Assembly: GCA_052426225.1 (NCBI GenBank)
Contig: JBNJNM010000009.1
Span: 1-64,000 of the forward strand
Direction: 5' to 3'
Origin: Zancudomyces culisetae HAW-14-8
Taxonomy: Eukaryota > Fungi > Kickxellomycota
DNA: 64,000 bases
Shown here: piece by piece, positions 1 through 64,000 of the stretch
Position numbering within the stretch: position 1 is the first letter of the stretch
How the letters are laid out: each line of letters begins with the position of its first letter
Notes under the pieces: generated by a model
Database searches by the model: none
Told to the model about the DNA's origin: nothing
What the model saw: only the letters and a program-made list of their open reading frames with translations
Made by a program: the position numbers and the translations under genes

Positions 1-1
1 T

Positions 2-1806
2 CCTAACCCTAACCCTAACCCTAACCCTAACCCTAACCCTAACCCTAACCCTAACCCTAACCCTAACCCTAACCCTAACCCTAACCCTAACCCTAACCCT
101 AACCCTAACCCTAACCCTAACCCTAACCCTAACCCTAACCCTAACCCTAACCCTAACCCTAACCCTAACCCTAACCCTAACCCTAACCCTAACCCTAACC
201 CTAACCCTAACCCTAACCCTAACCCTAACCCTAACCCTAACCCTAACCCTAACCCTAACCCTAACCCTAACCCTAACCCTAACCCTAACCCTAACCCTAA
301 CCCTAACCCTAACCCTAACCCTAACCCTAACCCTAACCCTAACCCTAACCCTAACCCTAACCCTAACCCTAACCCTAACCCTAACCCTAACCCTAACCCT
401 AACCCTAACCCTAACCCTAACCCTAACCCTAACCCTAACCCTAACCCTAACCCTAACCCTAACCCTAACCCTAACCCTAACCCTAACCCTAACCCTAACC
501 CTAACCCTAACCCTAACCCTAACCCTAACCCTAACCCTAACCCTAACCCTAACCCTAACCCTAACCCTAACCCTAACCCTAACCCTAACCCTAACCCTAA
601 CCCTAACCCTAACCCTAACCCTAACCCTAACCCTAACCCTAACCCTAACCCTAACCCTAACCCTAACCCTAACCCTAACCCTAACCCTAACCCTAACCCT
701 AACCCTAACCCTAACCCTAACCCTAACCCTAACCCTAACCCTAACCCTAACCCTAACCCTAACCCTAACCCTAACCCTAACCCTAACCCTAACCCTAACC
801 CTAACCCTAACCCTAACCCTAACCCTAACCCTAACCCTAACCCTAACCCTAACCCTAACCCTAACCCTAACCCTAACCCTAACCCTAACCCTAACCCTAA
901 CCCTAACCCTAACCCTAACCCTAACCCTAACCCTAACCCTAACCCTAACCCTAACCCTAACCCTAACCCTAACCCTAACCCTAACCCTAACCCTAACCCT
1001 AACCCTAACCCTAACCCTAACCCTAACCCTAACCCTAACCCTAACCCTAACCCTAACCCTAACCCTAACCCTAACCCTAACCCTAACCCTAACCCTAACC
1101 CTAACCCTAACCCTAACCCTAACCCTAACCCTAACCCTAACCCTAACCCTAACCCTAACCCTAACCCTAACCCTAACCCTAACCCTAACCCTAACCCTAA
1201 CCCTAACCCTAACCCTAACCCTAACCCTAACCCTAACCCTAACCCTAACCCTAACCCTAACCCTAACCCTAACCCTAACCCTAACCCTAACCCTAACCCT
1301 AACCCTAACCCTAACCCTAACCCTAACCCTAACCCTAACCCTAACCCTAACCCTAACCCTAACCCTAACCCTAACCCTAACCCTAACCCTAACCCTAACC
1401 CTAACCCTAACCCTAACCCTAACCCTAACCCTAACCCTAACCCTAACCCTAACCCTAACCCTAACCCTAACCCTAACCCTAACCCTAACCCTAACCCTAA
1501 CCCTAACCCTAACCCTAACCCTAACCCTAACCCTAACCCTAACCCTAACCCTAACCCTAACCCTAACCCTAACCCTAACCCTAACCCTAACCCTAACCCT
1601 AACCCTAACCCTAACCCTAACCCTAACCCTAACCCTAACCCTAACCCTAACCCTAACCCTAACCCTAACCCTAACCCTAACCCTAACCCTAACCCTAACC
1701 CTAACCCTAACCCTAACCCTAACCCTAACCCTAACCCTAACCCTAACCCTAACCCTAACCCTAACCCTAACCCTAACCCTAACCCTAACCCTAACCCTAA
1801 CCCTAA
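2..1806 (+). repeat. Telomeric repeat (CCCTAA)n, about 300 units; chromosome end
   Basis: Uninterrupted CCCTAA hexamers from the window start. Confidence 0.99.
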
Positions 1807-1968
1807 CCCTATCCCTAACCCTATCCCTATCCCTATCCCTATCCCTATCCCTATCCCTATCCCTATCCCTATCCCTATCCCTATCCCTATCCCTATCCCT
1901 ATCCCTATCCCTATCCCTATCCCTATCCCTATCCCTATCCCTATCTCTATTGCTAACCCTATCCCAAA
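1807..1968 (+). repeat. Variant telomeric repeat block (CCCTAT)n, degenerating inward
   Basis: 21 consecutive CCCTAT units at 1819-1944, then ctctat/tgctaa/ccctat/cccaaa. Confidence 0.95.
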
Positions 1969-2209
1969 ATCAATCGTATCTTCATAAAAACTACTAACAT
2001 AATCGCATCTTTGACTGCAAAGTTATCAACCTGAATGAGAAACTTTTCATAAAGAATCTGAATTTAATAATTTAAGATAAGTCCTAACACGCTTAAATTC
2101 ATTGCAGTTATAAACAGTAACTCTCCTGTAACTAAAAAGCTATCTAAAATCATTGAAGCTCACTGTTTACGATAATTTAAAAAGCCACCAATGAAAAAAT
2201 CCAACTGAT

Positions 2210-2541
2210 TGTCATAAACTAATATTAAACAGTTTCAATTTAAATCAACAAACATTATCAAACATGATTTGGATGAATCAGAAATATGATTTTAAACATG
2301 TTTAATATTGAATCTAGCACATAACACAACTATACTATAGATAATTCATTAATTTTAACTACTTTATTTATGCAACATTTTAGTCTTTAATATTAAATTT
2401 ATATAATACAAACAAAAAGTTTAAATAGCATACATTATTCCTTCAGAAAAACTTATCAGACATCAAGTGTCTACAATAAATATATTTTATAGTAGTACTT
2501 AATAATGACCAAATTACACCAAAATAAATAAGTTCATGACA
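2210..2541 (+). repeat. Element A 5' LTR
   Basis: TG...CA ends with terminal inverted repeat; matches 7814-8146 and 19047-19377. Confidence 0.93.
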
Positions 2542-3048
2542 GTTTGTCAGATCAATATATATTAACTACTACTATCATGTCAGTGAATAATTACGAATAC
2601 CTTAATGCACTAGTAACAATGAATGTAAGTCATTATAATTAATTACATAAAACTAGCTCCATGTCAAAACTTGACACTAAGTACTATTTGTATTAACTAT
2701 GGCTATGATTTATTTAATAAAATACTATGAGATGAAAAGTATTTTATTGCTAAAGTTTCCTAAAGCAATAAAATCCTTGTCCTTATATAGTTTTACAATA
2801 TACAAAATTAATTGTAAAACATAATAAAAATCTATACTATTACTATAACTTAAACTAAATAATCTTAACTGTCAACTCCACAGTTACATTTAATATTATG
2901 GGGTAAAACCAAATTATTAAATATTATTAATTCAAACTTATAAAATATAATTATGGAGTAAGAATTAAAGCGGAGTAAACGTTAATAAATTTAACATTTG
3001 CTATATTAAATATGTTATTAAAAATAGCAATAACAACATGAATGGATC

Positions 3049-3930
3049 ATGACAGCAACCCAACTAGACGATCTTCAGCTCCGCTTAAATATGTTAAGAA
3101 ATAATCAAGCAAACGTGTTACCAGTGGCTAGTGAACCAAATGTAGCAGATCCTGAATACTTTAGTGGCAATAGAGACCAACTAAGAAACTTTGTAGCACA
3201 AGTCCAACTAGTCATACAAGCTCAACCCTCAAGATTTTCAACAGATACTCAGAAAGTCATTTTTGCTTCTACTTTCTTTTGTGGTCCTGCTTTCTCGTGG
3301 TTACAACCGTTTCAAGAATCTAATGATTATTAACCAACCCTGGAAAATTTTGACATTTTCATAAACGAACTATATCTGATTTCGGAAACCACACCAATCT
3401 TCGACAGCTGAACGTCAACTCAGAAAAATTCGCCAGTTGAAATCCGCAGCCACCTATGCTACTGTATTTCGTCGTATTTCGACACTTATGTACTGGAATG
3501 TCGCAGTACTCTGTAGCCAATTTTATGAATGACTTAAAAAAGACATTAAGGATTTATTAGCATCTTTTGATAGACCTGACAACTTATCAGAATTTATTGA
3601 CCTCGCCATAAAAATTGACAACAGACTATTTGAAAGAAACCTTGAAAAATCGTTTTGTCCTCGCCCAATGCACATGCAAAATTTGGCTAATTCTATATCA
3701 TCAAGAAACAATTTATTAACATAACACAGCCTCGGGTGCAACAAATGGAAATTGACGGAAATTCATCTCGTCGCCCACCACTCACTCAGACTGAAAAACA
3801 ACGCCGCCGCGATCTTAATCTTTGTCTATACTGTGGTAATCCTGATCATGTCATTTCATCTTGTCCTCGTCGCCCGCAAATAAAGGTACCTAATACTATA
3901 TCTGCAAGTATTATTAAGGAAAACAATTAA
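3049..3930 (+). pseudogene. gag: gag of element A copy 1 (stops and frameshifts)
   Basis: PEYFSGNRDQLRNFV, LCLYCGNPDHVISSC zinc knuckle. Confidence 0.9.
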
Positions 3931-6900
3931 GCTCAAGACAATTTTCGAACGTAGTCTTGAGCGTATCTAATTATCCTAACCGTCCATTTCAATCAAAAAA
4001 TTTTACTCATTAATTATTGCCGCTATGAAACATCCGGAAGTTTATATCAAGCTGAATTAAATCTACCTTTAAATTTTACAATAAAATAAACACTACTGAA
4101 ATAAACAATCTAACACCTATATAAAATAGAAAAGAACATTCTACTAATCCAACTATAGCTCTGAACTTAAACCTGAACTTAAACCTGAACTTAAACCTGA
4201 ACTTAAACCTGAAACCAAACCTGAAACCAAACCTGAACTTAAAATTAAAACTAAACCCGTACTTCACTCAAAACCTGATTTTAAGCCTGAATTCTAGCCT
4301 GAATCTAAACCTGACTGCAACTTAAAAATTAATTCCACAATCAATAAGAATCTTGACCTGGAACATTTAAATATGTCAACAAATAAAGTTTACACTCAAC
4401 TTATAGTAACAGTAACTCTTCGGGTAAACAATAACCTGATAAAAACCGTTGCCATGATTGATTCGGGTGCAACTAATTGCTTCATTGATAATACTTTTGA
4501 CAAGACTAATAACATTCCATTAGTATTAAAATAATTACCATTTCCGCTACTAGTAATTGCCGGAAGATTTATTTCGTCAAGCTCCATAACACACAATACA
4601 ATACCACTTCAACTTAACACCTATAATCATCACGTAACTATATCCTTTTATGCAAATAAATTGGGAAAATTCCCTGTAATTATTGGAATATTCTGGCTGA
4701 GAACCCATAATCCACACATAGAGTGGAATTTAGATAAGTGTATTTCATATCTGAATATTGCCAAAATAATTGAAGTATTCAGCAAAACCATTGTTATACA
4801 CACACAATAACTTGCACATTAATTCCAGAAAAATCAGAAATAACTCCTATACCATCGGAATATTCAGAATTTAATGATGTATTCGACGAAAAAGCAGCTA
4901 ATAATTTATCACCTCATCGTATAAATGTTCATAAAATTCCGTTAACACCAGCCTCACAACCACCATTTGAACCAATTTAATCACTATCTGAAACAGAACT
5001 CGCAGCACTATGTATATATTTGAAAGAAAATTTAGATAAAGGTTTTATTCATCCTTCATCATCTCCTGCTGGCTTTCCTATACTTTTTGTAAAAAAGAAA
5101 GTTGGATCTTTAAGATTATGCGTTGATTATAGAGGATTAAATAACTTGAAATTTAAAAGCAGGTATCTCTTACCTATAATTGGAGTGTTACTCGACAGTT
5201 TCAGACAAACGAAAATATTTTCTAAAATCGATTGTAGAGGCGCTAATAATTTAATATGAATAGCTAAGGGAGAAGAAATGAATAATGCATTCCGTATGAG
5301 ATACGGTCACTATAAATATAGAGTTATGCCATTCGGACTCTGCAATGCTCCAGCATCGTTTCAATATTTCATGAATGATGTATTATCTGACTGCCTAGAT
5401 AGTTTTGCAGTAGTATATTTATATTATATACTGGTTTATATTCCAACATTTGAAGACCATATTAAGCATGTAAAAGAAATATTAAGAAGACTCCGAAATG
5501 CTTCACTATATGCTAAACTGGAAAAATGTCGATTTCACAAAACAAAAGTCGAATGCTTGGGATATATTGTTTCCGATAAACGGGTAAGTATGGATATAAC
5601 AAAGACAATAGCTGTAAGTGCATGGCCTGCACCAACCTTAATAATAGTAATTCAAACGTTCCGCGGTTTAGCAATTTCCATAGAAAATTTATAATGAATA
5701 TTTCAAAGATTGTGACACCTATAACAAAATTATTACGAAATATTGAAAAATGGAACTGGTCACTGAAGCACAAAACTCTTTCGATCAATACAAAAAAGCA
5801 TTTACAACTGCACCTATTTTAAAATATTTTGATCCGAATAAATCAATTACTATCGAAACTGATGCATCAGACTTCGCAATTCAAGGTGTTATATCACAAC
5901 GCAACGAATATAACAATTTACATCCTATAGCATATTATTCCAGAAAGTTACAATCTGCAGAAATCAACTACGAAATTTACGATAAAGAAATGTTAGCCAT
6001 AATTGAGGCTTTTAAAGAATAGAGGTCATAACTCGAAGGAGCATTACATCAAATTACGGTTATAACTGACCATAAAAATCTAGAATATTTGACTACCACT
6101 AATACTAAGAAAAGGCGTCAAGAACGATGGGCAGAATTATTAGGAAATTATAATTTCATTATTAAATACGCAACTGTTCATCTAACGGGAAACCCGATGC
6201 TTTGTCTCGACGCCCGGATCATTTTCCTAAGGTGGGGGATGACGCTCTACGTAATAATAAAAGTTTGCTAAAGCCAGAAAAATTGATAATTGCAGCAGTA
6301 GAACCAATGGTTGCTAATAAATTTGATAAAACTATATCGAATAGTAACTACGAAAAAGAAATTAAAGTTAATTCCATTATTTCTAAATTGAAACATATTA
6401 ACAATTCATCTAACTCTGAATATCTAAACTTAATGAATTATAAATACGACAATGAAATACTTACTTTTAAAGGTAATATACATTCCAGATAACATTGAAA
6501 TCAAACTACTACAACTCAACCAATTCACGATTCGCCTATTGCTGGACACTCGGACATTCTAAAACCTTTGAACTAATTACAAGATACTGATATTGGCCAA
6601 AAATGAGTAAAATGATTAAAAATTATATTAACTCATGCGATCAATGTTGCAGATGTAAACCAATAAGACACAAACCATATGGTCAACTACAACCTTTACA
6701 GATTCCAGAAAAACCGTGGGAATCAATTTCTATGAATTTTATTGTTGGGTTACCATTGTCACAAACTTATGATTCAGTATTGGTTATTGTAGATAGACTA
6801 ACAAAAATGGCGCTTTTTATTCCAACAAATAACAATATTTACGCACCACAAACAGCAAAACTATTTATCAATAACATATTTAAACTTCACGGACTGCCAA

Positions 6901-7801
6901 AAGATATTGTCTCTGATAGAGGTTCTATCTTCACTTCAAAATTTTGGAATACTATTACCAAAGTATTAAATATAAAATTAAATATGTCAACAGCATACCA
7001 TCCACAAACGGATGGTCAAACGGAACGAGTAAACCAAGTTTTAGAACAGTATATCAGAATTTATTGTAACTACAACCAAACAAACTGGCATGGTTTATTA
7101 GCACTCGCAGAATTTGCATATAATAACTCAGAACACTCAACTACAAAATTTTCACCATTCTACGCTAATACTGGATATCATCCTTCAATATTTCCATCAA
7201 ATATTTTGACTTCACCCAGTATCTCGCCCATAATCACAGATTTAACTCAGAAAATGTCACAAATTTACAAGGAACATATAAAAAATATTAAAAATGTAAA
7301 TGAAAGATATGCTAAAGCATTTGAAAAAAACACACAAGCAGAACCCGAGTATAATATAGGATCAAAAGTGTGGTTAAATAGAAAATAATTAAAACTAACA
7401 GCCCAAATAACAAACTAGATTATACTAAATTAGGTCCATTCACAATAGTTATAAAATTAAGCAAAGTAGCATACGAACTTCAACTTCCTACGACTATGAA
7501 AGTACATTCTGTCTTTCACGTTTCCCTTCTAGAACCAGTAACTAACAACACTATTGAAGGCCGAATTCAGGAAGCTCCATTACCGGTACTAGTTGATGGA
7601 ATATCAGAATACAAAGTCGAACAAATATTAGACAGTCGTATTAAATATAATAAACTACAATATCTAGTGGACTGGAAAGGGTACGACGCAAGCGAAAGAA
7701 CTAGGAAACCAGCCGAACATCTAACAAATTCAAAAGAACTTGTGGAAAAGTACCATAATGAAAACCCGAATAAACCAATGTCGCTCAGAGATCGACACTA
7801 A
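3931..7801 (+). pseudogene. pol: pol of element A copy 1 (PR-RT-RH-IN-chromodomain, fragmented)
   Basis: [52 protein letters not shown] spread over broken ORFs. Confidence 0.92.
4161..4245 (+). repeat. 12-bp tandem repeat (CTGAACTTAAAC, encoding PELK-like units) at the pol N-terminus; related decayed copy at ~9770-9940
   Basis: Visible tandem units. Confidence 0.85.
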
Positions 7802-7813
7802 GAGAGGGAATAC

Positions 7814-8146
7814 TGTCATAAACTAATATATACAGTTTCAATTTAAATCAACAAACATTATCAAACATGATTTGGATGAATCAGCAATATGATTTTAAAG
7901 ATGTTTAATATTGAACCTAGCACAAAATACAACTTTACTTTAAATAGTTCATTAATTTTAACTACTTTCTATTTATGCAACATTATAGTCTTTAATATTA
8001 AATTTATATAATACAAACAAAAAGTTTAAATAGCATACATTATTCCTTCAGAAAAACTTATCTGACAACAATTGTCAACAATAAATATATTTTATAGTAG
8101 TACTTAATAATCACCAAATTATATCAATATATACAAGTTCATGACA
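7814..8146 (+). repeat. Element A shared middle LTR
   Basis: Preceded by PPT AAGAGAGGGAA and followed by the same PBS/leader as the first LTR. Confidence 0.93.
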
Positions 8147-8646
8147 GTTTGTCAGATCAATATATATTAACTTCTACTATCATGTCAGAGAATAATTACA
8201 AAGACCTTGATGCACTAGTAACAATGACTATAAGTCATTTTAATGAATTACATATGATGGCAACTGTCACGACTTGACACTAAGTACTATATGTTTACTT
8301 GGCTATGACTTAATTAATAAAATACTATGAGATGAAAAGTATGTTATTGCTAAAGTTTCCTAAAGCAATAAAATCCTTGTCCTTATATAGTTTTACAAGA
8401 GATAATAATACTTTTAAAACATACTTAAAACTATACTTAACTATAACTTTAAATTAAATATATTAACTGTCAACTCCATTTAACATATAATAATATGGGG
8501 TAAAACCAAATTAATAAAAATTATTAATTCATCTCCATAATTTATAATTTATGGAGTAAGAATTAAAGCTGAGAAAACGTTAATAAATTTAACATTTGCT
8601 ATATTAAATATGTTATTAAAAATAGCAATAACAACATGAATGGATC

Positions 8647-9521
8647 ATGACAGCAACCCAACTAGACGATCTTCAGCTCCGCTTCAATATGTTAAGAAAT
8701 AATCAAGCAAACGTGTTACCAGTGGCTAGACAACCAAATGTAGCAATTCCTAAATACTTTAGTGGCAATAGAGACCAACTAAGAAACATTGTAGCACAAG
8801 TCCAACTAGTCATACAAGCTCAACCCTCTAGATTTTCAACAGATACTCAGAAAGTCATTTCTGCTTTTACTTTCCTTCGTGGTCCTGCTTTCTCGTGGCT
8901 ACAACCGTTTCTAGAATCTAATATTTATGAACCAATCCTGAAAATTTTTGACAATTTCATAAACGAACTTCATCGTGTTTTCGGAAATCCACACCAATCT
9001 TTGACAGCTGAACGTCAACTCATAAAACTTCGCCAGTTGGGATCCGCAGCCACCTATGCTACTGCATTTTGTCGTATTTGACACATATGTCCTGGAATGT
9101 CGCAGCACTCTGTAGCCAATTTTATGAAGGACTTAAAGAAGAGATTAAGGATTTATTAGCATGTTTTGATAGTCCAAACAACTTATCAGAATTTATTGAC
9201 CTCGCCATAAAAATTGACAACAGACTATTTGAAAGAAACCTTGAAAAAACGTTTCGCCCTCGTCCTATTCACACTCAAAATTTGGATAACTCTACACCAT
9301 CAAGAAACAATTTAATAGTAATAACACAGCCTCGGGTGCAACAAATGGAAATTGACGGAGCTTTATCTCGTCGCCCACCACTCACTCAGACTGAAAAACA
9401 ACGCCGCCGCGACCTTAATCTTTGTCTATACTGTGGTAATCCTGATCATGTCATTTCATCTTGTCCTCGTCGCCCGCAAATAAAGGTACCAAATACTATA
9501 TCTGCAAGCATAATTAAGTAA
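8647..9521 (+). pseudogene. gag: gag of element A copy 2 (frameshifted)
   Basis: Close homolog of 3049-3930; CCHC knuckle. Confidence 0.9.
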
Positions 9522-10853
9522 AACAATTAAGCTCAAGACATTTTCGGACGTAGTCTTGAGCGTATCTAATTATCCTAAACCGTCCACTTCAATCAAAAAT
9601 CTATACCCTTTAAATATTGCCGTTAATGAAACAACCGGAAGTTTATATCAAGCTTAATTAAATCTACTTTACAATTTAACAATAAAATATACATTACAGA
9701 AATCACCAATCTAACACCTGAATTAAATGTAAAAAATACATTCTACTAATCCAACTATAACTCTGAAAATAAACCTGAAACCAAATCTGAAGTCAAACCT
9801 GAACTTAATACTGTACTTAAACCTGAACTTAAACTTGAAATAAAACCTGAAATCAAATCTGAACTTATAATTAAAACTAAACCCGTACTATACTCAAAAC
9901 CTGAACTTAAGCCTGAACTCAAGCCTGTATCTACACCTGACTGCAACTTAAAAATTAATTCCACAATCAATATGAATCTTGACCTGGAACATTTAAATAT
10001 GTCAACAAATAAAGCTTACTCTCACCTTGTAGTTTCAGTAACCCTTCGGGTAAACAATAACCCGATAAAATCCGTTGCCATGATTGATTCGGGTGCAACT
10101 AATTGCTTCATTGATTCTACTTTTGCCAAGACTAATAACATTCTATTAGTTTTAAAAAAATTAGCATTTCCGCTACTAGTAATTGACGGAAGATTAATTT
10201 CGTCATGCTCCATAACACACAATACAATACCACTATAACTTAACACCTATAATCATCACAAAACTATATCCTTTGATGTAACCAAATTGGGATAATACCT
10301 TGTAATTATTGGAATAAACTGTCTGAGAACCCATAATCCACACATAGAGTGGAATTTAGATAAGTTGTATTTCATATCTGAATATTGCTATAATAATTGT
10401 GGTATTCAACAAAATCAATGTTCTACACACACAATAACCTGCACAATAATTCCAGAAAAATCAGAAATAACTCCTATACCATCGGAATATTCTGAATTTT
10501 AAGATGTATTCGATGAATATGCAACTAATAATTAACCACCTCATCGTACATAGGATCATAATATTTCGTTAACACCAGGCTCACAACCACCATTTGGACC
10601 AATTTAATCACTATCTGAAACAGAACTCGCAGCACTTTGTGAATATTTGAAAGAAAATTTAGATAAAGGTTTTTGTCAGGAAACTAATTTATTTAAGTTG
10701 GGAAACTTAATGTTCCCAAGTTAGGATATAAAGGTAATTAAATATGATTAAAAATAAATATTAAAACTTATGGGTAAATAATGCGATTCTGACATTATCC
10801 CCCCTTCAAAGAATATTTTAAATATATAAAAATAATATCTTGGACAAAAATGT

Positions 10854-11120
10854 GAGCTTATAGTCGAGTGGCTAAGGCGTCGAACTTGTATTCTGCAGGA
10901 CCCTGGTTCGATCCTTCGCTGTAAGACCGTAATTGGGAAGTAATTAGCTGTAGAGTGGATGTGATGTTTCACGGGGCCAATGTGCGCGATGACGTCCTTC
11001 GGGACTAGTACCGGACCGTTTCACCTCTCCGACAACTCCTTCGGGATCTCGAGCAGTTAATTCGAATCACGTGATCGTGTGGCCCAAGACGTTAGCGCCC
11101 TCCTAAGTTCATTCTTTTTT
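10854..11120 (+). ncRNA. Putative Pol III transcript: tRNA-like head plus long structured RNA, antisense to element B
   Basis: A-box TAGTCGAGTGG 10861-10871; B-box GGTTCGATCC 10905-10914; TATA-like 10821-10830; two C(UUCG)G hairpins; GGGCCA/TGGCCC stem; T6 at 11115-11120. Confidence 0.6.
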
Positions 11121-11240
11121 ATTTTTTCTTTTATAATTTTTTATGCTTTTTAGTTGTTTTTAGGTTGTTTTTATAGTTTTTTTTTTTTTGATAAGTATTT
11201 AGGTATAATATTGGTTAAATAATAAAATATAATGTTGCTC

Positions 11241-14200
11241 TTATGGTTTGTTGTGATATGTCTTATAGTATTTTTTCAATAGTTGTGGCGCGTTTATGTT
11301 TTCAATCGGCTCCCAGCTTCTTTCACTTATGTCAAAGCCTTTCCAATCAACTAAGTAATATTTTTTACCCCGTACAAGCTTAGAATCCAAAATAGCCTTA
11401 ACTTCATATTCTTTATTTCCATTTATAATTAGGGGTGGAGGAGGACTGTCTATTAATCTGCGGTTACTGCTGGGTTCGATATACGGTTCCAATAATGAGA
11501 CATGAAAAGTGTTATGGATTTTCATTGATGGCGGGAGGTCTAAACGGACAGAAACAGGATTGATGATTTTTGAAATAGTGAGTGGGCCTAGAAGTCTATG
11601 GTCAAGCTTTTTAGAAGGCCTTTGAGTTTTGATATTTTGGCTGGATAGCCAAACCTTGTCACCTAGTTTATACTTTGGATGTTCAGATCGGTTTACATCA
11701 GCATACTTTTTATATTCCTGAGATTTCTTGTTAAGTATGGAAGTGAGGGCAGATTGAAGTTCTTTGAGTTGTTTTATCCTATCAGAAGCGCTGGGGACGT
11801 GAACGTTTTTAGTGATTTGAGGATCAAATCTTGGATGGTAACCATATAGAGCAAAGAAAGGAGAAGTATTAGTGCTGGAGTGGAGAGTGTTGTTATAAGC
11901 AAATTCGGCAATTGGGAGCAGTTCAAACCAATTATCTTGCTGATAGTTGATGAAACAGCGTAGATACTGTTCCAATGTTTGATTCACCCGCTCCGTTTGA
12001 CCGTCTGTCTCTGGATGGAAGGCTGTAGACATTCTAGTATCAACTTTGAGCAGTTTGAATAGTGAACTCCAAAATTTGGACGAGAATTGGGTTCCACGGT
12101 CAGAGATTATGACGTCTGGTAGTCCATGAAGCTTGAATACGTGGGTAAAGAAGGCGGAGGCAGTTTCTTCTGAGGATGGCAGCTTCTTAAGCGGGATGAA
12201 ATGGCTCATTTTAGTGAACCTGTCTACAACTACCATAATAGTAGTGTGCTTGTTGGATGGAGGAAGATCAGTTATGAAATCCATGGTAATAGATTTCCAT
12301 GGGCCTGAAGGAGCGGGTAGCGGAAGTAGTTTACCGTAAACTTTGTGTCTTCTGTCCTTTGATCTATTGCATGTATCACAGGTTTGAACAAATTCTTTAA
12401 TAAATTTGCGCATTCCTGGAAACCAAAAGTCTCGTTCCACGAGCTCCAATGTCTTCTTAGCACCAAAATGGCCGGCTGGGCCACTGTCATGTCTAGAACT
12501 TACGACTTGCGGCTTCATTTTGTCGGGGACGACAACACGGTTTCCAAGCATTACAATCCCATCTTCAACTTCTACTGGCTCGTTAGACTTATGGCTGCTC
12601 TGGTATCTTGCGGCATCCAATAATCCTTGTAGATGGGCTTTGCTGGATTTGGCGATTTCTTGAGCAAAATCACTGTCCACTATGCTGATAATGTCTATGA
12701 AGTGGTCTTCACCTATGATGTTGTTGTTGGCGACCTTATCAGGTGTGTGATTGGGCAAACGAGAAAGAGCGTCAGGTTTGCCTCCTTGAGATCCAGGCCT
12801 GTAGGTTATGATGAAGCTGAATCTACTGAGATCAAGAGACCACCTTGCGTGTCTTCTGTTGAGTGACTTCAGATTTTTAAAGGTCTCCAGATTCTTATGG
12901 TCAGTAAGAATCTTGAACGGGATGGAGGAGCCTTCCAGATGATGTCGCCATTCTTTGAGAGCCTTGATGATTGCCAAAAGTTCCTTGTCATAGATATTAT
13001 AGTTGGATTCGGCAGTGTTGAGTTTGTAAGAGTAGTAGGCACAAGGACGGAGATCACCGTTTTCATCTTCTTGGGACAGAGCAGCCCCAATGGCGTAGTC
13101 TGAGGCGTCAGTTTCCAGAATAAACTGTTTTCCTGGGTCAGGGTATCTGAGAACGGGGGAAGTGGTGAGATCCTGGATAAGAGTATTAAAGGCTTCACCT
13201 GCCTCCTTACTCCAAACGAACGGTGTATCCTTTTTCAGAAGTCTTGTGATTGGCAGGGCTTTCAGCGAAAAGTATGGGATAAACTTTCGGTAGTAATTGG
13301 CAAAACCGAGAAACTTCTGGACCTCCTTGACATTGGTGGGTGGTAGCCATTCCTTTACACACTTGACTTTAGCAGGATCGGTGGCTATTCCATCTGAAGA
13401 CACAACATGGCCTAGAAATTCAACTTCCCTGATATGGAAGTGACATTTTTCGGCGTTACAGTACAGACCATTTTCAAGCAGCTTTTTCAGAACAGATTTC
13501 ACATGATTGATGTGAGTGTCAGTGTCATTGGAAAATATTAAGATGTCGTCAAGGTATGCAATTGCATAGAGATCCAATACATCTCGTAACACATCATTGA
13601 TAAAGTGCTGAAAGGTGGCGGGAGCATTTGTCAAGCCAAATGGCATGACCTGGTACTCAAAGTGGCCATATCTGCACCTAAATGCAGTTTTCCACTCGTC
13701 ACCTTCCTTGATCCGCACCAAGTTGTAGGCACCTTTGAGATCCAATTTTGTAAAGACCTTGGCTGTACGCAGCCGATCGAACGCCTCATCAATCCTAGGT
13801 AATGGGTACCTATTCTTGATGGTAGCTTCGTTCAATCGGCGGTAGTCAACACAAAGGCGCAAGTCTCCAGACTTCTTCTTTACAAACATGATTGGTGCAC
13901 CGGCAGGGGAAACAGAGCGTCTGATGAAGCCATTGGTGAGGTTTTCGCGGATGTAACCTCTTAGAGACTCTAACTCTACTTCAGATAGCGGGTATATTGG
14001 CCCCCAGTATGGGGTGTAACCCTCTTTGGTGTTGACAGGACAGTCATAACGGCGGTGAGGAGGAAGTGAAACGGCAGACTTGGGATTGAACACCTCCTTG
14101 AATTCAGAGTATATTACTGGAAGTTGCGGAAATTCTTCCAAGTACTCTAGTGGGGACTCAGAAACGGCAAAAGTTACAGGATCTGGATCCAAGGAATATT

Positions 14201-15068
14201 CTGGCTCGGGGGTGGTGACTGGGGTATTTTTATGAAATGGCCGGGATCTGACGACTGGTTCTCTTGGCTCAATTTTTTTCAGGATTGCTTTGGGAAGTTC
14301 AGGCCTGAGTGGTGCTTTTGGCACAGGGGTTACTGGACGACGGGGCTCAGGAATTTGCTTGACAACATGGTTATCTACTGGATTCTCAATAGCTGCGGGT
14401 TTGGGCAAACTTTGGGTTTCAGGTTCTGGAGTGACTGATTGGACTGGTGCAGGAACAGGAACAGGAAGAATCTCTTCAATTCTGGCGTATGGATTTGACG
14501 GAGCTGGGCTGGGGAGATCAGGAGACGGAGGCGGTGAAAATCTTTGATTTTCAGTGTTTGAATCGTCCAACTTGACCGATTCGAGCAACTTGGCACTGTG
14601 TGGAAGCAGGGTAGTTGATAATCTATTCAACACCCTTTGGAGGATAGTTGAGTTTGTGGACGTATTCTGACTGGTATTTTGTTCTACTGGATCTGGATCT
14701 GGTTCATCAGGTGACTTGAACACGGCCTGGATGGAGTGGGTATCAACACAATTTGTACTGCAAAATTCAGAGTCAAAGTGGATCTGGAGGTCTGGCCAAG
14801 TTATACTAGGATTATGTTTGCGTAACCAGGGTAATCCAAAAATAATGTCAGCGTGATTGGTTGGAATCGGGATAAGGTCTAGGTGTTCAGAGTGGTTAGG
14901 ACCGGACTTGATATGGGCATTATCAACCTTGACATTTATGCCCCCTGGGTATATCTGGTGACCATCAACACTTTCTAGGACGATGGTTTTTTCAGCTTCT
15001 TTGGTTGGGAGGTTAAGTTTTTCTAATAAATCTTGACGAATAAAGTTGGCTGAAGCACCGGAGTCCAC
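11241..15068 (-). CDS. pol: Pol polyprotein of element B (PR, Pro-rich linker, RT, RNase H, integrase, chromodomain)
   Basis: 1275-aa ORF: DSGA, YLDD, TDASD, HHCC, DFITDL/SDRG/GQTE, YEVKAILD...YLVDWKGF. Confidence 0.97.
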   Translation of the reverse strand: MDSGASANFIRQDLLEKLNLPTKEAEKTIVLESVDGHQIYPGGINVKVDNAHIKSGPNHSEHLDLIPIPTNHADIIFGLPWLRKHNPSITWPDLQIHFDSEFCSTNCVDTHSIQAVFKSPDEPDPDPVEQNTSQNTSTNSTILQRVLNRLSTTLLPHSAKLLESVKLDDSNTENQRFSPPPSPDLPSPAPSNPYARIEEILPVPVPAPVQSVTPEPETQSLPKPAAIENPVDNHVVKQIPEPRRPVTPVPKAPLRPELPKAILKKIEPREPVVRSRPFHKNTPVTTPEPEYSLDPDPVTFAVSESPLEYLEEFPQLPVIYSEFKEVFNPKSAVSLPPHRRYDCPVNTKEGYTPYWGPIYPLSEVELESLRGYIRENLTNGFIRRSVSPAGAPIMFVKKKSGDLRLCVDYRRLNEATIKNRYPLPRIDEAFDRLRTAKVFTKLDLKGAYNLVRIKEGDEWKTAFRCRYGHFEYQVMPFGLTNAPATFQHFINDVLRDVLDLYAIAYLDDILIFSNDTDTHINHVKSVLKKLLENGLYCNAEKCHFHIREVEFLGHVVSSDGIATDPAKVKCVKEWLPPTNVKEVQKFLGFANYYRKFIPYFSLKALPITRLLKKDTPFVWSKEAGEAFNTLIQDLTTSPVLRYPDPGKQFILETDASDYAIGAALSQEDENGDLRPCAYYSYKLNTAESNYNIYDKELLAIIKALKEWRHHLEGSSIPFKILTDHKNLETFKNLKSLNRRHARWSLDLSRFSFIITYRPGSQGGKPDALSRLPNHTPDKVANNNIIGEDHFIDIISIVDSDFAQEIAKSSKAHLQGLLDAARYQSSHKSNEPVEVEDGIVMLGNRVVVPDKMKPQVVSSRHDSGPAGHFGAKKTLELVERDFWFPGMRKFIKEFVQTCDTCNRSKDRRHKVYGKLLPLPAPSGPWKSITMDFITDLPPSNKHTTIMVVVDRFTKMSHFIPLKKLPSSEETASAFFTHVFKLHGLPDVIISDRGTQFSSKFWSSLFKLLKVDTRMSTAFHPETDGQTERVNQTLEQYLRCFINYQQDNWFELLPIAEFAYNNTLHSSTNTSPFFALYGYHPRFDPQITKNVHVPSASDRIKQLKELQSALTSILNKKSQEYKKYADVNRSEHPKYKLGDKVWLSSQNIKTQRPSKKLDHRLLGPLTISKIINPVSVRLDLPPSMKIHNTFHVSLLEPYIEPSSNRRLIDSPPPPLIINGNKEYEVKAILDSKLVRGKKYYLVDWKGFDISERSWEPIENINAPQLLKKYYKTYHNKP

Positions 15069-15169
15069 TAATGCAACAAGTTCGTGTAGATTATTTAAAA
15101 CAACTTTAATATGAAATTTATTACTAGAAATATTAGAATTATTAGCTACGCTCAGGAGTAACTCCCGGA

Positions 15170-16138
15170 CTACATCTGAGCACTGTCTTTTGGCACCCCA
15201 GGTATAGGGGGTCTTGGCCTGCGGAGCGGACAGTTACGGAGAATGTGGTTCGGCTGACCACAGTATAGACAAAGATTATTGGCTAATCTTCTCTGACGTT
15301 CGGCTGTATCTAGCGGTGCTCTTGGACGGGAGGTGACGGCATCAACGTCCATTGGTTCAGGAGCCTGGTGATCTGGGACAGGCATGGCTGGACGGGGGAA
15401 GACCGGTGGAGCCGGAGTACTCCAGTTGCGGAATGGGACGCTTCTCTTGGGCAGGTAGGCACTGCGGGCATTGATTCTGTTCTCAAGCTCAATCACCTGA
15501 TCAATGAGCTGATCCAAGGTGTTTGGTAGCGGTTCAGTGGCAAGGCGCTGGACAAGGCTAGTATCCAATCCGATGTAAAACAGGTGAATTTTGGCTGGCT
15601 CGTTGAATCCACTGAGAGAGGCGAGGTTTCTGAACTCGGTTGCAAATTCCAGGACGGAACGCTGGGACTGGCGGCAACTATGAAGCTGGGTGATAGCTCG
15701 GGCTTGGTGGCCAGGATCTGAGAATCTCTTTTGAAATTCATTCTCAAACCCTTTGAAATCTGAGAGCAACGGTGATTGGGTATCGATAAGGTTATCGAAC
15801 CACAGGGCAGCATGACCGGCAAGGTGAGAACTGATGAACCATATCTTGTTATGGTCACTCTGGAACACGTCTGGTCTGGCCCAGAACTGGCGCTTGATCT
15901 CGGCGGTGAAGGCTCGGAACCTTCCTGATTCTCCTGAGTATTTCTGGATTTCTGGTATTCTGATACCATCAATCCTTGGCTGCGGATTTGGTGCAGGCAA
16001 ATTCTGCAACTGACTGGGGACTTGGGCGGGTGTCTGGGCTTGAGCCTGGGCTTGAGCTTGACTTTCTTGCAAAGCTTGTTGCATAGCTAATTTTGCGATC
16101 TCATCTAATTGGTGGACCATCATTAACTCTTCAACCAA
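15170..16138 (-). CDS. gag: Gag of element B
   Basis: Retrotransposon capsid-like region, EPMDVD, CLYCGQPNHILRNC; true start probably the ATG a few codons in. Confidence 0.95.
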   Translation of the reverse strand: MVEELMMVHQLDEIAKLAMQQALQESQAQAQAQAQTPAQVPSQLQNLPAPNPQPRIDGIRIPEIQKYSGESGRFRAFTAEIKRQFWARPDVFQSDHNKIWFISSHLAGHAALWFDNLIDTQSPLLSDFKGFENEFQKRFSDPGHQARAITQLHSCRQSQRSVLEFATEFRNLASLSGFNEPAKIHLFYIGLDTSLVQRLATEPLPNTLDQLIDQVIELENRINARSAYLPKRSVPFRNWSTPAPPVFPRPAMPVPDHQAPEPMDVDAVTSRPRAPLDTAERQRRLANNLCLYCGQPNHILRNCPLRRPRPPIPGVPKDSAQM

Positions 16139-19046
16139 TAATTAGAAGTTTCCCAAAATGTCAGGAAACTAATTTATTTAAGTTGGGAAACTTAATGTTC
16201 CCAAGTTAGGATTCAAAGGTAATTAAATATGATTAAAAATAAATATTAAAACTTATGGGTAAATAATGCGATTCTGACAGTTTTATTCATTCTTCATCAT
16301 CTCCAGCTGGCTCTCCTATACTTTTTGTATAAAGAAAGTTGGATATTTAAGATTATGCGTTGATATTAGAGGATTAAATAACTTGACAATTAAATCAGGT
16401 ATCTTTACCTTTAATCGGAGAGTTACTCGACAGATTCAGTCAAGCGAAAATATTTTCTATAATCGATTTAAGAGGCGCTAATAATTTAATATGAATAGCT
16501 AAGGGAGAAAAATGGAAAAGTGCATTTTGTACGAGTTACGGTCACTATATATATTGAGTATGCCATTCGGACTCTGCAATGCTCCAGCATCGTTTCAATG
16601 TTTCATGAATGATGTATTATCTGACTGCTTAGATAGTTTTGCAGTAGTATATTTATATGATATACTGGTATATAGTACAATTAGAATACCATATTAAGCA
16701 TGTAAAAGAGATATTAAGAAGACTCCGAAATAATTCACTATATGCTAAACTGGAAAAATGATGAATTCACAAAACAGATGTCGAATTTTTGGGATATATT
16801 GTTTCCGATAAAGGGGTAAGTATGGATATAACAAAGACAATAGCTGTAAGTGCATGGCCTGCACCAACCTCAATAATAGTAATTCAAACGTTCCTTGGTT
16901 TTGCAAATTTAAATAGAAAATTTATATTGAATTATTCAAAGATTGTGACACCTATAACAAAATTGTTACGAAATAATGAATAATGGAACTGGACACTGAA
17001 GCACAAAACACTTGCGATCAATTAAAAAAACATTTACAACTGCACCTATTTTAAAATATTTTGATCCGATTAAATCAATTACTATCGAAACTGATGCATC
17101 AGACTTCGCAATTGGAGGAGTTATATCACAACGCAACGATAATATCAATTTACATCATATAGATATTATTCCAGAAAGTTACAACCTGCTGAAATCAACT
17201 ATGAAATTTACGATAAAGAAATGTTAGCCATAATTGAGGCTTTTAAAGAATGGAGATCATAACTCGAAGGAGCATTACATCAAATTACGGTTTTAACTGA
17301 TCATAAAAAACTAGAATATTTTACTACCACTAAAACTTTGAATAGGCGTCAAGCACGATGGGCAGAATTATTTGGAAATTATAATTTCATTATTAAATAC
17401 GCAACTGGTTCATCTAACGGGAACCCCGATGCTTTGTCCCGACGCCTGGATCATTTTCCTCAGGAGCGGGATGACGCTCTACGTAATAAGTAAAGTTTGC
17501 TATAGCCAGAACAATTGATTATTGCAGCAGTAGAACTAATGGTTGCTAATAAATTTGATAAAACTATATTAATTAGTAGCTACAAAAAAGATATAAAAGT
17601 TAATTCCATTATTTCTAAATTGCAACATATTAACAATTTATCTAACTCTGAATATCCAAACTTAAAGGATTATAAATACGACAATGAAATACTTACTTTT
17701 AAAGGTAAAACATACATTCCAGATAACATTGAAATCAAACTACTACAACTCAACCAGTTTCACGATTCGCCTATTGCTGGACACTTCGGACATTCTAAAA
17801 CCTTTGAACTGATTTCCAGATACTATTATTGGCCAAAAATGAGTAAAATGATTAAAAATTATATTAACTCATGCGATCAATGTTGCAGATGTAAACAGAT
17901 AAGACACAAACAATATGGTCAACTACAACCTTTACAGATTCCAGAAAAACCGTGGGAATCAATTTCTATGGATTTTATTGTTGGGTTACCATTGTCACAA
18001 ACTTACGATTCAGTATTGGTTATTGTAGATAGACAAACAAAAATGGCGCATTTTATTCCAACAAATAACAATATCAACGCACAACAAACAGCAAAACTTT
18101 TTATCAATAACATATTTAAACTTCACGGACTGCCAAAAGATATAGTCTCTGATAGAGGTTCTATCTTCACTTATAAATTTTGGAATACTATTACCAAAGT
18201 ATTAAATATAAAATTAAATATGTCAACAGCATACCATCCACAAACATATGGTCAAACGGAACGAGTAAACCAAGTTTTAGAACAGTATATCAGGATTTAT
18301 CGTAACTACAACCAAACAAACTGGCATGGTTTATTAGCACTCGCAGAATTTGTAAATAATAACTCATAACACTCAACTACAAAATTTGCACCATTCTACG
18401 CTATACTGGATATCATCCTACAATATTTCGATCAAATATTTTGACTTCACCCAGTAACTCGCCCATAATCACAGATTTAACTCAGAAAATGTCACAAATT
18501 TCAAGGAACTTATAAAAATTATTAAAAATGCAAATGAAAGATACCTAAAGCTTATGATAAAAACAGACAATCAGAACCCGAGTTTAATATAGGATCAAAA
18601 GTGTGGTTAAATAGAAAATAATAAAAACTAACAGACCAAATAACATACTAGATTATACTAAATTAGGTCCATTCACAATAGTTATATAATTAAGCAAAGT
18701 AGCATACGAACTTCAACTTCCTACGACTATGAAAGTACATCCTGTCTTTCACGATTCCCTTCTAGAAATAGTAACTAACAACACTATTGAAGACCGAATT
18801 CATGAAACTCCATTACCGGTACTAGTTGATGGAATATCAGAATACAAAGTCAAACAAATATTAGACAGTCGTATTAAATATAATAAACTACAATATCTAG
18901 TGGACTGGAAAGGGTACGACGCAAGCGAAAAAACTTGGTAACCAGCCGAACATCTAACAAATACAAAAGAACTTGTGGAAAAGTACCATAATAAAAACCC
19001 GAATAAACCAATGTCGCTCAGAGATCGACACTAAGAGAGGGAATAC

Positions 19047-19377
19047 TGTCATAAACTAATATTAATCAGTTTTAATTTAAATCAACAAACAACATCAAAC
19101 ATGATTTGGATGAATCAGAAATATGTTTTTAAACATGTTTAATATCATAACTAGCACAAAACACAACACTACTTTAAATAGTTCATTAATTTAACAACTT
19201 TCTATTTATGCAATATTTTAGTCTTTATTAATAGTTATATATTTTACAATCAAAAAGTTTATATAGCATTCTATATTCCTTCAGAAAAACTTATCGACAA
19301 CAAGTGTCACAATTAATATATAGTTTATAGTAGTAATTAATAATTACCAAATTAACCAAAATAAAAAGTTCATGACA
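19047..19377 (+). repeat. Element A 3' LTR
   Basis: PPT before, TSD CTGAT after. Confidence 0.93.
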
Positions 19378-20395
19378 CTGATAAACAAAAAAAGTAAAAT
19401 ACTTTATACAAAATTCACTTTAGATATAAAATCATTGCTTCTAATACTTCACTTGCTGATACAATTACAAAATTTGAAGCTGACCTCCTCAATATCTTTT
19501 ATATTTATCCAAATTTTTAAGATTAATTTCAACGCAAGAAATCTAAAAAATCAGAAAATTGCTGAAGCTAAGAAGGCTATAAAGAAACAAGAACTAGCAC
19601 AAAACTCGATGACCGTAGATACACAAGCTAGTTTCAAAGGACATAAAAAGTATATTATGGCAACAAATTGCGTCGAAACCATCAACCAATATAACCAAAA
19701 TATCACTAATATACTACAGTAGAAAAATCACCAAAGGGTAGCTAATAAACTACAAATCCAACAAAAGACATTCAATTAACAATAAATAAAGAGTATTTAA
19801 CAACACAAATCTATACAAAAGTTCTCATGGCGCCAAAGAAGGAATCACAACATAATATTCAAAAAGAAAGTAAAACACAGTTTTTACTTCAAATATCATT
19901 ACCATCAACAATTACTAAGTAACTTTACCAAAAATACAACAAAGTCAACTAAAAATTATTCAGCTATATTTACTTTTGTTCACAACATGACTTCCAAATC
20001 TGATAGTAAACAGCTTATATTAAACAATTGAATTAAACACATACCTCAATTACTTAACAATGAAGTTGTTATGGTTTTAAATTATATGAAACCTTTGTCT
20101 CCACAGGACAATGTTTCATATAATTTATCAATTATAACCATAACATTTACCGACCTCCACATTATTAATTTAAATGTTTTAGTTATGTTTTAGTTATGTT
20201 TTAAATTAGTATAATTTTAAAATTATCGTCCCATCATGAAAAGTATATAAGCTATACGATTATCATGATGGAACGATAAGTTTTACAACGAGTTTAGTTT
20301 CGTTTAGTTTATTCACTTATAGTCTAGTTTACTAATAAATATATTTTATCCAAGTCCAGACCTTGACAGTTTGTAAAACTTCTCTTCAAGATACC

Positions 20396-21196
20396 ATGTC
20401 AAGTATATTCACCGAGTCAAGCATTAAACTTCCAGACGCTCCACGTTTTAGTGGGAAACCTTCAGAATTCCAAGCCTTCATGTCAAGCATTGAGCTTTAT
20501 TTTTGGGCACGTGGAGATCTATTCAAGACTGAAAAAAACAAAATAGTATTTATTGGCGCACACTTAACAGGACCCACAGCCATATGGTTTAACTCGCTCA
20601 TCGAGGAAAAATCAACAGACCTCGCAAACTATGCTCAGTTTTTGGAATTATTTAAGAAGAATTTTTCAGACCCCAGCCAAGAAATAAGAGCTAGAGGAGA
20701 ATTACGTAGATGTAAACAAGGGCCAAGAAGCGTGGCTAACTATGCTGCCGAATTCAGGACTTCAGCCAGAATCAGCGGATTTGACCAAGCTGCACTAATT
20801 GACCAGTTCTTAAGAGGACTAAATGACAATGTCATGAACTTTCTTATGATGAATGATATGCCTATAAAACTGGAGGACACTATAGCTCTAGCTGTAAAAG
20901 TTGATAACCGCCTTTCCAATCGACGAATGTTAAGAAGCGCTCCGGGTTATTATAATTCATCATTTCAGAGACCAACAACTAAAGCAGAACCTGTTCAAAG
21001 TACTATGCATGATGACCTTCCACCTGGTGAACCTATGGAAATAGACGCACTAGTTACCAAACAGCGACCACATCTCTCTCAAGAAGAAAAGGACAGACGC
21101 AGAGCTCTTGGGTTATGCATGTATTGTGGAAATCAAGGACATATAGCTATTCGCTGTCCAAACAAAACTCAGTCGGGAAAAGTCCACACTCAGTAA
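20396..21196 (+). CDS. gag: Gag of element C
   Basis: First ATG MSSIFTE; PRFSGKP, EPMEID, CMYCGNQGHIAIRC. Confidence 0.93.
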   Translation: MSSIFTESSIKLPDAPRFSGKPSEFQAFMSSIELYFWARGDLFKTEKNKIVFIGAHLTGPTAIWFNSLIEEKSTDLANYAQFLELFKKNFSDPSQEIRARGELRRCKQGPRSVANYAAEFRTSARISGFDQAALIDQFLRGLNDNVMNFLMMNDMPIKLEDTIALAVKVDNRLSNRRMLRSAPGYYNSSFQRPTTKAEPVQSTMHDDLPPGEPMEIDALVTKQRPHLSQEEKDRRRALGLCMYCGNQGHIAIRCPNKTQSGKVHTQ

Positions 21197-24100
21197 TACC
21201 TGGGAAGTTATTACTGGGTTCTCGTTACCTATTTAGCGTTAATAATCTTACAGACAGTTTAAGGAAATTCACTTTTCCAATAAAGTTATCTTATAACAAC
21301 ATTACGGTCCCAATAATGGCACTAATTGACTCCGGTGCCACAGGAAACTTTATTCAGGAGAAGTTAGCTAAAAGATTAAACCTTCCCAGAAAACCAATAT
21401 CACAACACATCGAGTTAGAAACCATCGACGGTAATAAAATAACTGGATCACCCATAACTGAAACTTGTATTGGGTTTACACTAACATTATCTAATAACCA
21501 CTGTGAAGAAATATCATTACTACCTATAAACTCAATTGATATAGCCATAGTCTTGGGATTACCTTGGTTACGTAAACATAATCCACAAATACACTGGATT
21601 AATCATTCATTATCTTTCAACTCCAATTACTGTGTACACAACTGTATTAGCAATCCAAAGAGAATAGATGCTGTATTCAGAGCCCCAATTCATGAACATT
21701 CTGATATCGAGGCAGATAGACCTAGTAGCCCAGATATTTCTTCAGATGAAGAATTCTATGATGCCCCGTCTGAGCCCATAAATAAAACCCAAACCGAAAG
21801 CAATCACCCAGTACCATTTTCCATCAATACGGATAACGTCAACACATCCAACTCCGCAGATCCTATACATATTCCACCACAATATCATGATTTACAATCG
21901 GTATTTGATCCAGTCGAAGCAGACAGATTACCACCAAACAGAAGTTATGATTGCCCAATAGAATTAACGTCAAACATATTACCGAAAATGGGACCCATAT
22001 ACCCATTGTCGGTTGTCGAGTCACAAGCACTGTACGATTACATCCAAGAAAATTTAAAAAAGGGTTTTATAGTTAAATCAAAGTCACAAATAGGAGCACC
22101 AATAATGTTTGTAGATAAAAAGGACGGTGGCCTACGCCCTTGTGTTGATTATCGAAAGATAAACGAAATAACAGCAAAAAATATATACCCTTTACCGAGA
22201 ATAGATGAATCGTTCGATCATCTAAGTAAGGCAAAATACTTCACCAAATTAGACTTAAGAGGAGCATATAACCTAGTACGAATCAGACCTGGTGATGAAT
22301 GGAAGACTGCTTTCAGATGCAGATACGGTTTATATGAATACAGGGTGATGCCATTCGGGCTCACTAATGCCCCAGCCACATTCCAGACGTTTATGAATGA
22401 TATACTCAGAGAAGCACTGGATATATATGCTATTGCATACCTTGACGACATACTTATATTTTCATCTAGTCTAGAGGAACACTACAGCCATGTAAGAACA
22501 ATACTAAAAATACTCAAGGAAAACAAACTGTATGCAAAACTAGAAAAATGTAAATTCCACCAAACATCGATCGATTTCTTAGGCCACGTAATAAGCCAAA
22601 AAGGTATAACATCTGATCCCCAAAAAGTAGCCAAGTTGATCGACTGGGAAATACCAAAAACAATTAAAGATATACAAGTATTCTTAGGTTTTGTAAACTA
22701 TTACAGAAAATTTATCCCAAATATGGCAAACATCGCGTTACCCTTAACAAATTTACTAAAAAAGGATATAGCATTTAAATGGAACAACGAAGAACAGAAT
22801 TCGTTTACTACACTCATTAGACATCTAGCTGGATTACCTTTACTCTCTTATCCTAACCATGACAAACAATATATCGTGGAGACTGACGCTTCGGATTACG
22901 CTATGGGAGCAATATTATCGCAGTATGATGAAGATAATGAATTAAGACCTGTTGCATACTACTCTAGAAAGTTCACCCCAGCGGAAATCAATTACGACAT
23001 CTACGATAAGGAAATGCTTGCCATTGTTACAGCAATGAAAGAATGGAGACATTACCTCGAAGGTACACAGCAAACTACAATTGTATATACGGATCACAAA
23101 AATCTAGAACACTTTAAGAATGCTCAAACCTTAAACCGACGGCACGCAAGATGGTCACTTACGCTATCACGATATAACTTCCTTATTACATACAGACCGG
23201 GAACTGAGGGTGGCAAACCTGACGCACTGTCTAGAAGATCTGAATACCAACAAGGTCCTCCACTACCTAAAAACATCTTTCGCAATACCAACTTCCTTTA
23301 CGCAATTATCCAGCCACATAACCCTATATTATCTAAAATCCTAAACGAGTCTAAGAAAGACAAATATGCAATTAAGTTACTGAAAAAAATAAATTTACCG
23401 ACCAAATCAAATAATGATAAACAACCGATATATCGAATTGACAATGGAATAATAAAGTACAAAGAAAGAATATATTTACCAGAAAGCACTAGGCTGGATG
23501 TTATCAAGATGCACCATGATTCAACAACTGCTGGACACTATGGAATTAAGAAAACTTTAGACCTGTTACGTCGCACATTTTGGTTCCCTGATATGAATAA
23601 CTATGTAAGGAAATATATAGAAACATGCGATATCTGTAAAAGAACAAAAATACCTCGACACAGAAAGTTTGGATTACTAACACCTTTACCAGTTCCATCA
23701 GGTCCGTGGAAATCAGTTACAATGGATTTTATTGTAGAGTTACCACCATCCAACGGGTATACAACTATACTAGTAATGGTAGACCGGTTTACAAAGATGG
23801 CTAAATTCGTGCCTATCAAGAAACTTCCCACTGCGCAACAAACTGCTGACATCTTCCTGAAACATATTTTCTCTAACTATGGATTACCAGAAGAAATAAT
23901 CACTGACCGAGGTAGCCAATTTACTTCAAAGTTTTGGCAAAGATTACTAAAACTACTGAAAATAAAATCTAAACTCTCTTCAGCATTCCATCCAGAAACT
24001 GACGGTCAGTCAGAAAGAACAAACCAAACTCTCGAACAATACCTTAGAGCTTTTATCTCTTATCAACAAGATAATTGGGACACGCTATTACCTATGGCAG

Positions 24101-24762
24101 AGTTTTCGTATAATAATTCTAAACACTCATCTACAAAGTCATCGCCGTTTTACAGTCTCATGGGATATCACCCGAACTTCACTACAATCAAATTATCAAC
24201 TACACAAGTACCCGAAGCAGATGAACACATAAATAACTTAAGAAAAATAAATACATTATTAAAAACTAATTTATATAATTCTAACAAAAAATCTAAGTTA
24301 TACGCGGATAGGAAAAGAACAAGTGGACCTGAAATCAAGCCAAACGATCTAGTGTGGTTAAATGCAAAGAATATAAAAACTGACAGACCATCAAAGAAGT
24401 TAGACCACCAATTTCTTGGACCATTCAAAGTATTAAAAAGGATAGGAAAAGTAGCTTATAAACTAGAATTACCAGAGTCGATGAAGATTCATCCTACATT
24501 TCATATTTCGCTATTGGAACCATACAAACCTAATGAAATTCCAGGACGAGTCAAGGAACCACCTCCAGCAATCACAGTCGAAGGACAAAATGAATACGAA
24601 GTAGCAAAAATACTCGATTCAAGAAAACGATACAACAAAATCGAGTACTTGGTTGATTGGAAAGGACATAGCGCAGCTGAACGATCTTGGGAACCTAGTG
24701 AGAATTTAAACTGTGACCGCCTACTTAATTTATACCACAAGAATCATCCTTACAAACCATAA
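21115..24762 (+). CDS. pol: Pol polyprotein of element C (in -1 frame relative to gag)
   Basis: 1215-aa ORF: LIDSGA, YLDD, ETDASD, integrase DDE, chromodomain YEVAKILD...VDWKG. Confidence 0.97.
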   Translation: MHVLWKSRTYSYSLSKQNSVGKSPHSVIPGKLLLGSRYLFSVNNLTDSLRKFTFPIKLSYNNITVPIMALIDSGATGNFIQEKLAKRLNLPRKPISQHIELETIDGNKITGSPITETCIGFTLTLSNNHCEEISLLPINSIDIAIVLGLPWLRKHNPQIHWINHSLSFNSNYCVHNCISNPKRIDAVFRAPIHEHSDIEADRPSSPDISSDEEFYDAPSEPINKTQTESNHPVPFSINTDNVNTSNSADPIHIPPQYHDLQSVFDPVEADRLPPNRSYDCPIELTSNILPKMGPIYPLSVVESQALYDYIQENLKKGFIVKSKSQIGAPIMFVDKKDGGLRPCVDYRKINEITAKNIYPLPRIDESFDHLSKAKYFTKLDLRGAYNLVRIRPGDEWKTAFRCRYGLYEYRVMPFGLTNAPATFQTFMNDILREALDIYAIAYLDDILIFSSSLEEHYSHVRTILKILKENKLYAKLEKCKFHQTSIDFLGHVISQKGITSDPQKVAKLIDWEIPKTIKDIQVFLGFVNYYRKFIPNMANIALPLTNLLKKDIAFKWNNEEQNSFTTLIRHLAGLPLLSYPNHDKQYIVETDASDYAMGAILSQYDEDNELRPVAYYSRKFTPAEINYDIYDKEMLAIVTAMKEWRHYLEGTQQTTIVYTDHKNLEHFKNAQTLNRRHARWSLTLSRYNFLITYRPGTEGGKPDALSRRSEYQQGPPLPKNIFRNTNFLYAIIQPHNPILSKILNESKKDKYAIKLLKKINLPTKSNNDKQPIYRIDNGIIKYKERIYLPESTRLDVIKMHHDSTTAGHYGIKKTLDLLRRTFWFPDMNNYVRKYIETCDICKRTKIPRHRKFGLLTPLPVPSGPWKSVTMDFIVELPPSNGYTTILVMVDRFTKMAKFVPIKKLPTAQQTADIFLKHIFSNYGLPEEIITDRGSQFTSKFWQRLLKLLKIKSKLSSAFHPETDGQSERTNQTLEQYLRAFISYQQDNWDTLLPMAEFSYNNSKHSSTKSSPFYSLMGYHPNFTTIKLSTTQVPEADEHINNLRKINTLLKTNLYNSNKKSKLYADRKRTSGPEIKPNDLVWLNAKNIKTDRPSKKLDHQFLGPFKVLKRIGKVAYKLELPESMKIHPTFHISLLEPYKPNEIPGRVKEPPPAITVEGQNEYEVAKILDSRKRYNKIEYLVDWKGHSAAERSWEPSENLNCDRLLNLYHKNHPYKP
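21175..21217 (+). promoter_or_regulatory. Candidate -1 ribosomal frameshift signal of element C
   Basis: G_GGA_AAA heptamer at 21175-21181, then a CAGTAATA/TATTACTG stem 9 nt downstream; frames fit a -1 shift. Confidence 0.65.
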
Positions 24763-24942
24763 AAAAAAAAAAAAAAAAAAAAATAAGATGGACCCCCGAG
24801 GAATCGAACCTCGGCCATCATTATGATTGGCAAAATTGAATCAATATCCTGCATCATTACCACCTAAAGGATTCAGCAATGACTCGAACTCGCATTCACC
24901 AGACCACAATCATGAGACATACCGACTATGCCATTGAGGCCC
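24761..24942 (-). ncRNA. Putative Pol III transcript with two tRNA-like modules, antisense to element C
   Basis: On minus: A-box TGGCATAGTCGG (24933-24922), B-boxes GAGTTCGAGTC (24891-24881) and GGTTCGATTCC (24810-24800), perfect T-arm CGAGG-TTCGATT-CCTCG, acceptor-like 3' GGGGTCCA, then a T23 run. Confidence 0.6.
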
Positions 24943-26217
24943 GAGGCCTATACAGTTATAAATACTCAAGTCTAAAGGGGGGGGTAGTGTTATGGTTTTA
25001 AATTATATGAAACCTTTGTCTCCACAGGACAATGTTTCATATAATTTATCAATTATAACCATAACATTTACCGACCTCCACATTATTAATTTAAATGTTT
25101 TAGTTATGTTTTAGTTATGTTTTAAATTAGTATAATTTTAAAATTATCGTCCCATCATGAAAAGTATATAAGCTATACGATTATCATGATGGAACGATAA
25201 GTTTTACAACGAGTTTAGTTTCGTTTAGTTTATTCACTTATAGTCTAGTTTACTAATAAATATATTTTATCCAAGTCCAGACCTTGACAGAAGTACATAA
25301 CATTGACCTTTCTTTTTATAATACCACTCTTCTTTTATCCAAAAGTTATATTATTTTAACAACGTTGATGACAAATAAATATGAAATATTTTTGAAATGC
25401 TAGAGTAAAAATTATTATATTCTATCACTCCTAAACTCACAGAGAAAACTAAATTATTATACCTAAAGTTATCAATTATATCAACCATGACGGAATTATT
25501 AACATAATAAATTTAATAATCACATAGGCCCTATAATCATGTATACACAAGATTATCACAAACTAGGATTCAAAATATTAAACAACATTAACAATATTGT
25601 ACAATTCGTAATAACTCAGATGACATCAATGATCAAGTATTTAATCATACATATAATAATCTAATTAACTACTTCACTACAAATTATTATTCAAAATCAA
25701 ATAAGCCTACTTCATAAAGACAATAATATCCAATTACCGAATTTCTACATAAAATTAATAATCCTTAAAACGCCAATTGAGTTTCGACCAATTACATCAG
25801 CAACCAATTGGCTAACAACAAAGCTATCTAAAACAATATCAATATATTAATTGAACAAGAAAACCCAGTAATCTAAGAAATTACCTAGAATAGATCAAAC
25901 AACTTGAAAACAAAGTTATTCCCAATAACTACATCATAGGATCACTCGATTTGTAACTTTAATTCAATTGTTCGAATCAAAACTTTGACAGTACTATTCT
26001 TAAATTGACCAAATCTCAATAACTAACTGATGCCACAATTTACATTTGTGAATCAACTATTTTATGTATCATAAAAATGTATTTAAATATATTATTGTTA
26101 TCACAATGGGCACCAATGCAGAATAAATGAACTATACTATACCTTCAAATATTGATAATATTTTAAAATATTTTGCCTTCATTAATACAGATATATTAAC
26201 GATAAATTCTAGAAAAC

Positions 26218-26908
26218 TGTTATAAACAATGAGCTGCTTATAACTTTGAACCGTGGATTAGTTATGCTTGATTAATATTTATTAGAAGAAGTAATGATTA
26301 TAAAATATATATTATTAGATGAGTTAAAAAATTTATATATTACTCTGATGTAACCCAACGGAATTTCGAAGGGTTTATAAAATTTCTATCTATTATTTAG
26401 AATATGAAGAAATACTAAAGACAATATATTTAGTAATAAAAATTTATTATGTATAATCTAATTAGATTAGGTATCTACTTTTCGTTAAACTTATCATTTT
26501 TATTGTTGATTTTACATTGATTTTGTTTATAAACTTTAACATTGATTTTGTTTATAAATTTTAACATTGATTTTGTATATCTATTTTAGCATAGATTTTA
26601 CTTAATGATTTTGGCATAGATTTTATTTATCAATTTAATCATGGATTTTGTTTATCCAGTTTTATTCATGGATTTTGTCTATCCAGTTTTACCATGGTTT
26701 ATTATAAATATAATAATTGTAAAATTTCTTGAATTTATTTTGTAAATTTTCTATAAATAAATTCTGATATTTGATGGTGTATTTTTTTAACATGATTTCA
26801 TGTCGGATGACATTTTCGAATGCCGGAAATGAATTAATATAATAGGTTAAATTTTTCATAAGCCAAAATGTAACTATAATTATTAACGGGAATTGGCCAT
26901 TTCTAACA
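26218..26908 (-). mobile_element. Old diverged solo LTR of the element D family, inside the Penelope-like RT
   Basis: Starts TGTTATAAACAATGAGCTGCTTATAAC and ends CCATTTCTAACA like D LTRs; flanks AAAAC/GTAAC are an imperfect TSD. Confidence 0.85.
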
Positions 26909-29758
26909 GTAACTCACAAAGACAATTTATCCAAACTTATACACACCGCCAACAACAGCATCCCTGGAATAAATATGACTCTCGCTATTAATTCAGCAGA
27001 TACTGTAGACTTCCTTGATAAAACTGTTTACTTAAATACTGAAATTCAAATCAGTTTCAAAACGTATCAAAAACCTCTTAATCTATACGGATAAATACCA
27101 TTTTTTTCTAAACACAGCATTTCTACTAAAAAAGCAGTTATATCTGGTGTATTAAACTGATATTATGACAATGCACAGTTTATAATGACTTTGTTGATAT
27201 TCGATAATTATTAAAAGAACGACTACTAGCACGATGATATAACATAAAATTCATAAATGACATATTCATTAAAAACGCATACGATGTTAGAAAAATATTG
27301 CTAAAAACGACCAATAAACCTTCTAAAAACATTGTTTCATTAGTAATATTCTATAACAAACATTCAAACTACCAAATATTACAAAGATATATACATGAAC
27401 TCAACGAATATAAAACTGCTCTAATAACAATTTAATATTTATTATTGTTAATAAAAATCACCGAATCTTGGTGATTACCTACTAAAATTTGGGCTAAAAT
27501 AAGCCCAAGCCGAATAATCAAGGATAATTATAGGGCTGATTGAAATTCAGCCCCAATCCTATCCCTATAGATGCTCCAACACAAAAAGTCGGTCTTCAAA
27601 GTAATTTTTCCAATGAATCGGAAGAACTTTAAATCAACCTCACAAATTCTGTATAATAATTTTGGAAATTCAAATTACCAACCTAATCACAAATATACTT
27701 AGCACTATGTTTGACTATCTCAATTTTAATCTATATTTGTAATAATATTTTCAGATACCAACTAAGAAAAATTATGCTATTTATACCAAATACCTTAATT
27801 AGTGAAAATAATCATTATCTTTACTAGAATTAATATTTATTAATATACTTTTCATAAATCAAAGTTCGATATCAAACTGCTGACTAAGTAACTTTAATAT
27901 TTTTAATTATTTTAATAATAGTTTAATAGATATAGCTTTCTACACCTATTATTAGATAAATAATATATTAACTTCTTAAAGCAGCTTCGAATAGATAAAT
28001 ATGTAACTACCAACGAAGAACAATACATGGTTATTCATATTTCTAAAACATAAAGAATATAACCATAATAATCAGATTCAACCCACAACATTAATATATA
28101 GTTATAAAGTAGCAAAAAGCAAGAACATAATATAAAATATGACATATTTAAATATCAAATTCAATTAAATTTACAAGTGACTGTTATGATAATACTATTA
28201 CAATCTACAATCATAATTTGAGTTTATTAAAAAATATTATACACAACTAATATATTAATTCTACTTTAGTTAACTTATTCAATATAAATATATATTTCAA
28301 ACTATAAATTCAATTATATGAATATATAACACAAATGAAGTGGAACTATAAATTGTATTAGAAATAAAATTCGCAGTCCTTATTAATAAACCATAGATTC
28401 ATAATTATTACTTTGCAACAACATAGGACTTTTAAGTCAATATATAACTTTGTATATATAATGTGAGTTTCACAAATGTCTCAAAATAATGATAATAATT
28501 TACAAAGTGTAATATCTCGCTCATTAATATCCAGATATTATATGTTTTTTATATTATATAATGCACAAAAGTTACATAATAATTATATATAAACTGTATA
28601 ATTATTGATTAAAAATTCATTATGAAATTAAAATTGAAAATTTTATTAAAATGAGACTATTTTGGGAATTTTTCAATTAAAAACTTTAAAATTCTGTCCA
28701 CCTTCCTTTAGACTTGATAACTGCCTCAACTCTTTTGGGAATACTATCTATAAGACCAAGTATTGTTTCCACTGAAATTAAATTCCATTCCGTTTCTATT
28801 CGCTCCCATAATTCGATCATCCCGAACGGAGGTTTGCTGTACCAATTTAGGCGTCTTACTGTTATAAACAATGAGCTGCTTATAACTATGCTGTGATTAA
28901 TATTCAGTATTATTATTTATTAGGAAGAAGTAGTTATTTAGAAAAATATATTATTAGATGAGTTAATGATATCTTTTTCTCTGATGTATCCCAACGGAAT
29001 TTCGAAGGGTTTATATATTTTTTCATCAGAGAAATTTGCTATGAAAAAACTTAGTGATAATAATTTTTTAGTTTTAAAATTTTACTATGTAAAAATGAAC
29101 TAATTTAAAGTAACTATCAAAATTGAGTTTATCAAACTTCTTGTTTGATTTATTCATGAAATTACTTTATCGATTTTAACATGTATTTTGTTTATCGATT
29201 TTAACATGTATTTTGTTTATCGAATTTTATCATGGTTTTTGGTTATCCAATTTTATCATGGTTTTTGGTTATCTATTTTGCCTACGATATTGTATATCGA
29301 TTTTGCCTATGATTTTGTATATCGATTTTGCCTACGATATTGTATATCGATTTTGCCTATGATTTTGTATATCGATTTTGCCTACGATATTGTTATCGAT
29401 TTTGCCTATGATTTTGTATATCGATTTTAACATGAATTTTATAAATTTAATTATTGAAAATTTTCTTTAATTTTCTTTGTCAATTTTCCCAATAATAAAT
29501 ACTGTGATTTCATGGTGAATTTTGCATACATGATTCCAATGTCGGAATGGCTTATTTGAATGTCGTAAGTGAAATAATAAAATAGTTTAATTTTTTATAG
29601 AACAAAAATGTAAACTAAAATTTATGTTCCGGGAATTTGCCATTCCTAACATTTTAGGATCGATTCCAACAAAGATCCATTTTTTGGAATATATTGCCAT
29701 TCCTAACATCACCCCCATCTTTATGATCAAGCTCCGCGAGATCGATAGCTTATCATGT

Positions 29759-32700
29759 TTAGGGTTTCTTGGATTTCTGATTAAACTGTTTTATTAGTCT
29801 TTGACAGTTTTCAAGATTTTCTGTTGGTTCCCAAGTGTTTTCGCAGTCTGAGAATCCTTTCCATTTGACGAGATAGTAAGCTCTGTTATTTGCTTTCTTG
29901 GCATCTAGAATTTCTTCTACTTCCCATTCTACAGTATTATCTAAGATGATGGGTTCAGGTCTTGGCTTTATTTGTCCATTGATTATTGGTGCATGATATG
30001 GCTCAAGGAGTGATACATGGAATACATCATGGATTCTCATGTCATCTGATAGTTTTAATCTGTAAGCCACTTTGTTTATTTGTTCCGTGATTTGAAACGG
30101 ACCTATTCTTTGATTATCCAATTTATTAGATGGTCTCATAGTCTTGATGTTTTTACGATCTAACCATACTAGATCGTTTACTTTATACTTGATATTTATC
30201 CTTTTACGATTTGATTGTTTTACTGAGTTGTCTTGAGATTGATTAAGTGTTGACTTAATTTCTTCACATGATTCTTGAATGACTTTGAGATACGAGGTTA
30301 CTGCAGGATTACTTGATATATTTTCTTTAGTATTTAGAAAATCAGCCTTGGGGTTGTATCCATAGTTTGCATAAAACGGTGACATCTTGGTACTTGAGCT
30401 TACTGCGTTGTTGTAAGCGAACTCTGCAAATGGTAGTAAGGTACTCCAGTTATCTTGATTGTAGTTCGAGTAATTTCTGAGGTATTGTTCAAGAGTTTGG
30501 TTGACTCTTTCTGTTTGTCCATTTGACTGTGGGTGATAAGCCGAAGATAGATTAACTTTTACTTTTAATAAATTCATGATTTCTTTCCAAAATTTTGATC
30601 TAAACTGAGATCCTCTATCTGATGTTATATCAATTGGCAGGCCATGTAACTTGAATATATTATTTATGAATAACTTTGCAGTTCCTGCTGCATCAATGGT
30701 TTCATTACAAGGTATAAAATGTGCTTGCTTTGTAAAGCGACACACTATGACAAGAATAGAATCGTAGCCATTTGAGGATGGTAGTTTTACTATGAAGTCC
30801 ATAGAGATTTTGGACCACGGCTTTTCTGGGATTTCAAGTGGGTTTAACAATCCATATGGCTTATGTCTGTGGATTTTATTTCTTTGACAAATATCACATC
30901 CTTTGATATAATTATTAATGTATTGTCTCATTCCTTTCCAATAGTAATCCTTGGCAATTAGAGCAAAAGTTTTCTGTTGACCTAAATGTCCGGCGGATAA
31001 GGCATCGTGGCGTGACTGAATTATTTCAAGTTTTTCTTTATCAGATGTAATTAGTTTAACCTGAGGGGTTTGAGTTTTAGCAGCATTAATCCATTTGGAA
31101 GCTGGGAGGATTGTGGCTTCATACTTTTGTGGGTTGGTGTATTCACCCCCCGTTTCAGGTAATAAGTCGGTCCTTCGACTCAATGCATCTGCAACTGGAT
31201 TAAGTGCACCTGGTTTGTAACACAACTTGAAGTCAAATTCTGACAAGGTATTTGTCCATCTGGCGTGTCTTTGCTTCAATATTCTCTTTGTTCTAAAGAA
31301 TGTTAAGTTTCTGTGGTCAGAGAATACATTGATTGGATGGATTGCTCCACATAGGTAGTGTCTCCAGTGTTTAAGCGCGTTTACTATAGCCAATAATTCT
31401 TTGTCATGAATGTCATAATTAATTTCGGCGTCTAGTAGTTTGCGAGAATAGAAAGCAACTGGATGGAGAGTGGAATCTGTCTTGGACACTGGTTGATTTA
31501 ACACGGCACCTATGGCATAATCTGAAGCATCAGTTTCAAGGTGAAAGGGTAAACTGGGATCTGGGTGTGCGAGAATTGGTGCTGAAGTAACGGTTTTCTT
31601 GAGGAATTCGAATGCATCCTGGCATTCCGGAGTCCAATCAAATGGAATATCCTTCTTGGTGAGGTTTGTGAGTGGTCTGACTATCTTTGAATAGTCCTTG
31701 ATAAATTTTCTGTAAAAGTTAGCAAATCCTAAGAAACTCATTACACCCTTAACATGGGTTGGTGTTTGCCAGCTAAGAATAGTTTGAACTTTTTCTGGGC
31801 TCATAGAGATACCTGTATCTGAAATTATGTAGCCCAAGAATTCTACACTTGTTTAGTCAAACTGACATTTCTCTAATTTTGCGTAGAGACCGTGAGTTCT
31901 TAGTCTTTCTAAGACTTCTTTTACATGAATGTTGTGTGATTCCTGATTTTCTGAGAATATTAGTATATCATCAAGATATACTATTACAGAAATGTCTAAC
32001 ATGTCTCTGAAAATGTCATTCACCATTGCTTGAAACACAGCTGGAGCATTGGTTAATCCGAATGGCATTACTAGGTATTCAAAGTGTCCATATCGGGAAC
32101 GAAAGGCGGTTTTCCACTCTTCACCTGGCTTCATACGAACTAAATTATATGCACCTCTCAGATCTATTTTGGTAAATATTCTAGCATCATTGAGATGATC
32201 TAATAGTTCAGAAATCAGTGGTAGTGGATACCGATCTTTCACAGTTAGCTCGTTTAAGTCCCTGTAATCGATACAAGGTCTTAAACCTCCGTCCTTTTTC
32301 TTTATGAAAAATATCGGAGCACCTGCTGTGGAATGACTTCTCCTGATAAATCCTTTCTTGAGATTTTCTTTGATATACTCATCTAGAGTCTTGAGTTCTG
32401 GACCTGACAGGTTGTATAACGGCTTGAACGGAATCTTGGCTTCTGGGTCTTTGAGCGGGATTTCACAATCATAGGGTCTAAGTTCTGGCAATGTGTCTGC
32501 TTTCTTTTTTGAGAATACATCTGAGTAATCTTGATATTTCATGGGTAGTTTTTTGGAGTGGTTTTCAAATGAGTCCTCATCTTCTGAATCATCGTATGGA
32601 TCAAATGATTTCTCAGACAAGGTAATTTGGCTAAGAGTTAAATTATCTGTAGTAGATTCGGGCAGGTTGAAGTTCAACTTCAGTTTTACCCAATCAATGA

Positions 32701-33064
32701 TTGGTTGTTGTTGTTTTAACCATGGCAATCCTAGTATAACGGGATAACTGAGAGACGGTACGACATTGAATGTAGTCGTGCTAATGTGTTTATTGATCAT
32801 GATTTCTAGAGGAACTGTGGCCTGAGTTATGAATCCATGGCTAGCAGGTTTATTGTTTGCTAGAATTATTTCTATGGGTTTATCCAATGTTTGGATCATG
32901 ATTCTATGATTATTTATAAGTCTTTTGCTTATAAAATTTCCTGATGCTCCGGTATCTACCAGAGCCTTGGTATGTATCTTTTTATTTTTATACTTGATCT
33001 TGATATTAATTAAAAAATTATTAGAAAACTTGGTATTATTTATATAATGAGTATAAAACTCCAT
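29759..33064 (-). pseudogene. pol: pol of element D, with one in-frame stop at 31853-31855 and its 5' end cut off by a solo LTR
   Basis: LVDTGA, YLDD, CQFD*TSVEFLGY in frame, RNase H, IN, chromodomain WEVEEILD. Confidence 0.93.
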
Positions 33065-33916
33065 TGTTATAAACAATGAGCTGCTTATAACTATGTTGTG
33101 ATTAATATTCAGTATTATTATTTATTAGGAAGAAGTAGTTATTTAGAAAAATATATTATTAGATGAGTTAATGATATATTTTTCTCTGATGTATCCCAAC
33201 GGAATTTCGAAGGGTTTAAATATTTTTTCATCAGAGTAATTTGCTATGAAAAAACTTAGTGATAATAATTTTTTAGTTTTAAAATTTTACTATGTAAAAA
33301 TGAACTAATTTAAAGTAACTATCAAAATTGAGTTTATCAAACTTCTTGTTTGATTTATTCATGAGATTACTTTATCGATTTTAACATGTATTTTGTATAT
33401 CGATTTTAACATGTATTTTGTTTATCGAATTTTATCATGGTTTTTGGTTATCCAATTTTAACATGTATTATGTTTATCGAATTTTATCATGGTTTTTGGT
33501 TATCCAATTTTATCATGGTTTTTGGTTATCTATTTTGCCTACGATATTGTATATCGATTTTGCCTATGATTTTGTATATCGATTTTGCCTACGATATTGT
33601 ATATCGATTTTGCCTATGATTTTGTATATCGATTTTAACATGAATTTTATAAATTTAATTATTGAAAATTTTCTTTAATTTTCTTTGTCAATTTTCCCAA
33701 TAATAAATACTGTGATTTCATGGTGAATTTTGCATACATGATTCCAATGTCGGAATGGCTTATTTGAATGTCGTAAGTGAAATAATAAAATAGTTTAATT
33801 TTTTATAGAACAAAAATGTAAACTAAAATTTATGTTCCGGGAATTTGCCATTCCTAACATTTTAGGATCGATTCCAACAAAGATCCATTTTTTGGAATAT
33901 ATTGCCATTCCTAACA
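33065..33916 (-). mobile_element. Solo LTR of family D inserted into element D itself
   Basis: Full LTR in the same orientation, with its own TSD TCCAT (33060-33064, 33917-33921). Confidence 0.93.
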
Positions 33917-33947
33917 TCCATGGACGGTGAGGGTTCATGAAAATCCT

Positions 33948-34940
33948 TCAGATACCCTCTGATTTCTGAGGAGTTCTCTGGTTTTTTGCTTGAATAATAG
34001 TTTGATTCTTGATCTTGGAAATAATGGATTTCCCTGAGTCTCTGCTTGGGGAACGGGTCTTCTTCAGATTTACGGAGTTCGGATTCATAAAAGATTCTTG
34101 GTGTTTTTTCTTCCTGTGGCAATTCTGGACAGTGTGGTTTGAACCACCACAATAAAAACAGAGATTATTATGTTTTCTGTGATCTCTTTCTGGTTCGGTT
34201 AGTCTACGGGTGCCCATTACATCTACATCCATTCTGGTAATCTCCGAAGATGTATAATGCATGGGAGGAATCCAGGGTTTAACCTTGTTCCTTTCTGCTC
34301 TTCTCTGAAAGATTCTGTTATCAATTCTGATACAGAGAGAAGTGAACTCTTCAAACGTAGTGGGTACGTGATCCAGAGTTGAGAGAGCGTCTTTGATTTC
34401 GTCATTTAGTCCTTCGTAGAAGGCCTTGACGAGCGCGGGTTCGTTATACTCTGTCTCAAGCGCTACACTTTTGAAATGTGTAGTGTAAGCGAGACAGCGC
34501 GAACGACCCTGCTGCAGGTTTTTTAATTTATTTTGCGCAACCCATACAGAATTGGGTTCGCCATAAGTTCTTTCTAACAAATTGATAAAGTCTCTATACT
34601 GAAAGAGAATGGTATGACGTGCTTCCTGCAACGTTCTAAACCATGTTTGTGCCCCGTCGGTGAGGAGCGTCCCGATGTACAGGACCTTAACGTGATCAGT
34701 TGGGAAACGGCTTGGCTGTAACTTGAATACTGTTTTAACTGTGGAGAGAAAGTTTTTTATATTGTCCTTTCTTCCTCCACCAAACTTTTCTGGCGTCGGT
34801 ACCTTTGGCTCTGGAATGAAGGCCCTTTGGAAGCTTGCCGACTGGCGAAGCGTGTCTACTTCATCGGACAGTCTTGATATCTGACCCATTAAGGTTTGAA
34901 TAACCTCATTCGGGTTTGGCACTTGCTCTTGATCAGACAT
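33948..34940 (-). CDS. gag: Gag of element D
   Basis: PEKFGGG, RMDVD, CFYCGGSNHTVQNC. Confidence 0.93.
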   Translation of the reverse strand: MSDQEQVPNPNEVIQTLMGQISRLSDEVDTLRQSASFQRAFIPEPKVPTPEKFGGGRKDNIKNFLSTVKTVFKLQPSRFPTDHVKVLYIGTLLTDGAQTWFRTLQEARHTILFQYRDFINLLERTYGEPNSVWVAQNKLKNLQQGRSRCLAYTTHFKSVALETEYNEPALVKAFYEGLNDEIKDALSTLDHVPTTFEEFTSLCIRIDNRIFQRRAERNKVKPWIPPMHYTSSEITRMDVDVMGTRRLTEPERDHRKHNNLCFYCGGSNHTVQNCHRKKKHQESFMNPNSVNLKKTRSPSRDSGKSIISKIKNQTIIQAKNQRTPQKSEGI

Positions 34941-37638
34941 GGTGTACTAGATGGTAGCAATACTTAAGGGAGGCGGTGTACGCTGAAACAGGACTCTTTG
35001 ACGGATACTGGATTATACAGCGGAATACAGAAAGACAGCTATGTGAAAGCTTGATTTTACTGGTGAAGTCTGGCCTGGATCTTTGGAGACGGCAGAGAGA
35101 AAAATATTATGTTATAAACAATGAGCTGCTTATAACTATGCTGTGATTAATATTCAGTATTATTATTTATTAGGAAGAAGTAGTTATTTAGAAAAATATA
35201 TTATTAGATGAGTTAATGATATCTTTTTCTCTGATGTATCCCAACGGAATTTCGAAGGGTTTATATATTTTTTCATCAGAGAAATTTGCTATGAAAAAAC
35301 TTAGTGATAATAATTTTTTAGTTTTAAAATTTTACTATGTAAAAATGAACTAATTTAAAGTAACTATCAAAATTGAGTTTATCAAACTTCTTGTTTGATT
35401 TATTCATGAAATTACTTTATCGATTTTAACATGTATTTTGTTTATCGATTTTAACATGTATTTTGTTTATCGAATTTTATCATGGTTTTTGGTTATCCAA
35501 TTTTATCATGGTTTTTGGTTATCTATTTTGCCTACGATATTGTATATCGATTTTGCCTATGATTTTGTATATCGATTTTGCCTACGATATTGTATATCGA
35601 TTTTGCCTATGATTTTGTATATCGATTTTGCCTACGATATTGTTATCGATTTTGCCTATGATTTTGTATATCGATTTTAACATGAATTTTATAAATTTAA
35701 TTATTGAAAATTTTCTTTAATTTTCTTTGTCAATTTTCCCAATAATAAATACTGTGATTTCATGGTGAATTTTGCATACATGATTCCAATGTCGGAATGG
35801 CTTATTTGAATGTCGTAAGTGAAATAATAAAATAGTTTAATTTTTTATAGAACAAAAATGTAAACTAAAATTTATGTTCCGGGAATTTGCCATTCCTAAC
35901 ATTTTAGGATCGATTCCAACAAAGATCCATTTTTTGGAATATATTGCCATTCCTAACACTTACGGTGATTGTTCATATAGTTTCGATTGGGTTTAAGTCA
36001 GATAATGTGGCGGCCAGTCCAATGTATTAGATTATTTGGTTTCAAGCCAGCATGTAACTAACTTTGAGGTATGTTTAGGATCATTGTCATGTTGAAATAT
36101 TATTGACTTTGGATCCAACTTGTAGTACTTTATTGTATTGCTAAGCTCGTCTTTAAAAATGTTTAAAAAACCTTCCTTGTTTAACATTCCTACTATTCGG
36201 CACACGTAGCCAGTTCCAAATGCTGTGATGCATCCCCAAATCATTAATGATCCTCCACCGTGTTTTACGGTCTGGTTAATATTGTGCGGCTGTAGACTCA
36301 CACCATCACGAACCCAAGTCCATTCATTTCCATCAGATCCAAATCAATTGATTTTAGTTTCGTCGGACCAAATTACTCGTCTCCAATCATCAGTAGTCCA
36401 GTGGCGATGAGATTTTGCGAATCTCAACCTTTTTGCAATATTTTTAAGGCTCAGTTTCGGTTTGGAGGTTATTTTTTTGCAACAGCTATTAGTTCATTGA
36501 TAGCCCTATGTATTGTAGCCTTACTAGCACTAACAATGTTATCCATTTCTAACTTCTTTTATATAAGTAGCAGATCGATACACACTAGATAATATCATCC
36601 TAGTACACATTCGCTTGTTTAGCGGTGAAAGCTTCGCTGGACGACCGCGTTTATTAGCCGGTAAATTGATATTCATTGCTGCTTTAATATTGTATATTGT
36701 TGCTTTACTTACTCCATTTCCTATAATGATTTGGTCAATGCTTCTGCCTCAAGTAACGCGTTTATTATATCCAGTTTACGTTGTACAGATATCATTTTTT
36801 AAATTATTATACTTTAGATTAGTATAATAAATTTTATATTATGATATAGAAAAGTTTTAAAATTTATAAGTTTGAATTCATAAAGTTATGATAGTTTAAA
36901 TTTTTTTTTTGAAAAATTCCCAAAATTGTCTCATTTTTAAAATTTTTTCAATTTTATTTTCTCGCTGGTTTTTTAGCAAATCAAAATAAATTAATTGTTG
37001 TAAATGCGCTACTATTATATAATTAAAATGTAATAACTAAGAATCTATGTATAATATTGGTATTAAAATTTCAATAGAACATTCTTTATCAAACATTGAA
37101 ACTGTTTGAGACCCTGTATAAAATTGACTAATTAAAAATTATATTTATAATATTATTTTAATATTCAAAAATATGAATTAAATTTCTGATAACTAAATGT
37201 CGGAAATATTATGATCAAAATTTCAAGAAAAAATCATAATTGAAATAATACCATAAAAAGAATTTATTAATATTAGTATGTATCAATCATCATAAAAGTC
37301 TAAATACGAGTATGAACAATGCGACCAAATATGGATGAAGAAATAAGTTAGCGATTAACCAAATTAAGCGTATAAGAAATAGGCATTTATTTTAATTAAA
37401 TAAATATTATATATATTTTTAAAATAACTCACGTTGAGTTTCTTTAGCTCTTTTAGTAGATTAAAACGTATTAGTAACTTCAGGAAATAAAGACATTATA
37501 CAAGAAGAATTTTGTTTAGGTCAACTTTATTTAAAAGTCGTTATATAGTAATAATAAAATAGTGCTTCGGCTAAAAGTTTAAATAGTAAATGGTAAATGG
37601 TAAAAGTTTAAAATTACAAAAATCTCAAGTCAGGTCTC

Positions 37639-37863
37639 ATGCAGCAACTACGTGCAGCCATCATCCAACAGTTCAAGGATGAGGGTCGTTACTCTCCGGA
37701 CAGCGACCGTTCCGGAGCCACCTCTATGGAGTTGGATCATACCGAGTCACATGATCCATTTGCTTTTGTTCAAGAGCATGCGCAACAACAGTTCCGTAGC
37801 ATGAGAAACCCGACCAAGGAACGTGACCCGCCCGGTTTTGTCCGACAGAATACACACGACTGA
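37639..37863 (+). other. 74-aa ORF, member of a 3-copy repeat; probably the gag N-terminus of a deleted DIRS derivative
   Basis: Homologous to ~50893-51120 (+) and ~58335-58552 (-). Confidence 0.5.
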
Positions 37864-39418
37864 AGCTACGTTACGAAATAACTATCCGCATAGTAAAATA
37901 TACTCCCTCCTTTATTTCTTGCCCTGTATAAAATTTATCTTAGTCTAATTTAACTGCCTAAAAGGAATGAAATCCTAAAAGCTATAATTCTTGAAATTTT
38001 GTGATATGATTTTGGTTTTGAAGATACCTATTTCTTCCCCCTATTAACGCTTAGAATATCTATATCATATTCTGTTGGTGTTCTAATTTTATGTTATTGT
38101 TCAACAGCCATCTTTTGTGGAATATTCTGTACATACTTTTGAACTATAGTTGAAGCATATTTGATTCAGGCTTTGTGAAATACCAAATTCCTGCTTAAAA
38201 TATGCAACAATTTAATGTGTATTTTTCTTAACAGGCTTATTGAATATTACTTATATACGTGTACTTTAGTATATTTAGTTAAGGTTTTTAATTACGATTT
38301 ACTTGCAAAAAGAAGTATAGCAGTTTACAATTCTAGTATGGTCTAATACAAACATTTACAAAAAGTTTAGTTGCTATATACTACAATAAGCATAACTGAG
38401 AATTATTGACTTGGCATAAAAACACATCACATTTTAGCATTAAAGTTTCAAGCGTGTTATTGAGTGTAAATCAAATATTCAAATATTCAAATATTCAAAC
38501 CAAAAAAAGAGAATTGAAGATTATATGCAGATTAGTTCCATAACATTATTTTCACTATTTTTCATAGCATAACTTTAATTTTTCTCATTCTATCATTATA
38601 CACAGCTATTCTATTTATGCTACAACTATAGCCTGACTACATTTATTTTGAATGGATATCATGAATTTGTATAATTTACGTCTAGCCTACTTCACTTAGC
38701 TACAATAAGCTTATAAATTTGGTTGATCAAAAAAACTAAAAATGAATGAATGATAGCTTATAATGCAACTTTACTCAACTATTGTTCTAGTGTTTTTTGT
38801 ATTGAATTTTTTGTTCTGGAGTGTGTGCTACTTTAACTAAAGAGGATGTTTATTACTTTTTTTTCGAAAACCCCTCAAATAGTTCAAATATGTACGTAAT
38901 GTTTTTTGCTTAAATTGAGCTGCATAGCAATCTGTTAATCAATTCTCAAAGTTTGATCTCCACTAAGTGCTAACTAACTACATGTCATAAACGATTTGTT
39001 ACTATTTTTTCAATATGATAGCTCTTAAAACCTAACAGGTTAGTATATCATAAAATACAATAAATATATTAGATTTGATAATCTAGTCATATGATATTCG
39101 TATAGCGACTTACACACTTGGAGTTATGCATCATATGCACTACTACCTTTTTAAACTAGTAATTTCTCAACATTTGCCAAAGGTTGATTGACTGTTTTAT
39201 AACGCAGATGATCATAAATTATTGTTTTGACAAAATTAACAAAATAGCTTTTAACTTTACTTTTACAACACTCGTCTCTACACATTATACTTTGATTTAT
39301 ACTCTAGACTTGTTCAAAACAAAAAAGTATATAAATCCAGCTGGTTTGGAGAATATTTTAAAAATTAAGAAGAATAACAATTCAAATATCTACCAGATTA
39401 TAATTATTAACTGACAAA

Positions 39419-39826
39419 ATGAAGACCATTATAATCGGAACAGCAGCTTTGGGACTAACCTTTGCAAACAGCATGGGTGACTTGTCTTTACGCCAATACA
39501 ATAGATACCCAATTGGACCAAACAGACTTTGTTCTTGTCGAAATCGCAGCGCTAGAATGAAGGTCGAAGTGTTCAAAGAGAAAAATCTCCAAAGTCCAGG
39601 TGAAACCCTAAATATAAGACCAAACAGATGTGTCTCATTACCAAGTGCCCTATCACTCCGGTTTGATAGCGGACAACCAGGACGCGGATGGGTTGCACTG
39701 TGCCACAGTAATGACTGCAGTGGAAAGTGTGTAACTGAACGTAGAAAAACCTGGCTTTATCCATATGATGTGGAAGCTGACAAGGTTGGAGGACCCGCCA
39801 ACTCTATAATTTGGTTCCTAGCATAG
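39419..39826 (+). CDS. Small secreted Cys protein, beta/gamma-crystallin-like family
   Basis: Signal peptide; VEVF...PNRC...S...LCxxxDCxGxC...SIIW; TATA at ~39328. Confidence 0.8.
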   Translation: MKTIIIGTAALGLTFANSMGDLSLRQYNRYPIGPNRLCSCRNRSARMKVEVFKEKNLQSPGETLNIRPNRCVSLPSALSLRFDSGQPGRGWVALCHSNDCSGKCVTERRKTWLYPYDVEADKVGGPANSIIWFLA

Positions 39827-41323
39827 TTAGAGTCAGAATTCGACTATTTTTAACGTATGGATATTTGATTTAGAGATAGAAAATCTTTTAAATATTAGAG
39901 CCAAAATCCATCAAATAAAAATTGTAGTGAAGTTCGTCAACATTAAATTATGATGTTTGGAGCATATTTGAAAAGTGGTTTTACTAGAAATAAATTTCAA
40001 ATCGGGTATGACCAGGCATTATTTAACAGCCTGTAGATTTTACATTTTGAAACAATGTATATTTATAAAAGGTGTAAGGATTCCGTCTGACATATATTAT
40101 CACACTGAATGTTTTAATATGGATTTATAAATATGTTCAGCATTTATCTTAAACTTATAATATAGTTTTCAGTGCTAATTAAAGAGGTAAAGATGTGACA
40201 CATAATTATAACATAATTATGTCATATAAATAAATACCCGTAATATGAATAATTTGAGATTTAAAAACACCGCTAACGGTGCGAGAATACATGTATCTCT
40301 TTACACCTAACATGTGATTTATTCCGTGCAATTTTGTGTTCATAAGCTATTTAATACATCAATTTTAATATGTTTAGTTGGATGAAGTTTAAACAATTAT
40401 CACTGCGTAAATAATCAGAAACAATTATAGTATCATATTCCTGCGATACTTAGTTTTACAATGATAAGAATGATACATATTCTGATGGCATCTATTCATG
40501 ACTTTTTAAACTACTATTTTATTTGGCATATTTTAATTATCTACTTATAAAGTGTTTTTTGTTTACCAAATGTATAGTCACTTACTTTATTCTCTTTTTA
40601 TTGATTTTAAAAATAGTCATATCCTTCGCTACATTCATAAATGATACAGTTTTTTTGTATAATTGGTATTGTTTAAGTGTAGTTATTCTAAAATATGGTT
40701 TTAAATTATGGATGATTCATATTAGCTTTAATTCAAAATGTTACAAGGACAAAAACAAATACCTGTTTATAAAAAAATGTTTAGAAAAAGTGTTGTATGC
40801 TTGAAAGTTTTGAAAAACGCTAAAGGCTTATTACATCAACTTTGTAGCTTGGGTGTATGAGAATAAAAATATATTTTAATATGTTTAGTTGAATGAAATG
40901 AAAACTTATTATTATTATGCGAACATCCAGATACAATTATGTGTGTGTACCAATCTTTATTATAAATCGAAAATTCTTTCCTAGATACTATTTTTATCGA
41001 TTAATCCATTACCTTAAAATTTGGTAAAAAATTAAATCGATAAAAAGAGTGTTTAAATTTAGAAACTTTATACGTAATGATGTGTGTAATGACAGACATC
41101 ACTGTATAATTTTTATAAAATAAGTAAAACTAACTAAATAAAATAAATTTAAACCTTATATAAACTGATGTCCCCTGTTTCCTGATGAATCTTTACCATC
41201 GTTGAGCTAGGTATGGGTGGGAATTGGGTGGGACATAATTGTATCTGGATGTTCGCATAATAATAATAAGTTTTCATTTCATTCAACTAAACATATTATT
41301 ATGCTTCACTTATCCAGATACAA

Positions 41324-44300
41324 TTATGTAGCTTCAGAGTTCAAGATAAATTGAGTTAAATTTTCACGAGTTCTACGTGATAATTGATAATAAGTATCAA
41401 ATATACCTTTACTAGCCCAAAATCCTTGTGCAATAACATCGTCGTATGTCGCACCTAGCTTTGTAGCTCTGGTAGATCCTAATGCTCGAGCTTTTGGTAT
41501 CTTTGCGCTTTCTGGCAACTGCAAGAGTGACATCAATGAATTAATATGTTTACTGATTCGTTGTGCCCCAATGTGTTTGTCGTTATACTTTAAGTTGCGG
41601 GTAAGGTAGTGCAATTGTACTCCATCGAGGATCGGATGGTTTGCAACACTCGGAAAAGTTGCAATGCGTTTTTTATATGCTCTGTATGTTACTACAGGAC
41701 ATAATTTATAGTCGCTATGTGCGTGGATTATACTGACCTTTTCAATCGGATTTCCACTTCGCTTTTCTTTTGGTCCAACAATAACAAATTTAACATAATC
41801 TTTATTGATTTCCGTCTTTGTATCATCGATTCGTTCAATGTCAGAAGGTCTCAAAAATCCACAAATTGCTAGCAACCAACAAAATTTAATTGTTAAATTT
41901 TGCTTGCTCATTTTAAAATTTGAACCAAAATTTTTAATATGTTCGATAATCGGATTAATATCGTAGTTAGGGTTGTTAAAAGATCGAACTGAAGTTGAAT
42001 CGAGCTGTTTTAAATAATCAATCATCAAAATATCGCTGCTAAATGTTCGCCATTCAGCATTAATATCGATGATAGCAGACTTGTAGTTTTTTATAGTACC
42101 AACTTTTAAATTGTTACTAATACGATGTTCATCAAGGAAATTGATAACATCAACAACTGAAACGTTATTAATATCAAGTTTTGCAGACTCTAACCACTTA
42201 ATAAACTTTACCTTGATGTTGTAATATTGTTTTTGTTTTGCCATATTTCGTTTACCAGTTGTCATTAACGTGATAACTGAATCTTTTAAACCCGTTTTTT
42301 CAAGGCGTGCGCGCTTAATTTCCAAGCCGTAAGCGACCATGTTTTGTTTATCTGTGTCACTTGCTTTCCGCTTTTTGGATCCGGAATTATCTGTGGAGCT
42401 AATATCTTGATCGGTGGAGCTATTAGCATGCTCTTGAGGTCTGGATACCATGGTGCTGACCTCCAAAACGGTGTTATCAATGTCGCTGATACTTTGTCCT
42501 GTCTGATCTTCTGTAGTGTTTTCTGTATCAGATTCCATGGTGGACAAAGGTATGGATTCGTCCAAATGCTCCAATGATGATTGAATGCATTCGTTTTCGC
42601 TGCTCCTGGTGTCCATTTCCAACTCACAAATGTTGGTAGTTTGTGGTTGTTGTTGTTGGCAAACATGTCCACATCGTGTGGACCGAACTGTTTCTGTATC
42701 TTCTGAAACATCTTGTCTGATAGTGACCACTCTGTTTGAGCTGTTAAACGTGATGGTGCATCCGCTGGATTCAGTATTGATGGCACATACTGAATCTGAA
42801 CCCGAGTGCCATTGCTGATGCAATGTTTCCAAATTGCTTCCGAAATGTCCATCAGATTCACTGATTTGGTTCCCCCATGCTTCTTGATGTAGCTGATTGA
42901 AGTGTTGTTGTCGCAATATACAACAACACTCTTTCCCTGAACCTGCGGCAGCTTCACTGCATACTGGATTGCTAATAATTCCTTCGCATTGATAGGGAGC
43001 TTCATCTGTTGTCGTGTCCATGTCCCCGTATACTGATTGCTGTCTATCACTATCCCCCAGTGATTGTCGCTTGCATCCGTATATACTTCTATCTCTGGGA
43101 TCTCCGGAAGGAAGCATAGACCATTCCATTGCTTCAGATGGTCCCTCCACCACGTCAGATTGTCCAGTGCGGGCTGATTCAGTGTTACTTGTGAACTCCA
43201 ATCCGTGGTGCGTTTCAGAGTGTTGTTTTTGAGCTCTAACAACCTCCTGCTCATCAGTCGTCCCGGTCTGAGTGCTATATTCACTGCCTGCGTTTTGCCA
43301 ATGAATGATGCCAGATCCTTCAGTGTTGTACACCCTTTGTGTATCAACCTGGATGCCTCTCTCGCTAAATCTTTGAGTTTCTGTTTGGGTATCTTGAAAC
43401 TCATCTGACGGCTGTTGATGTCCATCCCAAGATGCGTAATACATTGTTTGGGATGTATTGATGACTTTTCCTGGTTGATCAGGAATCCCAGTTTCACCAG
43501 TTTCTTGGAAACCATATTTGTGAACTTTAGACACTCTGTTTTTGTTGATCCTAAGATTAACAAATCGTCTAAGTAGCTCGACATTCGTATCCCGCGAGCT
43601 CTGGCCCATTTCAGTACTGGTTTTAGTATTTTTGTGAATACTAGTGGGCTTAAAGATAGACCAAATGGGAGCACCCTGTACTGGTAGGTGCGACCGCCCC
43701 ATGTAAACCTGAGATACTTTCTGGACGTTTTGTTGATCAATACGTGTAGAAATGCATCGCTGAGGTCTATGCTGGTCATATAATCCCCTTTGCGGATCAT
43801 TCTGGAGATAGTTGTGAGCGACTCCATCTTGAAATGTCGCTGTGGGATGTACTGATTTAACGGTCTTAAATTCAGTACCATCCGCGTGCCTCCGTTCTTC
43901 TTTGGGATTGTAAACGGATTTGAGTAGAACCCTGGCTGCGCGGATGAAGCTTCCTCTATTGCTTTCTTTGACAGGAGGTTTGCTATCTCCTGTTCGACCA
44001 CTTTTTCTGGAAGCTTTTTCAAGTTGTAACCTAACGGTTTTTTCTGCTTGACCGTCGGTGGATGCGTTTTGAAGGGGATTCTGAACCCTTCTGAGATCAC
44101 TTGGAGTATCCATTTGTGATCTGTGAGGCGCATCCAAGCCTCCTGGAACATCCTCAGTCTCCCTCCTACTTTCGGTGTTTGCTGCTGTTTGCAAACCGAA
44201 AATTACCGCCAGTAGCAGCGGATTTGTGTTGTCGTTGTTGTTGGATCTGCTGCGGCTCTGCTTGAACATTCTGGTTAACTGATGGCTGAAACGGAATGCT

Positions 44301-45037
44301 TGGGAAGGTCCTGGTTGCGTTGAATCTTGGTCTTCTCTGCTGCACATTTTTTGTTGCACGCTGCAATGTATTTGCTGCTGCTTTAACTTCGAGCATCTGC
44401 TGTATGTCCACGAGAGGCTTCCTTGATGTTGAAACCATTTCTGGAGGATCTGATGGTACTCCTGAGGCTTTGTATGACAGTTTGATTCTTTGTTGCGTGA
44501 TATTGGATGCAACATCCGCAAGTAAAACTCTGATTGAGTTGATAAAAACTGCAAGTTTTTCGGCACTGACTGCTCCTCCGTCACGGATTGCTTCGTGCAT
44601 GAAGTAATCCAAAGGTCTTGTAACGGCTGATAAACGGTACTGGATGTCATATAACATCGCATCAGTACGTTTATTGTCACCTGATAACTTGATGTTTTCC
44701 TCTGGTGGTTCATAATCCATGCCAGAGTTTCTTGGGATGGCTGCGTAAAACTTCTTGCGTTCGACATCTGCCAGTGGTGTCCAAAAGAAATCCTGTTCAA
44801 CTGTTGGTAGCGCCTTTTGCAGTTTTGGATACATGACCAGGTCAGATGGTGTTGGTCTGGGAACCACGAAGTTTTCAACTGAATCATCGTCGACTGCATC
44901 AACGATTGATGGAGCAGTGATGTTTGCTGAATCACTGATTTCTGATACTGACATGTGATCATTTGGTGCGGTTTGTTTTTCAAGAGCTGATAATCTCTCC
45001 AAAATCTGTTGCAAAACTTCAACTGTAACGTTTGCAT
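41324..45037 (-). CDS. Tyrosine recombinase ORF with a very long N-terminal part overlapping pol and gag; true start uncertain
   Basis: C-terminal ~340 aa: GFLRPSD, KEK, LCPV, KARALGST, GFWAS...FDTYY. Confidence 0.85.
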   Translation of the reverse strand: MQTLQLKFCNRFWRDYQLLKNKPHQMITCQYQKSVIQQTSLLHQSLMQSTMIQLKTSWFPDQHHLTWSCIQNCKRRYQQLNRISFGHHWQMSNARSFTQPSQETLAWIMNHQRKTSSYQVTINVLMRCYMTSSTVYQPLQDLWITSCTKQSVTEEQSVPKNLQFLSTQSEFYLRMLHPISRNKESNCHTKPQEYHQILQKWFQHQGSLSWTYSRCSKLKQQQIHCSVQQKMCSREDQDSTQPGPSQAFRFSHQLTRMFKQSRSRSNNNDNTNPLLLAVIFGLQTAANTESRRETEDVPGGLDAPHRSQMDTPSDLRRVQNPLQNASTDGQAEKTVRLQLEKASRKSGRTGDSKPPVKESNRGSFIRAARVLLKSVYNPKEERRHADGTEFKTVKSVHPTATFQDGVAHNYLQNDPQRGLYDQHRPQRCISTRIDQQNVQKVSQVYMGRSHLPVQGAPIWSIFKPTSIHKNTKTSTEMGQSSRDTNVELLRRFVNLRINKNRVSKVHKYGFQETGETGIPDQPGKVINTSQTMYYASWDGHQQPSDEFQDTQTETQRFSERGIQVDTQRVYNTEGSGIIHWQNAGSEYSTQTGTTDEQEVVRAQKQHSETHHGLEFTSNTESARTGQSDVVEGPSEAMEWSMLPSGDPRDRSIYGCKRQSLGDSDRQQSVYGDMDTTTDEAPYQCEGIISNPVCSEAAAGSGKECCCILRQQHFNQLHQEAWGNQISESDGHFGSNLETLHQQWHSGSDSVCAINTESSGCTITFNSSNRVVTIRQDVSEDTETVRSTRCGHVCQQQQPQTTNICELEMDTRSSENECIQSSLEHLDESIPLSTMESDTENTTEDQTGQSISDIDNTVLEVSTMVSRPQEHANSSTDQDISSTDNSGSKKRKASDTDKQNMVAYGLEIKRARLEKTGLKDSVITLMTTGKRNMAKQKQYYNIKVKFIKWLESAKLDINNVSVVDVINFLDEHRISNNLKVGTIKNYKSAIIDINAEWRTFSSDILMIDYLKQLDSTSVRSFNNPNYDINPIIEHIKNFGSNFKMSKQNLTIKFCWLLAICGFLRPSDIERIDDTKTEINKDYVKFVIVGPKEKRSGNPIEKVSIIHAHSDYKLCPVVTYRAYKKRIATFPSVANHPILDGVQLHYLTRNLKYNDKHIGAQRISKHINSLMSLLQLPESAKIPKARALGSTRATKLGATYDDVIAQGFWASKGIFDTYYQLSRRTRENLTQFILNSEAT
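42286..44151 (-). CDS. pol: DIRS RT-RNase H-adenine methyltransferase-like polyprotein
   Basis: VGGRL just upstream, IDLSDAF, LPFGLS, YLDD, YTDAS, INAKEL, DN, NPADAPSR, DMFA...YLCPPW...PFW. Confidence 0.93.
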   Translation of the reverse strand: MFQEAWMRLTDHKWILQVISEGFRIPFKTHPPTVKQKKPLGYNLKKLPEKVVEQEIANLLSKKAIEEASSAQPGFYSNPFTIPKKNGGTRMVLNLRPLNQYIPQRHFKMESLTTISRMIRKGDYMTSIDLSDAFLHVLINKTSRKYLRFTWGGRTYQYRVLPFGLSLSPLVFTKILKPVLKWARARGIRMSSYLDDLLILGSTKTECLKFTNMVSKKLVKLGFLINQEKSSIHPKQCITHLGMDINSRQMSFKIPKQKLKDLAREASRLIHKGCTTLKDLASFIGKTQAVNIALRPGRLMSRRLLELKNNTLKRTTDWSSQVTLNQPALDNLTWWRDHLKQWNGLCFLPEIPEIEVYTDASDNHWGIVIDSNQYTGTWTRQQMKLPINAKELLAIQYAVKLPQVQGKSVVVYCDNNTSISYIKKHGGTKSVNLMDISEAIWKHCISNGTRVQIQYVPSILNPADAPSRLTAQTEWSLSDKMFQKIQKQFGPHDVDMFANNNNHKLPTFVSWKWTPGAAKTNAFNHHWSIWTNPYLCPPWNLIQKTLQKIRQDKVSATLITPFWRSAPWYPDLKSMLIAPPIKILAPQIIPDPKSGKQVTQINKTWSLTAWKLSAHALKKRV

Positions 45038-45047
45038 TTTGACTCAT
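44166..45047 (-). CDS. gag: DIRS gag-like ORF1
   Basis: First ORF after the left ITR, 293 aa; position typical for DIRS. Confidence 0.85.
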   Translation of the reverse strand: MSQNANVTVEVLQQILERLSALEKQTAPNDHMSVSEISDSANITAPSIVDAVDDDSVENFVVPRPTPSDLVMYPKLQKALPTVEQDFFWTPLADVERKKFYAAIPRNSGMDYEPPEENIKLSGDNKRTDAMLYDIQYRLSAVTRPLDYFMHEAIRDGGAVSAEKLAVFINSIRVLLADVASNITQQRIKLSYKASGVPSDPPEMVSTSRKPLVDIQQMLEVKAAANTLQRATKNVQQRRPRFNATRTFPSIPFQPSVNQNVQAEPQQIQQQRQHKSAATGGNFRFANSSKHRK

Positions 45048-47449
45048 TATTGAAAATTTAACTAATGACTTTTATAAATACTATGTATTTTTTATAAGCT
45101 GGTTGAGTACCTAGCGAAAGAAAAGATGGTAAAGATTCATCAGGAAACAGGGGACATCAGTTTATATATGGTTTAAATTTATTTTATTTAGTTAGTTTTA
45201 CTTATTTTATAAAAATTATACAGTGATGTCTGTCATTACACACATCATTACGTATAAAGTTTCTAAATTTAAACACTCTTTTTATCGATTTAATTTTTTA
45301 CCAAATTTTAAGGTAATGGATTAATCGATAAAAATAGTATCTAGGAAAGAATTTTCGATTTATAATAAAGATTGGTACACACACATAATTGTATCTGGAT
45401 AAGTGAAGCATAATCAACTATTTATTAATGTTATTCTTGACTTGTTAAAAAGTTATTAGCACAATCTGGACTATTATCAACTTATCAAAGTATATTATTA
45501 TGAATTTAAAAGCTAAGCAAAATATCAAATTATAGTTGTCCTAAACTTGTAAAGCATTAAATAAAACAAAAAGAATATTACCCAATAAAGATAGCGAGAA
45601 TCTTGTTTAAAAATATGGAAAAATATGTCAACTTCCGTTCATGAAGCCATAAAAAATGTGAGAATTTTTAGGGCAAGTCTCGGACATGTTATATTTACAA
45701 ATCTTTTCAGTCCAACTTCATGATCTCCGAAACTCTAAAATCTCAACACCCATACACTTTTACTATACATTTCTATCAAAAAAAATTAAACGCGACCTTT
45801 TTATGAACAAATAGTGCGAGAGTGTGAGATCCTACATTTCAATAAATAACCTCCAAACCAATAGCTGTAATATCGTAAATATTGTGATTGATCTAGATGA
45901 TTACTACCTCACATTATTTCTAAATAAAAGTTAACATTCAATTATATTCTTTAGGCTCTAGTAAATTATCAAGTTCAGGTTTGCTAAGTTTATGGGCTCA
46001 ATTTTAATAAATTAATGACTTTAGCTAGAACTAAAATAAAATCCCTGTCAGTGCGATAAATTAACTTTTTTTTGATCTAGTTCTTAATAAGTATATTTGA
46101 TTGTAACTTTTAATAAACATAAATGACGTTTATAAAAGATCTAGAATGATAAATAAAAGAAAATGTACATAGTTTAATAATTATTTATTAGTAAAATAAA
46201 ACTGGAATACTCATGTTAAAAGTAAATATCAGAGAGAAGGTCAACTAAACTCAACTATCCACAAGCGAGCTGTATATTGTAGAAAATATGTATTTAAAAT
46301 TCCATCTAACAAAAATATAAAAATGTCAAAAATACCGTGATTTAGTTTAGTATCATTTCGTTGCACTCTCAGATAGCTAACAAGCAAGAAGCAGTAATAA
46401 AATATAGTAGTGTTATATGTCATAATAAAACTTCAGGCACAGGAATATAAATTAAAAAACTTAGAAGTACTGGCAGCCAAGATCTAACAGTAATTCGTTG
46501 TGTTTTTTCTAGTTAGCTAGTCACGCAGTTGTAGGAACCCGGTTATATAAGGCAAAAATCATGCGGAATAAAGAGCCAGACAACAGCACAGGATGGTTAT
46601 AATCAAATTGTTGTGCCTTATTGCACTCTTTTCAGTTTCCGCTCAATCCCAAGATAGTGATCTAGCCAAATTAAAATCTTTAAAAAACTTTTTTCACATA
46701 ATGGTAGTGTACTAAAAATAATAATTAAAATAATATAAAAATGAAAGATTAAACTAACCTCCACACGGCCAACTTAGCCAAATACAAGGTATGTAAAAAA
46801 AAGGTGAACTAGCCCCAAAAAACGTCTACCTTTCAAACAATAATGCAGGATTTGTAGATCTCAATGTCGTCGTCGTAAAGTATGCAGACCTTACTGCCAC
46901 CGTCATCGCAATCGAAAGTGTAGGCACTAGTGTAGGCAAAAGTATAGGCAAATATTTTGGCCCCTCCAAAAATGTAGGCCATGACCACCACCACTATCAT
47001 TGTTTTAGAATATACATGTATCTTAACAATATTGTATATTAAATACAATAAAATTAATTTATATTAATGATATACTTGTGATTCATATATTATTGTATTA
47101 CAAGTTTATATTATTTATTTTGTGATAAGTATTAGTTTATAGCATTAATATTGATACTCAAAATAAATAATGAACGTATCAACATTAATATTTTTTAAAT
47201 TAAATAATATGTTTTTTAGTTTAAATTATATATTAATAATTATTTCAAACTTAATTGAATAAAATGAGATAATATACCTTTACATGTAAAATTTGTTTGT
47301 ATATCACGTTTAACGACAATAAAGTTAATAAAAATATTATTTCATGTATTACTGCGAGTTTTATACTAATTATTAATAATAGCTTTTATAAATTAACTGT
47401 GTGTTAATTTGTTAATACTAACTTTACTTGGTATAATTTCGGTAATAAA

Positions 47450-50400
47450 ACAGAGTCACAGCTCCAAGAGCCACAGTTGGTCCAGGAGCAGAGGCAGCCC
47501 CGTTTCAATACTCCTAAGAATAATTTTCGGGGTGGCAGCAGCATCAGACCCCGAAAGTAGGGGGTTGACTGAAGCTATTCCAGGAGGCATGGAAGAAGCT
47601 TACCGATCACCAATGGGTACTCCAGGTGATCAAGGAAGGGTTCCGAATCCCCTTCAATGCGCATCCTCGCACGGTCAAGCAGCCAAAGCCGTGCGTGAAG
47701 GACTTAATGAAACTTCCGGAAAAGCTCGTCGAGCAGGAGATTACAAGTCTCCTCTCCAAAAAAGCTATAGAGGAAGTTTCAGCAGCGCAGCCAGGATTCT
47801 TCTCAAGGACATTCACCGTCCCAAAGAAGAATGGAGGAACACGGATGGTTCTCAACCTGAGACCTTTAAACCAGTACATCCCCGAGCAGCATTTCAAGAT
47901 GGAATCACTGAACACCATCTCGCGAATGTTGCGAAAGGGTGACTGGATGACAAGCATCGATCTCAGCGATGCTTTCTTGCATGTGCTCTTCAACAAGGCG
48001 TCAAGAAAATATCTCAGGTTGACGTGAGGCCATCGCGTCTACCAGTACAGGGTACTGCCATTTGATCTGTCCTTAAGCCCGCTAGTATTCACCAAAATAT
48101 TAAAGCCAGTTCTCAAGTGGGCCAGAGCTCGAGGGATCCGAATCTCGAGCTACTTGGACGATTTGCTGGTCTTGGGATCAACCAGAAGCGAGTGTAGCAA
48201 GTACACTACGATGGTTGCAAACAAGCTAGCCAAATTAGGGTTCATTTTAAACAACGAGAAGTCGTCAATGAACCCCAAGCAGTCTATCAGCCATTTGGGT
48301 ATGGACATCAACACCCGCCAAATGAGCTTCAGGATTCCCAAGCAGAAACTCAGGGATCTCACGCGAGAGGCATCCAAACTGATCAGGAATGGGAAGACGA
48401 CGCTGAGATGCTTAGCATCTTTCATTGGCAAGACACAGGCAGTGAACATCGCTCTCCGTCCAGGCAGACTCATGAGCAGGAGGCTTTTGGAGCTCAAGAA
48501 TGCCACCCTGCGGACCACGCGGGATTGGAGCACAGAAGTATCTTTGGATCAGCCAGCTCTAGACAACCTGATCTGGTGGAGAGATCATCTGAAGGAATGG
48601 AACGGCCTGAGCTTCCTCCCAGAGATTCCGGAAGTGGAAGTCTACACAGACGCGAGCGACTTCCATTGGGGGATAGTTATTGGTCAGAGCCAGTACTCAG
48701 GAATATGGACCAAAGCACAGTCCAAGCTCCCGATCAACGCCAAGGAGCTACTAGCCATATACAAGGCTATCAAGATGCCCCAGGTAAAGGGCAGGAGTGT
48801 GGTTGTATACTGCGACAACAACACCTCCATCAGCTATGTCAAGAAACAGGGAGGGACCAGATCACCCAACCTGCTAGACATATCGGAACTGATGTGGAAA
48901 CACTGCATCAGCAACGGGACCAGGGTACAGATCCAGTACGTACCATCCATTGTGAATCCGGCAGACGCCCCATCCCGGCTTCTTTGCAGACCGAATGGTC
49001 GATATCGGAAAGAGTGTTTCAAAGGATTCAAAAATACTTTGGTCCTCACAATATCGACATGTTTGCGAGCAGCACCAATAACAAACTGAACACATTTGTG
49101 AGTTGGAAATACTGCCCCGAAGCAGTCAGGATCAACGAATTCAACCACAGTTGGACAGCGCGGAAGAATCCATACATGTGTCCACCGTGGAATCTGATCC
49201 AGCGTACCATCCAGAAGATCCGTCAGGAGAGAATCACAGCGACTCTGATCACGCCGTTCTGGAGATCAGCCCCGTGGTATCCGGACCTGAAGAGCCTGTC
49301 AATTGCACCGCCAATCAAGATTCATCCGTCAGCAGTTATCCCAGACCCGAGAAGCGGAAAAGCAGCGACAATGCGCAACAAGACATGGTCACTTACGGCT
49401 TGGCGGTTAAGCGCGCAAGGTATCAGGAAGCAGGATTAGATGACCAGGTCATCAATTTGATGCTCGACAACACTCGAGTTAAGACCAAGCAGAAGAAATA
49501 TCTGAGCCCGAAGACCAAGTTCCTACAGTGGCTTTCTACATCTTCAATCTCCATAGAAAACGTAACAGTCGTTGACGTTATCAACTATCTGGAGCAGCAG
49601 CGGAAGGCGCTAAACTGGAGACTCGGAACAGTCAAGAACTACAAGTCCGCCATTCTTGACATAACCAGTGATTGGGCTTCTTTCAGTGACGATCCACTAA
49701 TGAAAGAGTATCTCAAACAACTATCTTCATCAAACGTCAGATTCTTTGACATATCGCTTTATGACATCAGTCCAATCATTGACCACATCTGGAAACTTGG
49801 GCCTAACTCCAGAATGTCAAAGTATGACTTGAAAGCAAAACTATGCTGGCTCATAGCCATCTGTGGCTTTCTCAGGCCAAGCGACATTGAGAGGATTGAC
49901 GACAGCAAGACGTCAGTGACAAGAGAATACATCAAGTTTATTATTGTTGGACCAAAGGAGAAACGCAATGGAACTCCAATTGAAAAAGTTTCTATAATCC
50001 ATGCACACTCTGACAAAAAATTATGTCCGGTTGAAACTTATCAGGTTTACAAAAAGCGGATTGCGGTTACACCATGCGTAAAACCACATCCTTTGCTCGA
50101 CGGAAACTCAATATCCTATCTCATCAGGAGTCTCAAGGACCACAGTACTAACATTGGAGCACAGCGTATTAGCAAGCACATTAACAAACTTATGTCGCTT
50201 ATACCATTACCGCCAAACGCTAAAGTACCAAAAGCAAGAGCACTTGGATCAACTCGTGCTACTTCATCAGGTGCAACATATGATGATGTTATTACTCAAG
50301 GATTTTGGGCAAGCAGAGGAATATTTGATACATACTATCAGTTATCACGAAGAACAAGAGAAAATTTGACTCTACACGTATTAAACTCTGAAGCAACATA

Positions 50401-50850
50401 ATTGTATCTGGCCAATGAAGCATAATAATATGTTTAGTTGAATATAATGAAAACTTATTATTATTATGCGAATGCTAGATACAATTATGTCCCACCCAGC
50501 CCCGCCCTAACCTAGCTCAACCGATGGTAAGGAACTCAAGAAAACTGGAAAACAGACGGTTTATATACTTTATTTTCATTTTGTTGTTGTTTTAAGATAA
50601 TTTTACATATTTTTAACCCAAATGTTATGAGAAATTTTATTACTGAATTCAAACTCTTTAGAATATTCTTGATTTCATAATTTCAGATTACGAAATTTCG
50701 AACATATTGGCACATTTGAAAAAAATTTTGGGGTTTAAGTATTTAGTATCTAGGAAAGAATTCGAAATTAAATATAGATTTATAACACGTAATGGTATCT
50801 GACATTTTCATAATAATAATAAGTTTTCTTTATATTCAACTAAATATATT
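47450..50850 (+). mobile_element. 5'-truncated DIRS element F, a diverged relative of E; pol has a stop at 48025-48027 and a frameshift near 48980
   Basis: RT/RH/MT homologous to E; ICR at 50397-50490; right terminus at ~50787-50850; most of gag and the left ITR are missing. Confidence 0.9.
49103..50401 (+). CDS. Tyrosine recombinase of DIRS F
   Basis: GFLRPSD...KARALGST...FDTYYQLSRRTRENL...NSEAT. Confidence 0.85.
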   Translation: MEILPRSSQDQRIQPQLDSAEESIHVSTVESDPAYHPEDPSGENHSDSDHAVLEISPVVSGPEEPVNCTANQDSSVSSYPRPEKRKSSDNAQQDMVTYGLAVKRARYQEAGLDDQVINLMLDNTRVKTKQKKYLSPKTKFLQWLSTSSISIENVTVVDVINYLEQQRKALNWRLGTVKNYKSAILDITSDWASFSDDPLMKEYLKQLSSSNVRFFDISLYDISPIIDHIWKLGPNSRMSKYDLKAKLCWLIAICGFLRPSDIERIDDSKTSVTREYIKFIIVGPKEKRNGTPIEKVSIIHAHSDKKLCPVETYQVYKKRIAVTPCVKPHPLLDGNSISYLIRSLKDHSTNIGAQRISKHINKLMSLIPLPPNAKVPKARALGSTRATSSGATYDDVITQGFWASRGIFDTYYQLSRRTRENLTLHVLNSEAT

Positions 50851-50892
50851 AAGATTATTTTAAAGTATTAGATTAAAATTAATAAAATCTAA

Positions 50893-51300
50893 ATGTCAGG
50901 TCTCATAAAGCAAATCAGGACAGCCATAATCCAGCAGTTCCGAGATGATGGTCGCTATTCATCAGATAGCGACCGACCATTGAGTGTCTTCTATGGAAAT
51001 TGAATCGATCTCCTCACGTGACCCGTTTCATGATTTGGAAGATATAATCAATCAATAGCTTGTAACCATGTGAAACCCGACAAACGAACGTGATCCACCC
51101 GGTCACGTCCGACATAATCTATACATTTTATAAAGTACTGATGAGATTTTAGTTGCAAAAATTCTAACATTTAATAATGAATTCATGGTAAAGAATTGCT
51201 CAAGAAAAGATTATGAAGTTATATAAAGAGTAGGTAGGATTTAATTTTAACCGTGCATTTTCATGTCAATTTATTATTCTTTATTCAACTAAACATACTA
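50893..51300 (+). mobile_element. Decayed mini-DIRS derivative (short ORF remnant plus terminus remnant)
   Basis: MSGLIKQIRTAIIQQFRDDGRYSSDSDR, then ATGGTAAAGA and TTCAACTAAACAT terminal motifs. Confidence 0.55.
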
Positions 51301-52967
51301 ATTAAGTTTAAAATTAAATTCATTTATAAATGGGAAATATGGTATTAATGGTTTTCACAAACCATTCTACAATTATGATTATTAAAATACCATGTAGCTG
51401 TAAATCTAATAGGTAGTCTTTTCACAACTTGAATGAAATAGTCACATGATATATTTTATAGAATCTACAACATCTTTCAACAAATGAATACGTTGCAAGC
51501 TTAACCAATTGTATAATACTTTAATCCGAAGATTACTAGAATTATATTTATTATTTTTGATATGTTGAAGTCAATTAACAATTGCGAAATTCGTAATTCA
51601 GAGCAAAACACCTGAATAAGGCCCAAATTATAAACTTAACTGCCTGTATGAGAAATCTCTACAATTTAAAGCTTTTTACCATTTATAGCTACATATAATA
51701 AAAGGTTATCTTTTTCCTATCACTTAATTTTCTGGATAGTAGGTAAAAAGGTTCAAAGAATTTAGATGGAGTGGTTTACATTTAATTTAAAAGAACGAAA
51801 GCACTTTTTAATACTTTTTGAAAGTTAAGTATAACTGAACAGCAAGAATAGTTTGATTTACTAAACAGATGAAAAAAGTGTTATTTATTATAAATAAGAA
51901 AATAATATATTAATAATATTAATGTCTCGACTTTTGAGAAATTATTGAATTTATTTCATAATATGAATGTTAATAGTTGGAATATTTTAAAATATTGAAA
52001 AATAATACAAGGCCTATTTCATTATCTACTTATGAGAGAACAAAGTCGAGTTTAGCCTAAATAGACGATGCATACATTAATAACAAAATATTAAACATAT
52101 TGGATTTCTCATCAGTTGTAATTTGTAAGTTAATTTTATTGATACTCTTATTTGACAGTTATGCATTTGAGTTTGTTCTATAAAATTAATAAAATTTTTA
52201 GAAAAGTTAATTTGTTGCATCTGAACATTATAATAGTACACAATATTGTTAATTATAAACTATAGTTGTTTTACTCGAGTATATCTTAGTAGCCAATAGC
52301 CTCCAAGTAGGGAATAAAACATTTCTACTAGATTAAAACAGCAACCAAAAATAAAACATCTATAGAGTCTGATCTAAACTACTTTAGGTTTCTCAATAGA
52401 CTGCAACTATGGAAATTAGTACTACAATCAACAGATTAAAGAAGCTAAGATGAGGTGATTTTATCGGGGTTTTTATTTGTATAACTGTTTATTTTAGTGC
52501 TATTTACTTTACGATTCAAATCAGTTACACTGTTTTTCCTCGATTAATGAATACATTTTAATAACAATTTTTGATAGTCCATATGTGTTCGATATACTTT
52601 AGATACAATAGCATATTTACATTAAGAAAATTAATAGACTAATTGATTTCATATACAAAGTTAAACTACATTTTAGGTACTTCACTACCAAAAATCTAGA
52701 GTTAAGCGGTCTCCATAGATATATTAAGTTGTTTTATAATTTGTCTATAATATCACTAAAAATACAATATATACTTCAAAGATCTTCAGATCAGCTTTAA
52801 TTTAATATAAAAACAAATTCTGAGAATATATTTTTGTAAAGTTTTTTTATGCTATGCTATAAAATAGTAGCTAAATTAAATGTGAATGATATAATGAAAA
52901 TAAGAGTAACTATGCAAATTTAAATGCGTTCTTGACGGCTCGTGAAGTAATGCACTTTCATCACTTA

Positions 52968-53390
52968 TCAAATTGTCCAATAAACTGAATTTGCAAGCCC
53001 TCCAATATCTTTCTGCATATCTCCGGGGGTATACCAGACTTGTCTTGGCTGAGCCCGGCAGTAACCATCGCAGTTGGTTCCAGTGCAGAACATTATTGTT
53101 CCTTCACCAGGCGTACCACCATTAAGCAAGCAGGAACCAGTAGTTGGCATGACATAGCATCGATTTGGATTAATTGTTTTGAAACCAATTCTATTTATCC
53201 TTGACCTTTGTGCAAACATTTCAATATTTAGAAATTTGTTAGGGTATTGCTTTTTATTGTCTCCATAGCAGATGTTGCGATTGTCGTCGTCTTGCCTTTT
53301 AGAAATATTTGTCTGGGTATCTGGAATGCTAGCACCAGCTACAAGCTTTGAGGCAATCAAAACTGCGGTTGTCAACAAAATGTTTACCAT
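52968..53390 (-). CDS. Small secreted Cys protein, beta/gamma-crystallin-like family; KR processing site
   Basis: Signal peptide, ISKR, IEMF...PNRCY...FCxxxNCxGxC...SVYW. Confidence 0.82.
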   Translation of the reverse strand: MVNILLTTAVLIASKLVAGASIPDTQTNISKRQDDDNRNICYGDNKKQYPNKFLNIEMFAQRSRINRIGFKTINPNRCYVMPTTGSCLLNGGTPGEGTIMFCTGTNCDGYCRAQPRQVWYTPGDMQKDIGGLANSVYWTI

Positions 53391-55847
53391 CTTAATTTAT
53401 TTTTTGACTATTTAATCTAAACACCTTTTATCTAGGACACAGTTGAAATGTTATTGAATTGTATAGAATAGGATTCTGAAAAAAACCTGGACTTTTTATA
53501 CTTTTTTTGTTGTGACCTTCTTGTTTGTATGTATAATGGTGTATTGAATTAAAAGTTACTAGACAAAATTGCTAGATAGCTGGTAACAATGACATTACAA
53601 CTATTGTCAATATATCCGAATCAATGACGAATTCATTCCTCTATCAGCTCACTCAGAATAGTAGAACTATATTTAGATTATTATATTTATAAGTGTGTTA
53701 ATAGCTATCAGAGTTAACATGTAATAAGATAACTTGTTTTATGATACCTAATTTCAATGCTTTTACCTTGATGTTCTCTAAAAATTAAAGAAAAACAAAG
53801 GCTTTTACTTAGAGAACCAATATTTTTGGTCGTTTGCATTTGAACGAAAGCGAAAAAAAATTATTTTTAGTAATCTATTCCGGTTTTTGAGGGAAATGTG
53901 AAATCTAAAAAAAAGACATATCACAGTATAAACGGTACCGGTGGCATTCAGGGTTTGTAAATTATTTATCATGTACTAGATGACCCGAAGTACGCTTGTT
54001 TTTTTTTGAAATTGCATATTCTATTTTAAATCATATCGTAATCAGCATTTATAATTTGTTGAATATGTTGCATATACCTATATAATTGTGATACGAGAAT
54101 ATTTGTAATGATAGATGTACAGAGTGCTTACTGATTGGAAGCGTCATTCAAATTCTAGCGCTTAATTGATTGGCCCATTTTAAGCAAATATGGTTATTAA
54201 CCTCACTTCGGGATTATAGTACGAATTATATTTATGCCTTTAGAGATAATTGACATATTAATTAGGCTCTTCTACATGTTAATTTCAAGACTAGGTAGGC
54301 GCATGATTCTAATTTAGGTAATTTAATCTTTTTATAAATAAGATTTAATGAGCAACTTTTAAAAACAATCTTAAATGTTGAAGGAAAAAGGATCAACATT
54401 AAAAACTCGCAATTTCACGATAAATCGAACCGACACCTTGGAGTATACTATCGAAAGTATGAGGCTAGGGTAGTCTCCTGGTTGACCATGCCACATATAA
54501 AGATTAATATTACTTTATTGGGCTTTGTTTACTTATAATTATAAGCCAAGTGTACTCTTTTTGATGAAAACATGTAAATATTTATTCATAAGGCTATTAT
54601 TTAGACATTAAAAACAATTTGATTCCGTTCTTTTCTATCTTTGTAAGAATGTTTTGCACGTTACTTTAGCTTTCAAATAGCTTAATATCGGGATATATTA
54701 AGGTCATTATTATTAGGTAAACTGAAAGCATCATTAGCATATGAATACATCACATTGTGTGATTGATAATACACCTTGATTTAGAACACGGGTTAATTCT
54801 ACTCACTTACTAATAGAAAATGCCTTTGAATAATTTATTAGTGTAAGTGCTGTCTTTCTCGAGGCTAGAAACTCGAAATCTATCTTGTCTTTTAAAACGC
54901 TCTTTGGCCTTGTTAGTTATCTGGTGTATTCGTTGGTGAGAGGTATAGAAACGTAATTTTAGGTTCAAAAAAAAATTGTAACTATTACCAATCTAATAAT
55001 TAAACCCAATTGCCACCTCTTGTCGGGAAGTATCGAAATAAAGAGTATTGTTCCTTGGAATTGCAGGAACGGATCATTTTGTCGGTTTTACATCTTTTTC
55101 AAGGACGTATAATAGTTTATGGGTCTATTTTCTCTTTTTAATGGGAATTTTGTGGAATAGTGTTATTTTTAGATGAATTAAAATATCGCTTTAGATAAAC
55201 CTTTTCAAATGGTAAATCAAATTTGGATGTTATTATTTATTTATTTCAATTACGTAACCGTTTTTACTTGTTGGGATTTAATGCTTTTAAACTATCTGAA
55301 CTGCGAAATCAAAAAATCGGAACAGAATTAGTGTTGATTAGGTAATAATTACGCAAATTTTTTCAATCTACCAGTTACAATAAGGGCACAATTCATGAGC
55401 AGAAAAAATTGCTCTACTACCTTATAAGATTACTAGTTCTAGTATACCACTACATTGTAAGCGAGGCTAGCAAATATAGAAAAGTTGTCAAAGATTAAAA
55501 TTAGAAACTATGAATTACATAACACCTAAACTATCATTTTTTATTACACTTTCATTCAGCCTAATGCTTTGAAACTAGATGCTTTCTCGACTTTCTAAAA
55601 ATTGAACACTTTTTAAAATATATTGGAAACACTACAATTGGTCACCTTACGCAGTTTCAAGAGTAGTATAGATGCAACAGAGAGAAAAAAAAAGTATAAA
55701 ATGTTCAGAATATCGTTGAAACAAGATGTACATCAACAATTGAAGTTTCTTCATACAACACAAAAAGACATATTATAGTCATCATCATTTTCATACTGCA
55801 TCAGCGCATTAGCTTGTCACAATTTTATTTAAATTCGAGTATCAAAT

Positions 55848-56207
55848 ATGGTAAAGTCAACACTAGCACTTCTTGCGGCCGTAGTTTCTACGTTTCCAGT
55901 AAATGCTAAATTCCAAACCCTGCATGCCAAAATATTTTCAGGATATCGATTTTCTGGTGCTGTCGTGGATGAACTCCAGATGGTAAAACATCAATGTTAT
56001 AACATTAACCCTGGCAGATCGGGACAATACCTTAACCCCACTGATGGATCAGGAGCACTTATAATGTGTAGGGAAAGAAATTGTCAGGGTGTATGTACGG
56101 CAAACACCGATTTTATAAGAACAGGTAATTGGGACTTCTATCTTGATGTCGGTACAAGCGTTCTTTCTATGAAATGGATAGCATTCGGTCTTGCCGCCAA
56201 CGAATAA
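55848..56207 (+). CDS. Small secreted Cys protein, beta/gamma-crystallin-like family (chimeric 5' end)
   Basis: Signal peptide, KIFSGYRFSG...CYNI...S...MCxxxNCxGxC...SMKW. Confidence 0.85.
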   Translation: MVKSTLALLAAVVSTFPVNAKFQTLHAKIFSGYRFSGAVVDELQMVKHQCYNINPGRSGQYLNPTDGSGALIMCRERNCQGVCTANTDFIRTGNWDFYLDVGTSVLSMKWIAFGLAANE

Positions 56208-56510
56208 ATTGTTACTTTAGAGCATAGTTTAGTTGGTAGTAAATTTGTTTTTATTTAATTTGAACGTATACTTGAATAAAGTTACAATTCTATTATCAAA
56301 ATGATTAGCATATTAACTTTAATATAGTTAACAAAGTGACACAAACACACAAAGATATATTTTAATTTGAGTACAAAATTAACCTTGTCACAAATATACT
56401 AAATATCACAAAGATTAGTAGGTAAAAAACTCCAAATAATATCTACTAAGCATTTCTTGACTTTCTCAAAGATTCTATACCTACTGGTAGTTTGTTAAAA
56501 GAGGTTATTC

Positions 56511-56925
56511 TAATATATTTAGTTGAATGTATTGAAAACTTATTATTATTACACAAAACACCAGAAATAATTATGTTTACTTAATCTTTATATAATTTTG
56601 AAATCTTTCCTAGATCATAAATATTTTGACTCGAAAAAATTTCCAAGTGTTAGCGATTTAGTATCTGACTGCGATCACTAAATTTATTTAGTAATTTCTA
56701 ACACGATAATAAAATTATTTTTGAAAATGAAGGGTTAAAAGTATGTAAATGGTTTTTCTTAATAAAAACAAAAGTGAAAGTAAAAGTATATTACCGATTA
56801 TTTTTCTACTTTCTTGATTCCTTACATTTATTTGTGTGCTAGATTGGGCAGAACTGGGTGAAACATAATCTTATCTGGATATTCGCAAAATAAATATAAT
56901 TTTCATTTCAAACTAAACAAATTAG
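56511..56925 (-). mobile_element. Decayed DIRS terminal remnant (terminal repeat plus ICR)
   Basis: TTTAGTTGAATG..GAAAACTTATTATTATT at ~56518 and ACATAAT..TATCTGGATATTCGCA at ~56863, like 40877-41298. Confidence 0.7.
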
Positions 56926-57416
56926 ACTATTAATCTAGAATTTTTATTCTCGGCCAAGTCGTTGAGTATTAACCCTCAACTTTATGCGTTTAATTAGCCT
57001 GATTTCGGGCCTTTTCTTTATCGTTTCAGTTTTTATAGCTTTTTTTTATTTAATAGAAATTCTTAGTTTTCACATCTTTATACCGATAATAAGCTAATAA
57101 CTAGCGTTTATAAAATCTGGCATTTTGTAAAATGTATAAACTGAAGACTGACATACATTTTGTTACACTTACATTATATTATTAATAAGAAATTTTGACG
57201 AAATTTGACATAAGAATTTGGTGTAAAGTCAATTTATCCCTTTTCACACATAATCTATTTATTTATACTATATGTTTGGAATGTTTATTCATAAAAAAGT
57301 TTAAAAATAACAATAAAAGTTTCCTAAATCTGCTTTAAATCTTTAACCTTTAAGTATGTTTAAATTATGATCAAGTTGGGAAATGAAATCAAATCCATTT
57401 GTAGGTTTGAATCGCA

Positions 57417-57841
57417 TTAATTGTACGGAGTAATCCAAAAATAAGATACCGCATAGACTTGACCAATATAAAACCACGAATCATAAATCTCATTTCCACT
57501 ACTCATATTATGGACATAACAGCTGTCACTACATTTAATTCTCTACAGACCATAAAGCCACCTCTATTCTCATTCACACCAACCATTTTAACAGATGAAA
57601 AATTACTCTCATTGTAGCATGTGTTTGGTTTGACATTAAAGGTACCTTTTAGGGCTTTGAAACCACCACCAACAAATAACTGAACTGCCATATTATCACG
57701 CCTAAAGTTTTTTTTGACAAGATTGGTTTGTAAAATTTGATCCTCATAGGCTGTTTGTAAGGCGTGGTAATTTGCACTTTGCGGCAAAGCTGAACAAAGT
57801 ATACCAATGCTGAATATACTGAGAATTACTGACTTGATCAT
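57417..57841 (-). pseudogene. Small secreted Cys protein of the same family with a 1-nt frameshift near 57540
   Basis: VQLFVGGGFK...PNTCY...SS...MVCRE; the shifted frame continues KCSDSCY...VSYFWITPYN*. Confidence 0.72.
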
Positions 57842-58009
57842 TTTGGCTTTTTTTCTTTTTCGATGCTATTATGAATTGTTGATTATAATTCGGTTTTGAT
57901 TTACCTTCTTCCGACTTGAAAAAAAGTTCTCTTTTTATAATTTTCACAAACAAAGGGATGTACCTCCAACCATAATAATTTTTTACACTTTTGAGTATTG
58001 TAGTATTTT

Positions 58010-58552
58010 GCTTCGCTATTCTAGATACAATTAGTTTATGAACTAGTCCTCAATATTAATCAGATGTGGTTATTGATTACCGTTTTAGTTGAGATATTTG
58101 ATATCATGAAGTCAGGTATATTTTTCTTCGATATAGAAAGTAAATATTTAGTGCTCTTTACATAGATGTGTAAATAATGGTTAACATTTGTTATAAATCT
58201 TTATAAATAAACTAACCAATTCAATGTGGTGTCGTCTGTCTAATAATCTGAATGCCAATCATTTGTGCTAGCTGTGTAGAATATTGGGTGTGACTCCATT
58301 ATATATTGACGCTCGCATAATAATATTAAGTTTCTGTTCTGTCGGGTGAGGTTGGGGACAGCCTCATCCTTTGACGGGTTCTTTAGTTGCAAAAATACAT
58401 GATCCATAATTCAGCAAATGGGACACGTGATATTTCGGGATCCACTTCCATAGAAGTGGCTCCCGAACGGTCACTATCAGATGAGTATCTGCCCTCATCT
58501 CTTTCTGACTGGATCCATCTGGGTCTAAATTTACTCATGAAGCCTGACATTC
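58010..58552 (-). mobile_element. Decayed mini-DIRS derivative (short ORF remnant joined to an ICR-like sequence)
   Basis: DEGRYSSDSDRSGATSMEVD on minus, followed by AAACTTAATATTATTATGCGA like the DIRS ICR. Confidence 0.55.
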
Positions 58553-59164
58553 TTTATGTGAGATTTTAATAGCTATTCTTGTTTTTTTTTAAACTTGTAT
58601 TTATGACTAGCCGTAGCACTAATCCTAATAAACTTGTGTTCACAATTACTATTTATTTATCTTAATATTCTATCTTCTTAAAACTGTTATAAGAGCTAAG
58701 AAATCTTTAATGAGTCTACTTTTGTTTATATATAGTATTTCAATAAAACAACTAATAGCTATATATAATTAACCTATGTTTCATTCTTGTTTTACTGTTT
58801 TTTTACTTTTAGTTATGTTCTTACATTCGTTATCATATTCAGTTTGTTTTTATCTCTGTGGTTGATTTTTACTAATAATCTTTTTAGTTGTATTTTTCAT
58901 ATTTCACTTTATAATTTTTATATTATTGTTTGAAGTTTTTGGAACGAATAAATAAATGTTTTTGTTTTTGTGATTACAATGTAAATATTTATAGTTATTG
59001 TTTATGTAGATAATAAAATATTATTTGAAATCATTGAATCCCGATCTACACCGGAACACACACGACAGACAAAAAAAATGAAATTTTTTATATATAGAAA
59101 ATGTTAATTTGTATTATTTCTAACACTAGCTATACCAGCAGTTGTACTAATCAGTTTCAGAAAA

Positions 59165-59703
59165 TCAACAGAACACTGATTTTTCTTTTGAGAAAGGTCC
59201 ATCCCACCCTAATCCACAATTGTTCCAATGACAGTATCTTTCATATGCAAGTGCATCCCATTTTTCGTCTACACAGATTTTGGTTCTCAAGCGTGTTTGC
59301 ATTCCGTTGCAGTCACTCACAGTATCGAGTTCAACACATCTCATATAGGTTCTGGCCAAAACTTTTACTGTAACACTAGCCTTGACCCAAGTACATATAG
59401 ATTCGCCTGTTCTCAGATTTGAATCAACATTAAAGCCAATATACTGACTGATTACACTATTAGGCAAATCGTGTCCTGAGTATTTTATTTGATTCTGTCA
59501 AAGTCCTTGTATGAGAATGACCAGTACTTGAACCAGTCTCCCGCATTCATAGGTATTTCACCGCTCAGATCTCTCCAATATGTATGTTCCGTACAAGGGT
59601 ATGCGTTGGTGACTGTAACCTTACATGCTAGGTCTTTCTGAAAATCTGAGGATGCTAGGCAGAATTGCAATAACGCAACCAAAATCAACAGCTTTTTAAA
59701 CAT
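59165..59703 (-). pseudogene. Secreted Cys-rich protein (~180 aa) with a frameshift near 59485
   Basis: Signal peptide MFKKLLILVALLQFCLA; second frame continues KYSGHDLPNSV...; no GT-AG intron at the break. Confidence 0.65.
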
Positions 59704-60972
59704 GATAGAATGAGTTTAGAGTCTATAATCAAAGATATTTTAAAATAGTTAAACGATCTATAACTTTTAACATCGGTAAAGGTTTCAATGTATTTTGGTT
59801 CTTTAATAAAGAAAAAGCTGGAACATTTATACAAACAAAGCAAACTATTAAGAATATAACAAGAATCATTTTACTATTATATACAATACTGAATAGAATA
59901 ATACATCGGATCAACATAGCTACTAATATTCTAAAGTAGTTATCAATCTATAAATAGACTCAAACAGTAAACCCTTGATAATATATTTTTACTATTAGTA
60001 ACACCTACGGGACCAAAATAACTACATGAACATAAAAATAAAGTTCATTGTGCTAGAGAGTTTCATAGTAGTTGCTTCGTGGTTTAATAATACATTATAC
60101 AAAATAGGCGTTTATTTTATTCTACATTACAAACACAATGGATAAGTGATATAAGTAGTGGCTAATCCTTGTCGGGAAAAATGGAAATAATGGCTAGTGG
60201 AATTGGAATGTTTACAGGACCGGGTAGTTTTGTCTATTTTACCTCTTTTCCAGGTGCACCCCCAATATTAGTTTATGTTTTTCCTTTTAAGAGAATATTA
60301 TAAATATCAATATTATTTTTAGAAATGACACTATTATCTAAATCAGAGTCTTTTTGAAAATACCGATACCATCAATGAGGTACTTTACTCTCGTTTTCAT
60401 TACTTTTTTTATTTCTTATTAAGGAAAGATATTTCAAACGAATTAGATACAAAATCTAATATCTATATTATTTACGTAGTATTAGGTAACAAAATAAATC
60501 AGTTAATCTACCAATGAAATAAGACTAAACGCAACAATCTTTGTCTTTTATTTGCTAGTACTATAACGCTGGTACCTATGTAAGTGTATTTAGAAAAATC
60601 CGATATACCATTTTTAGGTTAATAATAGTACAATTATTACTAACTGTTAATTATATCGTTTATTATTATAACCTAAATATACTAAAGTTAGAGCAAAGAA
60701 TACTCGTTTATATCGTTCTAAAATTAGAATCTTCTACTATCTCTTTAAAAATGACATAGGATATCCGTTAAATGTGTTTAAAGAGTAAAGCAGATTACAA
60801 ACAAGAAAAAGAAAAAGTATAAAATGAGTCAAGATATCACTGTCAAAAAAAAAATATCAACAGTTGAAAATACTTTAAGTACAATTTAAAGCATAATCAT
60901 AATCATCTGTATTAAAATATTGCATTAGCTCATCAGCTACACACAACGCTCATTTTAAACTAGATATCAAAA

Positions 60973-61389
60973 ATGGTAAAGTCAACACTCGCAATCCTCA
61001 CTGCTGCAGTTGCCACAGTATCAGTAAATGCTGCAGTTGCCCCAAGACCAAGAGCAAATGTCGGACCTATGCAACCACCAATGGAACAGGTCCAGGACTT
61101 TGGAAGATATGCTCCATCATCTCGCCCTGCCTTTAACAACCGCTTTGCCGCTCCAGCCTACCGCAAGCGTGCTGACGAGGAGGAGGAAGTTGCACCAGCT
61201 GACGACGATTCTGCTCAAACTGTTGATCCTTCAGCAGAAGGTGGTGATGCAGGAAATGGAACCGATGATCGTTGGTGGTATGGATACTATGGATACCCAT
61301 ACTATGGCGGATACTACGGATATCCATCGTATGGCTACGGTTACGGTTACGGTTACAGCTACCCATACTACGGTGGATACTACTACTAA
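60973..61389 (+). CDS. Secreted Gly/Tyr-rich protein with KR site and acidic spacer
   Basis: Signal peptide, YRKR-ADEEEE, C-terminus WWYGYYGYPYYGGYYG...GGYYY; TATA at ~60818. Confidence 0.88.
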   Translation: MVKSTLAILTAAVATVSVNAAVAPRPRANVGPMQPPMEQVQDFGRYAPSSRPAFNNRFAAPAYRKRADEEEEVAPADDDSAQTVDPSAEGGDAGNGTDDRWWYGYYGYPYYGGYYGYPSYGYGYGYGYSYPYYGGYYY

Positions 61390-61993
61390 CTTGCCATTCT
61401 TAAAACTTTATTAGTATTTGTATTTACTTTAACTAATTCTAACGGTCTTTATATATTATTTAAATAAATATATATAGAACTATATTGAGAAGCTACATAT
61501 ATTGCTGCATGAATCGAATACAAATTCTGAATTAGAACTTAAATAGCAATTAAATTACCAGTATCTAATTTATTCCGTTAACTAAATTAGTAATATTACA
61601 ATTGGTAAAGTACACGGTTTATTAAGATAATTGGCTTTGATCTACCTAAGGGAAAAAAGATACCCTCTTATATACTGCATTGTGAGTATGCTGTCTCTAG
61701 AGTTGCGGAAATAGACTTTTCATATTATGTTTTAAAAAATTATTTACCCACTATCTTTTTGGTATTTGTGTACTTGTTGTGACATTAAATTATACTATCA
61801 ACTAAAATATACGTAAATATTAAAAGTTATGGATCATTTTGGCCTAGTTTTAAAGTAGAATACTGTAATTTATTTATGCAAAGATTGGATACTTTAATTA
61901 ATCTCAGCACTCTAAGGCTAGAAAAATAATATTTTCATCAACTAAACTTGACTCTAAAGAAATATTTTATTTCTTATAAAGGGGTATTAAAGA

Positions 61994-62389
61994 TTACTCG
62001 TTGGGGGCAGTACCCATTGACACCCATTTAATTGAAAGTGGACCAGACTTGAGATCTTCTGGGAAATTCCACATACCAATTTGTAAAAACCTGGTATTTA
62101 CTGTACACACACCTCTGCAGTCGTTTTCTCTGCATACCAACATTCCTCCTGATCTATTCGTGGGATTAAGAAATTGCGCTGAGGTGCCCTGCTTAATGTT
62201 ATAACACTTGTGTTTTCTCATTTGGAAGTCGTTTATTACATCTCCTGAAAAGCGGTAGCCTGAGAATACTTTAACGTGTAAGGTTGGTCGAGAGTACCCA
62301 TGATGGCGATGACGGCAATGGCCTGATACTAGCAGGGTTTGAGTAGCTGACAGAAGCTGGATGGCCAATGTATAACTTGAAATGCGCAT
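61994..62389 (-). CDS. Small secreted Cys protein, beta/gamma-crystallin-like family, with His-rich N-terminus
   Basis: Signal peptide, HCRHRHH, KVFSGYRFSG...CYNI...VCxxxDCxGxC...SIKW. Confidence 0.85.
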   Translation of the reverse strand: MRISSYTLAIQLLSATQTLLVSGHCRHRHHGYSRPTLHVKVFSGYRFSGDVINDFQMRKHKCYNIKQGTSAQFLNPTNRSGGMLVCRENDCRGVCTVNTRFLQIGMWNFPEDLKSGPLSIKWVSMGTAPNE

Positions 62390-64000
62390 TTTTAGAGATT
62401 TTCTTTTTCAGTAATAAACTTTGTGGCTATTTTGGTCTAGTTTTATCTATTTTAGCTGAGTTTGCAGTTTCAAATTAGGGCTTTATCTATCACTATTTAT
62501 ACATTTTAAAGAACTAAACATTTGTAATTCTAGTAAAGTAATACTTTTAGTAGACTTGTCTTACAGTATATCTTATTTGTAATAGGTGTGCTGATCAAAA
62601 TCATGTAGATCAAATACTAGGCAAAATTATTATAGATCGTACAATATACTGTAAGTTCAAACTTCTAGGTATATTTTATTTAACAATTAAAATGATATAG
62701 ATTAATTATTAGCGAAAAAGTAAATAGACTATTGAAAAAGGAATATAAAAAAATAAAAATCTAGAAATAAAGTAGAAGAATAGTAAAATACTTCTTATCA
62801 CCTCCAGTGTCAGCAGAGTATCTCTACTAGAGTGCGATAAGTCGTAGTCTAGAAACAAAGTTTTAATTTATATTTTGAAATTTTGATTGGGTGTTTGGAA
62901 TAGATATTCCCAAATATTCCATCACTTTTCATATCTGAGCCATAATTTTAGTTTTAGGTAACTAAATAGTCTACTGGTTTATTTCAATATTAATACCAGC
63001 TAGACATGTCTGATAAAATAATGAACTAATAGATTCTAGATGTACGAAAATCAATTAATCTAGTTATAGTATAACGAAAACTTCTAGACAGGTTGAGCAG
63101 CACAAAGGTATCATCTTTAGATTTGCAATATATTAAAATTTTGCATCCGTATATCTCTTGGTATAATTTTTGAATATCGCCAATTTCTGACTAGAAGGAT
63201 AAGCTCTTGATATTATTTTAAAGCTTTCTAGAGTTAAAATGATGAACAGGAATGTTCTAGTACAAAGTAATAACTCCGTTTACAATATTGTTGTAGTTGA
63301 AAGTATATATACTTATAGAGTATAATTATAGTTTGTTTGAATATTAATTATAGTGGACAGGGCTTCTAGTGCATTTCAAGTAGATTCGATAAATATACTC
63401 TTACGAATAGTGTATTTGATTTGACAAAATTCAAACCGAAGCTAAAAATTGAGCTTTATTAGTGAACACTGATAAAAAATAAATGTTTTAAATACCTAAA
63501 ACTGTTTTGTATTAGCCAAGCTTAACTATAATTTGGTCAACCAAACCATTTAACACACCAACGCAACTAGAATGTTCTAGATATTTTTGACTAGAGATAA
63601 AATTTAATTAACGAAAATACCATATTATGTTACACTTTCAAATTCTACTTCTGTTTGTTTAGTGTATTTTTACATCGTCAAGTGAATATAGGTATGTTTT
63701 TATTGTTATACTATACCTAAATTTAAAAAAAAGTAGTGTAAATACTCTACTTTTCAGCTTATTGAAGAGATAGAATACATATTAAAGCGCAAGAAATACA
63801 AAATTTGGTTTAGATTTGGATTTTTAGTGAAACGACGCTAGCGCGAGTAAAATCATGTAGCCTACATAATAATTCAGATCTAGACAAGATAAATACGAAT
63901 TTATTAAATATTAAAGTTGAGTTTCTCTGATATCAATAATTTAATTTAGGTTTATTACTTTCTACTATTTGAGTGTGAGATCCACTATTTAATTAAAATT

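Follow-up and report, generated by a model that had tools for sequence, protein, structure and literature searches.

RNAs of the adenovirus VA and EBER type are about 160 nt long, contain internal A and B boxes, possess a stem that joins the 5' and 3' ends and finish with an oligo-U end. They belong to DNA viruses of animals, and for VA RNA a decoy function has been established. Transcription units for RNA polymerase III (Pol III) are also already known from retroviruses and from the LTRs of tiny non-autonomous retrotransposons. For instance, bovine leukemia virus (BLV) and simian foamy virus carry Pol III miRNA cassettes (PMC3993851; PMC12498455), and the first of these papers reads the cassettes as a way to avoid cleavage of the genomic RNA (PMC3993851). 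Moreover, the Helenus, Cassandra and Ajax elements (TRIMp3), which also occur in fungi, are LTR retrotransposons with tRNA-derived sequence and conserved A and B boxes (Kojima 2024; PMC10886601). They are non-autonomous TRIMs of 311-1263 bp, whose tRNA-derived part lies inside the LTRs and has been proposed to drive their own transcription (PMC10886601). In Neurospora, milR-4 is made by Pol III and RNase Z from a tRNA precursor (PMC3547838), and Retand and Grande contain antisense ORFs between pol and the 3' LTR (PMC11963269). Aimed full-text searches of open-access papers listed no description of an autonomous chromovirus that contains such a unit in self-contained, antisense and tRNA-shaped form.

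The DNA analysed here (64,000 nt, hereafter the window) is a chromosome end of probably fungal origin. It contains two chromoviruses, B and C. In each of them, as the initial annotation had noted, an antisense unit with A and B boxes and a T-run is located between the pol stop codon and the polypurine tract (PPT); the two boxes are spaced as in a tRNA gene. Both units share the layout of VA and EBER-type RNAs, which consists of internal A and B boxes, a 5'-3' terminal stem and an oligo-T end, with no relation in sequence (no match to such RNAs in Rfam). As in TRIMp3, A and B boxes are kept in tRNA-derived sequence. However, compared with TRIMp3, B and C are autonomous and longer than 5 kb, and their units are internal (between pol and PPT, outside the LTRs), antisense and self-terminating. 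BLV and foamy virus are likewise reverse-transcribing elements that carry, in their 3' part, internal type-2 Pol III units with own terminators. These are retroviruses with short pre-miRNA hairpins, the expression of which has been demonstrated, and the foamy virus units lie in the LTR, whereas the units studied here are predicted, tRNA-shaped, part of a retrotransposon and opposite to the genomic strand. In the fungal milR-4 and the MHV68 TMERs, a tRNA moiety also provides the Pol III promoter and the processing sites for a linked structured RNA (PMC3547838). However, in the systems described there the hairpin lies downstream of the tRNA and is freed by RNase Z, whereas the hairpin of C is internal to the unit, within the anticodon arm, and in B an acceptor-type stem encloses the body; moreover, milR-4 is a host gene. 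In Retand and Grande, too, this interval of a Ty3/gypsy element holds antisense cargo, but the cargo is protein-coding, the intervals span several kb and the carriers are plant non-chromoviruses; the word tRNA does not appear in PMC11963269.

Two sister chromoviruses with different LTRs

B and C are complete Ty3/gypsy chromoviruses with intact gag and pol genes, PR-RT-RNaseH-IN-SH3-chromodomain in order, LTRs, a PPT and a TSD. Element B (10674..16279, minus strand; 5.6 kb) is nested in an A-type element and flanked by a 5-bp TSD. Its 3' LTR (10674..10794, minus; 121 bp, TG...CA) is 98.3% alike to the 5' LTR at 16159-16279, and the PPT, as read from the sequence, occupies 10799..10807 (minus). 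The pol and gag genes of B extend over 11241..15233 and 15170..16141 (both minus), and its primer site (16146..16156, minus) is complementary to the element's own LTR over 11 nt, which occurred in 3/1000 shuffles. Element C (20067..25289, plus strand; 5.2 kb) also has a 5-bp TSD, and its two LTRs (20067-20368 and 24988-25289, plus; 302 bp, TG...CA) are 100% identical. It comprises a primer site (20371..20381, plus; 11 nt complementary to its own LTR, 4/1000 shuffles), gag (20339..21196, plus), pol (21031..24762, plus) and a PPT (24974..24984, plus). Both elements are found in a subtelomeric repeat nest, and the 64-kb window is full of repeats.

Complementarity of the primer site to the element's LTR, the criterion for self-priming stated in PMC2864245, places B and C among the Tf1-type elements. 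Since the primer site of each element matches its own LTR, the idea that the cassette is a source of the RT primer was given up. It is also hardly credible that the units are cis-acting tRNA-binding sites, whose complement in the genomic RNA would anneal a primer tRNA and aid strand transfer like the 3' half-site of Ty3, an element with a bipartite primer site whose segments lie in both UTRs (PMC5371799). The position near the 3' LTR fits this role, but the own-LTR primer sites are of the tRNA-independent type and the units contain long non-tRNA inserts and terminators.

The LTRs of B and C differ, as had been stated, to the point that they are unalignable (549/1000 shuffles score equally well). 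By contrast, the elements were wrongly called unrelated, since both fall, together with one further protein (P0022), into a single clade (support 98-99, 53% identity). D falls outside the clade that joins B and C in the protein trees, and B and C fail to group in a short C-terminal tree. As B and C represent sister lineages, a single old capture is as possible as convergence. The absence of a cassette from elements A and D also held, with a gap between pol and PPT of about 20 nt in the A copies and about 45 nt in D.

Promoter boxes, stems and folding of the units

A strict A+B pattern was composed after viewing the sequence. It has exactly two matches in the window, one in each cassette; over 200 block shuffles the mean was 0.005, and no shuffle contained two. 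Independently of this pattern, a profile HMM built from 19 phage tRNAs gave eight matches in the window, of which the three best were the head of B (E 1.5e-4), the T arm of C (E 0.11) and the head of C (E 0.85). Moreover, both units contain two T-loop-like words. The TATA-like words reported earlier do exist, at a distance of 31 nt before the predicted +1 in B and 22 nt in C, but carry little weight in AT-rich DNA. Similarly, the description as GC-rich and structured applies relative to the surroundings only (GC 52% in B and 47% in C versus 25% in the LTRs). In the comparison with Rfam, neither a tRNA nor another family reached gathering level, and RF00005 was not among the matches listed up to E 5-10. 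ARAGORN without introns found no match in the window, and the 13 matches of a relaxed run (-ps85) were swamped by false calls. Overall, the sequence supports the view that the units are tRNA-derived, antisense and Pol III-type, and carried by the element.

The B cassette (10854..11111, plus strand, antisense to the element) is predicted to specify a Pol III RNA of 258 nt. The A box (10861..10871, plus; D-arm region) is followed at tRNA spacing by the B box (10905..10914, plus), and the profile match covers 10861-10916. A second, weak T-loop or B-box-like word is present in the body (11056..11072, plus; 79/5000 shuffles), and the T6 terminator (11115..11120, plus) opens a T-rich tract that runs to the pol stop. 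The first 7 nt (10854-10860) pair 7/7 with 11104-11110, which precede a discriminator-like A, thereby forming an acceptor-like stem just before the terminator. This pairing of the +1 as defined by the A box with the bases before an independently defined terminator was matched in 743/100000 shuffles, and the 5'-3' duplex was equalled in 38/2000 shuffles and by 27/5509 28-mers of the element. However, neither the whole unit (z -0.22) nor the body (z 0.03 to 0.92) folds better than shuffles. The body has no hairpin that beats shuffles, and thus the TMER/milR-4 layout of tRNA, hairpin and terminator is absent from B. As a tRNA, B is degenerate: the T stem retains 3/5 pairs, the terminal T-arm-like word scores -2.9, and detection by ARAGORN and Rfam fails. 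Ribozyme, SRP and snoRNA identities considered for the body lack Rfam support.

The C cassette (24789..24942, minus strand; 154 nt) forms a single predicted cloverleaf, which is the only ARAGORN match in the window at the default threshold with introns allowed (101.28). It comprises a 7-bp acceptor stem (24942-24936 with 24796-24790), a 6-bp D arm, an A box (24922..24933, minus), a long interrupted hairpin where the anticodon arm would be (24815..24915, minus), a perfect terminal T arm with the B box (24797..24813, minus; the best T-arm score in the window) and a discriminator A. The anticodon arm holds an insert of about 75 nt; the hairpin contains, besides the first B-box-like word (24890-24881), an internal T4, which could end Pol III transcription early. 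An interpretation as two tandem tRNAs was replaced by this one cloverleaf with a long arm. ARAGORN gave a match in 0/60 shuffles of the window, 0/3000 of the interval and 18/3000 with the boxes held fixed; as matches were few in the latter, the stems of C exceed what the promoter words alone provide. However, ARAGORN accepts C only when a 74-nt intron is assumed at a non-standard position, and Rfam lists no tRNA match for C; its spacers are atypical (3-nt linker, 8-9-nt variable region), and the anticodon is ambiguous, with His, Gly, Asp, Lys and Ala readings scoring alike. The whole-unit folding z is -1.18 or -2.15, depending on the boundaries. The predicted sizes, 258 nt for B and 154 nt plus trailer for C, agree closely with the antisense RNAs of about 270 and 160 nt that had been anticipated. 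It is likely that each unit makes its own small structured RNA, as predicted from these features.

When 76 nt after the GTG triplet are removed from C in silico, a tRNA-His-like cloverleaf remains, whose score of 110.4 falls inside the range of 24 real phage tRNAs (106.5-125.7), although other cuts score equally. This result counts in favour of a reading in which the units are harmless captured passengers. A Pol III transcript of the host, in the case of C perhaps a pre-tRNA with an intron, would have entered the 3' UTR by copying in the course of reverse transcription. The oligo-U end of the transcript could, for instance, anneal to an A-run after pol and prime DNA synthesis, which would yield exactly the antisense orientation with the T-run facing pol. 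Indeed, the T23 terminator of C (24761..24783, minus) overlaps the pol stop codon, the terminator being an A-run on the coding strand. The passenger would persist because the gap between pol and PPT is the sole spot where a compact element tolerates extra DNA. The degeneracy of B as a tRNA and the similarity of the two heads, which does not exceed that of unrelated tRNAs (16/32 non-invariant positions alike, a value reached by 18/83 unrelated pairs), fit this route as well. The head comparison therefore gives no evidence beyond chance for a common origin and supports neither common descent nor long retention. Nevertheless, we regard captured passengers, which the initial annotation had named only as a refutation, as the main and a serious rival but as less likely than not: the only two A+B units in 64 kb of repeat-filled DNA both reside in sister intact elements, plain decay would not build an acceptor-type stem that closes over an insert of about 190 nt at the terminator of B, and the spacers of C are unlike what a recently copied standard tRNA gene would show.

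The tDNA and TFIIIC sites are known to have barrier activity. The boxes could thus act as DNA, binding TFIIIC with or without Pol III and keeping the 3' end or LTR open in the heterochromatin in which the chromodomain integrase places the element; the RNA would be a by-product. The boxes are the best-kept part, two B-box-like words are present per unit, and the carriers are chromoviruses in a subtelomeric repeat nest. However, a barrier needs neither an acceptor stem, a cloverleaf and a terminator nor a single orientation, and the promoter in the 5' LTR, which would need protection, is about 4.5-5 kb away from the unit. The end-to-end acceptor-type stems in both units favour an RNA product over a pure DNA barrier, which we consider improbable. 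A full-text search of open-access papers listed none on a TFIIIC/tDNA barrier from a retrotransposon-borne unit.

Other copies and relatives

A contig from another public run (X1) extends over 10923-11097 with 2 differences from the B cassette, and in a run of another study (X3) one contig joins the 3' part of the cassette to the end of pol. Thus, the B cassette is not unique to the copy studied here, although these contigs cover parts of it, runs X2 and X4 contributed no contig, and the bin with the B head (10836-10916) is uncovered in all runs, such gaps carrying no weight as evidence. The B unit is present in other copies or strains, whereas C was seen as a single copy, whose intact cloverleaf would be just as expected after a recent capture. 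The divergence of X1 amounts to 2/175 sites in the cassette versus 16/386 third positions in pol, a non-significant indication of constraint on B (p 0.07).

These contigs also bear on one-off insertions of tRNA-SINEs into the B and C copies. The tRNA head and unrelated body of B are SINE-like, but the B unit recurs in two other runs, is linked to pol in one of them, and shows no loose ends among the matches listed at its borders. The flanking TSD named beforehand as the mark of such an insertion was absent, as no direct repeat of at least 6 nt was found once two-letter repeats were excluded, although an old TSD may have decayed. Moreover, the tail is T-rich instead of A-rich on the transcribed strand and the window contains no further copy of the units, which makes SINE insertions very unlikely.

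Relatives were represented by 103 loci, 96 of which were examined; L007, L089, L096 and L100-L103 were dropped because the match or contig stopped before passing the end of pol. None of the 62 relatives with a PPT call (41 with an interval of at least 100 nt) has an A+B unit, which, like the lack of units in A and D, is in line with captured passengers; together with the grouping of B and C apart from D, it also counts in favour of an RNA gene carried by these two elements. One tolerant A+B match in L082 disappeared under a stricter pattern. Antisense T-arm scores of at least 9 were noted in L038, L039, L054, L085 and L091, where the full invariant bases or the A box were absent by inspection; the background was 20 matches of at least 10 in 223 kb. 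Among metagenome relatives, 80 of 590 matches were kept, from 5 of 64 parts, and no locus groups with B or C, so that the survey covers more distant relatives of the two. Searching phage DNA with the units gave chance-level matches only, viral contigs lacked an 18-nt body word, and the first viral scan was blank. Targets of either unit were not found in the window or in 104 loci; the best match (19 nt, 89%, E 2.3) lies in the LTR of D.

A candidate RNA gene and its meaning

We tentatively favour, at just short of an even chance, the reading that the B and C units are element-borne, non-decoding, tRNA-capped Pol III RNA genes resembling those for VA RNA. TFIIIC and Pol III would read the unit from the internal boxes through to the T-run, and the acceptor stem may open the RNA ends to trimming and protection by RNase P, RNase Z and La, as in tRNAs. 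The payload would be the insert, a long hairpin in C and the body of about 190 nt in B, and the products would be structured, non-decoding RNAs of about 155 nt (C) and 260 nt (B). The most probable role of such an RNA would be that of a VA-RNA-like decoy or a Dicer substrate against host RNA silencing; this decoy role, which the initial annotation had put forward beside insulation and antisense control, is doubtful and is the step in which we place the least confidence.

In both units, folding is more stable on the Pol III strand than on the genomic one (B, -80.9 versus -65.8 kcal/mol; C, -53.4 versus -31.4 kcal/mol). The likely reason for the antisense placement is that tRNA-processing nucleases would cut a genomic RNA with this fold, whereas the opposite strand folds much worse. 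Against this, G-U pairing makes a difference between the strands expected in any structured RNA that is captured, whether or not it has a function. A more far-reaching version, which we judge quite unlikely as a whole, would be that the lineage has kept a Pol III tRNA-scaffold gene since before the split of B and C, antisense to shield the genomic RNA, that this gene blunts fungal RNAi and that it recurs across fungal Ty3/gypsy elements.

If the units are passengers, they document a way in which Pol III transcripts are captured, and they will inflate tRNA gene counts. If they are transcribed and under selection, LTR retrotransposons would, like viruses, possess non-coding accessory genes, and C would amount to a naturally occurring tRNA scaffold whose anticodon arm holds a payload. 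Elements that target heterochromatin would then have a testable route for staying active under RNAi. Finally, if the lineage has indeed kept the gene, it would represent an RNA-based counter-defence gene of a retrotransposon against fungal silencing.

Elements B and C within a retroelement nest

The window opens with telomeric hexamer repeats (1-1950), among which a variant hexamer takes over near 1810-1940, and the remainder is a retroelement nest of about 30% GC. Two decayed A-type chromoviruses are arranged in tandem (2210-8146 and 7814-19377) with one LTR common to both, and the second is the host site of the B insertion. Element B (10674-16279, minus strand) has 121-bp LTRs that are 98.3% alike, while element C (20067-25289, plus strand) has identical 302-bp LTRs. 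Both have a 5-bp TSD and encode gag and PR-RT-RH-IN-SH3-chromodomain. A decayed D-type LTR piece (73%) is located at 26218-26689 between C and D. Element D (28860-35958, minus strand) contains a third LTR copy between gag and pol (33065-33918, 95-96% to the terminal LTRs) and a single in-frame stop in pol (31853-31855). Furthermore, two DIRS-type elements of opposite orientation are 71% alike; the one at 40877-45400 is bounded by inverted ends of 279 bp (99%) and contains three long overlapping ORFs, and the one at 47467-50851 matches a Dam-type methyltransferase domain. The best named matches of the neighbouring DIRS-type protein are from Calcarisporiella and Rhizopus, and Microbotryum and Batrachochytrium are among the named matches of the B pol; the DNA thus probably belongs to an early-diverging fungus.

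The initial annotation had treated B and C as unrelated, which is wrong. Their pol proteins are 53% identical. A FastTree analysis of 161 rows (161 of 182 proteins were long enough) united B, C and one other protein, P0022, with a support of 99, albeit with a long-branch warning. A mixture-model tree of 28 rows, free of this warning but with an odd composition of C and P0022, recovered the same clade (98) and B with C (92), and placed D elsewhere. The B and C grouping was not recovered in a 250-column C-terminal tree. Thus, B and C are deep sister lineages. Moreover, the primer sites of B and C have 11 nt complementary to their own LTRs (3 and 4 of 1000 shuffles; 430/1000 for D), which is the self-priming pattern. 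Thus, the cassettes are not required as primers.

Promoter boxes and anatomy of the units

A strict A+B box pattern matched the window twice, at 10905 (+) and 24890 (-), with a mean of 0.005 matches in 200 shuffles. Both matches are antisense to their element and lie between the pol stop and the PPT. Since the pattern was composed post hoc, after sequence inspection, independent models were made from phage tRNAs. The top three of eight profile HMM matches were the B head (E 1.5e-4), the C T arm (0.11) and the C head (0.85), and a T-arm matrix placed C, C and B first in the window. Thus, pattern, HMM and matrix all uphold the antisense boxes previously proposed for B and C, and these boxes are real. 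The A copies and D, also held to be without a cassette, indeed have short pol-PPT intervals in which no unit was found. TATA-like words are present near both units, but amid AT-rich DNA, in which such words mean little.

The C unit (24942 to 24789, minus strand) folds as one cloverleaf with a 7-bp acceptor stem, a 6-bp D arm, a perfect T arm and the discriminator A, and an interrupted hairpin of about 100 nt occupies the position of the anticodon arm. A 5-nt trailer is followed by T23, which overlaps the pol stop, and an internal T4 could be an early termination point. With introns permitted, the unit is the sole default ARAGORN match in the window (101.28; shuffled windows 0/60, shuffled intervals 0/3000, boxes fixed 18/3000). 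A clean tRNA is ruled out by atypical spacers, the absence of a tRNA match in an Rfam search of the unit and an ambiguous reading (in silico cuts gave His, Gly, Asp, Lys or Ala with similar scores).

In B, the tRNA head (10854 to ~10930, plus strand) has kept the invariant bases and spacing, but only 3/5 T-stem pairs, and precedes a body of about 180 nt that does not fold better than shuffles. Positions +1 to +7, as defined by the A box, pair fully with seven bases that are followed by a single A, the 3-nt trailer and then T6 (743/100000 shuffles; duplex test 38/2000). B also contains a second T-loop-like word (79/5000 shuffles). Both units share the 3' layout of acceptor-type stem, A, short trailer and T-run, and contain two T-loop-like words each; in either unit, the Pol III strand folds better than the opposite one. 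Their likeness of 16/32 is reached by 18 of 83 unrelated control tRNA pairs. The units are thus no closer in sequence than unrelated tRNAs, and common descent is a mere possibility.

Occurrence in other copies and relatives

A contig from the public sequencing run X1 spans 10923-11097 of the B cassette with 2 differences, and the X1 contigs of the B pol carry 18 differences among those listed, of which 15 are synonymous (cassette versus pol third positions 2/175 versus 16/386, p 0.07). In X3, a run from another study, one contig covers 11047-11106 and 11191-11268, thereby joining the B cassette to pol. These contigs could represent other B copies or alleles of the B insertion in another strain. 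One-off SINE insertions with TSDs had been named as a finding that would refute the proposed Pol III system. No TSD was found flanking either unit, and parts of the B cassette recur in X1 and X3, whereas the C unit is known from a single copy in the window. A SINE insertion is therefore among the less likely origins and quite improbable.

Among the relatives, 96 of 103 fetched loci were examined and a PPT was called in 62. An A+B unit was present in the pol-PPT interval of 0/62, and intron-tolerant ARAGORN matched 0/96. As none of the examined loci groups with B or C, the negative is limited to chromoviruses generally: the unit is not general to them, and absence from the B/C clade is not implied. 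Four related autonomous chromoviruses carry worn, weak antisense tRNA-like pieces (E 0.12-3.4; L010 4040-4140, L011 2610-2700, L012 4215-4305, L031 1090-1170) within the 3' LTR start, not ahead of the PPT. One study notes that many Repbase LTRs contain tRNA-like pieces (PMC10886601). Long pol-to-LTR intervals with putative antisense coding, as judged by eye, occur in L087 (5960-6640) and downstream of pol in L030, L070 and L085. Sixteen contigs labelled as bacterial or archaeal genomes (L088-L103) match eukaryotic chromovirus pol and are most likely binning contamination.

A putative Pol III RNA

The closed ends, discriminator, trailer and terminator exceed promoter words and matter for an RNA; therefore, an RNA product is favoured. 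We tentatively propose, at somewhat below even chances, that Pol III transcribes the units into non-decoding RNAs whose tRNA-like ends enclose a payload. If instead the units are passengers, captured when an oligo-U end primed on an A-run, strand and position are explained with no need for function; we consider this origin less probable, though the main rival. A TFIIIC barrier is less likely still, and a Ty3-like tRNA-binding site (PMC5371799) is the least probable reading. If the units indeed yield RNA, the antisense placement likely spares the genomic RNA a tRNA fold. For foamy viruses, Pol III transcripts are described as an answer to a similar problem, Drosha cleavage (PMC3993851). By analogy, the most likely use of the RNA would be that of a decoy or substrate of the silencing machinery. 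VA RNA is an analogue for such a role. A second analogue is the tRNA-linked milR-4 of Neurospora (PMC3547838).

No autonomous chromovirus with a tRNA-shaped unit that is both internal and antisense is described in the open-access literature searched, with subscription papers and Repbase notes outside this scope, or in the available text of PMC10886601, PMC2864245, PMC3993851, PMC3547838, PMC11963269, PMC5371799 and PMC12498455. The cassette is a real feature of B and C. Retroelements with a Pol III unit are known, and the B and C units, whose function is putative, are an internal and antisense form of such a unit within autonomous chromoviruses.

What the first reader, a model, noticed from the sequence alone, without database searches (positions are those of the whole stretch)
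10821..11120. Element B cassette: tRNA-like head followed by a ~180-nt branched hairpin with two UUCG tetraloops
After the tRNA-like head (10854-10928; boxes intact, cloverleaf imperfect) comes a GC-rich island. It contains GTCC-TTCG-GGAC (10994-11005), TCC-TTCG-GGA (11037-11046), GGGCCA/TGGCCC (10974-10979/11080-11085), GCGCGAT/ATCGTGT and outer GATGTTT/AGACGTT pairings, ending at T6. The many G-U pairs and the C(UUCG)G loops work on the + strand, which suggests the functional RNA is antisense to the retroelement. The architecture resembles VA/EBER/TMER-like RNAs or an unknown ribozyme (inference).
Basis: partly seen in the sequence, partly recalled or inferred. Interest (0 to 1): 0.8.

Follow-up and report, generated by a model that had tools for sequence, protein, structure and literature searches.

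The report
Antisense tRNA-headed RNA gene inside retrotransposon
A young, intact jumping gene of an insect-gut fungus carries on its opposite strand a 260-base unit with tRNA-type promoter and stop signals, which likely makes a folded RNA of no known family; a sister element has a different tRNA-shaped unit at the same spot, so the lineage probably keeps these units.

Summary
The host is the gut fungus Zancudomyces culisetae, by named protein relatives. The cassette lies antisense between the pol stop and the polypurine tract of an intact, self-priming chromodomain Ty3/gypsy element (B). Sister element C (52% pol identity, same clade) carries an unrelated tRNA-shaped cassette at the same place and strand; elements A and D have none. 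No Rfam family, hammerhead or HDV-like core, 5S origin, SINE hallmark or solo-LTR hallmark was found. Best reading: an element-borne RNA polymerase III gene for one end-closed, VA/EBER-like RNA, likely aimed at host RNA silencing. Expression and function are untested. New variant of small-RNA-gene-carrying LTR elements.

The parts
10674..10794 (-). 3' LTR of element B (121 bp, 2 differences from the 5' LTR); target-site duplication GTTTT at 10669-10673 and 16280-16284
10795..10809 (-). Polypurine tract of element B
   Evidence: sequence
10824..10833 (+). TATA-like AT stretch about 20-30 nt upstream of the head (weak evidence in an AT-rich genome)
   Evidence: sequence
10852..10860 (+). 5' strand of the 9-bp terminal stem; 10854-10860 is tRNA position 1-7 in register with the A box
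10854..10926 (+). Decayed tRNA-derived head: A box from 10861, B box 10905-10914; own acceptor pairs only in a 3-nt shifted register; anticodon-stem 5' strand can pair 8 bp with the B box
   Evidence: tRNA 10.9 bits, E 7.4; not called by ARAGORN
10927..11103 (+). Trailer of no known family, 52% GC, with two C(UUCG)G hairpins (10994-11005, 11037-11046) and parameter-dependent inner helices
11104..11112 (+). 3' strand of the terminal stem; A11111 sits at the discriminator-like position
11115..11120 (+). T6, the first run of 4 or more T after the head (predicted Pol III terminator), followed by a T-rich tract to about 11190
11241..15068 (-). Intact pol of element B: protease, RT, RNase H, integrase, SH3, chromodomain
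15170..16138 (-). gag of element B
16146..16156 (-). Primer-binding site, complementary over 11 nt to the element's own LTR (16183-16193): self-priming type
16159..16279 (-). 5' LTR of element B
24789..24942 (-). Parallel cassette of sister element C (20067-25289, identical LTRs): tRNA-shaped shell with a 74-nt insert in the anticodon loop, two B-box-like motifs, T23 run at 24761-24783 abutting the pol stop
   Evidence: (z -2.30)

Best explanation
The cassette is likely an RNA polymerase III gene owned by the retrotransposon: it sits antisense in the 3' untranslated region of an intact chromovirus and is predicted to make one RNA of about 260 nt, closed by a 9-bp end-to-end stem, which likely acts as a VA-like decoy or substrate for the host's RNA-silencing machinery. 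Shown: the position, orientation, A and B boxes, T6, terminal complementarity, UUCG hairpins, the intact self-priming carrier, and a parallel cassette in sister element C. Inferred: (1) a tRNA gene was captured once in the B/C lineage; (2) promoter boxes were kept while the cloverleaf decayed, so TFIIIC/TFIIIB still start Pol III near 10852; (3) the T6 stops Pol III about 120 nt short of the pol stop, so no antisense-pol RNA is made; (4) the old 5' acceptor strand pairs with the far 3' end, so the RNA stays whole instead of being cut behind the head; (5) an abundant, stable, partly double-stranded RNA occupies Dicer or Argonaute and eases silencing of the element. I put steps 1-4 at about 0.7 and step 5 at about 0.5 given them.
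For: A+B box pairs at 2 places in 64 kb, both at the pol-stop/PPT junction and antisense, in elements B and C; shuffles give 0.06. B, C and P0020 group at 0.98 and SH-aLRT 99.4, while cassette-less A and D fall elsewhere; B and C pol are only 52% identical, so the arrangement is old though both copies are young (LTRs 2 and 0 differences). Terminal stem: probability 0.77-0.91 in all 8 parameter/temperature settings, and a helix this long arises in 0.6% of 5,000 shuffles; it holds two G-U pairs that work only on the + strand. UUCG hairpins. No run of 4 T before the T6. C folds better than shuffles (z -2.30, 4 of 200) and is the only ARAGORN call in the window once introns are allowed. The element family is under purifying selection: 20 of 24 listed pol differences in run X1 are at third positions. 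The host has a Dicer-like protein on record (PMC12663654 supplement rows). The PBS is self-priming, so the cassette is not needed as a primer.
Against: Folding energy of B is no better than shuffles. The inner fold depends on parameters. Conservation of the cassette relative to pol third positions is not significant (2 of 175 against 6.1 expected, p 0.057, clustered differences). B's trailer and C's insert are not alike (p 0.54), so two separate captures remain possible. With the shorter integrase region the B/C/P0020 support was only 0.6. The antisense orientation needs no function: a sense tRNA-like fold would invite cutting of the genomic RNA (inference). The host Dicer lacks PAZ and dsRBD calls. 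Nothing here tests a decoy role.
Confidence: 0.4

Rival explanations
1. Passenger: a host Pol III gene or T-tailed SINE was captured in the 3' UTR and is carried along without benefit; its RNA features come from its earlier life.
For: MFE not above shuffles. B and C cassettes share only tRNA-level likeness. One contig of run X2 joins the last 35 nt (11072-11106) to other upstream sequence, as a 5'-truncated copy would. Only 64 kb could be searched for other copies (no genome held).
Against: Same place and strand in two elements that are 48% diverged in pol. No flanking duplication at the unit's ends; the best repeats were 6-8 nt of AT-rich sequence not adjacent to both ends. No other copy in the window. 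No Rfam host RNA; 5S origin rejected.
Confidence: 0.25
2. DNA-level device: the A/B boxes bind TFIIIC and act as a tDNA-like chromatin barrier, or damp the neighbouring 3' LTR promoter; the RNA is a by-product.
For: Boxes are kept while the cloverleaf decays. The head lies about 45-60 nt from the 3' LTR in both elements. The elements carry chromodomains and lie within 25 kb of a telomeric array. tRNA-gene barriers in yeasts are recalled knowledge, not tested.
Against: Does not explain the UUCG loops, the G-U-containing terminal stem, the absence of T4 for 260 nt, or C's significant fold.
Confidence: 0.15
3. Self-limiting antisense RNA: the transcript is fully complementary to the 3' UTR of the genomic RNA, forms double-stranded RNA, is diced, and restrains copy number. 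A TMER-like version has RNase Z cutting behind the head to free the trailer as a small-RNA precursor.
For: Perfect complementarity follows from the orientation. The fold with a separate head and trailer is only 1-3 kcal/mol worse than the end-closed version of the same rod. A Dicer-like protein is on record.
Against: The head's own acceptor has probability 0.00 in the Turner 2004 ensemble and its T arm has only 3 possible pairs. The trailer is a branched, weak fold, not a long duplex. No complementarity of 10 nt or more to other parts of B, and none beyond chance to the self-primer (p 0.43).
Confidence: 0.2

Closest known systems
TRIMp3 elements: Helenus (tRNA-like), Cassandra and Ajax (5S-like) (Kojima 2024, PMC10886601; read parts 1-4 of 6)
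   Same: LTR retroelement carrying a small-RNA-gene-derived Pol III promoter with boxes kept and tRNA function lost.
   Different: Those are short non-autonomous elements with the sequence inside both LTRs, where it is thought to drive the element's own transcript. Here the carrier is autonomous, the unit is internal, single, antisense, has its own terminator and a 180-nt trailer.
Adenovirus VA RNAs, EBV EBERs, MHV68 TMERs, Pol III miRNA cassettes of bovine leukaemia virus and foamy viruses (recalled, no call)
   Same: Parasite-encoded Pol III RNA with internal A/B boxes and T-run; terminal stem as in VA/EBER; near the 3' LTR as in BLV.
   Different: No sequence match (Rfam); fungal retrotransposon host; no long stable duplex; no shown product or target.
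Dicistronic tRNA-5S and tRNA-RUF70 genes of Yarrowia lipolytica (PMC2566860; abstract and outline only)
   Same: A tRNA supplies the promoter for a downstream RNA, in one case of unknown function.
   Different: There the leader tRNAs are processed host genes; here the head is decayed, inside a transposon, and the trailer is not 5S.
tRNA-derived SINEs (SINE2)
   Same: tRNA head with A/B boxes plus an unrelated body, 100-700 bp.
   Different: No target-site duplication, no A tail, no second copy in the window; fixed position in an LTR element lineage.
Chromodomain Ty3/gypsy elements (chromoviruses; Tcn1-like group of PMC2864245, passages only)
   Same: The carrier: gag, PR-RT-RH-IN-chromodomain, 5-bp TSD, PPT, 11-nt self-priming site.
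   Different: The passages seen mention no Pol III unit in the 3' UTR; 0 of 60 related metagenome loci had an antisense A+B pair by my strict pattern. Clade assignment to Tcn1 was not tested.

Membership tests
tRNA gene | Cloverleaf scored by ARAGORN or Rfam | tested here: not met
   No ARAGORN call for B on the + strand above 90% threshold; Rfam tRNA 10.9 bits against gathering 29
tRNA-type (type 2) Pol III unit | A box and B box at tRNA spacing | tested here: met
tRNA-type (type 2) Pol III unit | T-run terminator with no earlier T4 | tested here: met
tRNA-type (type 2) Pol III unit | Actual Pol III transcript | not testable with these tools
   no RNA holder listed; only contigs laid
TRIMp3 / Helenus | Non-autonomous, short, tRNA-like sequence inside both LTRs | tested here: not met
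   Autonomous element, cassette outside the 121-bp LTRs
Helenus solo LTR nested in B | TG...CA ends with a 4-5 bp target-site duplication | tested here: not met
   TG and CA ends exist at 10853 and 11111 but flanks differ
SINE2 | Target-site duplication and retroposed tail | tested here: not met
   tail is T-rich on the head's strand
SINE2 | Dispersed copies in the genome | tested here: inconclusive
   none in 64 kb; no genome held; one unexplained junction in X2
Self-cleaving ribozymes | Catalytic core of a known class | tested here: not met
   Rfam none; no hammerhead core, 0 HDV-like descriptor hits on either strand (my own descriptors)
5S rRNA derivative | Sequence or structure homology to eukaryotic 5S | tested here: not met
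   + strand alignment p 0.05-0.55 over 16 tests with 4 of 8 genes; model's best hit E 1, wrong strand; no Harpellales 5S was available
SRP, RNase P/MRP, snRNA, snoRNA, telomerase RNA | Rfam match or core motif | tested here: not met
VA/EBER-like RNA | Internal boxes plus 5'-3' terminal stem | tested here: met
   prediction only
VA/EBER-like RNA | Abundant RNA that binds or blocks a host defence protein | not testable with these tools
   none
TMER | Folded tRNA-like head cut by RNase Z, followed by pre-miRNA hairpins | tested here: inconclusive
   head acceptor only in shifted register, probability 0.00, but that fold is within 1-3 kcal/mol of the end-closed rod
Chromovirus (carrier) | LTRs, TSD, gag, PR-RT-RH-IN order, C-terminal chromodomain | tested here: met

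The most novel reading that the evidence does not exclude
A lineage of autonomous fungal LTR retrotransposons encodes its own Pol III non-coding RNAs, built as tRNA-like shells into which different structured cargoes are loaded (180 nt with UUCG loops in B, 74 nt in C). These RNAs suppress host RNAi as adenovirus VA RNA does: a transposon counter-defence made of RNA, and a new RNA family.
Probability: 0.2. Interest if true: 0.85.

Novelty: new variant of a known kind. Interest (0 to 1): 0.57.

Why it matters
LTR retrotransposons are not known to encode trans-acting Pol III RNAs; the described small-RNA-derived sequences (Cassandra, Helenus, Ajax) serve as promoters in LTRs of non-autonomous elements. 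If these antisense units are expressed and selected, they are the transposon counterpart of viral VA/EBER/TMER RNAs and give a direct test of whether retrotransposons fight or recruit RNA silencing with RNA. They would also add a structured RNA with no family, from a culturable early-diverging fungus. If they are passengers, the finding shrinks to a note for tRNA and repeat annotation.

Tried and rejected
5S origin of the trailer (a resemblance I recalled): tested with 8 Rfam-verified fungal-type 5S genes; alignments, nhmmer and a covariance model gave nothing. Giant-intron pre-tRNA fold for B: 16-20 kcal/mol worse than the best fold in 3 parameter sets and not called by ARAGORN. Primer or decoy-PBS role: element self-primes; cassette-primer duplex p 0.43. 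Ribozyme, snoRNA, Sm-site, U6 and telomerase-template motifs: none. Solo LTR or SINE with duplication: none. Homologue hunts: viral contigs gave 2 chance matches and 0, 1 and 0 protein relatives; 79 metagenome loci gave no match to the trailer; phages gave one hit at E 0.9. Expression: no RNA holder listed; run X4 holds only the cassette (10907-11084) out of 14.8 kb, but it was chosen by that stretch and is probably DNA, so nothing follows. Technical: the other energy sets did not load, nor for the pair probabilities, nor for most z-scores; I use for probabilities and for energies. Script z-scores used T for U, which loses about 2.5 kcal/mol of tetraloop bonus under Turner 1999 and does not change the verdict. 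Two helices were mis-set by 1-2 nt and corrected. Literature: 10 searches found no paper describing this cassette or an internal antisense Pol III unit in an autonomous gypsy element; subscription journals and Repbase were not searched.

Full report
Setting. No genome is held for this window. The window starts with a telomere-like array and is packed with retroelements. A small secreted-type protein at 52968-53390 belongs to a 90% cluster whose 3 named members of 4 are Zancudomyces culisetae, a Harpellales gut fungus of aquatic insect larvae. Element B is an intact chromodomain Ty3/gypsy element on the - strand: 121-bp LTRs with 2 differences, TSD GTTTT, gag, and a 1275-aa pol with protease, RT, RNase H, integrase and chromodomain. 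It sits inside a decayed copy of element A. Its primer-binding site is complementary over 11 nt to its own LTR, the self-priming design known from Tf1 (recalled), so it needs no tRNA primer. The cassette lies on the + strand between the PPT (10795-10809) and the pol stop (11241).

Observation. Two features beat chance: the pair of C(UUCG)G hairpins (0 and 1 of 20,000 shuffles; the only 2 on the window's + strand), and the A+B box pair (2 in the window, 0.06 in 50 shuffles). Folding energy does not: z is -0.24 for the cassette and -0.43 for the trailer, and no sub-stretch or parameter set reaches significance. The inner fold is therefore undetermined.

First, the two ends pair: 10852-10860 with 11104-11112, 9 bp with two G-U pairs, probability 0.77-0.91 in all 8 settings, and matched by 0.6% of 5,000 shuffles. 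The inner 7 bp are tRNA positions 1-7 in register with the A box (Rfam uses the same 5' register), the partner strand is followed by an A and then the T6, and no T4 occurs earlier. The head's own 3' acceptor strand pairs only in a shifted register (probability 0.00), though forcing it costs just 1-3 kcal/mol against the end-closed rod. Second, element C (identical LTRs) has a cassette at the same place and strand. With introns allowed it is ARAGORN's only call in the window (24789-24942, 74-nt insert), it folds better than shuffles (z -2.30), and it ends in 23 T at the pol stop. B and C resemble each other only through the tRNA head (whole p 0.013, trailer p 0.54). In trees of RNase H to chromodomain, B, C and one unnamed protein (P0020) group at 0.98 (118 sequences) and SH-aLRT 99.4 (a subset I chose of the nearer sequences); on the integrase end alone support is 0.6 (190 sequences). 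Elements A and D, whose PPT follows the pol stop closely, fall in other clades. The DNA around P0020 could not be fetched.

Relatives. Of 80 chromovirus-like loci, 71 reach the pol end and 60 hold at least 300 nt beyond it. None matches the trailer, none of 60 scanned has an ARAGORN tRNA, and 0 of 60 has an antisense A+B pair by a strict pattern. Four loci (L004, L051-L053, another clade) have an antisense B box with tRNA-like context inside the LTR. Run X1 holds element B at about 98.6% identity; 20 of 24 listed pol differences are at third positions, so the family is under selection. The cassette shows 2 differences in 175 nt against 6.1 expected at the third-position rate (p 0.057, differences clustered): a hint only. 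The variants do not choose between folds.

What it is not. No Rfam family matches at gathering score or at E 10. Hammerhead, HDV-like, snoRNA, Sm, U6 and telomerase-template motifs are absent. A 5S origin failed three tests. It is not a Helenus-type TRIM (autonomous carrier, cassette outside the LTRs; PMC10886601, parts 1-4 read), not a solo LTR and not a SINE with a duplication, although dispersed copies outside the window cannot be excluded and one X2 contig joins the last 35 nt to foreign sequence.

Mechanism. The best-supported picture is a captured tRNA gene turned into a promoter-bearing shell. Boxes are kept, the cloverleaf has decayed, the old 5' acceptor strand now closes the whole RNA, and a T-run stops transcription before pol. 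The product would be one RNA of about 260 nt in the style of VA/EBER (recalled comparison). The host has a Dicer-like protein on record (PMC12663654, passages and supplement rows; 1 of its 13 files was not searched), so a decoy or substrate role toward RNA silencing is my committed guess (0.4 overall). Rivals are a passenger (0.25), a self-limiting antisense or TMER-like RNA (0.2) and a TFIIIC barrier (0.15). Transcription, processing and function are all inferred.

Novelty. Ten literature searches found only the TRIMp3 paper as a near case; its supplements were not read. Other papers were seen as listings, abstracts or passages (PMC12611240 and PMC2864245 passages, PMC2566860 abstract). Earlier unchecked notes of this scan report antisense tRNA-like units in gypsy tails of other genomes, so the theme may recur; they are leads, not support. 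What is particular here is the long UUCG-bearing trailer of no family, the end-to-end stem, and two different cargoes in sister elements. Verdict: real feature, new variant of a known kind, interest 0.57.

Noticed in passing
window 24789-24942 (-): Element C's cassette: a near-canonical cloverleaf with a 74-nt insert in the anticodon loop that holds a second B-box-like motif; it could be a pre-tRNA-intron mimic and deserves its own study.
   Followed up: partly
L004 and L051-L053, first 100 nt after the pol stop: Chromoviruses of another clade carry an antisense decayed tRNA-like sequence inside the LTR (perfect T-arm in L051-L053), in autonomous elements.
   Followed up: partly
window 11072-11106, run X2: A contig joins the last 35 nt of the cassette to 125 nt of other sequence; the piece of it searched is not in the window. 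Truncated copy or nested insertion, unexplained.
   Followed up: partly
window 10933-10947: The trailer's start resembles the element's own primer-binding site and following bases in the same sense; duplex with the self-primer is no better than chance.
   Followed up: yes
window 1-1950: Telomere-like array of alternating TAACCC and TATCCC units that turns into pure TATCCC proximally.
   Followed up: no
window 40866-50861: Two diverged DIRS-like elements in inverted arrangement, with RT, RNase H and Dam-methylase domains, overlapping ORFs and terminal inverted repeats.
   Followed up: no
window 39419-62389: Cluster of small cysteine-containing, secreted-type proteins without a convincing Pfam match (39419, 52968, 55848, 57503, 61994); one has relatives only in Z. 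culisetae.
   Followed up: partly
window 20078-20127, 24999-25048, 28940-28980: Long palindromes inside the LTRs of elements C and D.
   Followed up: no
L083-L090: Eukaryotic (fungal-type) 5S rRNA genes lie on short contigs of 8 prokaryotic genome records, probably contamination.
   Followed up: partly
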